Of a DNA stretch of 64,000 nt, positions 1 through 64,000 are shown in pieces. Under the pieces are notes generated by a model. It saw only the letters and a list, made by a program, of their open reading frames with translations, did no database searches and was not told where the DNA came from. The stretch comes from Euglena gracilis. Taxonomy: Eukaryota. Position numbers and translations under genes: made by a program. Location: positions 43,689,847 through 43,753,846 of the forward strand of contig CP154954.1 in NCBI GenBank assembly GCA_039621445.1, in the 5' to 3' direction. The first letter of the stretch is position 1; every line of letters begins with the position of its first letter.

Positions 1-24
1 GCTTCCTGCAGGCGACGTCTTCAG

Positions 25-3000
25 GTGATTTTCTGTCAGTTTGGCGCTGCGGGGGACTCGCCAGGGCGGGCCGCCGCCCTCGGGTCCCGCCGCAAGCCGC
101 TCACGGTGGAGACGCTGGTGGACTGCGTGCGGGCGTTCCTTACGCTGCCCGTCGAGGATGCCGCCCTGCTGGCGGTGTTCGCCGTGCCGTCCCACATCGT
201 GTTCCGCTGCTTCCAGACCCCCGGCTGGCTGGCCCGCGCCGTGGTGCCCGGCGGCCGGCGCGGCCCACCGCGTGGGGGGGGGGGGCACCGGGGCCGGCTT
301 TGGTCCAGCGACGCCGGATGGCTGGGGAGGAGGGGAGACTGACGAAGTGCGGTGTGGGGGGTTTGGGCTCCAGGACCAGAAAAAGTTGCTCTGGCCTTTT
401 CTGGCCGGTGTGCAATCAGGTGTCTTGGCTGGGCCCGGGAGGGCTGTGGCTTTCCATACAGGGGCCTGCAGGCCGTTGAAACCAGCGTCGTACAATGAGG
501 AAGTGCTGCGCACCGTCCACGTGGAGAGCACAGGGGCCATGCCTCGCAGTGGCCATGCCTCTTTCCCCGGCAGCAGTTCCCCAAAGGGAAGGTTAGTCAG
601 TTAGCAGAAGGTTGCGAAAGTACTTCAACAAATGGAAATTAATTTGATCACTTTTTTTTGACTTTCAAATGTAATGTTTCTAATTGCCTGCCTCCTTCCT
701 GCCTTGGCTCCCGTGGCCCCAATCTCAGACGATGTGCGGCGGGCTCTGGAGCACCCAGAAAACCGCACCCTGCGTTCTCTGCTGAAGGACTTCCTCATCG
801 ACACAACCAGGTCAATTCTTGGGGGTTTGGGAGAACGTGCAACAACCACGTTTTTGAACGAAGTAATGTTGAAAAACAGTGAAAGATATGCAAAATGCCT
901 GATTGAGGAGCATGTTGCTACCCCCCCCCCCCAAATCTCCCAAGCCACCACCTTCTGGACGATGAGGATTTCGCACTTATCCCAACTCGGGGAAATTCAA
1001 GATACTTTTTTGAAATCGTTTTTTTGGGGGGGGTCGTCACAGTTGTTTTTTTTGCGAAAACAAACACAGCTGTGAAAATGGGTCCCTCCCAGTTGCAAAA
1101 GGACTGTTTCACCTTGCGCTCTTAAACATTAACCCTCCATACTTTTCTTTTTTTACCGGGACACAGGCCCACCTGGAGAGCCCAGATGGGTCTCTAGGGA
1201 TGTGAATCATTTGGTTGAAGTTTTTTTAGGCCTTTTTTTGGGGTTTCCCATGAAAGTGGGCAGTTGCATTTAGTATCAACTTCGGAAGTTGGGGGGTGGT
1301 TCTTCAAACCTGTCAGCAGGTTGGGGTTGAGGGTGGCGGTCAAAGGTTTCCAGTGACAGGCTGGCCGACGCCACGTTGCAGCAGTGGCCTAGGTGCAATC
1401 AACCAAAAGCCTGCCGACTTCTTCTTCTTTGCCAACGACTGGCTGGAGGCCACGGTCCCCTTTCCCCTTTCTTTTTGCCCTCAGGGGACACGATGGCATG
1501 ACTTTCATCATTCATGGGTCGTCTTTTTTGTGCAAAAATCCCAACAAAATGGATTATTTTTTGGCAGGTGTCAGTTGTGCGTCTCATGCAGCGTCAAATC
1601 GTTGTGAATATTGGGTGGGTGGGTGGTGTGTTTTCACATCTTATGTTCACTGTCGTGGTTTCACTCAGGATTGAGGAAACTGCATTTTTTTGGAGCCTCC
1701 CAATCTCTAAACAAAGTCTGGGTTGGGCACCCCTACCTGTGGTACTGGTCAGCAACCAGTCGCTTCTGGCCCACCAGGAAGCAGGAAGTTGTGTGCCAGA
1801 AGAGAATCGACCGATGTGTTTCCCCACCAACCCCCACCCCCCCCACCTCCCCCGAGCGGGAAAAACACAGCTGGCCTCCTCATATGGACCGGGGGACCAA
1901 CCCAACCCATGACCTTGCGGGTTAACGTCCATGCCGGGTTTCGTTGTTGATGGCCCAATTGGGTCACTGACGCCACAGCAGGCCCCCACCCTGGGCCAGG
2001 CTGAACAGGAACCCCCGAAACCCCATGGGGGGGTCCGACCCCTGCCAGTACCGCCCTGCCCCCGAGGCGGCAGAGGGGCCCGTGCCGCGGAGCCGCAGCG
2101 GGTTCGTCCTGCCCCACCAGCGGCGCCCCCAGCTCCCGGCCGTGCTGGAGTCGCCCACCGCCGGGGGCAAGATGGTGGAGCCCCGCCTGACCCGCGTGAT
2201 GCGGGAGTTCCTCATGTACCTCGCCGAGCGTGGCAGGCAGGCCGCCGCAGCTGACTCTCCAGCGATGGTGGCTGGGCTCTTCCCCTCGGCCCTTCCAAAC
2301 AGTGGGATATGGGTTGGGGTTTGGCAGCTGGGAACGACACATCTATTTTTCATGCGCTGGAGTCCGTGCGATATGTGCTGTGTGCCTGGTTGCAGCGTGG
2401 GAGAGCCGCCTGGTCCCAGGGCCCGGTGGCCTGGGGGCGGCCTGGAGGACACGTACGTCACAATGCACCTCCCCAAGGTCGGCACCACATCTTTCCAGAA
2501 GACGTTCTACGGACTGTCACGTGCAGCGCCATTTCCCCCTCTTCATCTCGGGCTGGGCTTGTGACAGCCCCCCCCTCCCAACTGCTCGACGGGTGCCAAG
2601 TTCCGGGAACCATCTTTTTTTGCCTTGCCCTCCCCCCCCGCCAGGTTATTTGGGCACTTCCAAGGGCAAGGCCCCGCCAAGTTTCTCAGGGGGGCGGGGA
2701 GGTTTCCTTTGCTGAAATTCAGTGGCACAAATCACCAGAAGTTTTCGGACAATGTGACCCGTCGTTAGTGAGATTTTTTTTTAATGAATGTTCAGCCGAG
2801 CAGGCATCCTCCAAAGGGATCTCTGCCACCTGTGACTTTGCGCCATTTTGGACCCAAACAACCCCCTCCCCCCAGGTGGATGGATTGTCGTCCCAGGTCC
2901 CAAAACCCTCTGGTTCACACGCCAAGGGAAGGGCCCTGCTGCCAGAAGCGGTTTGTGCTGGCGCTGGACTGGCTGCAGAACCAGTTGAACTTCCTGCCCA

Positions 3001-6000
3001 GAGGCTTTTTCAAGGTTGGTCACCCATAGCGGGTGGAGTGGGTCCCCCCAGGTGGGTGAGTGACCCCCCCCCACCCCTGGGGAGGGGTGGGGGAGGTGTG
3101 CCATGGGAGGTTTGGTTACCGTGGCGAGCCGCAGCCGGCCGAATTAAGTTTTTTTTTCCTCTTGAACTTTTGCTGGCACAACTGGCTGCCGATCCTACCA
3201 CAGATGTTGCTGGAAATACATTGGTTGGAACTGCGGCTGGCAGCAGCCAGCCACATGAATACAACCAGAGAATTCCCTCAGAGTACGGGTCTTGTGATCG
3301 CAATGTGTGTGCAAACTGGCGTGATACATTGGCACTTCAGGGTACCAGCTACCCCAAAGGGGGTCTGAGCCAGGCTGTATTTTAGTCAGGTGCCGACCCC
3401 ACCCCGGGGGGGGGGGGTTGAAGTCCCAGTGAATATGGGGTTGGATAATTATTGCGAGTTGCTCCGAAGAAAGGGCCAGAAGCGGAGTGCAGCGCCAGGC
3501 CTTAAACCAGACAGAAACCGAAGTGCATCCAAGGGGTGGTGCCTGCCTAGGCAGGCACTCCAAGGCACTCCAAATCTGACCCCCCGGGGGGGGGTAGGGC
3601 ACACGGCCAAAAGTGCCCCAGCACAGACCCAGCGCCGAAGGCGCCGGGGATCCCAAAATGGCCTATTTTCAAAGGAATGTGCCTGGGCACAGGCCGAAAT
3701 CCGACCCCGGGGGGGGGGGGTAGGGCCTGCCTGGGCAGGCACTCATGGGCACTCCGGACCCCCCCTCCCCCCCGGAGTTGGTAAAAAACAGCCTGGTCTG
3801 AGCAAGGCAAAGAAGGTGCTGAGTGAGGGTCCCCCTCAAAAGCAACGTTGAGCAGGGCAGGAGGTTCAACTGTTTGAATGAGAATCTTTTAACCCGAACC
3901 CTACCCCTTCAAATAGTAACCTGATCAATTCCTGATTTGTTCAATAATTGGTTGGGCTGCGGCCAGCCGCGACCCAAAGGCGATCCAGCCGCAGAGATGT
4001 GTCAACCTGTTGGGTGTAAAAAGAGGTTGTCTGAAGCCGGCCCCAATCCAACCAGTCAGTTGAGATGAAGCAGCTTGGCCACAGCCATCTGGCTGTGGCC
4101 AGCCAAACATGATCCAACCTCCCATAGCAACCCTCCCCCCCCCCCCAGCGGTGGGGGATCAGGCCGAGCGAATACTCCTGGAGGGGCTTTCCATTCTCGG
4201 CACGAGGCGTTTAAATTTGACCCCAAAATTGACCCCTCAAAGGTCCCCTGACCCAAGGCCTCTCGCAGGGGTGAGTGGGTGGGTGGGTGTCAGGCACCTA
4301 TGGCCGACCAGGGCCGACCAGGGCCGACCAGGGCCGACCAGGGCCGACCAGGGCCGACTATGGTTTTCAGGACCCCCGTAGGTGGGGGTTCCGATCAGGG
4401 CCGACCAGGGCCGACCAGGGCCGACCAGGGCCGACCAGGGCCGACTTGCATGTGGTTGGCCGACCGAAGGGGAATGGATGAAGGAATTCGGCAGCTTTGC
4501 CTCTGGAACAAGCACCTCTGATGATGCTGGGCGATGCAGGGCGATGCTGGGCGATGCTGGGTGATGCTGGATTTTTGGAGACCAGAGGTGGGGTTCCGAC
4601 GCTGGGCGATGCTGGGCGATGCAGGGTGTTGCTGGGCGATGCTGGCATTTTTTTTGTATATTTTGAAGAACTAAACCCATTTTTGGATAATTTTCTCACA
4701 AATCTCCAGTTTTACACCCATTTTGGCCATTATGGATCAGTTTTTGCTAATTTGGGGGCTATTTGTCACTGATTGGGCAAATATTGGGCTAATTTGGGTC
4801 AATCTGAGCATTTTTTTATGGAATTTTGGCCATTTTGTGCCCTTTTGGTGATTTTGGGTCATTTTTCACAATCTTTTGTGGATTTTGTTGGCGTTTTTGG
4901 GTAATTTTTGGTTATTTCAAGCCATTTTAGGTCATTTTGGTTGCTTTTGGGGAGCCAATGGAGGCTTTATGGGGCATTTCCTTTTGACCTTGGCGAGACA
5001 ATTCAGAAGACCATTGCATCCCTTCACATTTTTTTCTGTGACGGATACCCCCACCACCGACTATTTGCCGACCAGGGCCGACCAGGGCCGACCAGGGCCG
5101 ACCAGAGCACCAAAATGGGAAGTGACCATAGGTGCCTGGTGGGTGTAGACCCTGGTACAAAAAAAACCCTCTGTTCCTGCCGCGGCTGGACGACGATGGG
5201 GATGGGCAGGAGGACTGTGAGCCTCCAGCCAGCATGGGGGAGGACCTTGTGGAGCACCTGCCCCCACCCCTGCCAGCGGTGGTAGTGGTGGTGGGGGGTT
5301 TGGGGCAGGACAGGGGAGGAGGGTGAAACATACTCCATCTGCAAGTAGCTTTCACTGCTGCCCAAAGAGGCGGGGGGGGGGTGTGGATTATGACTGGTTT
5401 CGGGTCACAGTCCCCCGCAGGTTTGGCATGCTGACTCTGAACACACCATTAATCCCCTCTTCCCCTTTTTTTCGACGCCATCCCTGGGGGAGGTTACTGG
5501 CTGGTTTTTTCAGGGTGACTGACAGGTATTGGGCCAGACCCTCCCGAGGGGCACCTGCCACCAAAGGCGCTGGGACTTTTTTTTTTGGATAAAATCTAAT
5601 GTATTTTGGGCCAAAAAAAATTGGTTTTGGTATTATTTTTTTTGGCCCAAATGACCAAAGTGACCGCCCCCCCCCCCCCCGAAAAGTGACTGACAGGTTT
5701 TTTGAAAGCAGAAAGTGACCCTCCCCCTCCCCTGGGGGTCGGTAAGCAATGGCATGGTTTGGACCCTCCCCATCTGGCTTTGCACGTGAACCTGCTCCTC
5801 CACCGACTCAGCGAAGTCCGGCTTTGGTGGCATTTCCCAGTGTTGACAGCTTTTTCTTGACAGCGTTTCACCCCCCCCCCCCCAAATTCTGGGTTTCCCC
5901 TGAACGTTGGAAGGTTTGTGTGAAGGCCCAGTGCTCGTCCCACAGCAGCGTGGGTGGGGAACAGGCTTCTGCTTAAGGGATTGCAGTCCCCCCCCCCCCC

Positions 6001-9000
6001 CCCGGGAGGGCTGGACTGCAGCTAGTCCAAATTTGGCTAGTGGGATTTCTAGCAGACCCCCCCCCCTGGGGGGTCTGCTAGAAGGGCTAGCTAGCGGATT
6101 TTTTTCCCCAGTGACCAGTGCGAAGCGCCAGAAATTTTTTTGGGACCCCCAAAAATGGCCAAAAATGCCCGTTTTTGGCCATTTTTGGGAATTCTTGGAA
6201 CAAAATCAGCCAAAAACCCATTAAAAACCTCATTTCCACCTCGGCGCGCAGCGCCGGAGGAAAACGTTTTTCCAGTTGGGGGGCCCCCGGACCCCCCCGG
6301 GGGGGGGGAGGGGGGTCTAGCTGGACCATTTTTTCCAGTGTCTAGCCGATTGGCTAGCCAGTCCCCCCCCCCCCCCCCGGGGGTCCTTAAGCAGAAGCCT
6401 GGTGGGGGAGGGACTGCAGGGGCGGGCGGCCATCCAGCACCTCCCGCTACCCCTTCACCACGAGCCCGCTCCTGACGGTGCTGAAGCGGCTGTCGTTCCA
6501 CATCATCCACCACCGCTCCCTGCCCGCCCCCTCCCCCTCCATGATGCTGGGCCAGGGCCCCCCTCATTCCGGTCTGCACCCCGGTGGCTGTTCCACACCA
6601 GGGAATTTCTTAAGCCGGAGGGTACCCTACCCCCCGGGGGGGGGTCCAGCCAGCCAGCAGCTCAAATCCAGTCAGCAGCCCAAATTCGGGCTGGGCCCCC
6701 CCCCCCCCCGGCCGGGGGTCGACTGAAATAAAGTCGGGTCCAGCCCGGCCGGAGGCCGGCAGCCCGGCCGGAGGCCGGGCCAGCCGGCCGAAGGCTGGGC
6801 CAGCCGGCCACAGGCTGGCCAGCCAACTGGGCTGCCCAGCTCACCTATCCCTGCATTTTTTCCCCTCACCACAGCTTCCTCCATCACAGCCCCCAGCCTT
6901 GATCTAGCTCCATCCACCAAAATGTCGAAAATGGCAAAAATGTGTTAGAAAATTTTGTTTTTCACCGACCCAGCCCAGCCCAGCCCCCTCCAGCCCCGGC
7001 CCCCCCTTCCCCCCCCACCCCCCCAGGGGGGGTCCAGCCAGCAGCTCAAATCCAGCCAGCAGCCTTTTTGCCAGCCGGAGGCTGGACCCCCCCCCCCCCG
7101 GGGTCCTTAAGGAATTCCCTGTTCCACACATCGGATCGCCCCCCCCCCTGTGTGCACTGTGGCTGTTTTTTTGGTGCCTTTTATCCCCTCTTCTGGCCTG
7201 GCGCTGTTGTTCGCCTCTGGCTCTTCCCCCCCCCCCCCGGCAGCGACGGCGGCTGCTCTGGCGGTGTGGGTTCGGGACTGGGGCCCTGTGGGGCGACGCA
7301 GAGGTCATCCTGATGCATGACCTCCGGATGCCACTGGCGAGCCTCAAGGTGGAGTCCGGCAACACGTGGCTGCAGAAGGTGGGGCTGTTCCTGATGGAGA
7401 GGATCCCCAGCTCCCACCCGCTGACCGGCAACTCGGAGGTGACCGGCATGAAGACCACCTACGCCCAGGATGGCTGCAGGGGGGGGGGGGGTTGGGGCTG
7501 GGAACTGCCATTCGCTTTGCCTTGCCCCACAGTGCTGTCACCGGGAAGGTTTCCAGAGAACCACAACGTTGCCACTCTTCCAGCCATATGGGTCGAACCC
7601 CCCCCCTCCCATTCCAACCAAACACTCTTTGTCTTTGAACCACCCCAGGTTCTTTCCCATGTTTTTTTGAAGGTTGCCTTTCTTTGGGTCCCCCCCCCCC
7701 CCCCCCCTTTAGGCAGCCAATCTCACACTCAAAATTTCTCGTGTTCCTTTCCACGTGCAAAGGAGCGCAAAGTTTGTTTTAAGGGGTCCAGGTATTTGAG
7801 GGTCCAGGTTCTTGCCCGCTGCTTTTCCTGTTTGGAAATTGCCAGTGCCAGGTGGTGTTCTGGAGACTGGGTGAAAGGTCCACCTCGAATAACATTAGAC
7901 GAGAGCCTCTTTGAACGACCTCAAACGACATTTGAGGAGGCTCTCGAGCCTCCTCGAACGAGCTCAAACGCCTTTCAAGCAGGTTCTCGAACCTCCTCAA
8001 ATGTCGTTCGGACACGTCCAAGGAGGCTTGAGAGGCTCCTCCTGCAAAACATCCTCCTCCCCTAACCCTGCCTGGTGTCTGCCTGCCCCTCACGTCCGAC
8101 CCACAACCCCAGCATTTGACCGATGGCTCAATCCGCGCATACCCTGGGGGGTGTCCATCCGCTGGCCAGCAGCACCTCCTGCCCGCAACGAGGCGAAGGG
8201 CCTCATTGGCCGCATGTCGGACGAGGAGATCTACGGCACGTTTGCCACCATCGTCGCCTCCGGCTACGGCAAGGCGGTGGGGGCGGACCTCAAGCACGGG
8301 GAGAGCAAGGAGAACCTGTACCCGTTCATCGCCACCATGATCCACTACCTCTCCTACTCCCCGCAGATGGAGGGGAGAGGGCGGGGCGCAGCGGGCCCCC
8401 CGGGATGGTGGTGCCGCCCTTCGCCCAGCGTGTGACCTTGTGTAACCTTGTGCCCATTCCACGTTGTGGCATCACATTGGCAGGGGTTAAGGCCGCCCAG
8501 CCTATCTGTGGTCAGCCATCTGTTGGATCTGGTCCAAGTTGATCATCTGAGTTGATCATTTTGTTTACATGGAACACTGTTTGCTGGGCCACCTCCACAC
8601 ACTTTCTCCCGAGCTTTTGGGATACAACGCCAGCCAGCATTCATTTCTTTGACATTTTTTGGGTTTAGGTTTTTTTTTATTGGATCGATTTTTTTTAGAT
8701 TTTTTTTAGATTTTTGGTTGTTTTTTTATTAAGAAATGGAGGCTTGTTGAAAATATGACCCTCATCGTGGCGTCATTTCAGGCCACCAATGCTGTAGAGC
8801 ATGCGCACCGCCCTCCGTTGCAACTGTTCCAAATCGTGCGCTCCCGCCAGCTATCGGTGCTGCAGGACCAATTGAAGGAGATGGTGGTTGAAGAGGACAA
8901 GGACTCCACGAAGATCAATGAGAAGGCACTGTTTCTGTCAATGCGCAACCAGCATTTCCTCACCCTCCTCATGGAGGCAGCCAGGGAGGCGCCATGGGGC

Positions 9001-11999
9001 ATGCGTATGAGACTGCCGCTGTTGATGCGTGTTCAGCCGACCGCCATTAAATGGGTCTGTATGAAAACGTCCTCCCAGAACACCTGGTTGACGGTGTATC
9101 GCAAAAAAGAATTTTTTTTTGACAGGCTGGACTCCAAATGGATAATGCAAACCTGCTTAACGCACCGACGCACAGTTGGGATTCTCTAGGCCACGTTTCA
9201 CTGAAATGCCTTCGCGGATGGTTAGTAACCTCAGGGACGGCGGTGCAGTTTGGGGACAGTTTGGCCAGGGATGCGCCAAGGCCTGCGTCGAGGGCCCCCC
9301 TGCCCCGTCTCTCTTGGGCTCCAAGGACATCGTGCGGGAGCTGCTGGATGCGGGGGCCCAGTCCAACTCCGTCATCCAGGAGTCCACGCTGCCCTACGTG
9401 TTTGAGTACCTGGTCGACCAGGGCTGCCCCTCCCTCCCCAATGGGGACACGGCTTTCCGTGCATTTGCGGAAGTCTGCAGTCAAAAAAATGTTCGAGCCA
9501 CAAAGTTGCAGGGATTCTGCCAGTTCTTGTGGGTGAACCACATGTGGAGATGGGGGGATTTCCAGTCAGTCAAATTGTCCAGCCTCTGAGCTGGACCCTG
9601 GAGTCGGTGTTAAGAAATGCCCTGCCCCTGTATGGTTGACATTCATGGGTTTTTAGGGCAGGCTGGTTTGCAGGACTTTCCCACCGGCGTTGCAAGAGAC
9701 CCTTGGGGGGGGGCAGGAGGGTCCAGTTGGTGAGGAGGGGGGGGCCTGCCCCTGAAATCCTGCAGCACCAGCAGCTGCCCCTCTTCCAGTGCGATGAGTG
9801 CGGCCAGCAGGTGGCGCGGGCGGACCGTGAGGTGATGCTCCAGAAGGGGTACGGGGCAGTGGCAGTGTGCGACCGCTGCGCCGCCCACACAAACCTTGGC
9901 AAGGGCCTCGGCCAGGTGTTCCTCCTGCCTCGCCAGCTGCTGCAGTTGGATGAGGTGAGTGGATGCATGGGTGGGTGGGTGGGTGTGTGTTGTGAGAGAG
10001 TGAGTGCGTGCGTGAATGTGTGTGTGAGTGTGTGTAAGTGTGTGTAAGTGCGCATGCCTGAATGAGTTTATGACTGTGAGCGAGTGAGCGAGTACGTGGG
10101 CGTTGCCGTGGGAGGTGGAAACGTGGGGTTGTGCTGTGTCCAGCCGCATCCGCGGCCACCGGCCAATGTGATGGCGCCTTAGCCAGCTGCCGTGCCATCC
10201 CATCGTGACTGATGTCGTTATTTGAGGACATAGCATCAAATTAAGATTTGCATACAAAGAGTTCAACCATTGCCACTCAACCTGTAAACCAACTGGTCTA
10301 TACGTGCGTGCATACCTACGTGCGGAGTTGAGTGAATGAGTGAGTGAGTGGGTGGGCATGGGTGGGGTGGGTGCTGGATGAGTGAGTGTGAGCGGAGTGA
10401 GTGTGAGTGCGCACGCGTGTGTGTGCAGGTGGGTGGGTGGGTGTATCTTAGGTGTGGTATTTTGGTTCGTTTGCACAACTGTGCAAAGTTCTCTCTATTT
10501 CACTTCCCCTGGTTTTTGAACTGCTGGTGACACACCGGCCCTGCATGTGCCTCATCCTGCCACGTCAGTCCCTCTCTGAGGATGCCCTGCTGGCAACTGC
10601 CAGAATTGCAATTGGGACTGTTGCCCGACCCACACGTCGCTTTGGAGCAGGGAGAAGGGAGGGCTCTGGCCTGGTGGTTGCCCCCCGCTGTGTGTGCCAC
10701 TGGGATTTTGCGCCTCATAAATCACACATTCATCACATGCGCGTCACATGCACGTCACGCGATATCATGCAGGAGCATTGCTGACCACTGTCGATGATTT
10801 TTTCCCCTTTCCCCAGAGTTCGCAGGCAAACGTCAATGATGGACGCTTGACGCTGATGCCACGGTGGCTGTTGGTATCCGCAATTCGCCACAGACACGCA
10901 GGTCCCCATCCTCTTTCATCTCGGCGTTAGTCTGTCCCATATGGACTGCTGGGCCCAGTGGGTACCACAAAGGGGTTTTTTTAGTCTTGGACCCCCTCCC
11001 CCGGGGTGGGGAGGGGGGTAGGGTGAGGGTCACTTGGACCCCCCTCCCCCCTGGGGGGGGGTTGGGGCTGGTGTATGTTTTTCGGCGCCGAAGGTGCCGA
11101 AAATTTTAAAAAGGTGCTATTTTTAGCATTTTCGGGTAAAAGTGGCTGGGTCCCCCGGGACCCCCCCCTCCCCCGGGGGGGGCCACCCCTGGGGGTGGGT
11201 GGGTGGGTGCCGACCCCCTCCCCCCTCCCCCCTGGTCTCAAAAAAACCCCGGGTACCACCTCCCCCTGGGGGAGGGGGCCGTGGCCAAAGCGACGGGTGC
11301 CAGGGAGTGCATCCTGGACTTCCTCGGGGAGGGGATGCGGCGGGAGAAGGTGGTGAAGTGCCCCAAGTGCCGCCACCCGACCACGAAACGCCACGTGGAG
11401 CGGAAGCCGAGCGAGACGCCGCAGCCGGCGGCGACGTGTGCACCGCAGGAGAAGGAGCAGGCTTCTTTTTAAGTCACCTGACCCCCCCCCCCCCCCCCCC
11501 CCCGGGGGAGGGGGGTGGGTGGGTGGGTCCTGGCTGGACCCCCCCGGGGGGGGGGGTTCGGGACCGGACCCCCCGGGGGGGGGGGGTCCCGCGCCAGAGG
11601 CGCTGGGTATACCTTTTCGGCGCGAAGCGCCGAAAATTTTTGAAAATTGCCTTTAACGGGCCCGATTTTGGGGGGGGGGTCCCCCCCCGGGGGGGGGTCC
11701 CGCGCCACCCTGGGTGGGTGGGGGGGGACCCCCCCTCCCCCCCCTCCCCCCCGGGGGTCTTAAAAAGAAGCCTGACAAGGAGGAGGAGGGGAAGGACGTA
11801 GGAGAGGGGGCGAAGAGGGACGAGGCGGATGCGAACGAGGACGACGACAACGAGGAAGAGGAGGCCAGCACCCAGGACAGCGACAGCGACAGCGACGACA
11901 ACCCGTGGCGGACGTGTGACGCATGCGACGACGTGCTGCTGGAGGAGGAGGGGCAGCACTGCCAGACGTGCAAGTGGGGCCGGGGCGACCCCAGCCTGG

Positions 12000-12046
<47 letters not shown>

Positions 12047-12705
12047 GCTCATTTATGCCCCGCCACAGACTGCGTTAAGGGAAAGGGTGGATCGTTGCAA
12101 GCTCCATCCCCCCCACCAATAATAAACGGTAGAAGGACTCCGACTATTAGTGCAACCCTTTTTGAGTTTCCACTGCCCTTGTCTAAGCACCAACCTTGTC
12201 TGAGCCTCCCTGGTTCTAACCCATCGTTTTACCAAATCAAGCTGAATTATCCAAATTTCGAGATTTTTCAGATGAAAATACACCTCAAGAAATGTTTCCT
12301 GGGAAGATATAAGTTCTTTGCGATTTTTTTGTGTCCTAATGACTTCAATTTGAACATTGGACCTACGAAAAGGAAGGGAATTTTTTTTTGCTCGAAGCGC
12401 CAGGTTGTTTTCAGTCACGTCCCCCCCCCTGTCTAGGCACCACCCCTGACTCTTTTCCACATATTTTGGCTAACCCCCATGGTTATGCACTGTCTGGGAG
12501 ACAGGACTGCGAGCGCCTGCACACACTGCCGACCGGTGTGGAAAGGAAAGTGCACTACAAAAAGGAAAGTGCACTGCTCAAGGGACTTTTTTTTTCAAGT
12601 GTGTCGGCAGACCCTGTAATGGTCCATCCTTGGTCTCGCTCAGTGCGCGTGCGCTCACCCACCCACCCACCCACCCACCCACCCACACACACAGACACAG
12701 ACACA

Positions 12706-12769
<64 letters not shown>

Positions 12770-13029
12770 CTGAGGATAAGACCTCCGCTGACTGGGTGCT
12801 GTCCCGGGCGTCGAGGCTGGGACGCTGACCCAACAACAGCGCACCTGAGAAGAGCAAGGGGAAGAGAAGGCTCAAGACGGGGCCCAAGCAAGACGACCCA
12901 AGAAGGGAGTCTGGGGAAAAGGCCGGTGAGGGTCCCCACTGAGGAGCCCCAACCCCACCGTGCCGGGGCGAAACTCCCTGTCGACAACTTCTTCATCGCG
13001 GAGTACGATGCAAGAAAAGAATACCGATT

Positions 13030-13115
<86 letters not shown>

Positions 13116-13863
13116 GCACGCACTCACGCACGCACGCACGCACCAAACTTTCATTAGTGCTCTGTGGAATTTTTTTTTCTGCACCGTGTGCGCCACGGCA
13201 CCGGAAACAGGTTTTTTTTTAGTCGTGGACCCCCCGGGGGGGGGTAGGGTGGGTGGGTCCGGCCGAGCCCCCCGGGGGGGGGGTCCCCCCCGGAGGGGGG
13301 TGAGATATACTTTTCGGCGCCGCAGGCGCCGAAAAAATTCTATTTTAGCACTTTTCGCGATTTTTCGGCCATTTTTTTGTGGGTCCCCCGGGATCCCCCC
13401 CTGGGTGGGGGGGACCCCCCATCCCCCCCGGTCTTAAAAAAATCCCTGACCGGAAATTTTGTGACCGTATGCGCCGCGGAAGATTTCTTTCTGTGCGCCG
13501 CTGCGCCGCGGCGTCGCCGCGTGCACCGCGGCAGCGCCGCATGCACCGTGGCATGGCCATCCCAATTATCCCGCGGGTGCGTTGTTGGTGCACCTCGGCA
13601 GCGTTTCAGGTGCGCCGCGGGTGTGCCGCGGCAAAAATTCGATTGTGCGCTGCGGAATTTTTTTTTGCGCCGTGGCAAACTTCGCCGCGGCGCACTAAAT
13701 GAAAGTCTGCCACGCACGCACGCACGCACGCATGCACACACGCACGCACGCACGCACGCATGCACACACGCACGCACACACGCACGCACGCACAGACACA
13801 CACACACACGCACACACACACACACGCACAACGCCCACACACACACACACACACGCACCACAG

Positions 13864-13899
<36 letters not shown>

Positions 13900-15143
13900 A
13901 CACGTCTGCAGCGATCGTCCATATGAGGTGGCAAGTCAGAGACGTGCACAGATTTGCACCTCTTTTTTATGTACACACATGTTGGGGAATGGAGGCACCC
14001 ATGCCAATGGAGGCACCTTCCCTCCAGGACCATTCTGCACCGGACGCATACGCCTTTGCCATGTGCCCACACGGCGCATCTGTCTGTGGTGTGGTTTCTT
14101 GCACAGCGGGACGAATCCTTCCATGCTGGTTTCCTTTGTCCGCAGTTCATGTGGAACTGACCGCCAAAGAGTCGCAGCCCCTGGGTCGCTCCGTGGCGGA
14201 GATATGCGACAGCTGCACCCTCCGGCTGGCGAAGCGGGTAGTCGTCCCTGTTGAGAAGCAGGTGCTGCAGCTGTTGAAGGAGGGGCTTCTGCTTGAGGGG
14301 GGGTTGGGGGGCACCTTGCATTGCCGCCTTGGGGCAACGATGGCAGCTCTCTGCCAATGTTCTAATTGTTTGTTTCAGAAATGCTCTTCTCAGTTCAAGC
14401 GGATGGAGGATGTTTATATTTGACTGTTGGTGGCAGCAATGTCAAAAAAATTCCAGAATAGAGACGACTTGACAGTTCTTTTCTACAAAATTTACGAACC
14501 TCCCTCCCCAATGCAATTTTTGGATACAATGTTGGTTCCATAATTATAAAATTCTGAATTAGTCCCGCAAAAAATTCACAAAAGTGATGTATCCAGTTCA
14601 AATGTCTGAAAAGACCAAAAATGGCAAGGAAAAAGTCCAATGGCCAATGGTTACCCCCCCCAATAGAAGTGCGGGGCCGCTACAAGTGCCAAAAGGGTCC
14701 AAAAAAAAAAACAGCGCACCCCCGTCGCCAAAGGCGGCAGTTCACTACAATCGCACCCCCTATTTTGATGGGATTTCTAAAGGAAACCAACAAAAATCGC
14801 GCAGGTAGGGTCCAAATAGAAGCACACCCCCTGCTGCCAGAGGCGGCGGTCCGCTACCTGTGCTTCTATTAGGGGGTGGGTTTACAGTTAAATTACAATA
14901 CAAATTGGCAAAAATTGACCTAAGTTTCCAAAAGAAATTTGACATTGTGCAAGTTTGCGATAAATAGCCAAAACAAAGCTGCCAAAAATTGGGCTAAATT
15001 TTTCCAAAAGCGTTTTGAGAATTTGAAAGCGGCCTTCTTTTTCCACGCTGCTTCGGTTTTTTTTTTGGGCTTTTTTTTGTTTTTTTTTTTTTTTTTTTTT
15101 TTTTAGTTTTTTTTTTTTTTGTGTTCGTTTTTTTTTTTTTTTT

Positions 15144-15178
<35 letters not shown>

Positions 15179-18100
15179 TTTTGAGTTTTGAGTTTTTTTT
15201 TTTTTTTGATTTTTTTTTTTTTTGAGTTTTTTTTTTTTTTTTTAGAGCTTTGAGGTTTTCGGTTTCTTCCGCAAGACGTTTTTTTTGCCAAGCACCATCT
15301 GAAGGAGAGTTCCCATTCGGGTCCTTTCGGAGCATGGCTTTGAAGAAGTGCTGAAGGCCCGCTTTCCAGATGTTTTTCCCGGGCCAGGGTCCATCAGGGG
15401 GGGGCAGGTAGTGTCGCTCCACTTCCCTCCAATGCTTCGGTGGTTGACCTCCCTCCTCACCGAATGCCGTTGCTTTCCCCCTGCTTTCACAACTGTGGTC
15501 TGGAGAAGGGTGATGAAAGGAGTCCAAACTCAAACCACAGGTGCCATGTTCTGCCTGCCATCTCCCAGGCAGTTCTCCCCCGGCTCAAAGTGTGGGTGAT
15601 GAATTCAGCAATTTGAAAATGGATGCATCTGCACCATTGATGTTCAAAATTGTCTTTTTTTTTTGGCCTCTTCACAGCCATCAAAATTCATAGAAATTTC
15701 CTTTAGATTCAGCACCAAGTGACAAATTTTTCAATGCGATTGTGCAAGGGGTGTTAAAACATGGGTTCTGCTGAATGGACTCCGAAGCGGACGAGTCAAC
15801 CAAGGCAGGCAGAAGGGGGACATTGCTGTTCAGCTTACATTCAGCATGATCCCATCGCTGAAACGTTTGGCATGGAGGCTGCCGGTCGATGCAACTTCGA
15901 CGGTCATACTGCTGGGACCCCCCCAAGGGGGTTCCCATTAGTATAACAGTATAACGGGGGTTCATTCATGGAGCAGGGTTAGGGTTACAATTTAGCCTGT
16001 TAGGCTTATTCGCAAAAACAGTGCCTGAATTGACAAAACTTAGTTAGACCTGGAGCCTGATTTAGGCCAAATAAGAAGGGCGGCTGAAATAAAAAGGGCT
16101 AAATTGTAACCCTAACCCTACTCCACAAATAACCCCTGTGAATCCACTGGGACCCCCTGGGGGTCCCAGTAGTTTTAGGCTGCCTCAACTACTTCTTTCG
16201 GGGGGGTGGAGCGCACACCCATTCCCCATTTCCTCTGCCCCCCCTCTGTTTTGCCAAGAATCCCCGTCCTTTCAACGTGTTTGTCAATGTTCTGCTTCGA
16301 TGTTTCAATGCTGGTCAACGTTCTGGCGACCCCCCCCCCCGGTGGTTGTCGATATTTCTGGCGCTGGAGGTGGGGTTGGAGGTGGGGTAGGTCAAATGCC
16401 GCCTGCTGGTCCCTGGCGCCACTTCCAGAGGCTGCCGGAGATCACCCCGCTCTTCCTCCACCAGCTGCAGGAGGCGGTGCAGGCCAAGGACCCGGCCCTC
16501 CCCGCCATGATAGACGTGCTGCCGGACTTCCGCCAGGAGTGGCGGCGCCCCCCCCCCCGCCCCCGGAAGAACTGCTGAAATGGAGAACCCAAGGAGGGGC
16601 CAGTAGCACATGTGGTGCTTTTTGGGGCCGGCGTACTGTGCATCGCCTGGAAGCTTCAGAGTTTGGGGTGCTTGTGTCAGCACATCATTCGAATTCCGGA
16701 ATCTAGCCATGTGGGAGACCACGTGTCGTCGAGACCCCCGTGTTCCCTGCTGAACAGGTTGGCGTCGTAGTGTCTTATTAGCCATTGGCAGAAAGAATGC
16801 CAAAGAATTGCAAAAAGTTGGCCAGCCCCGCGGCCCCGGGGGCGATGGTTGCCCTGGTCGGCCCACTTCTTCGCGGAGCTGGCGGGCTTCAAGGATGTGG
16901 TGAAGGAGTTCCGCGACTCCAAGCTGCACGACTTTGAGCTGGACCGTCCTTGGCAGTGCCTCTCAGATATTTTCTTCTCATCTGTGACCTGACCGACCCC
17001 TCCTTGGGGGTGGGTGTTGGAGGGACCGACTGGTTTTCCAAAAAAGTGACTGACTGCTGACTGGTTTCTGGAAAATGTAAATGACCACTCCCAGGAAAAA
17101 AAATTCGCTGGCACTTCGCTGGCACAATGCTTTTGATCAAAGCTGAAGGGGTGGGGAGGGGTGAGGGTGTGGCTTGGGGAACCCCAAGCCTTCCGGCCAC
17201 TGCCAGGCCCGCAGCTGAAGCGGTTCCGGCAGATGCGGGCGCACTGGCTGGAAGGGCCCACGTGCTGCAAGCGACCGTCCAGTGGGCTGAAGCCGATGGG
17301 CCAGTGCTTTTGTGGCTTCTCACACATCGCGGACCTCTTCTTTATGACGACCAGGCTGAACTTGACTGGGGGGGGGCAGGCTTCCTTTTAAGGAAGTTTG
17401 CACCCCCCTCCTTGGAGGGGGGAGGTGCCAGGGTGTCGTGGGGGGTCAGGTTTTGGGGTGGCAGTGCTGTCGCCCCCCCCCCCCCCCCCCGGCGCCAAAG
17501 GCCTTCGGCGCCAGAGCCCGAAAATGGCCTTTTCAAGGGAAAAGTGGCTTGGTTGGCATGCACCGGGGTCCAGAACCGACCCACCTGGGGGGGTGCGCAA
17601 GCACCCCTTTGCACAAGGCACTCCCCTGGTGGCCTGATGGGAGGGGGCCTGCCTGGGGAGGCAATCCAAAACCCCCACACGTCCAGGGGGTGGGGCACAT
17701 GTGGCCAAAAGTGCCTGGGAGCTCGGACAAGGCACTCCGGTGCCGAAGGGGCCAAAAGCCCAGGGCCATTTTTGGGCATTTCTTCCCACGACCAGGTCAG
17801 CCCAACCACCCCCCTCCCACCCAAGTTGGTGAAAGTCAGCCTGACGAGGATGGTCCGCCTCGGAGAGCCTCAGCCTGCCAAGGGTGTCTGCCACCCCCCT
17901 CCCCCCTCCCCTCTGAAGACCACCCGTTGTCCCCCCCCCATGAAGGGGCTGGGCACATCCTGACTGACAGCCCTGACACAGGCAGCTTCGGGAGATCACT
18001 GCATCGCATATTTTCGAAGTTTCCCATTCCGGGGCACTTGTCTGTCGGGACTCAGTTGTGGATGGATCGACTCTGGAGAATGATCAGCCAAAAAAGAGAC

Positions 18101-21100
18101 GAAATGATCCCACTCATTCACACCCCTCTCCCACGTATAGCCTCCCCCCTTTCAACTCACAACCTCCCCCCTGGGCCGACCAACCAAAGGACGACTTATA
18201 AACCCTTGAGGGGGAAAAAAGCCAACGATATTGTGGATGATTTATTCGGCTGCAAAACACCCAAAAACTGATTTTTGGCATTTTTTTGCGACCAACCATT
18301 GTTGAAAACGCCATTTTTGAAGAGTTTTGCCGAAAATTGCCAATTTGGGGGTTCAGGAGTCATTTTGGGGGGGGGTTGGATCCAGTGAATTTTCTTAAAC
18401 TTTTGTGACTGGGGTGGGTGGGTGGGTCCCGGCTGAATCCCCCCCCCCCCCCCCCGGGGTGGGGGTTGGGTGCCCTGCTGGAGGTGGAGTTTCCTTCTTT
18501 TCGGCATGAATTGCCGAAAGTTTTTGGACCCCAAAATTGACCCAAAAGTGGGTCCCCCCGCCCCGTGCTTTCCAGGGGGTGGGTGGGTGGGTTCGGACCC
18601 CCCCCTTGCCCGGGCCTTAAAAAAACAACCTCTGGTCGAAATTCAACAAACAATTCCTGGACTTAGCCCCCACTTAATACCCCCCCCCCCCGGCTGACCA
18701 ACCAACCTGATCCTGACCCCTGAGGGGTTGCCTTTCCCCATTTGAGGCCTTTTTGCCCCGGTGGGCGATAATGGCCCCCCCCCCCCAGGCTGCGTCCTTC
18801 CCCCCCGACGCCCGGACCGACTTCGTGGAGTTCATCTCCTGCGGCCTCCACAAGACCTGGCCCGACGACTTCTCCCGGTCGTACGTCAACCTGCTGCTCG
18901 CCCGCACCCGCATCTTCATCTTGCTGCAGCTCCTGCGGCCCAACTATGGCGAGGCCGCCGGGGACTTGTCCCCGGTGAACATCGCGCCTAGGGGCGTGCC
19001 GGAACTGCACTCGACGTCCAACGCGATCCCCCGTATGCAAGTGCATCTGTGTCGGGGGAAATGTGCATATGGTGCTCTTTTCAGGAATTTCGGCAGTGTA
19101 GAAGTCAAAGAACAGGACTTTACAGGCACTGAATAGTGGAACACCTGGAAATTCTGTGGGTCATACCCAACCCCCAGCCCCAAAGCCTCTGCCAGCCAAT
19201 GGGCCACAGTGATGGTGGGTTTCCACTGGCATGGCCACAGCCCATGCATCAGTGTGCCCCAGCCCACTCAGCCACCTCTGCTTCAGTGTGCTGTGTAAAA
19301 TTGAGGTCTGGAAACTTGAGGCATCGAATTTGTTTGGCAAAATGAAGCCTTCACTTGCAAACACAATTCCCAAACAAATCAACTATTGCCTAAATCTGAG
19401 TCTCAGAAAGGTCTGCTTAAACCTGGCATGTCGCCTCTTCCTTCCTGAGGTCGTGTGCAGCTTTGAGTGCTTTAACCTAAACTAGCAGCTAAACAGCTAA
19501 AGGAGTCCATAGCCGAAGAAGCCCCCCAACCACCTGCCCAGGAAACTGTCACGGGACAGGTGGGCCAGTCCCACAGACCCTGACAACTTCCCACACTGAC
19601 AAGGAGGGACCCTGACAGTTTCCTGGGAGGGGATTTGTGGGAAAATCAATTTAATATGGCTCTGACAAGTTGGGCGATACCAGGGACCCTGAAGGTTTCC
19701 CATGTGTGATCCTGACGCTGATGGAGGGCAAGTGTTAATTCCGAATCCAAATTAACGTGGGTTTTTGGCCGTTTTAAACCCAGAATAGACACCTTTGTCG
19801 AAGTCACTGCACCCTCGTTGATAGAGGTTGCTATCTTGCATTATCCAAAGATGGGCCCTGTTGATGGCAAAGAAATCAAAGATGGGTGCTGTTCACCACA
19901 GTGTGGGCTGCCTGCCTCGCCCCCGTGCACAAACGTTTGTTTTGGAAAGAGTCAGGTGAGGGAATGTCTGCTCTCACACAACTGGCCTGGTCCAAATACA
20001 CTGGTAGGAGATAGATACCCATAACCGCCACCCCCAAATATGACCCCACTGGGAATTATTAAAAGCCACTGAAAAATTATTGAAACCCTCTTTTGACACA
20101 AAATTGTCGAAAACGCTGATTGTTTTTGACCTCTGTGACCGAAGGATTTCAGTGTATACCAATTTACAAATGGTGCAAAGACTTGATTTTCTTGATTGGT
20201 TTTCTCAGGCCTGAGTCCATCAAAATATAACCCCCCCCAAATAACACCGTTCTTGGTTTCCTGCAACGGACCCAAAGTTAGACCTGGATTTTATCTTTTG
20301 GTGGGGTTTGGGGTAGCTAGTGTAACCGCTCTGATGTTAATTCAAAGAGCAGCATTTGCAGATTTGTTGGGGATTTATGAGGCTTCAGTTAGAGTGGTTT
20401 GGGGTTTCCTCCGCAGAGGAAAAGACGGACAGTTTGCGGGGTGGGGGGTGGTTGTAGGGTTAGGTGGCGGCCCCTACCATTGGTGGTGTACCTCTACACG
20501 CTGCAGACGCCCATCTACCAGAAGATGAACGCGGCGTTTTACACCCGCGACACCGCGGAGATTGCCAATTGGCGCCCCTTCAGCGAGCAGCTCATGGTGG
20601 CGCTGAACAAGCTGCCCGGCACGTGTTTCATGGACCCGCCTGGGCTGCTTTTTTTCGGAAGGTCGCACCCACGCGTCCGTTTGCAGGCCAGCCCCAATTT
20701 TGGCCAACCCAGCCACAGCAACGTCCCGGGGGGGGGGGGAGGTGCTAGGTTTGCATTCTGAAAAATTCTCCCTGGATGGGAGGAGATGAAATTTTTCCAA
20801 AGTCCTTTCTAGCAGGAAGCTATGCACATCCGGGAGCTCCTAAAGAATTCATGTGCAACTTGCACTTTTTTGCGTTGCAGCACATCCCCCCCGCCCACCA
20901 TCCCTTCCATCCATTCCTGCAACATTTGATGTTGATGGGGCAGCCGTTGGAAGGGTCTCAAGCTTAGGAGGCGTAAACTGCCCAAATATTTAAACCCCCT
21001 CGAAACGGAAAAGGAAGCGGAAAAACGCTTCCAAAAATGGTCTGTTTTTTTGAGGGATTTAGAAGAGGTTCGGATTTCGGCCGTTTTTGATTGGACGTTT

Positions 21101-24100
21101 GGCTTGCAGTAACGGAGTTTTAAAAACTCCAAAATCAAGCTAAAATGCCACTTAAATTTTGAAACTGAGTCTAAATGAATGAAAACCCTACAGAAATTTC
21201 AAAGACAACAATAAAGTGCAAATGCACACCTCATGCCAGCTGCGGCCAGAGACAGTAGACGGCGAAACCCCCTGCAAAGGGGGGAAAATAATAAATACAA
21301 AATATAGGAAGCGGTAAAAACGACATTCCGCTTCAAAATCACACACAGGTCACCAAAATCGACACCAGAAGAATCATGCCTAACGGAATACCAATGCAAA
21401 GTAAAGAAAATTTTCTAAAAACGAAAAGGAAGCGGAAAACCGCTTTAATGAGAAACTGAAAAATAATGTACCTCCCCCCCCCTTGTCCAACGACCGGCCT
21501 TGTCCAACGACCACCCCCCGGTCAGTAGCGATCTTTTTCCAGGTGATCTTTTTTCCAGACGTTCGCGTTCTTACCTCTGGCCTTTTCTTACAACTTTCAT
21601 GGCATATTTTGAACCTTTTCAACAAGTTTTTTTTGCCTGGTTTCCTGCAAATTGGCAACTTTTGGCCCTTTTTTTTGGCCATGTTTTGGCCATTTTGTGC
21701 CACTTTTGGCCACTTTTGGCCACTCTGGGCTGCATTTGGCAAAATAGGCCACTTTTGGATGCTATGAATGCATTTTTGCTTCATTTATGCCAATTTTTGG
21801 CTGCTTCTGGCTATTTTTTCGCATTTGTGGCCATTTTAAGCCACTTCTGACTGCTTTTATCCACTTTTTGCCCCATTTTGGCCATTTTGTGACCATTTTG
21901 TGACCATTTTGAGCACGCGGAAGAAATTTTTTTGACTCCGGTCTTGTCTAACGACCACCCCCCGGTCAGTAGCGATATTTGGCCAAAATAACGACCAACC
22001 CCCCGGTCAGTAGCGATAATTAGTGGTCGTTGGACAGGGGGGGAGCAATAAATCAAATAGAAGTTAATGCAATTCAAACATTGAATAACAATGCCCACAA
22101 ACATTCCTTCTGCATTTCGGAAGGGTGTGATGAATCGCACGAACTCAGCAGTAATCATTGGCATTAAGTTTAACTAGTGCACTCCCCAGAACACGTTACA
22201 GCCACAACAAATGGTATACAAATGTGAGACACAGAACAATACAGACCTGCAGTCAAAGTCCGCGCTTGATGTACGGGGCCAACATAAGCAGGTAGGAGGG
22301 AAAACCTGCAAAAAACGAACAGGAAAACGATGAAGCGGGTTTCCGCTTACTTAAATCAAAGAAGAGAAATTTAGTCCAATGCAAACTGTACTGTACTGGT
22401 CCGAAACTGCCATTGCCAACGTCACTGAACCAACTGAATGCAGAATGTAATGACATATGGTAAACTCGAACTACCCAACAAACGTGAATCCCGCATCAAA
22501 CAGTACTGAGAAGATGCATTATATCCCGAAGCACCAGCAAGTTGTGGATTTGTAACTGTCATTCTCAAAACAAAGGTCACAGCTGAAACAAACCCCACAG
22601 CCCCCAGTTCCGCAGCCATGCCAAAAACAAAACACAAAGGAAAGACACGGCGAAATGGGTGGGTGAGGTGTGGCGAAGGCGTGCGCATGGTTGGGGATTG
22701 GGTCCGGGTGTGGGTATGGGTCTGTGGGTATGGGTCTGGTCCGGTCCAGGTCTGGGTCTCGCTTCTCGTCGTCCACCACCATATCCTGGATGTTCTCCAG
22801 CGCAGACCGCTTCCTCGGCAACAGGGAGCGGCGCAAACGGGAGGCGTGGAACGGGATAACAGGTTTAATTACGTGCCATTGTGTTGAATCCCATCACAAC
22901 GAATTCACAGTGAAACGTGAAACACACTTCCAGTCACAAAAATTACTCTGATTCATTCATAAGGAAGCGGAAAAACGCTTCATCAAACAGAATTGATAAA
23001 TTACTGCCAACTGGACACATGACATAAGGAAAGAGATATCACAGACAATCCACCATTAGGCCGCTCCCTGTGTGTCGGGCGCTCCGGCGGTTCCGGAGAC
23101 GACTCGTAGGAGTGCCGGGCTGGCTGCTGCGAGCCCCGGGCGCCCTTCTTGGGCGTGTCCTTGGTCTTCTTGTCCGGCTTGTCCTTCGTCTCTTTCTCCT
23201 TGGGCTGGTCCTGGGACTGCTTGGTCTCCTTGGACTTGGACTCCTTCGGGTCCCGGCCGCCCTGCTTGGACGGGGGCTCCTCCTCCGTCGGTGGTGCGGG
23301 GGCCGTCTCCGTCCCCTTCGGGATGTACCCGGACACGTTCAGGGCCAGGTGGTGGGTGATCCTCAGGTGGACGTCCTTGGCCACAGGGCAACCCAATGTA
23401 ATTGCCCTGTCCGGAATCAGAAGGGAATGGGAATGCAGATACAAACAATAAAATTTTAAGCAAAGTATTCGAAGCGGTTTTACGCTTCAATTGCTAAATC
23501 CAGAAAAAATGACGCAGAATGATCCAGGTGAATGCCATTTGCGTTCGTTAAATGAATGTCAAACCATGTTAAATTGAAGATCGGTGAAAGTAAGAGACAG
23601 AAGCCTGGGCCACCCTGCACCCAGACCACTGGTGGTAGCCCGTCGGCCACCCTCATTTCGCGGCCGATGTCCTCCAGGCAGCGCTGCTGGGCCTCTGCGT
23701 CGTCGGAGTGGAGGGCCGGCACGCCCCACAGCAGGTTGATGGTGCTGCCCGCCCGCACGGCCAGCTGGGCGGACAGCACCGGCCGGGAACTCAGCACCAT
23801 CACCAAGTTGGCGGTGGCCACCTCCAGCCGCCGCAGGAACCACCAGACGACCTCCACAGGAACAAGATGGGCAACGTCGGGTGCACCGGGTTGCACTTCA
23901 AAACAGTCATCGCCGAAAACTGAACGAGGTTGGTTGACACTGCCCTCAACAACAGGGACACAAGTTCATGTTTGAAGCATGAAAACTGAAGACAACATTC
24001 TTAACTGGCATGCTAAGTGCAATCCGGGACCTGGTGCATCCCCTGCAAGGTGATCTGGCCGGGGTCCTCGAGGCTAAGAGACAGGGATTTTCTGTTTTGT

Positions 24101-27100
24101 ACTATGTACATGTATGCACTCAATATGACATAGACAATGTGAAAGAACTGCTCTCATTAACAGGAAGCGCTTTTCCGCTTCATCACAACATAAATCAAAA
24201 TAAAATAGATGGTGCACCTTCATGGTCTTCTTGTTGGTGGTGAACACGGCCAGGGTGCTTCGCGCCCAGATCCAGTCCGGGTCGGGCCCCGGCTGCGGGA
24301 TGAAGAGGACGATGTTCTTGCGGAAGACGGTCATCTCACTGGCCAGCATCTTCGTCAGCCGCGCTTGGAGATCTCGCAGGTCGATCTCCCTCCCGACAGC
24401 GATCATGGGTACCCCCGTCAGCATGAGCCTGAACACCTCGGTATGCAGGCTGTCATCGTTGGCGAACTGCTGGGGCTCCACTTCCATCACCACGGCTGCC
24501 AGGTCCAGCAGACGGAGGTCCTTCAGCCAGGCGTTGCCCGTGGACTGCATGGGCACCACGTGGATGAGGCCGGTCTTCGGTTGGTCGTGGAGATCTCCTG
24601 GGTGCTGGACACCTCCTCCTCCGGTTTCTTTGGTTTGCCTTGCGTTGACGGTTCATGGCCAGGCAGGCTCATGCCGTGCAGGTCCAGGGTGCCGAAGACG
24701 CCCCCGACCTTGACGACGGGCTCCATCACTGGGCCCAGCAGCCGCTGCCTCAGACCCTCGTACAGGGGGTCGGCCCACAGCGGCGCGCGTCGTACCACCT
24801 CGATGGGCGGCCATTGCCGGGGGACAACTGACATCGCATCAGAGAGGGGTGTGCATGCATTCACTGGGAGGGGTGCATTCATTCCAGGCTTTTACAAATC
24901 AGAAGTTGTTCCCCGCACAGGGGGCTTCGGGCGACCACCTCCACTTCACTCCGGTCATCGGCACCTTCACGTGCTCCGGCTGCAGGGCGGTCTCCAGCGC
25001 GGCCACCTGCGCCAGGTCCTCTGCAAAAAGAACACAGAATGACAAAGTGAAGCGGAAAAACGCTTCATGACAAAGTCTGCATTTTATCCATGTAAAGAAC
25101 CAGTTAGTTAGCCAGCAGTTCTTAGACGTGCACGCATATGATTACTGCAAATAATTAAACAGCACACACTTCTGGTCGGGTGAAGAACATCGGCATCCAG
25201 CTCCGGGTGCTGCAGCAGCCACGCCAGGTCCTCCGGCGCACCAACTTCGCCGTCTCCTGCCTGGCAGCAGACTCCATTTTGTATTTTGGATGAGTCGGAG
25301 AATACTGTGAACACAATTATACATTAAAAATGAAAATGTTCATGTATGAAGCGGAAACATGCTTCCTGTCTGGTGTGAATGAAATTTTCTTTTTTATTTT
25401 CCGGATTTACAACCATCCGCCAGATGAGCACGACAGAATGTGGAGTCTGGACCAGCCGCTGGGTGGTGGGCTTGGATTTCTCGTCCAACATCACCTGGGC
25501 CAGCTCCGCGTAGTCGTCTGGGTGGTAGATGGCCTCCAGGCACTTGAACGTGTGTGGGGACACCCGGTCCCGGCCTCCATCCTCTTCACCACCTCGACGG
25601 CCTCGGTCCCACTCTGCAGCACCCACTCCGTGACGGGGATCATGGCTTTGACCCACGTACCCTGAGAAGGGTAAAAATTAAAAAGGGACGATAATGAAGC
25701 GGGAAAACGCTTTCATATGCGATCGCATTTGAAAACACCAACACCAAACTGACTGCATATCAACTGAATATGCAAACTGAACATCAATCATTAAACATCA
25801 TATAATCATTCTGCACTGCACAATCATCCTTTGGTGACAGAACATACCAGGGCACCGTCCACGGTCTCGCGGCATCCCGTCTTGCTGTATACGTTCTTCA
25901 ACAGCTCCGTCTTGGTGGGGTTGTACGCCACTCCTTCAGCCTCGGCAATCTCCCGGTTGTGGGTGTCCTCCTTCAGCAGCCACTGCAGGCGACCCGCCAA
26001 CGTCATGTCCATGACATTGCCGTCCATGGCCTGCAACCTGCCGGCCAGCTGCTGGCGCTCGATGATGCTGGTGCTCTCCTTCACCACTTTGCACCGGAAC
26101 TTCTCCGTGAAGGCTGGCGGCCGCCGGGCATCGGCGACGGCGGCGTCGGCAATGGCCGACGCGGCCAGGAAACGATGTTGACCACTCAGGATGACCCACT
26201 TCCCCGTAGCTGCGAAGAGGGGAACACATTCAGAAACCATCCATTGCCCCACACAACGTAAAAGAAATTGCTATGTGATGAACCTGAGAAACACATCAAT
26301 TATGTCCAAAGTGCCAACCCACTCCCGTCAAGCAACCAATTTGAACTGAGGGGGTCTGATCCGCAGGAACGACAAACACAATATGGAGGGGGCTGGTGGA
26401 CACCTCTCTCCGGCCACACCGTCAGGACCAGCTCCTGCGGCGGGTTGTTCTTCAGCTCTTTGATGAGGTCGTTCACATGCTCCTGACGGGGCCGCCGGAC
26501 CTGCCCCCGGCTCAGGTCAACGTCCAGGACCAGCTGCCCGACTACAGGGTTAGTTAAGATACACTTCTTTTGTGGGAGAAATAATGTAATTCATAACAAT
26601 GAAGCGTGTTTCCGCTTCATTAGTTGACCAAGGTGATTTTTTATCTGTCAATGCTTCTGAATGTTAGCTTCATTGGAGAATGTCAACAGAAGTCTTTCCA
26701 CTGAGGGTAATCTTGACACACTTACCAAACGAAATGAGTTGATTCACCAAAAGGAACCACAAATCTAACCCTGCTCCCTTTGCAGCCACATCTCCTCGTC
26801 TTCCAGCAGCTTCGGGATCGACTGTCCCGTGGTGTCTGCCTTCGCCAGCTTTTTCGGATGCATGTGTACTGGTCTGCGAAGAGAAAAAAGAAAAATAACC
26901 ATATAATCATCCAGTCTGTGGAAAATAAGGCTGAGATGAATGGATTTGCATCATTTATTTCCCAAAAAGAACTCACAAAACACAGCCAAATGGGTTTTTT
27001 TTGATTTTGCTTGCTGTTTGCAAAACACTCTCCATTTTGCACTTCCTACCTGAACCAAACAGCACCATGTTAAAAAAAACCAACCCTTTTCTCGTTGTCT

Positions 27101-30100
27101 GTCGTGTTCATGGTTTGGTATGCTGATATTTGCCTATGTATTAGGTAGTAGTAGCCAGCTTGTGAACCCAACGTGTCCCAAATACCGTAAGCACAACTGA
27201 TATCTGCGACAAACAGCAACCAGGAGGCATTAACACACCACTGCTACGGATACGTCCGACGAAGCGTCGAATATATCACTGCCTTGCAGTGATCCCAGCC
27301 AGTCCAATCCGTCGGAGGCACCCACGGACACGTATCCGTCCGATAGGTCACTGGGCGGCTCGTAGAGGGACTCCGGTGGCTCGTACAGACTGCTGCCTTC
27401 CTCCTGGTCACCCACCACGATCGCGGCCTCTGCAACCTCCAAGTCAGCCGAGTTGACATCGAAGCGGTTATCCGCTTCATCCGTGTCGTGCAAGCGGTTT
27501 TCCGCTTCATCTGGATGCTGAAGTGGATGTTCCGCTGTGGCAGCCCTGCTTCTTCTGCGCGCGAGGAAGGGGTACATCGCCTCTTCTCTTTCTTGCAGAA
27601 GATCTGGATCAACACTACCCACGTTGGTGCTGAGCCACTCCTCCACGACTGCAGCGAGGCGCTGTCCTCGGACGAGCGTCTGCAGGGAATGTCGCAGGGC
27701 GGGCAGCAGCTGCTTAGTGGTCATCCGCGTTGGCAGAGGTTCCGGTGCCCTCCAGCTGGGGTAGGTCTCCGGGTCCAACAACCACCGCACTGTTGTGCTG
27801 TCCACCCGCTTGGGAAATGGACGGTCACCAGGGCTGCCAACCAGGCCGCGAACACGACGTGCCATCTCTTGCACCAGCTGCTTCCGGAGGCTGCCACGGC
27901 TGTGGTGAGCCTCGCCGGAGGGGGCGCCGAGGTTCAGGAACAGCTGCAGCGTACCCTCGAAGCTGGTCACGTGGGGGTTCCACTTGCAGGCAGAGGACAG
28001 CCTCGACAGCATGGCCTCACCAGCCTCCTCCACGAACACGCAGCCGGGCAGCCGGGACATCCAGTCCACCCAGCAGGGCCAGGGAGATGGTCCGCTGGTA
28101 CTCCGAAGGCGGCCTTCCGGGACTCATGAGGTTCTCCAAGTGCTTGAGCAGGAGACGACCCACGATGCCAGTGTGCCGTAAGCGTTCTCCGCATTGCCCT
28201 CGGAAGTTGCTGCAGCGCCCGCATGCTGGGAGTGTTCTCGGACACTGTAATGGGGTCTGCGAGGGGTTGGGCCTGTCGATGCAGCGTACTCCACACAGCA
28301 TACGCCCCAGTGGCGATCTGTCCCAGCCACCGAGGATTGTGGGAGGAAGACTGCATGTAGGCCTCCCTCACCAGTTATACTGTGCGACGAGAACGCCGAT
28401 TCAGCCGCACCATGCAGCACAGTGCCACAATTGCTTGGGCACCTACATCACGAGCCATGAAGGCATCGTGAAATAGGTCCCATCCCGAACGAGGCCGACC
28501 TCGTTGCAAATAGGCGCGAAGGGCGAATGTTCAGGACCAATTCCACAGGCGACGCAACGGCTGGCATGTGTACACTGTTCCAATGACATGCTATGGATAT
28601 CTTGCGTCAAAAGGAAGCGGATAACCGCTTCCTCTTGGTAATCTCTTGTTTATGACCCGTTAAACTAAGAATGCGTTGATAAATTGCTAATAGTTTAACG
28701 TATGGAGCGGTTTTACGCTTCATAAGCGGGGTTTGCTGATTTTTTGGTGCTGTTTGGCAGGTGTACTTAGATTTTGAAATGGGGGGTGCAACAGGACGTT
28801 GGTCTCTCAAAATGGGCGCATCCAGAGCGCGATGTCAGGTAAAATCCTTCCCAAAACACGAGTACCTGGGAATTTATGGTGAATTGATGTGGTTGGTGGT
28901 ACAACTGCCAGTTTACGTCGGTTAGAAACCTCGCGATTCAGAATCGTAGGGTTGGATTTACGTATTTTTTCTGCCATTTTTTTCATGAAGCGGAAAAACG
29001 CTTCCTACTCTGTCTCATTTTTAAATTAATGCCTGTTTTTTCGGTGCAACTGCCTGGGTGATCACAGTCACTACCCACATTTGCTTGACTGCCTGCCGTG
29101 ATCACAGTCACTACCCGGATCGACTGATCACAACATCGCTGGCTGTATGTAGTATCCTGATCTCGGTGTATAGCACTATCCTCACATCTTTCTTCAGCTG
29201 TCCATACCAATGTGATTTAGCAGTATACCGGAAATCAAACGTCGTCCAACAAACTGAGTGAATGATCTGCACTGATGAACCCGACTGCCTGGGTGATCAC
29301 AGTCGCTACCCACATATGTGGCTTCGTGTGAAGCGGATTCCCGCTGCCACCAGCAAAAAGGAGGCTGTCACTGGTAGGGAACCACAGACAGTACGTGGAG
29401 GGGGTGGGCAGTCCCCGCCACATACGGCCTTTGCTGGCCATTGCCGGCGGCAGCCCACAGAGCACGTTCAGATAAACCACCTGAATGCGTGTGGATTGCT
29501 GTTTAGTACTTTGTTGTCACACACTCGGTATGAACAGACATCATCGCGATTTCAGTCGTAGGTGAAGCGGTTTTCCGCTTCATTTTCATCCCTTTGAAAT
29601 ATAAAATTGTCCTGCTTCAGGATTTTGATAATAAAAACTCCGCCAAGATCATGTCTGCAGAGGACTTCTCATGGACTCGAACAACTCAGCGCAAGTGACG
29701 TACCGAACAATGAGATATTTGCACAACGAGTTGCAGTGGACCAATCTTAGCTTCAGTCCACCACTGTAACCGCGTTCTTCAATTTGGATACTAACATTAC
29801 CACTGTTGTCCTGTTGATGGTACGTGCAACCAGTAAACAGTTATGTACGTCGCGAGTGACATTAAACATATCGGACACTTATTAAAAAGAAGCGGAAAAT
29901 CGCTTCCTGTTGAATCTGACGTTGTATTGTGGGGGCTTCTTAAGCATTGCAATGCATTGCGCGATGATGTTAACCGTTTAACGTTTGGCTGAACCATAAA
30001 GTGCATTATGCAAGGCACATCGTAAACTATGTAACGTTTATGTGTTGCCATGAATGGGGAGCCTGGACTGTACGATCGCCTGCCCAGTCCAGCAAAAGCC

Positions 30101-32808
30101 ATAACCGAACCCCTGACGGCTGGGCACCGTTCGGGGGCACGGGGAAGTGAATTGGACCCGGTCCAGCCTCTCCCCTTTTTGTGAAATTGTGTCAATTACG
30201 TGCACAGGAAGCGGAAGTGCACAGGACCGCTTCCTTTGTCTTCAGTATCTCTTTTAAATGGGCCTACACATTTGTTTCGCGCATTACACAACTACCCAAC
30301 CTCCAGGTTCATCACGAACTTCATATGTTAGTTCTACGTTCAGTCTAGGCCGAAAACCCTTCTGTCTCTGGCAGTGCAAGGCGGGGAGCCACGGGGCTGC
30401 CAGGTGCCTGCTTCCGCCGCTTGCGGCCCCGGCAGCCCACAGGAACAACTGACACCGACGGTGGCCGACGTCGGTGTCAGGCAGAGTGAATCACACGGGT
30501 GCAACGTGATCTCTCCTCCTTTAGCATAAATGTACTTGTATTTCTGTTACAGATGATTCAGTTGTACTTCATGTAATATCACGACTGTGGGTGTCGATGA
30601 AGCGGTATTCCGCTTCATTAGGCATTTTACTTTATTTTCTTTGTTATGTTGATGTATTGCACACATGTATTTGCTATGTATATAGTCTCTTTCTGTATCT
30701 GTGCATTTACCTGTGAATCCGCTAAAAATAATTTTCGGAAATCATCGAAGCGGGTTTCCGCTTCATCTCTTATGCCGCCAATATCGACGAAAAATTTCTG
30801 CACCGATGTGTAACTCGAAAATTTTGGCTCTTTTTTACAGTATTTTTCTGGCATTCTGGGTGACACTTCAGTCAATTTTATCATGGGCAATTTGCGCCTC
30901 CTAAGCCAAGCACACGTGCTGGGCAGGTGTGTCCCTTATGCCGTGGGGACACCTGCTTTAGAGCATCCAAATTGTGGAAGTCCTAACTCCTTTCTCTGGT
31001 TCCTGGCCACCGAACCACCACACCATAGTTTTGAGCGTCAAGTTAAACGATTAGAGCTCAACACACAACACAAAACAAAGCAAAACTTGGTTGAACAGCC
31101 CACTCATTCACAAATTCGAGTGAGGTTGCAAAAACCATAAAATTGAAGGGACCATTGTACTGGCCTGCACCTAAAAAGCAAATGATTGGTGATCTGAAGT
31201 TTCTGCTGAGCAGGGGGGGAATGCAATCGCGTTCTTTTTTTGCTTTTGGATTTTTTTTTTGCACCTTTTGGCAATTTTTTAATTTTTGCTGGATTTTTTT
31301 TTGATTTTGAAAAACCTTTCTGAAACCAAATTTCTCATTCTTTGTCATTTTTGCATTTTTTGGTCAACAAACAGCATATTTTATGTAAAATGAAGAGTTA
31401 TCCCCGGCGGAGGTGGAAATTCTCTAAAGTCCTCTCCAGTGGAAAGCGTACATCCTGAAGGATTTTACATGCAACTTTTTTTGCATTTTTTGTGCTTATT
31501 TGCTTTTTTTATCTTAGTTTACTTTGTCCCGCGTTTTTTGAGAGTCCGTGTTGCAGCCCGCCCTTTGAGTGGGCTGTCCACCCCATCACAGCCTCTTCTT
31601 TTGTGACCAGCCCTGCTTCCCTGGCCAGTCACCCAAAGTGTACCCCCTCCCCCGGGGTTGCCAAAAAGAAGCCTGGACCCACCCTTCGCCAACTTCTCCA
31701 CCAACATCCAGGCCGCGTCGTTCCGCGGCGTCGGGCCCAGCGTGGACTTCGAGCCCCCGGCTGCAGGGCAAAGGTCTTTAATCGGGACAATGGCGAGGTC
31801 ATTTCGGTCAAGTGGGAACCACGGTTTCACTTCAATTTCAGCAGATTCTGAAGGATTTGTTGGTGTGAACGATGGCAGGTTTCACGGGCAGTCACCTATT
31901 CACAGTTGAACCACCAACGTTGTCACCCTCAGACACGTTTTTTTTTTGTCAAAAATGGCCAGTTTTTTTTGTCGAAATCGGCCAAATTTGTGTCACATTT
32001 ACAAAGATTTATGTAAACACTGGTCAAAATGAAAGCAAAAGTGACCAAAAATCTGCAAAATGGCAAAAATTTGATGTCAAGAATAGCTGCCCAAGTTAGG
32101 TCCATCAATGGTACTGAACTTAACACTTGCCATTTCTTTGTAATGTATTTAATATGTAAAATATATGTTTAATGCAAGTCAGAATTCCTGCTGAATGGTG
32201 TTACGATGGTGTGAAACCAAGAGTTCCAAGCATTGAAAGAAAAAAAACGTCAGCTGCACCATACCCCCCCCCCCTAGGGGGTACTAAACTTGACCCAGGT
32301 TGGCCACGGGTGCGTCCCTTGGGGTTACTGCAGGGTGTTGGGTTAGGGTTTGGACCGGTTGGCCTGAGGTCGGCCGCACACGACGTGCATCTTGCCCTGA
32401 GCATGCGGCCTAACTGCCGGCTTGACTGCCCGTACTGCAAACCCCAGCCCCTTTCAGAGTCACTCCAAAGGCAAAGGGAGGGTGAAGTCCCTTGTGGGGG
32501 CAACCATTCGGCAGGCTTTATCTTTCTTTCCCTCTGCCTGTCTGCCGCCTTTGGGAATCGCGCGGCCTGGGCCAGGGAGGCGTCGCGCGCGCGCGGTCGA
32601 CCTCAGGCCAACCGGCCCAAACCCTACGCCCTGCACTAACCCCAGGGTACACCCCCGTGGCCAACCTGGGGTACTAAACTTAACATTTAAGGGGGTACCA
32701 AACTTAACACTTGCCATGTGCATGCATGCATGCATGCATGCATGCATGCTTATGGCAAGTGTTAAGTGCATGCATGTATGTATGTCTGTCTGCCTGCCTG
32801 TCTGTCTT

Positions 32809-32861
<53 letters not shown>

Positions 32862-33150
32862 ATGTATGTATGTATGTATGTATGTATGTATGTATGTATG
32901 TATGTATGTATGTATGTATGTATGTATGTATGTATGTATGTATGTATGTATGTATGTATGTATGTATGTATGTATGTATGTATGTATGTATGTATGTATG
33001 TTTGTTATGTAGTATGTATGTATGTATGTATGTATGTATGTATGTATGTATGTATGTATGTATGTATGTATGTATGTATGTATGTATGTATGTATGTATG
33101 TATGTATGTATGTATGTATGTATGTATGTATGTATGTATGTATGTATGTA

Positions 33151-33181
<31 letters not shown>

Positions 33182-36100
33182 GTATATATGTATATATATG
33201 TATATGTATATATGTGTATATATATATATGTATATATTATATATATGTATATATTAATTATGGGTGCTGTGCCGTTGACGAACCTATTCATCCAGGCTTC
33301 TGTGTCAGCGAAGCATCCGGGGGGGGGGGGTGGGCTGGACTGCAGCTAGTCCAAATTTGGCAAGTGGAAATTTAGTAGGGTCAGCAAGTGTATTTTTTTT
33401 CCGGTGACAGACGAAACGTCGGTATTTTTTTTTCCGTACACGTGCCAACAATGCCCAGAACCGAGGTGGAAATTTTTTCCACCTCCTGGGGGACTCCCGG
33501 GACCGCGGGGAGGAGTGTCTGGTGAGCTGGGGGGTTTGGCTCAGAGTTAATTGACCCTTTTCTGGTGGCTGGCCTAATCGCTCCGAGTCTTTCTGCAAAA
33601 GCCTGATCCAAACCCACCCCACCCCATCCACCGCCTTTGATGGGGCTGAACCCCTCCGGCAGTGGGGGGCGGGCAGCAAGTACGTTGAGGGGGAGCCCAT
33701 CTCGCTGGAGAACTTCACCTCCACCTCCCTGTCGGCGTACATCGCCCACTCCTTCGGGTACGAGGGCCAGGGGGGGCCCTCCTTCAGCGACGGTCGGGGG
33801 CCAGGGAGACACGTGGAGGGCAGCCCCCCCCTCTCCCCAAGGGTCTGCTCTCTGTGCTTTGGACAGGCAGGGGAGGGCGCTTTCGACTCCCGTGGGGTGT
33901 AGTGCTGCCAAAGCACCCCCTTGGTTCCTAAAGCGACGTGGGTCGGACTGGAATCCAAAACCAAGCCCCCAACCCCTGTCGTTTCCTCTTCCAAAGAGAC
34001 CCAAAGGAAACCCTCTCGAGGAATTTATAGAAGAAACCCCCAAAAACAGACCCACCAAGGTAGTGTGAGTGCCCGAAATGGGTCATTTTTTAATTTTTCC
34101 CCCTATTTTCCCACATTTTTTATCTTTCTTTCCATGATATAGGATTTGGCATTTTTTAAACAATTTTTGTTTGTTGTTGAAATTCCTGCTTCTTGGACCT
34201 ATCTTTTTGTGCATCTCGAGGGAAGGCTTTTTTGCCCAATTTTTTCTGGCAATAAGTTTAAATAAGACCCTGATTGGACTTACCCAAACAATAGAGCTGG
34301 GGTGTGTTTTGGAGGGTTCACCGCCACCCCAAGTCAAAGACCAGGGAGGGGGGTGTCGTGTGTGTCGAGCAAACTTGCGGTCAACGACGGAAACAAAGGC
34401 GATTTCTTTTGGAATCTGTGGTCATTGGCGGGGGGGTCTCCCCCCATGCGATTGCTCACCGACCTCGAGGGGGGGGGTCACAGGGAAAGAAGTCAGTCAT
34501 TTTTGGGAAACCACTTCCAGCCGTGGGCAGGCACAGAGCCAGTGCCTGATGGGGGGGGGTTGCCCTGGGGCCGGCAGCATCCTCATCACCAAGATGAAGT
34601 CCTACAAGCTCATCTCCCGCTACTCCGACTTCCCGACGGAGCAGGAGTTCCTCGCCCCACCGGGCACCCGCTTCCGGGTCCGCCGCGTCTACCGCTCCCC
34701 CAACCCGAAGGCCTCCGGCGTGGCCACCTCTGCCGAGGCCGGTGCCAGTGTGATGAACAAGTGTGGAATTCTGGGCAGGCAACTTGGTTGCTTGGCACTG
34801 CAGCAACCACAGAGTGGAAGGAATAATGCTGGATCTCAGTCAGTCTGCCCAGATGGAAGATTGTAGAGATTTTTTTTTTTTGGGACATGGAATCGAATTC
34901 TGAAAGTGCTTCCACAAGCTTTACAGAATTTGATATATGTGAATCAGACATACTAACCTCCCCCACAGCCCTTGTCCCTTGCAGCGCTCGAAGAACTGGG
35001 CGGTCCAAAAAAGTTGGGTTCAATGACGTCCGAGGAAAAAGTTTGGGAAAGGATGGTCCCAACAAATGGGCACTCTGCTCTCTCTACTGCTCATTATTTG
35101 GAGGGTATGTATGGCTGAGTAGTTTTGAGGACGGTCTGTTGCCTTCCCAAGGTTTGCTGTGTGAGAATGGTTTTGCTTCTTTGTTTTCAGAACAGACCTG
35201 CTCACTGATATGGACTCCTCCCCAAAAATTTGTTGGGAATTTGTCCGATTTTGTCCATTTTTTTGCCATTGGAATTTCAAATGGAATCCTTCACACCCAC
35301 CTTGAGATTTCAGTCACCTCGTTGCCCCCCCCCCCCAGAAACCGTGCTTTCTGAACCAATTTTGGGGCGACCCGAACCTTCTCCCCATGTTCCCGAGTTC
35401 CCAGTTTTCGGCAACCTTTTGGGCAGTTTGAACGAGGCCGGTTTTTTGTTTCAGACACCCCTTAACTTTGGTGGGATGCCCACTGTTTCTGTGTTTTATG
35501 GTCAATCTTCGGCTTTGTTGCAAATGCGGAGGTTAAAAACTTAAGAACTAAATTTTTTTTAGTGGGTTGTTATCAATATTGTGAACCCCACCCCCCACTT
35601 ATACCCCCCCCATTTATAACCCCCCCACTTATACCCCCCCCCCCCCTTGGGCTGACCAACCAAACTGGATCCTATAACCCCCCCCCCCGGGGAAGAAAAA
35701 TGGAAACTGCCGGGGACGATTTTTTTTCGGCCGCAAAGCACACAAAAACTGATTTCTTGGCAATTTTTTTTGGAGACCGACCATCATCAAAAATGCCATT
35801 TTTGACCAAATTTTCCAAAAAGTGCCAATTTCGGGGGGGGGGGTCGGATTTTCACCAACAATTCCGGATCCTATAATCCCCCCCACTTATCACCCCCCCC
35901 CCCCCCCCCCCTTCGGCTGACCAACCAAACGGATCTTATAAACCCCGGGGGTTTATAAGTAGGGGGGGGTATGTATCCTCCCGGAAAACTTTGGAAAAAA
36001 TGGAAAGCCACCTGGGCACCCTCCCTCCAGAAGTGCCCCCAGAGTCGAATAACGCCCGAGACCACCTTTGGAAGCCCCCCCCCCCCCCCCGAGGCCTTGG

Positions 36101-39100
36101 TGCAACAACAGGGTTTCCCAAAGTTTCGCGCAATGAAGAACCTCAAAAAACACGAATGAATAACAATATTATATCAAATGATATAACGATGTGTTTATTT
36201 CTGAATTCTGTGGAGTTGCCATGCCCACCCCCACTGTGCCCAACGAACACCCGATCCAACTTACAACCCCTCTTCGAAACAGTTTTGGACACCGCAACTG
36301 CAGGTTTACTTTTTTACCAAACACCCATGACCAATGAATCCCCCCCCCCCTTGCTTGGACCGCAACTTTGTCAATTTTGTGTTTGTTGGAGACAGAGATG
36401 GTGGGCACGTCACGTCTTTGGAAGCTGCCACTGTGAGGCACAACAAGTGTACCTTTGGATCGCCGAGCTCTCATCTCTCTAGAGTAAGAGCGAAGCTTAC
36501 CACTGGGGCAGGGGACCCCCCTCCCCCCGAGTAGGTCGGGACACCCGAGGATTATCGACGTGATTGGATGGGGCCGAAAAGTTAATAGCCTATAGGTTAG
36601 GAGAGGATTTCTAGTTTCTAACGAGCCCTCATTTTGCCCCTAACTCCCCGCCAGTCCGGAGATATGGCCCGAGCAAAAAAGTTGTCTACCGTTTTTTTTT
36701 CTCCAAAGAATTTCATTGGACAGGCAAAAGGGGTCATTTTTGGGGTCAAAAAAAATCGAAAAATTCAAAATATCTCGAAAACGCTGGGGAGTTGAGAAAA
36801 AGTAAAGAGTACCTCATTCCACAATTTTGGGACGCCCTATCCACCGGTATGCGCGGTTTGGGCCAACTCCCCGCCTGGGCCGAGATATGGCTGTTTTGTG
36901 GTTTGCCATGGGGGGGGACTCTGCCATTTGGAGCCCAAAACAGGCCAAAAAACCAGTTTCTGCAAAATATTTCCAAAATGGTGGGGAATTGAAAAAAAAT
37001 GTCCGGCGACCTTTTTCGAAGCCCTTGGAATGCCCTATCTACTGGTATTTTGATTTCCCCGCAACACTCCGCCTAGCCCGAGATGCGGCCGTTTTCCAGC
37101 CCAGATGGCCGTTTTGTACACTTTTCCCACTGCCCGACTTAGCCGTTTTGGGGGGTGGAGGGGTCAAAAAATCAATGTTTTCAAAATATCTCCAAAATGA
37201 AGCAAAATCAAAGGAAATGGCTGGAGACCTAAATTGAAGCCTTTGGAATGCCCCATCTACCGGTATTTTGATTTCCCCGCAACTCCTTGCCTAGCCCGAG
37301 ATACGGCCGTTTCTTTTTCGGCCAATTTGGGACGTTTTGTACACTTTTTCTACTGTCAGACTAAGCTGTTTTCGGCCAAAAAAGTCGAAAGATATCCAAA
37401 AAGATCGAATTTTTTTTTGCCCGAAACTATTTTTTTTTTTTTGGCCTCCCGCACCCGGAAAAACTGTTTTTGAGCCAAAAATCAGCGTTTTTCGACCCGC
37501 CAGCGCCCCATTTTGGGCTGCCAACCCATTGACTTTGGGTCAAAACCGGGTCAAAAAATCGAAATTTTTTTTGCCCGAAACAATGTTTTTTTGGCCTCCC
37601 GGACCCGGAAAAAGTGTTTTTGAGCCGAAAATGAGAGTTTTTCAACCCCCCGTCCCATGCCCGGGCTGGGCAGCCGGCCGAGCCGCCGACCGGGCCGGGC
37701 CGGCCCCCCGGCCGCCGGCCGGGCCAGGCTGGGCCGGTCCGGGGTGGTCTCCCAAAGAGCTCAGCTCCCTGGCACCTCTCCCCCAGCAGGGTATCAAAGT
37801 GGACCCTTGGTCTGGCAGATGAGAGGCACGAAGTACCCCCCCCCCCCTTGTCTAAGCACCACCCTTGTCTAAGCACCACCCCCCCGGTTCTTACCCATCT
37901 TTTTACAGGTCATCGTCACGGGGAGGTATATTTTGTGTGCATTTTTAAGGGAAATTTCTCAAAAATTTCGAAATTTCTGCAACTCCTGAGACCTGATTTG
38001 GTGAGATATTGTTGATTTCTGCATCCAAATGTGTGTAAGTTCAATAGTGCATTTTCAAATTAAGGGGAATTTTTCCTTTTCGGCGCGAAGCGCCGGATTT
38101 TTTTTGATGTCAAAATTTTCCCCCTTGTCTAAGCACCACCCCCCTGGTTCTTACCCATATTTTGGCAAAATAAGCACCCCCCCCCCGGTTCTTACCCATC
38201 TTTTCCGGTTCTTAGACAAGGGGGGGGGAGGTAAGGAACCTGCTCCTCAAAAGCTGCTCTGTCCCACCTAGGCCACATGCCACACACAACCCACAAAAAA
38301 GGAGCGGAGAGGCAAACGTCCACAACAAGGGCCTGTTTCTTTCGTGGACGTATATCTGGGTACTTTTCTGCCAATCTCCTGCCCCAGCCTTGCGCCGTGA
38401 TGCCGCTGATGTACTTCTACATGGCTTGCACGCAGTGCGAGGACTGGGAGAGCTGCGGGCTGCGGGGCCTCGAAAACGAAAACATGGAAAACATGGTCTC
38501 CGAGCGGGCGCTGGCAGACACGCTGGAGGCGATCTACACCACCGAGCCCCTCCCTGGAGGACGGAGGTGCCTTCCGGTTGGAGGCGGATTTGTTTATGCA
38601 AGGGGGAGGGGGGTTTCGGCGTGGGCGACAACGCGTAAAGAGCACTCCCCTAATTCCGGCTGCTGAAACAATCATGCCTGACATGATGACCCACCCCCGG
38701 GGGGTTTCCGTAGGAGGAGGTTCGAGCTCGAACCTCCTCGAACGTTTTTGAGCCCCCCCCCCCCCCGTTCGAGGGGGGGCTTAAAATCCTCCTCGAACGA
38801 CCTCGAACGACATTTGAGGAGGATATTGATCCTCCTCGAACGACCTCGAACGACGTTCGAGGAGGATATTGATCCTCCTCGAACGACCTCGAACGACATT
38901 CAAGGAGGATATTGATCCTCCTCGAACGACCTCGAACGGCATCTCGAACCTCCTCCTATGTACATGCATTCAGGTATCAGTTGCAAGTCTTTTTTTTGGA
39001 GTTTGTTATCATGCTTCATTGTTCTTGATTCTGCTTCTTTGTTTTTTTTTGTCTTTCACTGGCACAATTTGGAAGAAAGCAGAGAGTGAGGGTCCCCCGA

Positions 39101-40322
39101 TGTGTATTAACCCTAGTTGGCCGACTCTTTGGGGTCTCTACAGGGAAATTTTCCACGCGTTTTACCGGGAGAATTTCTGAGGGTATTAGAAGGAATAGGG
39201 TTAGGGTTAAGATTGCATCCCCAATGGTTGCAACCATCCCGCTCATCGTTGCTATGTTTCCCTCTGCAGGGTACACAGCGAACCCAAAGAGTCGCCCAAC
39301 TAGGGTTAATACACATGGGGGGACCCTCGCTCGGCGCCTTCGGCGCCTCGCTCGGGTCCCCCCATGTGTATTAACCCTAGTTGGGCGACTCTTTGGGTTC
39401 GCTGTGTACCCTGCAGAGGGAAATTTTCCACGCATTTCTAAAAAAAACCATGTGTTTTCTTACGCAGGAATGCACTGATTCATAAATATTTTTATTCAAA
39501 ATTATTTCAACACCGGGAGAATTTATGAGGTTGTTAGAAGGGGGTCAGTTTCAGTCACAAGTTCCGCAACGGTTGAATGCTTGTATGGAGGATGTTGAGC
39601 GACCTCGAACGACATTCGAGGAGGATATTGATCCTCCTCGAACGACCTCGAACGACATTCGAGGAGGATATTGATCCTCCTCGAACGACCTCGAACGACG
39701 TTCGAGGAGGATATTGATCCTCCTCGAACGACCTCGAACGACATTCGAGGAGGATCTCGAACCACGTCGAACGACGTTCGAGGAGGATCAATATCCTCCT
39801 ACTACGGTCCATCCTCCTACCGTAACCCTCCCACCCACCCCCGATCTGTGTATGTCTATCGATTACAACGGACAACTTTTCGAAGGTTGCTTTTTTCTTG
39901 TTCTTGGAAAAAAAAACTTTAAAAATGATTAAAAAATAAGGTTAAGGAATTCAAAATTTGTTTTTATAAACAAAAACATCTTCCAGCACCCCTGGTCAGA
40001 GGATAGAAACAGCATCTGCTGACAGCTCTCAGATCAGAGGACAGGAGGTATTGATCCCTGGACAGGGGGGGGATCAAATTTCAAAAATTGAATTCAATTC
40101 CAATTTCGCCACCCATCAGCATGCACCACCAATTGGTGGCGATGGGTTGTGCTGCCCCAAGGAAATTCCCCCGGGTCAATACGACCCAGTGAATGGCCGG
40201 AGAGGCGGGGGAGGTGGACAGGGAGCGGCTCCACCCCCGACCCGGTGCGGAGCTTCCAACTGACGTTCGGGCACCTCTCCTACAACCTCGTGTACCTGGA
40301 GGAGGAGGACGCGGAGGCCTGA
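25..40322 (+). CDS. Very large multi-exon protein gene (5' end outside window) with ankyrin-like, RING-like, ZZ-like segments and C-terminal ADP-ribosyltransferase domain; may be more than one gene
   Basis: About 30 short GC3-rich coding islands, all on + (e.g. ~90-250, 720-910, 2030-2230, 7295-7465, 8180-8365, 8780-8990, 9320-9430, 9755-9953, 11300-11454, 11780-11990, 14150-14290, 16410-16540, 18790-19030, 20475-20637, 31681-31750, 33675-33764, 34573-34710, 38390-38550, 40190-40322). Last exon ...HLSYNLVYLEEEDAEA ends in TGA at 40320-40322. Not every junction was resolved. Confidence 0.7.
3371..3795. mobile_element. hAT-like MITE acting as a non-conventional intron (intron 3368-3800)
   Basis: TIR CAGGCTGT(A/T)TTT...AAACAGCCTG, perfect TSD GTCTGAGC. 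The flanks join in frame as GTSYPKGGL|SKAKKVLSEG. Confidence 0.85.
4291..5138. mobile_element. hAT-like non-autonomous element with 10-bp subterminal tandem repeats
   Basis: TIR CAGGCACCTATGG/CCATAGGTGCCTG, perfect TSD GTGGGTGT, arrays of (AGGGCCGACC)n and (GGCGATGCTG)n. Confidence 0.88.
5962..6401. mobile_element. hAT-like MITE, probably forming an intron
   Basis: TIR CAGGCTTCTGCTTAAGG/CCTTAAGCAGAAGCCTG, TSD GTGGGGAA/GTGGGGGA. Same family as 42234-42952. Confidence 0.82.
6599..7121. mobile_element. hAT-like MITE
   Basis: TIR CAGGGAATT(T/C)CTTAAG, perfect TSD TTCCACAC. Confidence 0.85.
9320..9430 (+). CDS. Exon with ankyrin-repeat-like segment
   Basis: GSKDIVRELLDAGAQSNS resembles the ankyrin G-x-x-x-I-V-x-x-L-L-x-x-G-A pattern. 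Only one such unit was seen. Confidence 0.4.
11300..11990 (+). CDS. Exons with RING-like C-terminal half (RECILD...CPKCRHP), acidic linker and ZZ-like zinc finger start (CDACDD...HCQTC)
   Basis: Cys/His spacing in the translations of ~11300-11454 and 11780-11990. The N-terminal half of the RING (~10930-11300) is garbled. Confidence 0.55.
11458..11774. mobile_element. hAT-like MITE acting as a non-conventional intron (intron 11455-11779)
   Basis: Perfect 16-bp TIR CAGGCTTCTTTTTAAG, TSD AGAAGGAG/ACAAGGAG. The flanks join in frame as APQEK|EEEGKD. Confidence 0.88.
12655..13900. repeat. Microsatellite cluster (CA)n, (GA)n, (CACG)n
   Basis: Runs at ~12655-12767, 13034-13142 and 13711-13902. Confidence 0.95.
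13208..13448. mobile_element. hAT-like MITE nested in a foldback element (~13143-13711)
   Basis: CAGG-T-run...A-run-TCCCTG ends, perfect TSD ACCGGAAA. Relatives at ~10969-11251, 42360-42633 and 43794-44032. Confidence 0.85.
15057..15243. repeat. Poly-T low-complexity tract
   Basis: Interrupted T run of ~185 bp. Confidence 0.95.
20475..34710 (+). CDS. R-S-E clade (arginine/ExE-type) ADP-ribosyltransferase domain split over 4 exons
   Basis: Exons ~20475-20637, 31681-31750, 33675-33764 and 34573-~34710 join in frame: VYLYTLQTPIYQKMNAAF...WRPFSEQLMVALNKLPGTCFMDPPFANFSTNIQAASFRGVGPSVDFSKYVEGEPISLENFTSTSLSAYIAHSFGYEGSILITKMKSYKLISRYSDFPTEQEFLAPPGTRFRV. The FRG, STS and EQE motifs are present. Confidence 0.88.
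22519..26863 (-). CDS. Spliced gene for a protein with an N-terminal ParB/Sulfiredoxin-like domain and a Lys/Glu/Pro-rich tail (a few frameshifts; 3' end uncertain)
   Basis: GT-AG exons 26863-26770, 26541-26404, 26209-25848 and 25661-~25430 join in phase: MHPKKLAK...DLSRGQVRRPRQEHVNDLIKELKNNPPQELVLTVWPERATGKWVILSGQHRFLAA. Further exons lie at ~25262-25170, 25020-24215, 23900-23600, 23420-23055 and 22850-22520. Confidence 0.78.
27230..28600 (-). pseudogene. Disrupted element-borne ORF of unknown family (candidate transposase)
   Basis: 279-aa ORF 27230-28069 (WMSRLPGCVFVEEAGEAMLSRL...acidic tail), continued upstream through frameshifts and stops to ~28600. It lies inside the TIR element. Confidence 0.45.
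32715..33255. repeat. (CATG)n/(TCTG)n/(TATG)n/(TA)n microsatellite
   Basis: Direct reading of the sequence. Confidence 0.97.
37836..38231. mobile_element. TA-flanked MITE (C-run-TTGTCTAAG termini)
   Basis: Inverted ends with TA on both sides. A partial copy lies at 45187-~45397 and a relative at 21471-22045 inside the large element. Confidence 0.75.
38790..39800. repeat. Two arrays of a 43-bp tandem unit with internal hairpin
   Basis: Unit GAGGAGGATATTGATCCTCCTCGAACGACCTCGAACGACATTC at ~38790-38955 and ~39600-39800. A degenerate relative lies at ~7880-8060. Confidence 0.85.
39257..39423. repeat. Perfect inverted repeat, ~70-bp arms
   Basis: Arms 39257-39326 and 39354-39423. The loop contains GGCGCC-TTC-GGCGCC. 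Confidence 0.9.
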
Positions 40323-42233
40323 GAGGCCCCCGGGGCTATGGCCCGGGCTGGGGGAACCCTCCCATGCTGTCAAGTGCATGGGTCAGAGGGTTGAGGAAGG
40401 GCACATGAGAGCTTCCTTTCTTTGTTGGCATTGCGTCCTGCCCCCCCACCCAATCCTGTAAACCCCTGGCTTTATAGGACCAGGTTTGGTTGGTCAGCCG
40501 AAGGGGGGGGATAAGTCAACAAATTGTTGGTCCAAGTCCGACCCCCCAAAATGAACCCCCAAAATCCCCCAAACGGGCTCCTTCTTCTGTGCCGGCATTT
40601 TTGGGTAAAAAATGTGTATACAAGGAGAAGCCGTGGAACTCACCTTGACATTCCTAAACGCAAGTGGGGTATTTGGAGGGGATTTAGGGGAACCACCGAC
40701 AACCAACCAGCCCCCCCCCCCAGCCTGAACTTGGACTGAATCCTTTCGTTGAAGGTTGCCCCCCTTCCCATGCTGCCCAGGGCAGAAACCATCCGATGCG
40801 GGTGCTGCGTCGGGATGCCCCCCCCCCCCCAAATTGATCTGCCATCTCCATTGCTGAACCTCCCCGACCCGATCCTAGCGCTGGCAGACTGGCGTTCCCT
40901 CTCTGCTCTCTGGCAGACAGGCCCTTCCTGACCTCCCGTCCATCCCAGCCCCCGCCCCCGTCTGATGACCCCTCCTTCAATTGGCGCTGCCGCTCTGGCA
41001 CATCCCGCCACCGTCGTCTCCCCATCGAACGACTCGCTCGGCTGATGGAATCGAACCTCTCCCGCACCCCTTCCTGCTTTGGAGACCACCACGGAAAGCT
41101 CGGCCCACATATCATCCCGCCGTGCACCGCAGGGGTGTGCTCAGCTGTGTGGCTTCTTTTCTACCTACCCCCCCCCCCCCGGGAAACTGTCATGCCCGAG
41201 AACCTGTCAGGGTCCCGCCCGGGAAACTGTCAGGGTCCCCGGTACCGGCCAACCTGTCAGGGTCATTTTTCATTGACTTTCCCTTGAAATGCCCTACCTG
41301 GGAAACTGTCAGGGTCCCGCCGGGAAACTGTCAGGGTCCCTGGTACTGGCCAACCTGTCAGTATAGGAAGTTGTCAGGGTCCTCGGTACTGGCCAACCTG
41401 TCAGGTGACAGTTTCCCGGGGGGGGGGGTAGGTACGACCCTCCCCACAAATGGGCTGATGCCTGGTTGAGTTTCTTCCGGGTCCGCGTTACACACCCTTT
41501 CGCTTCCTACTTGCATTGTTGCTCTTTCTTCTGCTTCTGCGTGTTGCGTGTTTGGCACTGCAGTGGCGGAAATGCAGAAAAGCGAATAAATTACTTGTTT
41601 TTGCTCCCAAAGAGTTTGTTTGTGTGGAATCAAATATTTTTATGTCCCTGCTTTAGTTTATTCAAGCAGGAAGGTTTGATGAAGCCCCATGATATTTTGT
41701 TTTGGGAAAAACCGCAAATTTGCGCTCCTAATCAGATCACATATTCTTGTGGTGCGATTGAGTATGGCTTCCCCCTGTCCAGAGAGCTAGATGGAGCGGT
41801 GTTCCTCATCCTTGTTTCTTGTTTTCTTGAGAACCTCTTGTTCCTAACAATAACAGTGCAACACCTCTGCTGGCAGTATTAATTTGTGCCTACACACACA
41901 AAGGGGTTGTTGGATTTCAAACAGACAATTCCTTTTTTCTGGGAGAAATATTTTGAGACAGAAATCTCAAGTAATTTGCATCTCAGCTCAGAGAATGAAG
42001 ACATTCAGTTTTGGCATTCTTATTTCATTCTGCCACTGAACCTCCTCACTTATTGATGTATGTCCTTCTCTCTCACAAGTCAGCAACCGTCTCTTCCATT
42101 CCCTGCCCCTTCCATATCATAATCTGTCCGTTACGTGTTTCTGCACTGTGTGCCGACTGGCTGTCAAACTCCCCCTCAGGCAAGGTTTCTTTAAGATGAA
42201 TGGTTGGGTGGATGTTTGGGAAAGCTTCCTCAC

Positions 42234-42952
42234 CAGGCTTTTGCTTAAGGGATTGCAGTACCCCCCCGGGGGGGGAGGGCTGGACTGCAGCTAGTCCAAA
42301 TTTGGCTAGTGGGTTTTCTAGCAGACCCCCCCCCCCCCCCGGGGGTCTGCTAGCAGGGGCGGGGTTTTTTTTAATTTTGGACCCCCGGGGGGGGGGGGAG
42401 GGGGGGGGTAGGGTGGGTGGGTCCGGCCGAGCCCCCCCCCGGAGGGGGGTGGGATATACTTTTCGGCGCCGCAGGCGCCGAAAAAATTCTATTTTTAGCA
42501 CTTTTCGCGATTTTTCGGCCATTTTTTTGTGGGTCCCCCGGGACCCCCTCCCCCCCCCGGGGGCCCCCCCCCCCCAGGGGGTGGGTGGGGGGGGGGGGCC
42601 CCCCCCTCCCCCCCGGTCTTAAAAAAACCCCTGAGCAGGGCTAGCTAGTGGAAATTTTTTTCCAGTGACCGGCGCGAAGCGCCGAAAATTTTTTGGGGAC
42701 CCCCAAAAATGGCCCAAAATGCCCGTTTTTGGCCATTTTTGGGAATTTTTGGAACAAAATCAGCCAAAAACCTGTTAAAAACCTCATTTTTCCTCCGGCG
42801 CTGTGCACCGGAGGACAATTTTTTTTCCAGTCCGGGGGACCCCCCCCCTGGGGGGTCTAGCTAGTCCACTTTTTCCAGTGTCTAGCCGATTGGCTAGCCA
42901 GTACCCCCCCCCCCCCCCCCCCCCCCCCCGGGGGTCCATAAGCAAAAGCTTG
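42234..42952. mobile_element. hAT-like MITE with nested MITE at 42360-42633
   Basis: Perfect TSD TTCCTCAC. The nested element has TSD AGCAGGGG/AGCAGGGC, and the empty site is seen in the 5962 copy. Confidence 0.85.
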
Positions 42953-43793
42953 TTCCTCACTTCACAAAGGCCCTGTTTTCATCTGCTCATGGACACTTGC
43001 GGCATGACAAGAAAATTCTTCTTCGCTATTCCCAATACTGCTTCACATCGATGCGTGCTGTCCCCCCCCCCCACATCCCAAATGGGGATGCTGACACGCA
43101 GTGTGCGTCAGCTTCCCCAATGCCCAATGTCTCGTTTGTCACGTGACCACGTTACAGGAACATCCTCTGCTTTTAAAAAAGAGACACTCAGGCAAAGTCT
43201 GAGTATGGAATTTCTTTCCTCCCTCTTCTTGTGGTCTGTTCCGCATGCAGCGAGAATGCCAGCAACGGCAAGGCAAATCTGTGTTGAATCCGTCATAGCA
43301 CTGTGTATTAAGGCTTTTCCCTCATGTGCCATGCCTTTTATGCGTTCTTTGGGGAGTCAATTGCCAACAGAAGCAAAGTGCGTCTAAGGGGTGAAGTGCC
43401 ATTGCCAAGTTAGGAAAGAATGTGGAACAAATTCGGCACCATCCATGTTTGTCATTGATGGAGGGACAAAAGGATATTTACGCCCCAAATCCCGAAGCAC
43501 AAATATAATGTCCCCCCATTTTATTCAGCAGAACTTCAAGACCCTCAGGGGGTATCTACATTTGGTTGGAAATCTCATTGCCTCAAAAGATACCATTTCC
43601 CTTGTTTTAGCCATGTGCGGCATTTTGGACCATTTTTCGAGCACATTTACATTTGCTCCGATTTGTCATCATTGAAAACGTACGAAAAAAAGTACGCGAC
43701 ACATCATTTTTTCTTCGAAACTTTTTGCACTTCTTTTGGCCTTCTCCGATGCGCCGGTGGGGGAGTCCAGCTGCCAAATCAAGGATCCAGAGG

Positions 43794-44032
43794 CAGGGTT
43801 TTTTTTTTAGTCTTGGACCCCCCCCCCCCCAGGGGGGAGTGGGTTATACTTTTCGGCACCGAAGGCGCCGAAATTTTTTAGAAGTGCTATTTTTTTTAAA
43901 AAAAAGTGCCATTTTCGGCTAAAGTTGAGTGGATCCCCCGGGACCCCTCCCCCCCCCCCCCCCGGGGGGCGCCCCCAGGGGGTGGGTGGGTGAGAGGACC
44001 CCCCTTCCCCTCCGGCCTTAAAAAAGCCCCTG
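43794..44032. mobile_element. hAT-like MITE
   Basis: CAGGGTTTTT...AAAAAGCCCCTG ends, TSD TCCAGAGG/CCCAGAGG. Confidence 0.8.
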
Positions 44033-45774
44033 CCCAGAGGGGTCCTATGTTTGGGATGGGGTTTATAACCATGGGTGTGTTTTGAAGGAGCCACCGTTGC
44101 CTCTTCCACAGGGACAAATTCGCCAAATAACATGTTGAGTCGTCATTATTTCCTTTTTGGGAAAAGAACAGTCAAATAATCCCCTTTGACCAGATATGAG
44201 TTTGCTGTCTCCAGATCGCTTCGGGAAATCGCACTGTCCTGCCCCTCCTGGGGCTTTTATTTTGACGTTGCTTCGATTTGGGGGGTGCCTGACCCAGTTC
44301 CTTCCCCCCGGGGCTTCTATTTGAACCCTTGGTCGAAAACGGAGGGAGGGGGCTTCTGTTTGGAGGTTCCCCCCCCCTTCATTTGCCTGTGTCCCAAATG
44401 GGGGGGGGGAGGCTTTCATTTGGACCAATGGTCAAAAATGGGGGCTTCCATTCACAGGGATTTATGAAGAAGGGGAACACAGCATTTCTTTTCAGCAAGC
44501 CTTTGAGCTTGCCTCCTCCCCAGTGATCACTCAGAAAAGCATTTCTGGCTGTCTGTCAGCAACCTCCCGGAAAATTTAATAAGGGGGGGATATTCTCAGA
44601 GATTGCTGAGTCATTTTGCAACTTCCTCCCTCTTTCTATATGATGAACGTCAGTGGTGGATTTCACTGTTTCTGATGCAGGTATATGGGAATTATCACTC
44701 TTTTGCTCATTTTTGGGAAAAAAACAGCCCTTCGGCACCAAAATTGCCATTTTGGGATACCGGGCCAAAACGTCATGCATCAGTGATCACACCCGGCCCC
44801 CCCCAAATGGTGTGCTCCACCGGTGGAGTACACGGTGATTTTCTCCAAACCTTGCCAGGTCTGTGGACCTCTCGCGGTGTATTTATGCTTTGCACAGCCC
44901 CCACTCTGTCGCTCTGGTGCACTAACCCAGAAACTGAACCACCAAACGTTCTTGTGTGTTGCTTTGCCTTTTTTTTTGCCAATGAAGTCCCAATGAAGTG
45001 TCACCCGTGGATGAACCAGTTGGGGTTGTGCTTCGGACTTGCTTCTCTAACTGCAATGCAGGTGCAACAGGAAGAAATGGATATATGGGCGTGTGTGGGT
45101 GCAAGTTTGTGTGTGCAAGTTGCGTGGGCGAGCACGAGGTGAGGTTCTGGCTGCCACTTTTTCTGTTTGCCCAGTGTGGTCCAGTACCTCCCCCCCCCCT
45201 TGTCTAAGCACCACCCTTGTCTAAGCACCACCCCCCCGGTTCTTACCCATCTTTTTAAAGGTCATCGTCACGGAGAGGTTTATGTTGTGTGCATTTTTAA
45301 GGGAAATTTTTCAAAGATTTCGAAATTTCTGCAACTTCTGGGACCTGATTTGGTGAGGTATTGTTGATTTCTGCATCCAAATGTGTGTAAGTTCAACAGT
45401 GGACCTCCAATATGGTGCCCACCCGCAGATTTAAAAGCAATAGGCCTTTTTGTTGCTAGATACAGCAATGGGTCTATTTGTTGGGGGAAATGTGTCTGTT
45501 TGTGGTGCGGGATTGGGGGTGGGAGGACTACACCTGCATTCATGAATGTGGTGTGCTGGCCTACACCCATTGCTGTGATGTGGTGTTTCTTTTTCACCGG
45601 AAACCCGGAAAGCAGATATGAATAGCGGGCACCACATTCGCACACAGGCACTTGCCGTCTGGTGGCGTGGAGACGGTTGCATGCGCACTCAGTGAGTCTC
45701 CCCCTGCCCCTGCACCGCATCCGGGGGTGTGGTGTGGGTGGCTGCCGGCTTGCCCACCCCCCCCTTCTGACCCT

Positions 45775-45803
45775 CAGTCCTCCCTCCCCCCCAGGCTAAC
45801 CAG
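45775..45803 (+). promoter_or_regulatory. Splice (possibly SL trans-splice) acceptor upstream of the PPase ATG
   Basis: Pyrimidine tract and CTAAC-CAG ending at 45803, just before the ATG at 45813. Confidence 0.4.
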
Positions 45804-45812
45804 GCCCCCGCC

Positions 45813-47154
45813 ATGCCGACCCATTCCCACCACCCCAGCTACACGGGCTTCGACCGGTCCACCAGCCACCGCCACACGCTCATCGACAGCGCGGTGCTGG
45901 AGGCGCTGCCGCAGAACCCGCAGGAGGACATCGTGCCCGTGTTCATTGAGGTGCCGTTCGGGATGGGGGCTCGCCGTGCCACCGAGAGCAGGCAGGTTGT
46001 CTTTGGGGCATGGACCGACGTTGAGTGGCATGGAGTGGTCCCCCGGGTCCCGGGTGGTTGGAACATACTTGGTTCTTGGTAGGTTCCCTTCCCATGCTTT
46101 CCGGGGTCTGCCCTCCCCATTTATGGGATGGGTCTTACCAATTTTCTTTGGGGTGTGTTACAATTTGGAAAGAGCACAGAACAGCCAAGCCCAAAGAGGG
46201 GAATTGATCTTCAAGTTGAGGAATGTATTGCAACGGCGCCACCCTTGGCCAACCAAAGCAAAAAGCAATGAAATAAGAGCTCCTCAGACCAGAAGCCCAA
46301 GGGTTGGGGGACCCTCCTCCCCTTTGCACCGCCGGCCCCCCCGGTGACCCCCAACAAGTACGAGCTGGAGAAGGACTGGGGCCTGCTGACCCTGGACCGC
46401 GTCCTGCACAGCTCCGTGTTCTACCCCGGGGACTACGGCTTCGTCCCCAACACCCTGTGCGGCGATGGCGACCCTTCGAGGTCACTGCTGGCCAACTCGC
46501 TGGCCACTTGGGGTGAATAAACCCTCCCCCAAATAATTCCCCCCCAAAATCCCCCCCCCCTCGGGGTCCTTCGCCAACCAAGTTGATATTCGGGCCGACA
46601 ACCCGGATTTTGCCCTGAGAATGTGGGTAAAAAAATCAATTTCTGACATTGGGTTACAAATAAAATCGATTTTTCTGGATCATCTGGCCTGCAAAAAAAA
46701 ATGCTAAATGTCGCAAGACAGCAATAAATGACCCCAAGGGTGATCATGGATGCTATTTTGGGTTCTATGGGACCTCTAAAATTTTCGAAAATTTTGGGAG
46801 CTCTTACCCCCCAAATAATCCCCCCCCCTCTTGGCTGGGACTCTGGACAAAAAATAATATTTGGGGTACTATTTCGGTGCGGGGTTTACCTCATTTGCTG
46901 GACATTTTCTGCTTGTTGGTACCCTGTCTTTTTTTGTATTTCTCATTCATTTTTTTTTTGACAGCTTTGCAGGTTGAATCCTCTGCATTATTCTGTATGA
47001 AAGCTCAATCATTTCCGGAAACTGGAGGGACATTCCACAGAAGCTTATGTCTCAAAACCTTTTTTGAATATGTCTTTTTTTTAACACCATTTTTGCAAAA
47101 CTAAATGATACCCAAACGGTAATCTTATTTTTGTCCTGAACACGCACACGCACG

Positions 47155-47190
<36 letters not shown>

Positions 47191-50100
47191 CAGTGAAAAC
47201 TGCTGCTATGCACTCCCGGCCAGCGGCTCCGTTGAGCGGTGCCCTCGCTGCCAATCGACGTGCTCATCCTGTCCAACTACCCCCTGACGCCGGGCGTCGT
47301 GGCGGATGCCCGCATCATCGGAGTGATGGACATGGAGGACGAGAAGGGGCAGGGCCAGGCCCCTGGGCCCTGTGCAGGAACCCTCCCTTTTTAACGGGAG
47401 ACTCCCCTCCCCTCCGTCCACACCAGTGCCACTTCTCTGCGACGTGATGGGTCCCCGTTCCCCCCTCACCCACTGTCCCCCCTCACCCATTGTCCCCAAC
47501 AACCCCCAACAACAACCCTAACATTCAGCGGTGCGTAGCCCGGTGGGTGGTCAGGGCCTTGCCTGCCCGGGACCAGAAGCTGCTGGCGGTGGTACACAAG
47601 GACCCCCGCTCCGACAAGATCCGGGACCTGCCCGATCTCCCGCCCAGGGCCCGGACCCCCGCCGAAAGCGCCGGCTTTCCCCTCGCTGCGTCCTGCACCT
47701 GCTTCTACCACCAGAGGAAGAAGTGGGACCATTTGCAAACCATTTGAAATCTGAGGTCCGACAATTCCTCCGATGTGCCTGCTTGGGCAGGCACCCCAAG
47801 GCACCCAGATCCGACGTCTGGGAGGGGTTGAGCACCCACCAAAAGTGCCTGGCACCCTGGCGCCAAAGGCGCTGAAAGACCAGAAAAGGCCCATTTTGAA
47901 ATATTTTGGCCCACGACCAGGCAGCCACCGATCCCCCCCCTCAGGGGGAAGTGCCTGCCGGCCCGCAGGCACTCTGACCCCCCCCCCCAGTGTTGGGCGA
48001 ATGCAGTCTGCTCCAGCCCCCCCCCCCCCTGCCCATCCTGCCCTGCCGGCGTCACACCGCATGCGGGAGATCCAGCACTTCTTCGCCAACTACAAGCGGC
48101 TGGAGTCCAAGCCCGGCCACGTGAAGTGGGCCAAGGTGAGCGGCTTCCACGGCCGCGAGCGAGCCCTGCAGGACCTCCGCGACTCCCGCCAGATGTACCT
48201 CGCCCGCCGCCCTTGACAGCCTTCCTGAAACCCCGCCCCCGGAAGTGGTTGTCACCCTGGCGAGGCTATAACCTGCCCTTTCGGAAGTTGCCACGGGGGT
48301 CTGTATTGGCTAACTTGTCATGGCGAGGAAGGATCCATTAGGGTCAGGATTTGCCCCCCTTGCGGTAACAACTGCCCAAGGACAAGCCTAATCGGGTCCT
48401 GTGGACCTGGTGAGTGGCAATCCCCCCCCCGGACAGTTGACGCCCCCGGGAAAATTGACGGCCCCCGGGCAATTGTCACCCCTAGCTGTGCCGGCCAATT
48501 TGTCACCCCGGGAAATTGTCACCCCCCTCCGTGCTGCCCAAATCGTAACCCCCTTTTGCATTATTGCACTGTGAATTTCTTTTCGCCGACACGACTCGAT
48601 TGATCTTCTATTTCGTTACAACGTGCTGAGAACTTTCACACACAAAATAAAAAAAATGCTCTGCGCAATATCACAACCATAGCTGCATTTTTGCGCGTTC
48701 GCTTGCGTTTCAGATGGAGTGTTTGGTCATTTGGTTTTAATGTGGCTGACATGGGTGGGCAATCGACGCCCCCGGCAATTGACGCCCCTGGGCAATTGTC
48801 ACCCCCCCTCCAAATTGCCGGCCAAATTGTCACCCTGGAAAATTGTCACCCCCCTCCGTGCTGCCCAATTTGTCGCGCGACAATTGCGTGGGGGGGGGGG
48901 CAGGTAACAACCCCCCCAAAATACGGCAATTCAAAAGTGTTTTTTTCAATGTTAAGGATTGCCGTCATGCTGGTAAGTCCTTAAAAGGCTCAAGTTGTGG
49001 GCTTGTGCCCAGTTGCTTGTCAGCTGAAGACCGGCAGCTGACAATTTTGTCAAGGTGTAATGAAAATTTTTCTGCCTTTGGTTCTCGTGTGTGTTTCATA
49101 TAATATAATAGTTTTTTTGGTGGGTTGCATGCAGTGTAATTAACACGTGCATCCTGTGTAGAAAGCCAGCTTTCTCCACCCTCATTTTTGTAGGGCTGTT
49201 CCTGGCAAGAGTGTGTCTGCGTCCAGCGCGGCGACCTCGAACACAAGAAGGAGGAGGAGGCCAAGAAAGGAGAGGAAGGCGCCCAAAAGAGTTGTGAACA
49301 GCTGCCAGTGGACTTCCACCACGCGCCCCGCGACCTGTTCGGCGTGACCCGCGCTGGGCAGGCCCCCCGATACGACATGTTCCCGGCCCACGGCTGGGCA
49401 AGCCATGTCGTTTGGGTGGCTCCCTCGCAGTGGAGTGGCAGGAGAGGGGCGTTTCTGCCTCGACCCCAGCCCTCTGCCTCATCTGGATAGCTTTTTTTCG
49501 TCGTTTATTTTTAAGCACTTGCAGTGGATAAACCCGCTCCTCCTGCTCGACTGTAACGTCCCAGGAGGGCCTCGCCGTGCCCGGGACATCGTGCAGGCGT
49601 ACATCGAGTGCCCTAAGGGGGCCAACAACAAGTACGAGTTCGACGAGGAGACGGGCTGCGTGCGGCTGGACCGTGTGCTGCACTCCGCGGTGTTCTACCC
49701 GTATGACTACGGCTTCATCCCACGCACCCTGTGCGGCGATGGCGACCCCCTCGACATCCTGGTGCTGTCCAGCCAGGGGGGTTGACCCTCCTCCCCAGAC
49801 CACATCAGAGACAATCAACTGTGGTTGATCTCCGGGGGGGGGGGTTGCCATGGGAGGTTGGCTCACATTTGTTTGACTGCGGCAGGGCCATCCAAGCTTC
49901 TTCATCTCAACTGACTGGTGTTTGGACTGTGGCCGGCCGCTGCCGGCTGCTTTTCCAACCAACGGGGAGACACATTTTTCTGTGTTTGGATCACCTTCGG
50001 CCGCGGCCAGCCGCAGCCAGCCAGCCGACCAATCGTTGAGCAATTGCCCAGTTGATGAGGTTGTTTGAAGGAACAGGGTTACGGTTAGGATTCTAATAAA

Positions 50101-53100
50101 AACAGTTGAACCTGTCTTGCTCAACGTTGTTACATTGGCCTCGGCAGGGTACACAGCAAATGCAAAGAGCCACCCAACTAGGGCAACATGGGTGGACCCG
50201 ATCGAGGCGCAAAAGGCACCGAGGGTTCTCCATGTGTATTACCCCTATTTGGGCGGTTCTTTGTGGCAACTGGTACCCAGTAGGGGCCAATTTATCAATG
50301 CAATCTGAGGGAGCTCTCTGGTTGGATTCATGTCTGGCCACGGCTGGCCGTGGCCTGCTGCAATTCCAAACATTGCATTGCCAGCAACGTCCATGGTTGG
50401 ATTTCTGGCTGGCGGCGGCAGACCGCGGCATGCCGCGGCTGCCAAATTCCAACCAGAGAAAATTTTTTTTGATCTTGGTTGGCCGTGGCCAGCCAACCAA
50501 ACACAATCTAACCTCCCACAGCCTCCCACAGCACACCTCCCGCTGATCTCCACCACATCCTCAGTTCCTTCCCAATGCTTTTCGTCATGTTTTGCGTATT
50601 CAGCAGCACAGCGGTATTTTCAAACCTCCACACATACACCCCAACCACCCACCACCCATCCACCCACCCACAGACACGTACCCACAGACCACATACACAT
50701 CCACACAGCACACAACACGCAACACACCCACCCGCCCCACCCACCTACCCCCCCCCCCTCTTTGATGTGCACAGACGCCAAAATGCACAGAACCGAACAA
50801 AAGACGGAGGCACACATTCATGCGCCTCAGCCCATTCTCAACCACAACGACTGCCCAGTGACACAACTGATGCATACCACCTCCACCCAATTTCCCCGCA
50901 CCTCGGCAAAGTGTTGGGTACCCCAGCCTCTCGAAGTCCCCCTCTGCCCCCACCTTCTCCCTCGCCCCGGGCACGGTGGCCGATGCGCGCGTCATCGGGG
51001 TGCTGGACATGGCGGACGAGAAGGGCGCCGACGCAAAGCTGCTGGCCGTGGTCCACCAGGACCCCCGCTTCCTGGAGGTCAACGACCTGCCCCCGGTGGG
51101 GTTTAACCCCTCCCAAAACAAGACCCCATCGACTGATTTTCAGCAAAAAAACCCCAGAAAAATCAGACCACCCCCCAAAATAAGACCCTCCCAGGATTCT
51201 TGAAAGAATTTGAAAGGCAAACTCCCTCAATTTGTGAAAATGCCCCAAAATGGGCGCTTTTTGTTTTAGTTTTCGTTTGCCATTTTTCATTGGTTGAGTT
51301 TGGCATTTTCGAGAAATTTTCCGCCCATTGCCAAAAATCGTGCAGCTTTGACTATTTTGACTGTACAGCTTTGACTAGTCTTGGACTCTCCCGCGGGAAC
51401 TCTTTTTTCTGAACGAATTTTGCAGCAAAAATAAAAAAGGGACTACCCCCCCCCCAAAATAAGACCCCTTTTGCGATTTTCAGCAACGGACCCAAAAAGA
51501 GACATTGCCAGACATCGTTTGGCAACTCTATGCTCCAGGGCATTGCTGCGTCGTGTACTCCTCCTATTGATGTCTCGTTTGGGTCTGCCCCCCCCCCCCC
51601 CCCGCATTGGAACGGGGAGGCGTGAACACAGGACCCCGCCGGGCCCCCAACGGACATCGGGGAGCACGTCAAGGTGGAGATCCAGCACTTCTTCGAGACG
51701 TACAAGTCGCTGGAGAAGGACAAGTGGTCCAAGGTGACCGGCTGGCGCAGCAAGAAGGCCGCCATCCAGGAGGTGCTCGACGCGGCCGCGACGTACGACC
51801 GCACCGCCACGGACTTCATCAACGTCCCCCGCCTGTACCACCTCGGCCGAGCTGGCCCTGCCCCCCCCCCCCCCCCCCCAAGGCCCCCCAAAGCACCCCC
51901 AGGTACTCATTGGCGCACGCATGAAGGCGCCTGGACATGACTCCAGGTTGTGGGTCAGGTGCTCTCGGCGCGACCGAGTCCCTTCCACAGTTGGAAGCAA
52001 AACCAAAGCAGAGCCTAGCAAAGATGAAGATGATGGAAGAAAATGAACCAGGGCAGAATTGAACAGAAGGAAAGGAAAGAACGACCAAGCCCCCCCTCCT
52101 GAGTCTGGTGAGGGCGTGACTTCCAGACGCCAAAATGCACGTGTTTCCCTCACCATCGGGTTGGCATCGTGCCTTTTCCTCCTAATTTTCAGTGTGTGGG
52201 CGGGGTGTGTGATCACGTGGTAATTGACCAGTGGAGCTGACAATCAGTGACAATCAGTGGAGCTGCTGGCATGGGGTCGGGCAGGGACCCGCAGGGGGGC
52301 TCGCAGGGGACATCGGGGTGGAGGCGCCAAAGGAGGTCAACGCCGTCATCGAGAACCCGAAGGGCTCTTCCAACAAGTACAAATTCAGCAAGGAGGTCGG
52401 CCTGTTGAAGCTGGACCGCGTGTTCCAGCCGCCGCCCCAACCCGCCACACCAATCTGCCTGCACTCGCCTGCAGGGTTGTACGGGAATCCCCGCAACCGG
52501 GTGGTGGGTGGGGGGGTTGGACCCACCCCCATTCTGGTGGGTCGGGGGCAAGCACCTATCGCTAAAGTGGCCTAAAATGGCCTAAAATGGCCTAAAATGG
52601 GAAATTTTTTGTTGCACAACAATTTTTTTTGTGAACAACTGTAGTCATTCAGGTAATGACTTTTGGTGTCTTTTGTCAATGTGTCCATTTTTTTTATCCC
52701 AACTAATAATAGTATCAGTCCCAAATCCACGGTCCCCAACCTTCTTTTGGAAGCTGAATTTTGAAGGTTTGGACAGTTGTGTTTTTCTTACTCCCATCTT
52801 TTTTTGGTGTGCAACGATGTCTGCTTCGCAAATAATGAAACAGTGCAAATTTGGCAAGGTGAAAAAGACAGAAAAAAATGAAAGATGTTAGAAAAAACTC
52901 AATTGGAAGAGGTGTATGCTTAATCGTTAGGTCCCGGGGATTCCTTCAAATCACGAACCATCACAATTTTGGGAATTTTCCAAAACCACAAATAATCACG
53001 CCGAATGATCAAATGACTAAACAACTACAAACAATTATGACCGATATTCTCTCCTATTTATGAACGTGTTCAGAGGGTTTTCTTTTTAGTGTTGCGTTTC

Positions 53101-56100
53101 TCCAAGGGGGAAACCAACCACGGAGAAGAGGAATTGTTTTGCCCTTTGATCTCTGCAATCGAAAAGGCCCCAATGGCTAAAACATTGCCAAAATCAAATT
53201 GAATTTCACCAGCGTTGGACCGAAAATCCCCAAATGACGTCTAAGGTTGGGGGTGTCTTATGGCGTGGGTGGGGTTATTTATTATTATTTGGGGGGAGGT
53301 TAAGGCTTGGGAGTCAATCTTCAGGTACCAACTTGTATGCATAACCCCCCCCCCCCAGAGTTTGGCTCCCCTCCTCCTTCCATTCAAATTTGGTTCCTTA
53401 ATTTGTCTATCTTGGCCCCAAAAAAGTTTTTTTTTCAAAAAAATTGGATTTTTTTTGTGCAAAGCCTCCTGAAAGTTTGACACTCGTGCAAACTTGCTCT
53501 CCCATCATCACGTCATAGTGGTGGTCTGTGAAATACCCGACAAAAAAGTATCCACTCATTACCCTCAATTCCCCCACCTTCTCGAGTTAAACCCCTCAAA
53601 ATTGCTCCACACACAACACACAACCTAAAACTTTGGAAAACATAGATTTTGGACCAGATGGAAAAAATATAAGCCACGTGCAGACAATGAAGATGAATTA
53701 TTCCCCCAGAAAGTCAGAAACTTCTTTTTGCGAAATCCCGCAAAATGGTATAGATTTCACAAAATACAAAAAACTGGGCGCTTCCTCGATCGCAAAAATA
53801 AAAACTTTTAATCTTTGTCCAACGTTTTTTTCTAAAAATTTTTTCATTCCCATAAATTCTTACTGTTCAGAATTCCTCTATGGGCATGAATTAAGATTTG
53901 TTGAGCCTCCCATGGTTTTGATCCAGTGTTCATGAATTTTGCATGCTTTTTTGGATGCACATTTCTCATTACTGAAAAAGAGAAGGTTCGCACACGTTAT
54001 TATGCAGTTTTTGGGACAAAAATGACGCAAAATAACGATTTTCAGAACCCCCACCTATACCTTAAAATGGCCTAAAATGGCCTTAAATGGCCTATAATGG
54101 CCTAAAATGGGGGAATTTTTGGGCTGGACTATAGGTGCTTGGTTGGGGGGGGGGGTCTGACCACCCCCTACCAGGCCTTCTCGTATTTCCGGGTCGCCGA
54201 TATTTAGGTCAAAATTTTACTTCGGCGCCTTTGGTGCCTAAGTCATTTTCTTTGCGCTGTTGCCGTGGTTGGTGGGGTCGGCCCCCCCCCCCCCCCCTCC
54301 TGGCTTTCCAGCGCAGCCCTTGCCCCCTGTCAGGTGAGGGTGCTTGGACGCCGCCACCATTGTGGTGCCCCCTCCCTCTGCCAGGCAGGGCTGATATCCC
54401 CCCCCCAAAATTGGCAGGGTGTGCCTAATTCCTGGCACCGTCTTTTCCCCCTTCCCCTCCGCCAGGTTATTTGGCCACCTCTTTCAGTGCCGGTAAGGAC
54501 TGTTTCCTTAAATTGGGGGGCCAGGGTACTGGAACCATCTTTTCTGGCTTACCCCCCTGCCAAATTATTCGGGCACTGCCAAGGACAAGGGTCCTGCCAC
54601 GTGATTTGGGGAGGTTTACTTTGGTCCCACCCCCCTTCCAGGGTTCAGGTGCAGTGTTTGTGGACAGCATCAGGCAGGATGGCCAGAACGCTGCCTTCGG
54701 TGGATGCCTGGTCGGGGCAATCATGCCACGACCAGGCATACCTTGTGGCTGGGGCGGTGGGGCCACTCCTCTGCCTTCTACCCCGGCAACTACGGCTTCA
54801 TTCCCCAGACCCTGGGCTCCGACGGCAACCCGATGGACGTCCTCATCCTCTCCTCATTCCCTCCTGGACCTCCCCATCATCTGTGATGGGTTGATTGGGG
54901 GGAGGTGGGGGTAGTGGGGGGCAAGGCGCCACCATACAATCACTTATCACTGGCCGACCCCGCCCCCCCGGGGTGGGTGGCTGGTTTTTTTTCAGAGTGA
55001 CCGACTGGTTTTTGGCCCGGACCCCCTCCCCCCCGTGGGGGTCAGCAAAAAAACCACCAAAGTTACCTGGCGCCAAAGGAGTGAAAATTTTTTGGCTTTT
55101 TTTTCATGTTTTTTTGGGTCAAATTTCCTTTGGATTCCAGAGTGGTTGACCCCCCCCCCCCCGGGTCGGTAAAAATGTAATGGGCGCCACCCCAGCGCTT
55201 TTCCTGACGCTGGGGTGCATGCAAAGTGAGCGCTAGTTTTGAAGGGGGTGGGGGAAATCTGCCCCATCCCCTTGCCCTGAGGGGAGGGGAGTTCCAAATG
55301 CCCTCCCTTTGGGGCGAGGGAGGGGTGCCCACTCTGGGTGGAGGGGTCAATCGGCCATCGGGAAGAATGCCTGACCCAAAGCGCCAGGCATTTTGGGAGT
55401 TTGCTGTTATTTTGGGGGGTTTCAAAGATGTCCTCCAAATCGAGTTATCCAACTTTTTTTTGACAGATCAGCAAACAACCAGTAGACAATGTAATGCTCA
55501 ATCAATAGCAAAACCAGCTCTCTTCTGGTTTGAAGCAGAGGGGTTTTGGAACCCTCCTCTCTTGTCTACCCCAACCCCCCTCCCTTATCCCAACTCCCAC
55601 CCATCTGCACACCAACCAACACACACAACTCACACACCACACACACACAGCACACACACACCCACGCACGCACGCACGCCACCACCACGCATGCACGCAC
55701 TCCACGCACGCAACGCCACGCACGCAGCGCACGCAAAACGCACGCACGCACGCACTCACGCACTCACGCCGCGCACTCACCACGCACTCACGCACGCAAC
55801 GCACGCACGCACACCACACACACACCCACAGCCACCACACGTGCACCGCGGCCACACCTTTGGCAGCCATTGGGGGGGAGGTTCCGCCTCTGCTGCACTT
55901 CCAGTGCGTGGTGGCGTGCGGGCCGGTGGCCCCAGCTCTCCCCTGGTCGACGAGCGTGGCCCCACCAAAGATCACGCCGGGCGTAAAGTAGCCGGCTCAT
56001 AGGGCGAGATCCAGGACCTGGACACGCTGCCTGCCCACGTCAAGGAGGAGATCCACAACTTCTTCCTCCACTACAAGGTGTGTACCACGCAGTGTGTTGT

Positions 56101-58617
56101 GTGTGTTGTGTGTGTTGTGTGAGCGCTCAAGCTTGAACATCCTCCAGGGATTGATATCTACAATTCTCTTGCAACTTTTCATTTTCAGCCGAAATTTTGA
56201 TCCGCACCAACTTTTTCAGTCCGCAATTTCCTGCAGTTTTCTGCAGTTTTTTTTTTCTGTACAAGATTCTCCCTTCTTTTCTCCCTCAGTCCGCATAAAA
56301 AATTGAAATGAAGGTGCAATGAGAATGCAAGTGCTTTTTGCTTTTTTCCCTCAGAAAACTTTTCAAAAAGCAAATTCTTGTTACATTTCTCTGACCTTGC
56401 AAAATGGATAAAAATGCCGGTATATATAATTTTTTTTTCCAATTCCCCCCGGTCAGAGAAAAGAATTGACATTTTTCGACATCCACCGGAAACAAAAATC
56501 AAAAAAATTGTTTTTTTCCCGCAAATTCATGATCAGAATCCTGAAAACAATGTTGGCAAACTTTTCTAGGACAGGTTACCGACCGGCACGGAAAACTGTA
56601 TCCTATCTCTGTACTCGCTGACTTGTCTGAGACAGTTTCCCGGGGGGGGGGGGGAGGGGCGAGACAGTTTCCTGAGTGGGTTTCAAGTTGGTGTGCTTGC
56701 GGGACAGGGCTGCCCCAGGAGGTGCCTTCGGACCCTGAACAGACACCTCCCACAAATTTGTCCCCAGTTTGGTGGACTTGTCCACCAACCTGGGAACCAC
56801 ACCTGCTGGGGTCGTGGACTGGAGTAACCGGTGCGTTGACACGGTGAAGGAGACCCCCCCCCCCTAACTGTGGAGTATGTGCTTGGCGGGCGCTTGGTGG
56901 CCGGCAAAGAAAACAAGGAAAGACCCCCAAGCTCCGGCCACCTCCAAAAACACAGACAAAAGGGCCAGAGGCGGACAACAGCTCCAGGCCAGAAGAAGGG
57001 ATAAAAGGCACCAAAAAACAGCCGCGGTGCACGTAGGGGGGTAGGTTTGACTTAGAGACAACGTACCCAGGCCAGGGGTTTCGAAGGGATAAGTGTTATA
57101 TGCCCCCCCTGTCCAACCAGGCTTGCCCTACGACTGGTCAGATGTGATCTTTTTGGAAAGCGATGTTGGTTCCATAAATCAGGGAATAATTGTGAACTAA
57201 TTTGCTTTTTTTTTTTGCAAATAAAGAAAGCTGGACAAAAATGGCATGAAAATGCAAGATGCCAGGACTCAATATGGCTAAAAAGTAAAAGTAAATTTCT
57301 GACGGCGGCTTGATATTGCGCTATGTTGCGACACATGGCCAAGAGTTGCCAAAAGTTGGCTAAAAAATTGCTGAAAGTGCCCTAAAAATGGCCAAAGGTG
57401 ACTTAAAAAGAGTGCCCCCCCCCCCCCTTGACCCCCTCCTCCTTACATGCAAACTTGGCCTTCCGCCTTTTGCACATGGCCGCCAAAATTCTTAACGCGA
57501 AACAAACTCTCCCCCAATGAGGTTGACCCAAAGTTGTCCCCATAAGGCTGTCCCCCAAAGGTGCTCCAAAGTGGCCAAAGTGACGAAATTAACCCCAAAG
57601 GGCCACCAGAGCAGCTTAAAGCGGCCAACTACTGCCATCTTTGCCCAGTTTTTTTTTGCTGCTGGGTCCCCCCTGTCTCACGACCCCTCCCCCTGGTCGG
57701 AGACGAACATCAGTGATCGTTGGACAAGGGGGTGTGTTGTGGACGAGTGCACAAGCACCTCTTCATTCCACACAAAAGCAGTGAAAAGAGCGGGAAAAGG
57801 CAGATACTACAAGTGGTGAACCATATCCATCCCCCGCTTCAGTTTCCCACTACCTCGTCGTGTCGGGACTGAGGAGGACCTACTGGGGCGTCGGGACTGA
57901 GGAGGGAGGGGGGGTTCCGGGACTACCCCCTCCCCCCCTCTCGCTTAACACCTTTTTTTGCGTCCCAACAGGACCTGGAGGACACCGCCTCGTTCTCCCG
58001 CATCACCGGCTGTTGCGACCTGCATGACGCCATCGAGAATATCCTCGCTTGCCACGAGCTGTTCTACCTCTTCGGGCAGCGCATGTACGAGGCCGCCCAG
58101 TTCCAACCCTACCCCCGCTGGCGGTTCACAGATAACATTTAATGTATAATAACAGATAATGTGCATTATCTGTGTTTTTTTCCATGTCATGCTCCAACAT
58201 AATATCCCTTTCTAGGGGAGAAGAGCCCATCTCCAGTGCCCCCCTCTCCTTTTCGAGGGGATTGGCAATACTGGAAGGAGACGGCAACGCAGCGGAACAC
58301 CCCGTTCTGAGCACCCCGAGAGGGGTGGGCGGGGCACCCTTGGCATAATTTGTGGTTTGACAATTTGGTTAAATGTATTCAGCTTCCTAGACACATTTTG
58401 GTACATTGCAATGTGTTCCACGCACCAGTCTGTCGGGCAGGCAGGGGGAGGGTGGCGGTGCGGTCGGGGCGGCTCTGCCGGGGAGGCCAAGGTCTTCAGC
58501 CTGGAGCAGGAGAACACGTCCCTGAAGGCGGAGGTGCAGGCAGTCCGCAGCCACTGCGACGCCGCAGTGGCGAAGCTGCAGGAGCAGATGCGGGCGCTGG
58601 AGAAGAAGGTCGGCTGA
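45813..58617 (+). CDS. ppa: Soluble inorganic pyrophosphatase (family I), three tandem domains plus C-terminal coiled coil
   Basis: Exons ~45813-45962, ~46346-46474, ~47253-47352, 47571-47641, 48051-48213, 49204-~49394, ~49580-49770, 50952-51088, 51649-51844, 52309-~52425, ~54764-54862, ~55900-56077, 57972-~58095 and ~58483-58617. Motifs IE.P.G..NKY, LDRV, YP..YGF.P.TL..DG.P.D, DE.G.D.K and EI..FF..YK each recur three times. Confidence 0.9.
52549..54141. mobile_element. hAT-like non-autonomous element in a PPase intron
   Basis: TIR CAAGCACCTAT/ATAGGTGCTTG, TSD GTCGGGGG/GTTGGGGG, subterminal (AAAATGGCCT)n at both ends. Confidence 0.82.
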
Positions 58618-60661
58618 CCCTTTCCCGCCCGGCGGCACGGCCGGCTGTCTGACACGGACCGGGTTGTCCCGGGGCAGGTTTCCCCGAAGGAAAGCCGCTC
58701 TGTCGCAAAAGCATCGCCGCGGTGCCAGTGAAACTTCCTGGAAGGAAGCACTTGAAGCCTAACCGACCCCCCTATGTTTAAGACCCCCCCCCCCCCGGTT
58801 GAAGGACACCTTGTCGGTCCGTGCCTTCCCCCGCCCGGCCGCCGGCCGCAGCGCGTGTGGCGCCGCGGCCAACGCGGCTTGGATGCGCCGGGGACAGACC
58901 CCGTCCCCGGGCCGAGGGAGGGCCACACCGGAGGGCAGCCGTGTCCAGGGGCCGGTGGGGAAGCGCAGGTCCCCCACTTTCCTCCCCTGCCGACGTTGAC
59001 GGGTGGCTCGCCGTTGGCGCCCGCCACTTCACCAGTAGCCACCCCCCCCCCCCAATGTCCGACAACCACCCTCCCCCCGGTCGGAGGACACCTTTTTGGA
59101 CGTTATTTGGAGGCCCAAAGTGGCTCAAAATTCATTCAAAATAGTCGAAATTGCAGCGGGCACAATCCAGTTGGAGGGGGGCGGGTGCGCACTTATCAGG
59201 GAGGGAGTTTCAGGGGATGCAGACCCTAGGGATGTGTATTTATTAGGGTGTGTTACAGTTAGGACGGTGGGGTTCAGTGGGCCCAACTTTTTTGTTAAGG
59301 GTGGCCATCGTCTGTGTGCGTTGTGTGTGTATGAGTGTTTTGTGGATTGCTGTGGGTGGGTGGGTGGGTGTGCGCGCGCGCGTGCTACCATCCCCCCCTC
59401 AGCATTTCCCCATCGCCGGACCCTGCCCTTGGTCACAAGGATGGGTTTGTGAGCTGCTTGGCCTGCCCCGGCTCTGTGTTCCCCCCGACCGATTCCCCTC
59501 CCGAGACAGCCAGGTAAACCACTCCGCTGGGTGCAGTGCTGGACCACAAGTGGGAGCAAGGGAAGAACGTGGCAAATTTGGCCTGCCGCATTTCTGAAGT
59601 ATCCCGACCCCCCGCTTTTATGGTCAGCCTCGAAAATACAAATGATTGGCCAAAAATTTTTGCCCCATGAATAAATTGTGGTCTTTTGCTATAGAGCTAC
59701 CCCCCCCGAAGCCCCGAAGCCCCGAAGCCCAGCTGTCATGTTCGTCTCATATTACACGCCCTCATGAACAAACTCAAGTTTATTTTGAGAAGCTGAGTCA
59801 TTCACTCCAATGGTGCCGGCGTCCATCTTTCTTAGGCGGCGTAAACTGCCCAAAATTTCTGACCCGTCCGAAACGGAAGAGGAAGCGGAAACCTGCTTCC
59901 AAAAAGGCCCATTTTTTGAGGTTTCAGAAGAGGTCCCGATTTCGGCCAATTCTGATGGACGTTTGGCTTGTAGTAACAGAGTCCTATAAAGTCCAAAACA
60001 GACCCGAAGCACCACTTTTATTTTCAAATTGTATGCAAATGAACGAAACCAACACAAAAATTGCAAAAACAGGAGGAACGTGCAGATTCACACCTGGTTC
60101 CTGCTGCCGCCGGCGAGGAAAGAACTCGAATCCCCCTGCAAAGGGGGAAAAAAGAAAATCACAAAATCAGGAAGCGGTAAAAATGACATTCCGCTTCAAA
60201 ATCAGATGTAGATCACCGGAAACTAAAAAAAAAACACGCAGAATCATATGCGATGAAAAGCAAACAGAACATGCTTGAAAATTTTCAGAAACAATAAGGA
60301 AGCGGAAAACCGCTTTGATAAGAACTGGAGTGCAAAATCGGATGCAAGTGTGTGATGTCCAACCAATCAGCAGTCCTTTCAGACAAAACATTGTTCCTCA
60401 TTTCAAAGGATATAATGAACCATAGAAACCGAGAAGTGAATATTTCGCACAAGCAAACGGACAAAATGCACAATAGAAATTGCGAATAACATCTATGCAC
60501 TACAAATCGTAAGACACAAAACAATACACACCTTTACTGCTTCTGTTGGCGACTGAACTGCTCAGTCATAAGGAGGCGATGGGGAATAACCTGCGAAATA
60601 AAAACATGATAACGAAGAAGCGGTCTTCCGCTTCCTTAAACTGAAGGTAAGAAATTTAAAC

Positions 60662-60945
60662 GGCAGCCCGAAAACTACTGGGCCCCCCGGGGGGGGCCAG
60701 TAGTTAATCAGGGGGGTCAGAATAGTTTTTTTTTGCGTTAATGATGGAATAGGGTTAGGTGCGCGACTTAGGCTTAGGGTTAGGCCTAATTTATAGACGG
60801 GTGTTCGGTGTACAAGTTAGGCCTAACCCTAAGCCTAAGTCGCGCACCTAACCCTATTCCATCACTAACGCAAAAATTTTTTTTTGACCCCCCGGATTAA
60901 CTACTGCCCCCCCCCCCCGGGGGGGCCCAGTAGTTTCAGGCTGCC
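60662..60945. mobile_element. Foldback MITE with GGCAGCC termini and 8-bp TSD (Merlin-like)
   Basis: Near-complete hairpin with TSD ATTTAAAC at 60654-60661 and 60946-60953. A related element lies at ~15900-16184. Confidence 0.8.
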
Positions 60946-62730
60946 ATTTAAACATATCAGGGTCCCAAACTGCATACATCGAACTAAGAACAACGCTGAA
61001 CCATTTGAATAGAGAAACTCACCACATACACTGAAGCATCAAACACACAACGTACATAAAAGTCTCAGCTGTGATGTATTCCACAGCAGAGTCATAAAAC
61101 AGAGTGTATGATCTATTTCTACTCCTGCCAAGGCACTCATGTGACAGATCCGACAACCCCCCGAGGCCCCGAGTTCCGCAGCCATGCCAAAGACACACAC
61201 AAATGAAAGACACAGCGAAATAGGCATGTGAAGTGCGCGAAGCAGTGTGGGTGTTTGAGGGCTGGGTCTGGGTCTGGGTCTGGGTCTGGGTCTGGGTCTG
61301 GGTCTGGGCCTCGCTTGTCCCTCCCTCGCCGGCGACACCAGCCGCCCGCTGCCACCACGGCCGCCGCAGCCGCCCGCTCACTCATTGTCAACCACCATCT
61401 CCTGATGTTCTCCAGGGCGGACCGCTTCCTCGGCATCAGGGAGTGGCGCAGACTGGAAACAGAGCAGACAGAAACCGGAGTTTCGTTGAGACGCCTTTGT
61501 CTTGCTCATTCTTGAAGGGAGGTTATAGGTTAATATGAACACAGACGTTGTCCATGAAAGACAGTGTGCAAAAGGTGGATGGATTTCTCAGATTGTATTA
61601 ACGAAGCGGAAAAACGCTTCCTCAGAAATGAAGAACAATTACTGAATACAATGAAACAGAACATAATAAAGCAAACACCATGATCAAAAGACTACTGCGC
61701 CTCTCCCTGTATGCCGGCCGCCCGGCGGGACTGCTTCCCCCGAGCGCCCTTCTTGGGCGTGTCCTTGTTCTTCTTGTCGGGTTTGTCCTTGGACTCTTTC
61801 TCCTTGGGCTTGTCCTGGGACTCTTTGGCCTCCTTGGACTTGGACTCCTTCGGGTCCCAGCCGCCCCTCCGTCGGCGGTGCGGGGGCGGTCTCCGTCCCT
61901 TCCGGGATGAACCTGGAGACGTTCAGGGCCAGGTGGCGGATGATCCTGCTGTGGACTTCCTTGGCCCCAGGGCAATGCAATTGCCATGTAAGGATGAAGA
62001 ACGGATTAACAGACGACAAACACACCCGCAAAAAATACGAAATGTCATTGGAAGCGGTTTTACGCTGCACTTTTTGAAAAACCAGAAAAAAGCATAAGGA
62101 AAGACCCAAAGGGACTCTAATGGCCCTCATTAAAAATCGCAAGGATGTGAAACCCCTGATGAAACTGAACATCCGGGGCCAACAAGTGGCATAACCATGC
62201 CCCACCCTGAATCCATGCCACGTGTTCTCATTTTGAAATTATTGTCTGTTCTTTTTGGTACAACCGCGTGGGTGATCACTGACATTACTCGGAGGGGCAT
62301 GACTGCCTGCCGTGATCACAGTCACTACCCTACCCTGTGGACTAACCAGGTGATCACCGGCACTACCCAGTATCTTGATCTCGGTATATACACTCTCCTC
62401 CCATCTTTCTTTAGCTGCCCAGTACAATGTGACTCAGCAGTACACCCGAAAGCTATCATCTGCCAAGAAACTGCGTACAATCCATACTGATGATCCCGAC
62501 TGCCTGGGTGATCACAGTCGCTACCCACATATGTGCGGCTTCATATCGAAGCGGATTCCCGCTGCCTCTAGTAAAAGCAAAAAGTTGGCTGTCGCCAGTA
62601 GGGAACCACAGGACGTATGTGGAGGGGGTGGGCAGTCCCCGCCACATGCGGCTTTTGCTGACCATAGCGAGCGGCAGCCCACTAAGGCATGCAGGTAAAC
62701 TACGTGAATGCGTGTGGTTTGGACCGTTTA

Positions 62731-63465
62731 CACTACGTCTCTCAAGGTTATTCACGTGGCACTGTTTTGAGGTTTTTCACGTGGGTTTAAAAAAAATGAA
62801 AAACCGAAAAAATTGTGGCGGTCACTTTCTGTTGGCAGGAAGCTGAACCTGCAGTCCCAAAATACTTATATTTCGTGCCTTGTGGTTCCTGTTCCTTCCC
62901 CAGTCACACAATGACCAGATCTCACGCTTGCGGTGAGCTTAGGCGGCGTGTCCGGGCAGAGGTGCTGGCGCATGCCGCACTTGTCCCGCGACCGTTTGCC
63001 ACAGCAATAGCCAGGGCTCCCCACACCAGCCTTCCACCATGAACTTTTTGAGTAGGAACTGTGTAAATTTGCTGACCCCCTGGCCTCCGCAGTCCCCCGG
63101 TTTAAATCCGGTGGAACACTGCTGGGCTTGGCTTGCTTCCCGCCTTGTTGGGAAGCGCTTTTCGTCTTGTGATGAGCTGTGGACAGCTCTCCAACAGGAG
63201 TGGTTCCAGGCCCCTCCTACCTGGTCCCAAATCTGTATGGCAGCATGGTCCGTCGTTTGACGGCTGTGCAGGTGGCCAAGGGCCTGCACACCCGCGATTA
63301 AACAACATAAGAGGCACCAGGGGAGTGTGCCAAGCGATATTTGTCACCCCATGTGCTGCTTTGCCTGCCATTTGGACGTCATCCCACAGAAACAGAATTT
63401 TTTATTTTTTAACCCACGTGAAAACCTTGAAACGGTGCCACGTGAATAAACCTTGAGATGCAGTG
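62731..63465 (+). mobile_element. Non-autonomous Tc1/mariner element with transposase C-terminal relic
   Basis: ~60-bp TIRs (CACT...TCTCAAGGTT(T)ATTCACGTGGCAC...), TA on both sides, and relic WPPQSPGLNPVEHCW...DELWTALQQEW at 63039-63260. The empty site is present in copy 1 at ~29504. Confidence 0.9.
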
Positions 63466-64000
63466 TAGTATTTTGTGGTCACATCACTCGGTATGAACAA
63501 AGATCATTGAGATTCAAGTCGTAGGTGAAGCGGTTTTCCACTTCATTTTATTCTTTTTGCAACATAAAACTATTTCTTCCACCACAACATTTGGTGATAA
63601 GAACTCTGCCAAGGTCATGTTTGCAGAGGACTTCTCATGGACTCGATGAACTCAGCGGATGTATCGTACTGAAGGCTGAGATACGTGCATGAGCTGTGGT
63701 GGACGATTTTCGCCTTCGGTCCACCACTGTTTCCTCATTCCTGCATTTAGATAACAACAATACGATTGTAGTTCTGTTCATAGTACATGCTACCGGTAAA
63801 CAGTTATGTAGCTCGCGAGTGACATTAAGTATAATGGACAGCTTAATTCTGTAAAGCGTAAATTGTACCTGTGTTTCTGCTAGTTCTGACTGTGCTGTGG
63901 TTTATGTAATATCACAACTATCTGCATCGCTGAAGCGGTATTCCGCTCCATTGTGCATGTGACTTTATTTTTGTTCTTATACTTGCGTGTTTGGTGTTTG

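Follow-up and report, generated by a model that had tools for sequence, protein, structure and literature searches.

CAG…CTG inverted-repeat elements with an 8-base target duplication and their relation to non-conventional introns in a Euglena gracilis gene

The stretch of the Euglena gracilis genome analysed here (64,000 nucleotides of contig CP154954.1, below called the window) carries elements with CAG…CTG ends between 8-base direct repeats, some of them within a transcribed gene, and raises the question of whether such elements, once inserted in an exon, leave the RNA as the non-conventional introns typical of euglenids. The code of these introns was tested by knock-in as 5'-N3 CDG…CH'G N5-6|R, with spacers of 3 nt and 5 nt (PMC12501133). 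A MITE origin was proposed for them in 2014 (PMC3935182), and in 2016 an 8-nt direct repeat was reported for a single strain-specific intron, with break repair suggested as its cause (PMC4770533). Both ideas are therefore already in print; a link between the 3+5 spacers and the length of the duplication was not found in PMC12501133, PMC3935182 or PMC4770533. The explanation favoured in this work, with a probability of about 0.8, is that CAG…CTG transposons in exons leave the RNA as euglenid non-conventional introns and take one copy of the 8-base duplication along.

Elements, host gene and sequencing runs

The whole window was searched for CAG…CTG ends lying 50-4000 nt apart and pairing at 11 or more of their 14 terminal positions, which gave 262 pairs. 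Nine of these had flush flanking 8-mers identical at seven or eight positions, against 0.12 expected from a binomial and a mean of 0.35, with a maximum of 3, in 2000 permutations. No pair among the 262 had 6/8 identity, and repeat lengths of 6, 7 and 9-12 yielded no pair with one mismatch or fewer, so that the duplication has a single fixed length of 8. The terminal inverted repeats are short, about 11-17 paired bases, within the 10-25 bp range of hAT-type MITEs. When 7/8 repeats were sought next to termini of any kind, 531 pairs resulted, mostly due to chance, and the matches listed from that scan serve only to place the ends of sister copies defined by BLAST. An element starting with GG, at 60662-60945, also has an 8/8 duplication.

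Four sequencing runs were compared, X1 and X20 as contigs and X21 and X24 as raw reads, while small read shares elsewhere were left unused. None of the runs listed as containing this sequence is recorded as RNA. The kind of run X20 is unrecorded; it behaves as DNA, since it has the joined form at only one of ten gene joints and its contigs cross introns, and it was taken as such.

The host gene occupies 2943-11978 on the forward strand and has 11 exons there (2943-2995, 5179-5260, 6433-6549, 7295-7462, 8187-8373, 8822-8978, 9307-9415, 9754-9909, 10595-10627, 11305-11454 and 11780-11978); its beginning lies ahead of the window, and it goes on near 14200. The model was built from RNA joints and a 4259-nt X1 contig, and the joined frame is open over 470 codons. 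Searches with single exons gave neither a homologue nor a Pfam family for the protein. Joints from 3415, 4873, 4874, 6758 and 7709, five of the 15 listed, were rejected as paralogue artefacts, being located in repeats or C-runs and occurring also in X20.

Comparison of two sister copies, at 5962-6401 (14/14 terminal pairing, 7/8 duplication) and 42234-42952 (81-87% identity to the former, 13/14 pairing), disclosed that their flanks differ and that each was duplicated on its own, the second with a different 8/8 repeat. Reads with mixed flanks stop exactly at the element starts 3371 (15 X24 reads) and 6599 (13 reads and 15 contigs). By both observations the copies are dispersed with differing flanks, as asked of hAT-type MITEs, and the elements are genuine, dispersed inverted-repeat elements. 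Pairing and duplication were confirmed for the three elements named in a preliminary description of the locus, at 3371-3795, 11458-11774 and 5962-6401.

Exonic insertions and intron passengers

The cleanest case, overlooked in that description, is an outer element at 2999-5173 on the forward strand (2175 nt including nested insertions), located in a coding exon and forming the core of intron 2996-5178. Its left target duplication (2991-2998) matches the right one (5174-5181) at 8/8 positions, and position 6 of the latter is a G, at 5179, where the next exon is predicted to begin. The RNA joint 2990→5174, with 8 slidable letters, skips 2183 nt, which equals 2175+8; hence the element and exactly 8 bases are absent from the RNA. 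The joint is supported by 11 reads of X21, two reads of X24 and one contig of X1, and its joined form was not found in the DNA-like run X20. None of the nine equivalent cuts has a GT/GC…AG placement, so that 2996-5178 is spliced without GT-AG ends, and retention of the element would bring an in-frame stop within 10 codons. One X20 contig with variant letters at 5217 and 5227 stops 58 and 68 letters away from them and so reaches some 15 nt into the outer element, which indicates that the variant haplotype has this end of the element in DNA. In X1, by contrast, the contig carrying these variant letters is joined. The core of the element matches 18439-18600 at 68%.

Nested in it are the element at 3371-3795 (13/14 pairing, 8/8 duplication), a second one at 4291-5138 (13/14, 8/8) and, between layers, a probable middle element at 3131-3960 (10/14 pairing, 7/8 repeat, ends uncertain) related to the one at 50008-50346, as 3843-3955 matches the latter at 73%. 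The element at 3371-3795 had been described as interrupting coding sequence, with RNA junctions predicted at 3367/3801 and the frame restored by its excision. It sits instead inside the RNA-skipped segment 2991-5173; no joint at 3367/3801 occurs among the 15 listed, besides which there are 1271 weaker ones, and the proposed join, in the frame open upstream, hits a stop within about 17 codons. Thus, it is a passenger inside a larger intron and no intron of the mature RNA. The same revision applies to 5962-6401, located inside intron 5261-6432 (RNA joint 5260→6433): the joints listed include none at the ends of 3368-3800 or 5959-6406, as would mark either as a skipped unit of its own. Of the three elements said to interrupt coding sequence, only 11458-11774 does so.

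This last element (317 nt, forward strand, 14/14 pairing that runs over 16 bases, 7/8 duplication) lies in a coding exon and is the core of intron 11455-11779; folding of the whole intron leaves the 3 and 5 terminal nt unpaired. The joint 11451→11777 skips 325 nt, that is 317+8, and was found in eight reads of X21, two reads of X24 and an X1 contig with a depth of 422. Its 6 slidable letters include the predicted junction 11454/11780, so the expected loss of the element and 8 bases is present in the RNA; the joined form occurs also in X20 (one contig, depth 35.8). As X20 behaves as DNA, this contig indicates that an empty allele exists. It is likely that the filled allele is spliced, and we propose that this insertion is younger than 2999-5173, its empty allele still segregating.

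Most copies are proposed to be such intron passengers. Intron 6550-7294 includes an element at 6599-7121 (13/14, 8/8), where the X1 joint 6543→7295 has 6 letters in between, and intron 10628-11304 (RNA joint 10626→11304) includes at 10970-11252 a decayed sister (11/14, 7/8) of the family of 13208-13448 (12/14, 8/8); the latter is beyond the RNA-covered span and probably in the next intron. A related element at 43794-44032 (11/14, 7/8) was placed by sequence alone, and one at 42360-42633 (12/14, 7/8) is nested in 42234-42952. The element at 50008-50346 (11/14, 7/8) is assigned to a pyrophosphatase intron by its position between frames with PF00719; the junctions of that gene were left out for want of an RNA check.

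Splice geometry and rival explanations

Both exonic cases have the arrangement N3-CAG…CTG-N5|purine with paired ends, and in both the first exon base is G. As in published euglenid non-conventional introns (PMC12501133; PMC3935182; PMC4770533), there are no GT-AG ends, the ends are paired, CAG is at +4 and CTG at -8, and a purine follows; what sets the present introns apart is a core formed by an element whose duplication has a constant length of 8 bases and which has relatives elsewhere in the window, together with joints in RNA and, in one case, a DNA form that lacks it. Since the spacers of 3 and 5 nt add up to the duplication length of 8, splicing at these distances would take out the element with a single copy of the duplication and restore the exon. 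For both introns the 3/5 register was assigned from the code, several cuts being equivalent and mRNA blind to the cut site within the repeat; the exact cut would fall in that register. The claim that any such insertion is spliced without a scar was too strong, as a purine is required at the first exon base, target position 6, where three of 12 elements have C or T. The further claim that 3+5=8 explains the geometry is in line with the published spacers and with two elements absent from RNA together with 8 bases; it finds no support in ten older RNA-shown introns, where 30 of 80 positions match against 29.2 in permutations (p=0.47), with no residual 8-base repeat.

The sequence of events may be drawn as follows. 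Non-autonomous cut-and-paste DNA transposons, MITE-like and probably of hAT type, with CAG…CTG ends, would insert and duplicate 8 target bases; in an exon, their paired ends would present in the pre-mRNA the signal of euglenid non-conventional splicing, the cuts being made 3 nt ahead of CAG and 5 nt past CTG, and the exon would be restored only if target position 6 is a purine. The element at 2999-5173 would represent such an intron, its removal observed, later enlarged by nested insertions, and 11458-11774 a younger one, whose empty allele is seen in DNA and whose filled allele is presumably spliced. The intronic halves of the duplication would then drift and the repeat fade with time, and this decay may be why older introns have none. 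Extended further, with the duplication as the origin of the splice geometry, the second splicing system of euglenids would be a transposon-neutralising device that reads hAT-type CAG ends and removes one 8-base duplication. Non-conventional introns, of which photosynthetic euglenids have hundreds of thousands, would be old hAT insertions, with new ones still arising, and the asymmetry of the 3/5 code would be a fossil of the staggered cut of the transposase. This extension is tentative, and we consider it somewhat less probable than its opposite.

It is disputed by an explanation that agrees with the local facts, namely that the code is older than the elements or independent of them, that CAG-ended 8-base duplicators fit it and survive in exons, and that 3+5=8 accounts for their harmlessness and not for the origin of the code or of most introns. 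This has a real, if slightly less than even, chance of being correct. It is in line with the ten older introns devoid of a residual repeat, with best pairing at a 4-, 6- or 7-nt 3' spacer in four of 12 introns, with a code that accepts a 5-6 nt spacer, CGG/CCG variants and artificial 50-nt introns (PMC12501133), and with the full repeat missing, by eye, from 24 of 26 published rows. Against it stand the exact 8-base repeats flush with the paired ends of three published introns from three genera (supplements of PMC4770533 and PMC3935182, by eye) and the spacer optimum by knock-in of exactly 3 and 5 (PMC12501133). Both junctions also share the same pyrimidine|purine consensus (PMC4770533), as expected for the relic of a duplicated target, even though the donor-side base is dispensable for splicing (PMC12501133).

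As for 11458-11774 alone, the joined RNA might derive entirely from the empty allele, the filled one being silent or giving RNA that is degraded or keeps the element. Alternatively, the empty form might be due to precise intron loss. Even taken together, these readings are unlikely, despite the joined form in X20 and an X21 count, eight reads, that compares with 11.2 expected if all alleles are joined and 5.6 or 3.7 if only the empty one is. Letters of the window type occur in 7 of 16 reads upstream and in 13 of 20, 13 of 19 and 17 of 24 downstream, and persist in the RNA even though retention adds an in-frame stop within 10 codons and decay is reported for RNA that retains such introns (PMC12501133). 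In addition, the X1 depth of 422 is the highest of the gene joints (209-252 elsewhere), the element has all features of the code, and both the near-perfect ends and the dispersal of the family make a gain more plausible than a loss. Far less probable still is that double-strand breaks repaired with filler DNA left the repeats as scars, as the authors of PMC4770533 read their one 8-nt repeat, or that introns multiplied by re-insertion of their RNA, for which the full-length circles, not lariats, formed by excised introns (PMC11282704) could be invoked. Break repair is at odds with a single fixed length flush with inverted repeats in nine of nine elements, and RNA spread with sister copies differing in the 3- and 5-nt flanks, which a copy made from intron RNA should have brought along. 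The exact ends of the dispersed families, most copies of which sit in introns, argue against both.

Transposon class and known systems

Membership of the CAG…CTG elements in the hAT superfamily is suggested by features shared with hAT MITEs (PMC3942097, PMC3014272 and PMC8961557), that is the 8-bp duplication, short inverted ends, a YAR start, non-coding content, nesting and, possibly, the weak nTnnnnAn target preference. The elements differ from them in that no partner transposase was found in the window, the fifth base is G in only three of nine (2999, 6599 and 43794, which have full YARNG; CAG itself, in nine of nine, follows from the search design) and the sequence is GC-rich with long C/G runs. 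T at position 2 or A at position 7, as in the preference of Ac-type hAT transposons (PMC8961557), occurs at 12 of 24 places in the target sites (p=0.004, in a small set and post hoc), and C3/G6 is equally enriched in the same set (13 of 24). Pfam analysis of 26 frames of the window disclosed no transposase, its sole named family being the pyrophosphatase, with two matches below the cut-off, and the single match to hAT protein motifs in the window was located in a stop-filled frame. Metagenome pattern scans for the element ends gave no match. An Atlas search with 27233-28123 gave no usable match and 24077-24652 has seven unnamed relatives, neither being identified as a transposase.

A mobiliser other than hAT that also duplicates 8 bases, such as Merlin, is distinctly unlikely. 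Two Merlin families with 8-bp duplications are reported for Euglena gracilis (PMC8101967), the GG-ended element at 60662-60945 has an 8/8 duplication, and no transposase was identified in the window by Pfam or motif scan. The same source gives Merlin ends as starting with GG and being at least 24 bp long; such ends are unfit for the code and longer than those of the CAG elements, which pair over about 11-17 nt, and the GG start was seen at 60662-60945 only. The target preference in the small post hoc set, moreover, resembles that of Ac-type hAT.

Two insertions missing from RNA and one empty DNA form support the older idea of transposon-born euglenid introns. Equating the duplication length with the sum of the spacers makes the MITE hypothesis quantitative, in terms of repeat length, register, decay with age and empty alleles, and the fixed length of 8 separates it from the published break-repair idea. 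If true, it would mean intron gain by DNA transposons via an apparently non-spliceosomal pathway. Introner elements were reportedly the subject of a study by Huff et al. in 2016. Those of Micromonas and other eukaryotes are likewise short non-autonomous DNA transposons, spliced cleanly and with a duplication that restores the exon; they use the spliceosome, with GT or AG coming from element or duplication (PMC11282704). Here, by contrast, no dinucleotide signal marks either cut, and both would be at fixed distances from the paired ends. Non-conventional introns account for 71.8% of the introns of Euglena agilis (PMC12501133). Last, the exonic copies of the CAG…CTG elements amount to two in the 12 kb with RNA coverage.

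Inverted-repeat elements and their 8-base duplications

Across the entire window, 262 CAG…CTG pairs were found under the requirement that 11 or more of their 14 terminal bases pair. In 253 of these the 8 bases flush with either end agreed at 0–5 positions and in the other nine at 7 or 8, with no pair at 6; the nine are 2999-5173, 3371-3795, 4291-5138, 5962-6401, 6599-7121, 11458-11774, 13208-13448, 43794-44032 and 50008-50346. By chance, 0.12 such pairs would be expected under a binomial model and 0.35 from permutation, where no more than 3 arose in any of 2000 runs. No pair with one mismatch or fewer was found among the 262 when repeat lengths of 6, 7 and 9–12 were tested. BLAST grouped several elements into families with differing flanks between sisters, and added three decayed sisters, each with its own 7-8/8 repeat. 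Reads or contigs ending right at the element boundaries 3371 and 6599 numbered 13-15 and had mixed flanks, as expected if the families had inserted at many other sites. These are real elements carrying 8-base duplications.

Judged by sequence features, namely the 8-bp repeat, short ends, YAR start and T2/A7 in 12 of 24 places, hAT would be the best label; the complete YARNG motif occurs at three of nine element starts. Pfam searches on 26 frames and a motif scan found no transposase within the window. Merlin, another 8-bp duplicator, has been reported from Euglena (PMC8101967). The inverted-repeat element at 60662-60945 has GG ends, by which it is Merlin-like; its duplication is 8/8 and its interior holds a long palindrome. 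The sister elements 50008-50346 and 3126-3960 apparently have a GC-rich palindromic target in common, which suggests a family-specific target-site preference. Another CAG…CTG element, 17352-17843, has a 5/8 repeat, lies between two open frames beyond the RNA-aligned span and is a possible older exonic insertion.

Host gene introns and the two exonic elements

Positions 1-11995 were aligned with two raw RNA read sets, X21 and X24 (about 5-6% of each), and two contig sets, X1, guessed to be RNA, and X20, of unrecorded kind and DNA-like behaviour. The best 15 joints were considered, 1271 further joints being weaker; ten were gene joints and five were set aside as repeat artefacts. Two additional gene joints, with letters between, were present in X1. 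The eleven joined exons from 2943 to 11978 (forward strand) stay open for 470 codons without a stop. As none of the 12 introns shown by RNA has GT-AG ends and the ends of each one pair, the sequence was treated as euglenid. The best-pairing 3' spacer was 5 nt in eight introns, 6 nt in two, 4 nt in one and 7 nt in one, a fit that is partly by construction since junctions 2235, 6550, 9416 and the slidable ones were placed using the published splice code and allele differences. Individual introns varied: 5261-6432, which is well supported (11 reads, no slide), matches no published motif and pairs best with the 7-nt spacer, 8374-8821 has variant GAG/CTC ends and a 6-nt spacer, 8979-9306 has CAG/CTG ends and a 4-nt spacer, and 10628-11304 has variant CAC/GTG ends with 14 of 15 bases paired.

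The preliminary description had named 3371-3795, 11458-11774 and, as probable, 5962-6401 as coding-sequence insertions spliced as 3 nt + element + 5 nt. The sequence has all three at these coordinates, but two were misassigned and are not exon-flanked: 2999-5173 encloses 3371-3795, and intron 5261-6432 encloses 5962-6401. RNA joints that skip an exonic element plus 8 nt were seen for 11458-11774 and for 2999-5173, which had not been named.

The joint 2990→5174 removes 2175+8 nt, with 8 slidable letters, and was supported by 11 X21 reads, each with a different start, two reads in X24 and one X1 contig; it was not found in X20, where a contig sharing the variant letters of the X1 transcript starts about 15 nt inside the right end of 2999-5173. 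The DNA thus has the element while the RNA lacks it together with one repeat copy, and 2999-5173 is a clean example of an exonic element removed with one repeat. The resulting 2.2-kb intron, 2996-5178, has a nested-doll build at least three insertions deep; stepwise removal is possible, as the inner 3368-3800 satisfies the splice code alone.

The joint at 11458-11774 removes 317+8 nt (8 reads in X21, 2 in X24, depth 422 in X1). The joined form is also present in X20, in one contig of depth 35.8 with a shorter side of 55 letters, the only one of the ten gene joints found there; other X20 contigs run through introns. We take this to reflect either a near-identical copy or an allele that lacks the element (an empty allele), which is good evidence for recent gain and weakens the RNA evidence for splicing. 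The 8 reads compare with 11.2 expected if all alleles are joined, and with 5.6 or 3.7 if only an empty allele, at a half or a third, contributes; the all-joined and empty-only models fit about equally, or differ only slightly. Retention would introduce a stop six codons in, yet 44-71% of the reads over the flanking exons are of the window type, which favours splicing of the filled allele; the filled allele is probably spliced. The two copies of the 11458-11774 repeat differ only at position 2; the right-hand letter there falls within the intron, and the left-hand one is kept after joining, as the model predicts.

Over 1-11995, the variant share was 219 of 369 reads overall, individual sites ranging from about 0.3 to 0.9, and the depth of X20, a poor measure in contigs, steps near 36 and 105; three haplotypes would fit, though this is only a hint.

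Splice geometry and the published record

The knock-in-defined code, N3-CDG…CH'G-N5-6|R, has a strict 3-nt and a best 5-nt spacer and prefers a purine at the next exon base (PMC12501133). For a CAG…CTG element with an 8-base duplication, the cut would take the element together with 3 bases from the end of the left copy and 5 from the start of the right one, so that, with 3+5 spacers, one target copy would remain; the cut position inside the repeat cannot be read from mRNA. Target position 6 is G in both exonic elements and C or T in 4291, 6599 and 42234, none of which was seen in exons (small numbers).

A MITE origin has been proposed (PMC3935182), a strain-specific new intron with an 8-nt direct repeat was interpreted as break repair (PMC4770533), and a review mentions 'TSD-like' junction repeats without stating a length there (PMC11282704). 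The terms TSD, duplication, hAT and transposase are absent from the main text of PMC12501133. The 3+5=8 link was not found in the literature searched, which also drew on PMC11170887, PMC12621601, PMC3942097, PMC8961557 and PMC3014272; most subscription papers, figures and bioRxiv supplements lay outside it and may state it.

In published junction tables (PMC4770533, PMC3935182) inspected by eye, the repeat of E. agilis gapC intron 4 is exactly flush with the paired ends. Of the 26 non-conventional entries in the 2014 tables (PMC3935182; one per species and position, C/I row excluded), two have an exact flush 8-base repeat and none an identity of 6 or 7. These are tubB 12 of Lepocinclis spirogyroides, with ends similar to those of the CAGG-poly-T elements of the window, and tubB 13 of Monomorphina pyrum, for which the same position in Euglenaria has 3/8. 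Because the authors fitted intron ends to the consensus, the 5|3 division follows by construction, which is not true of the length of 8.

Intron origin and other features of the window

The present case is probably introner-like intron gain via the euglenid pathway, with two exonic elements having RNA joints, one of them with an empty DNA form. In ten older introns 30 of 80 positions match against 29.2 permuted (p=0.47), so the window yields no evidence for a transposon start of these, and decay can explain the missing repeat. A general transposon origin of non-conventional introns is plausible.

Frames 20393-20761 and 34266-34826, which we take to resemble ADP-ribosyltransferase domains, gave no Pfam match. 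A long unit with open frames without family is present in two copies 73-79% alike (20963-30647 and 59831-63980) and is possibly a large mobile element. At 45800-52450 lies an intron-split gene with tandem inorganic pyrophosphatase domains (PF00719 on two frames).
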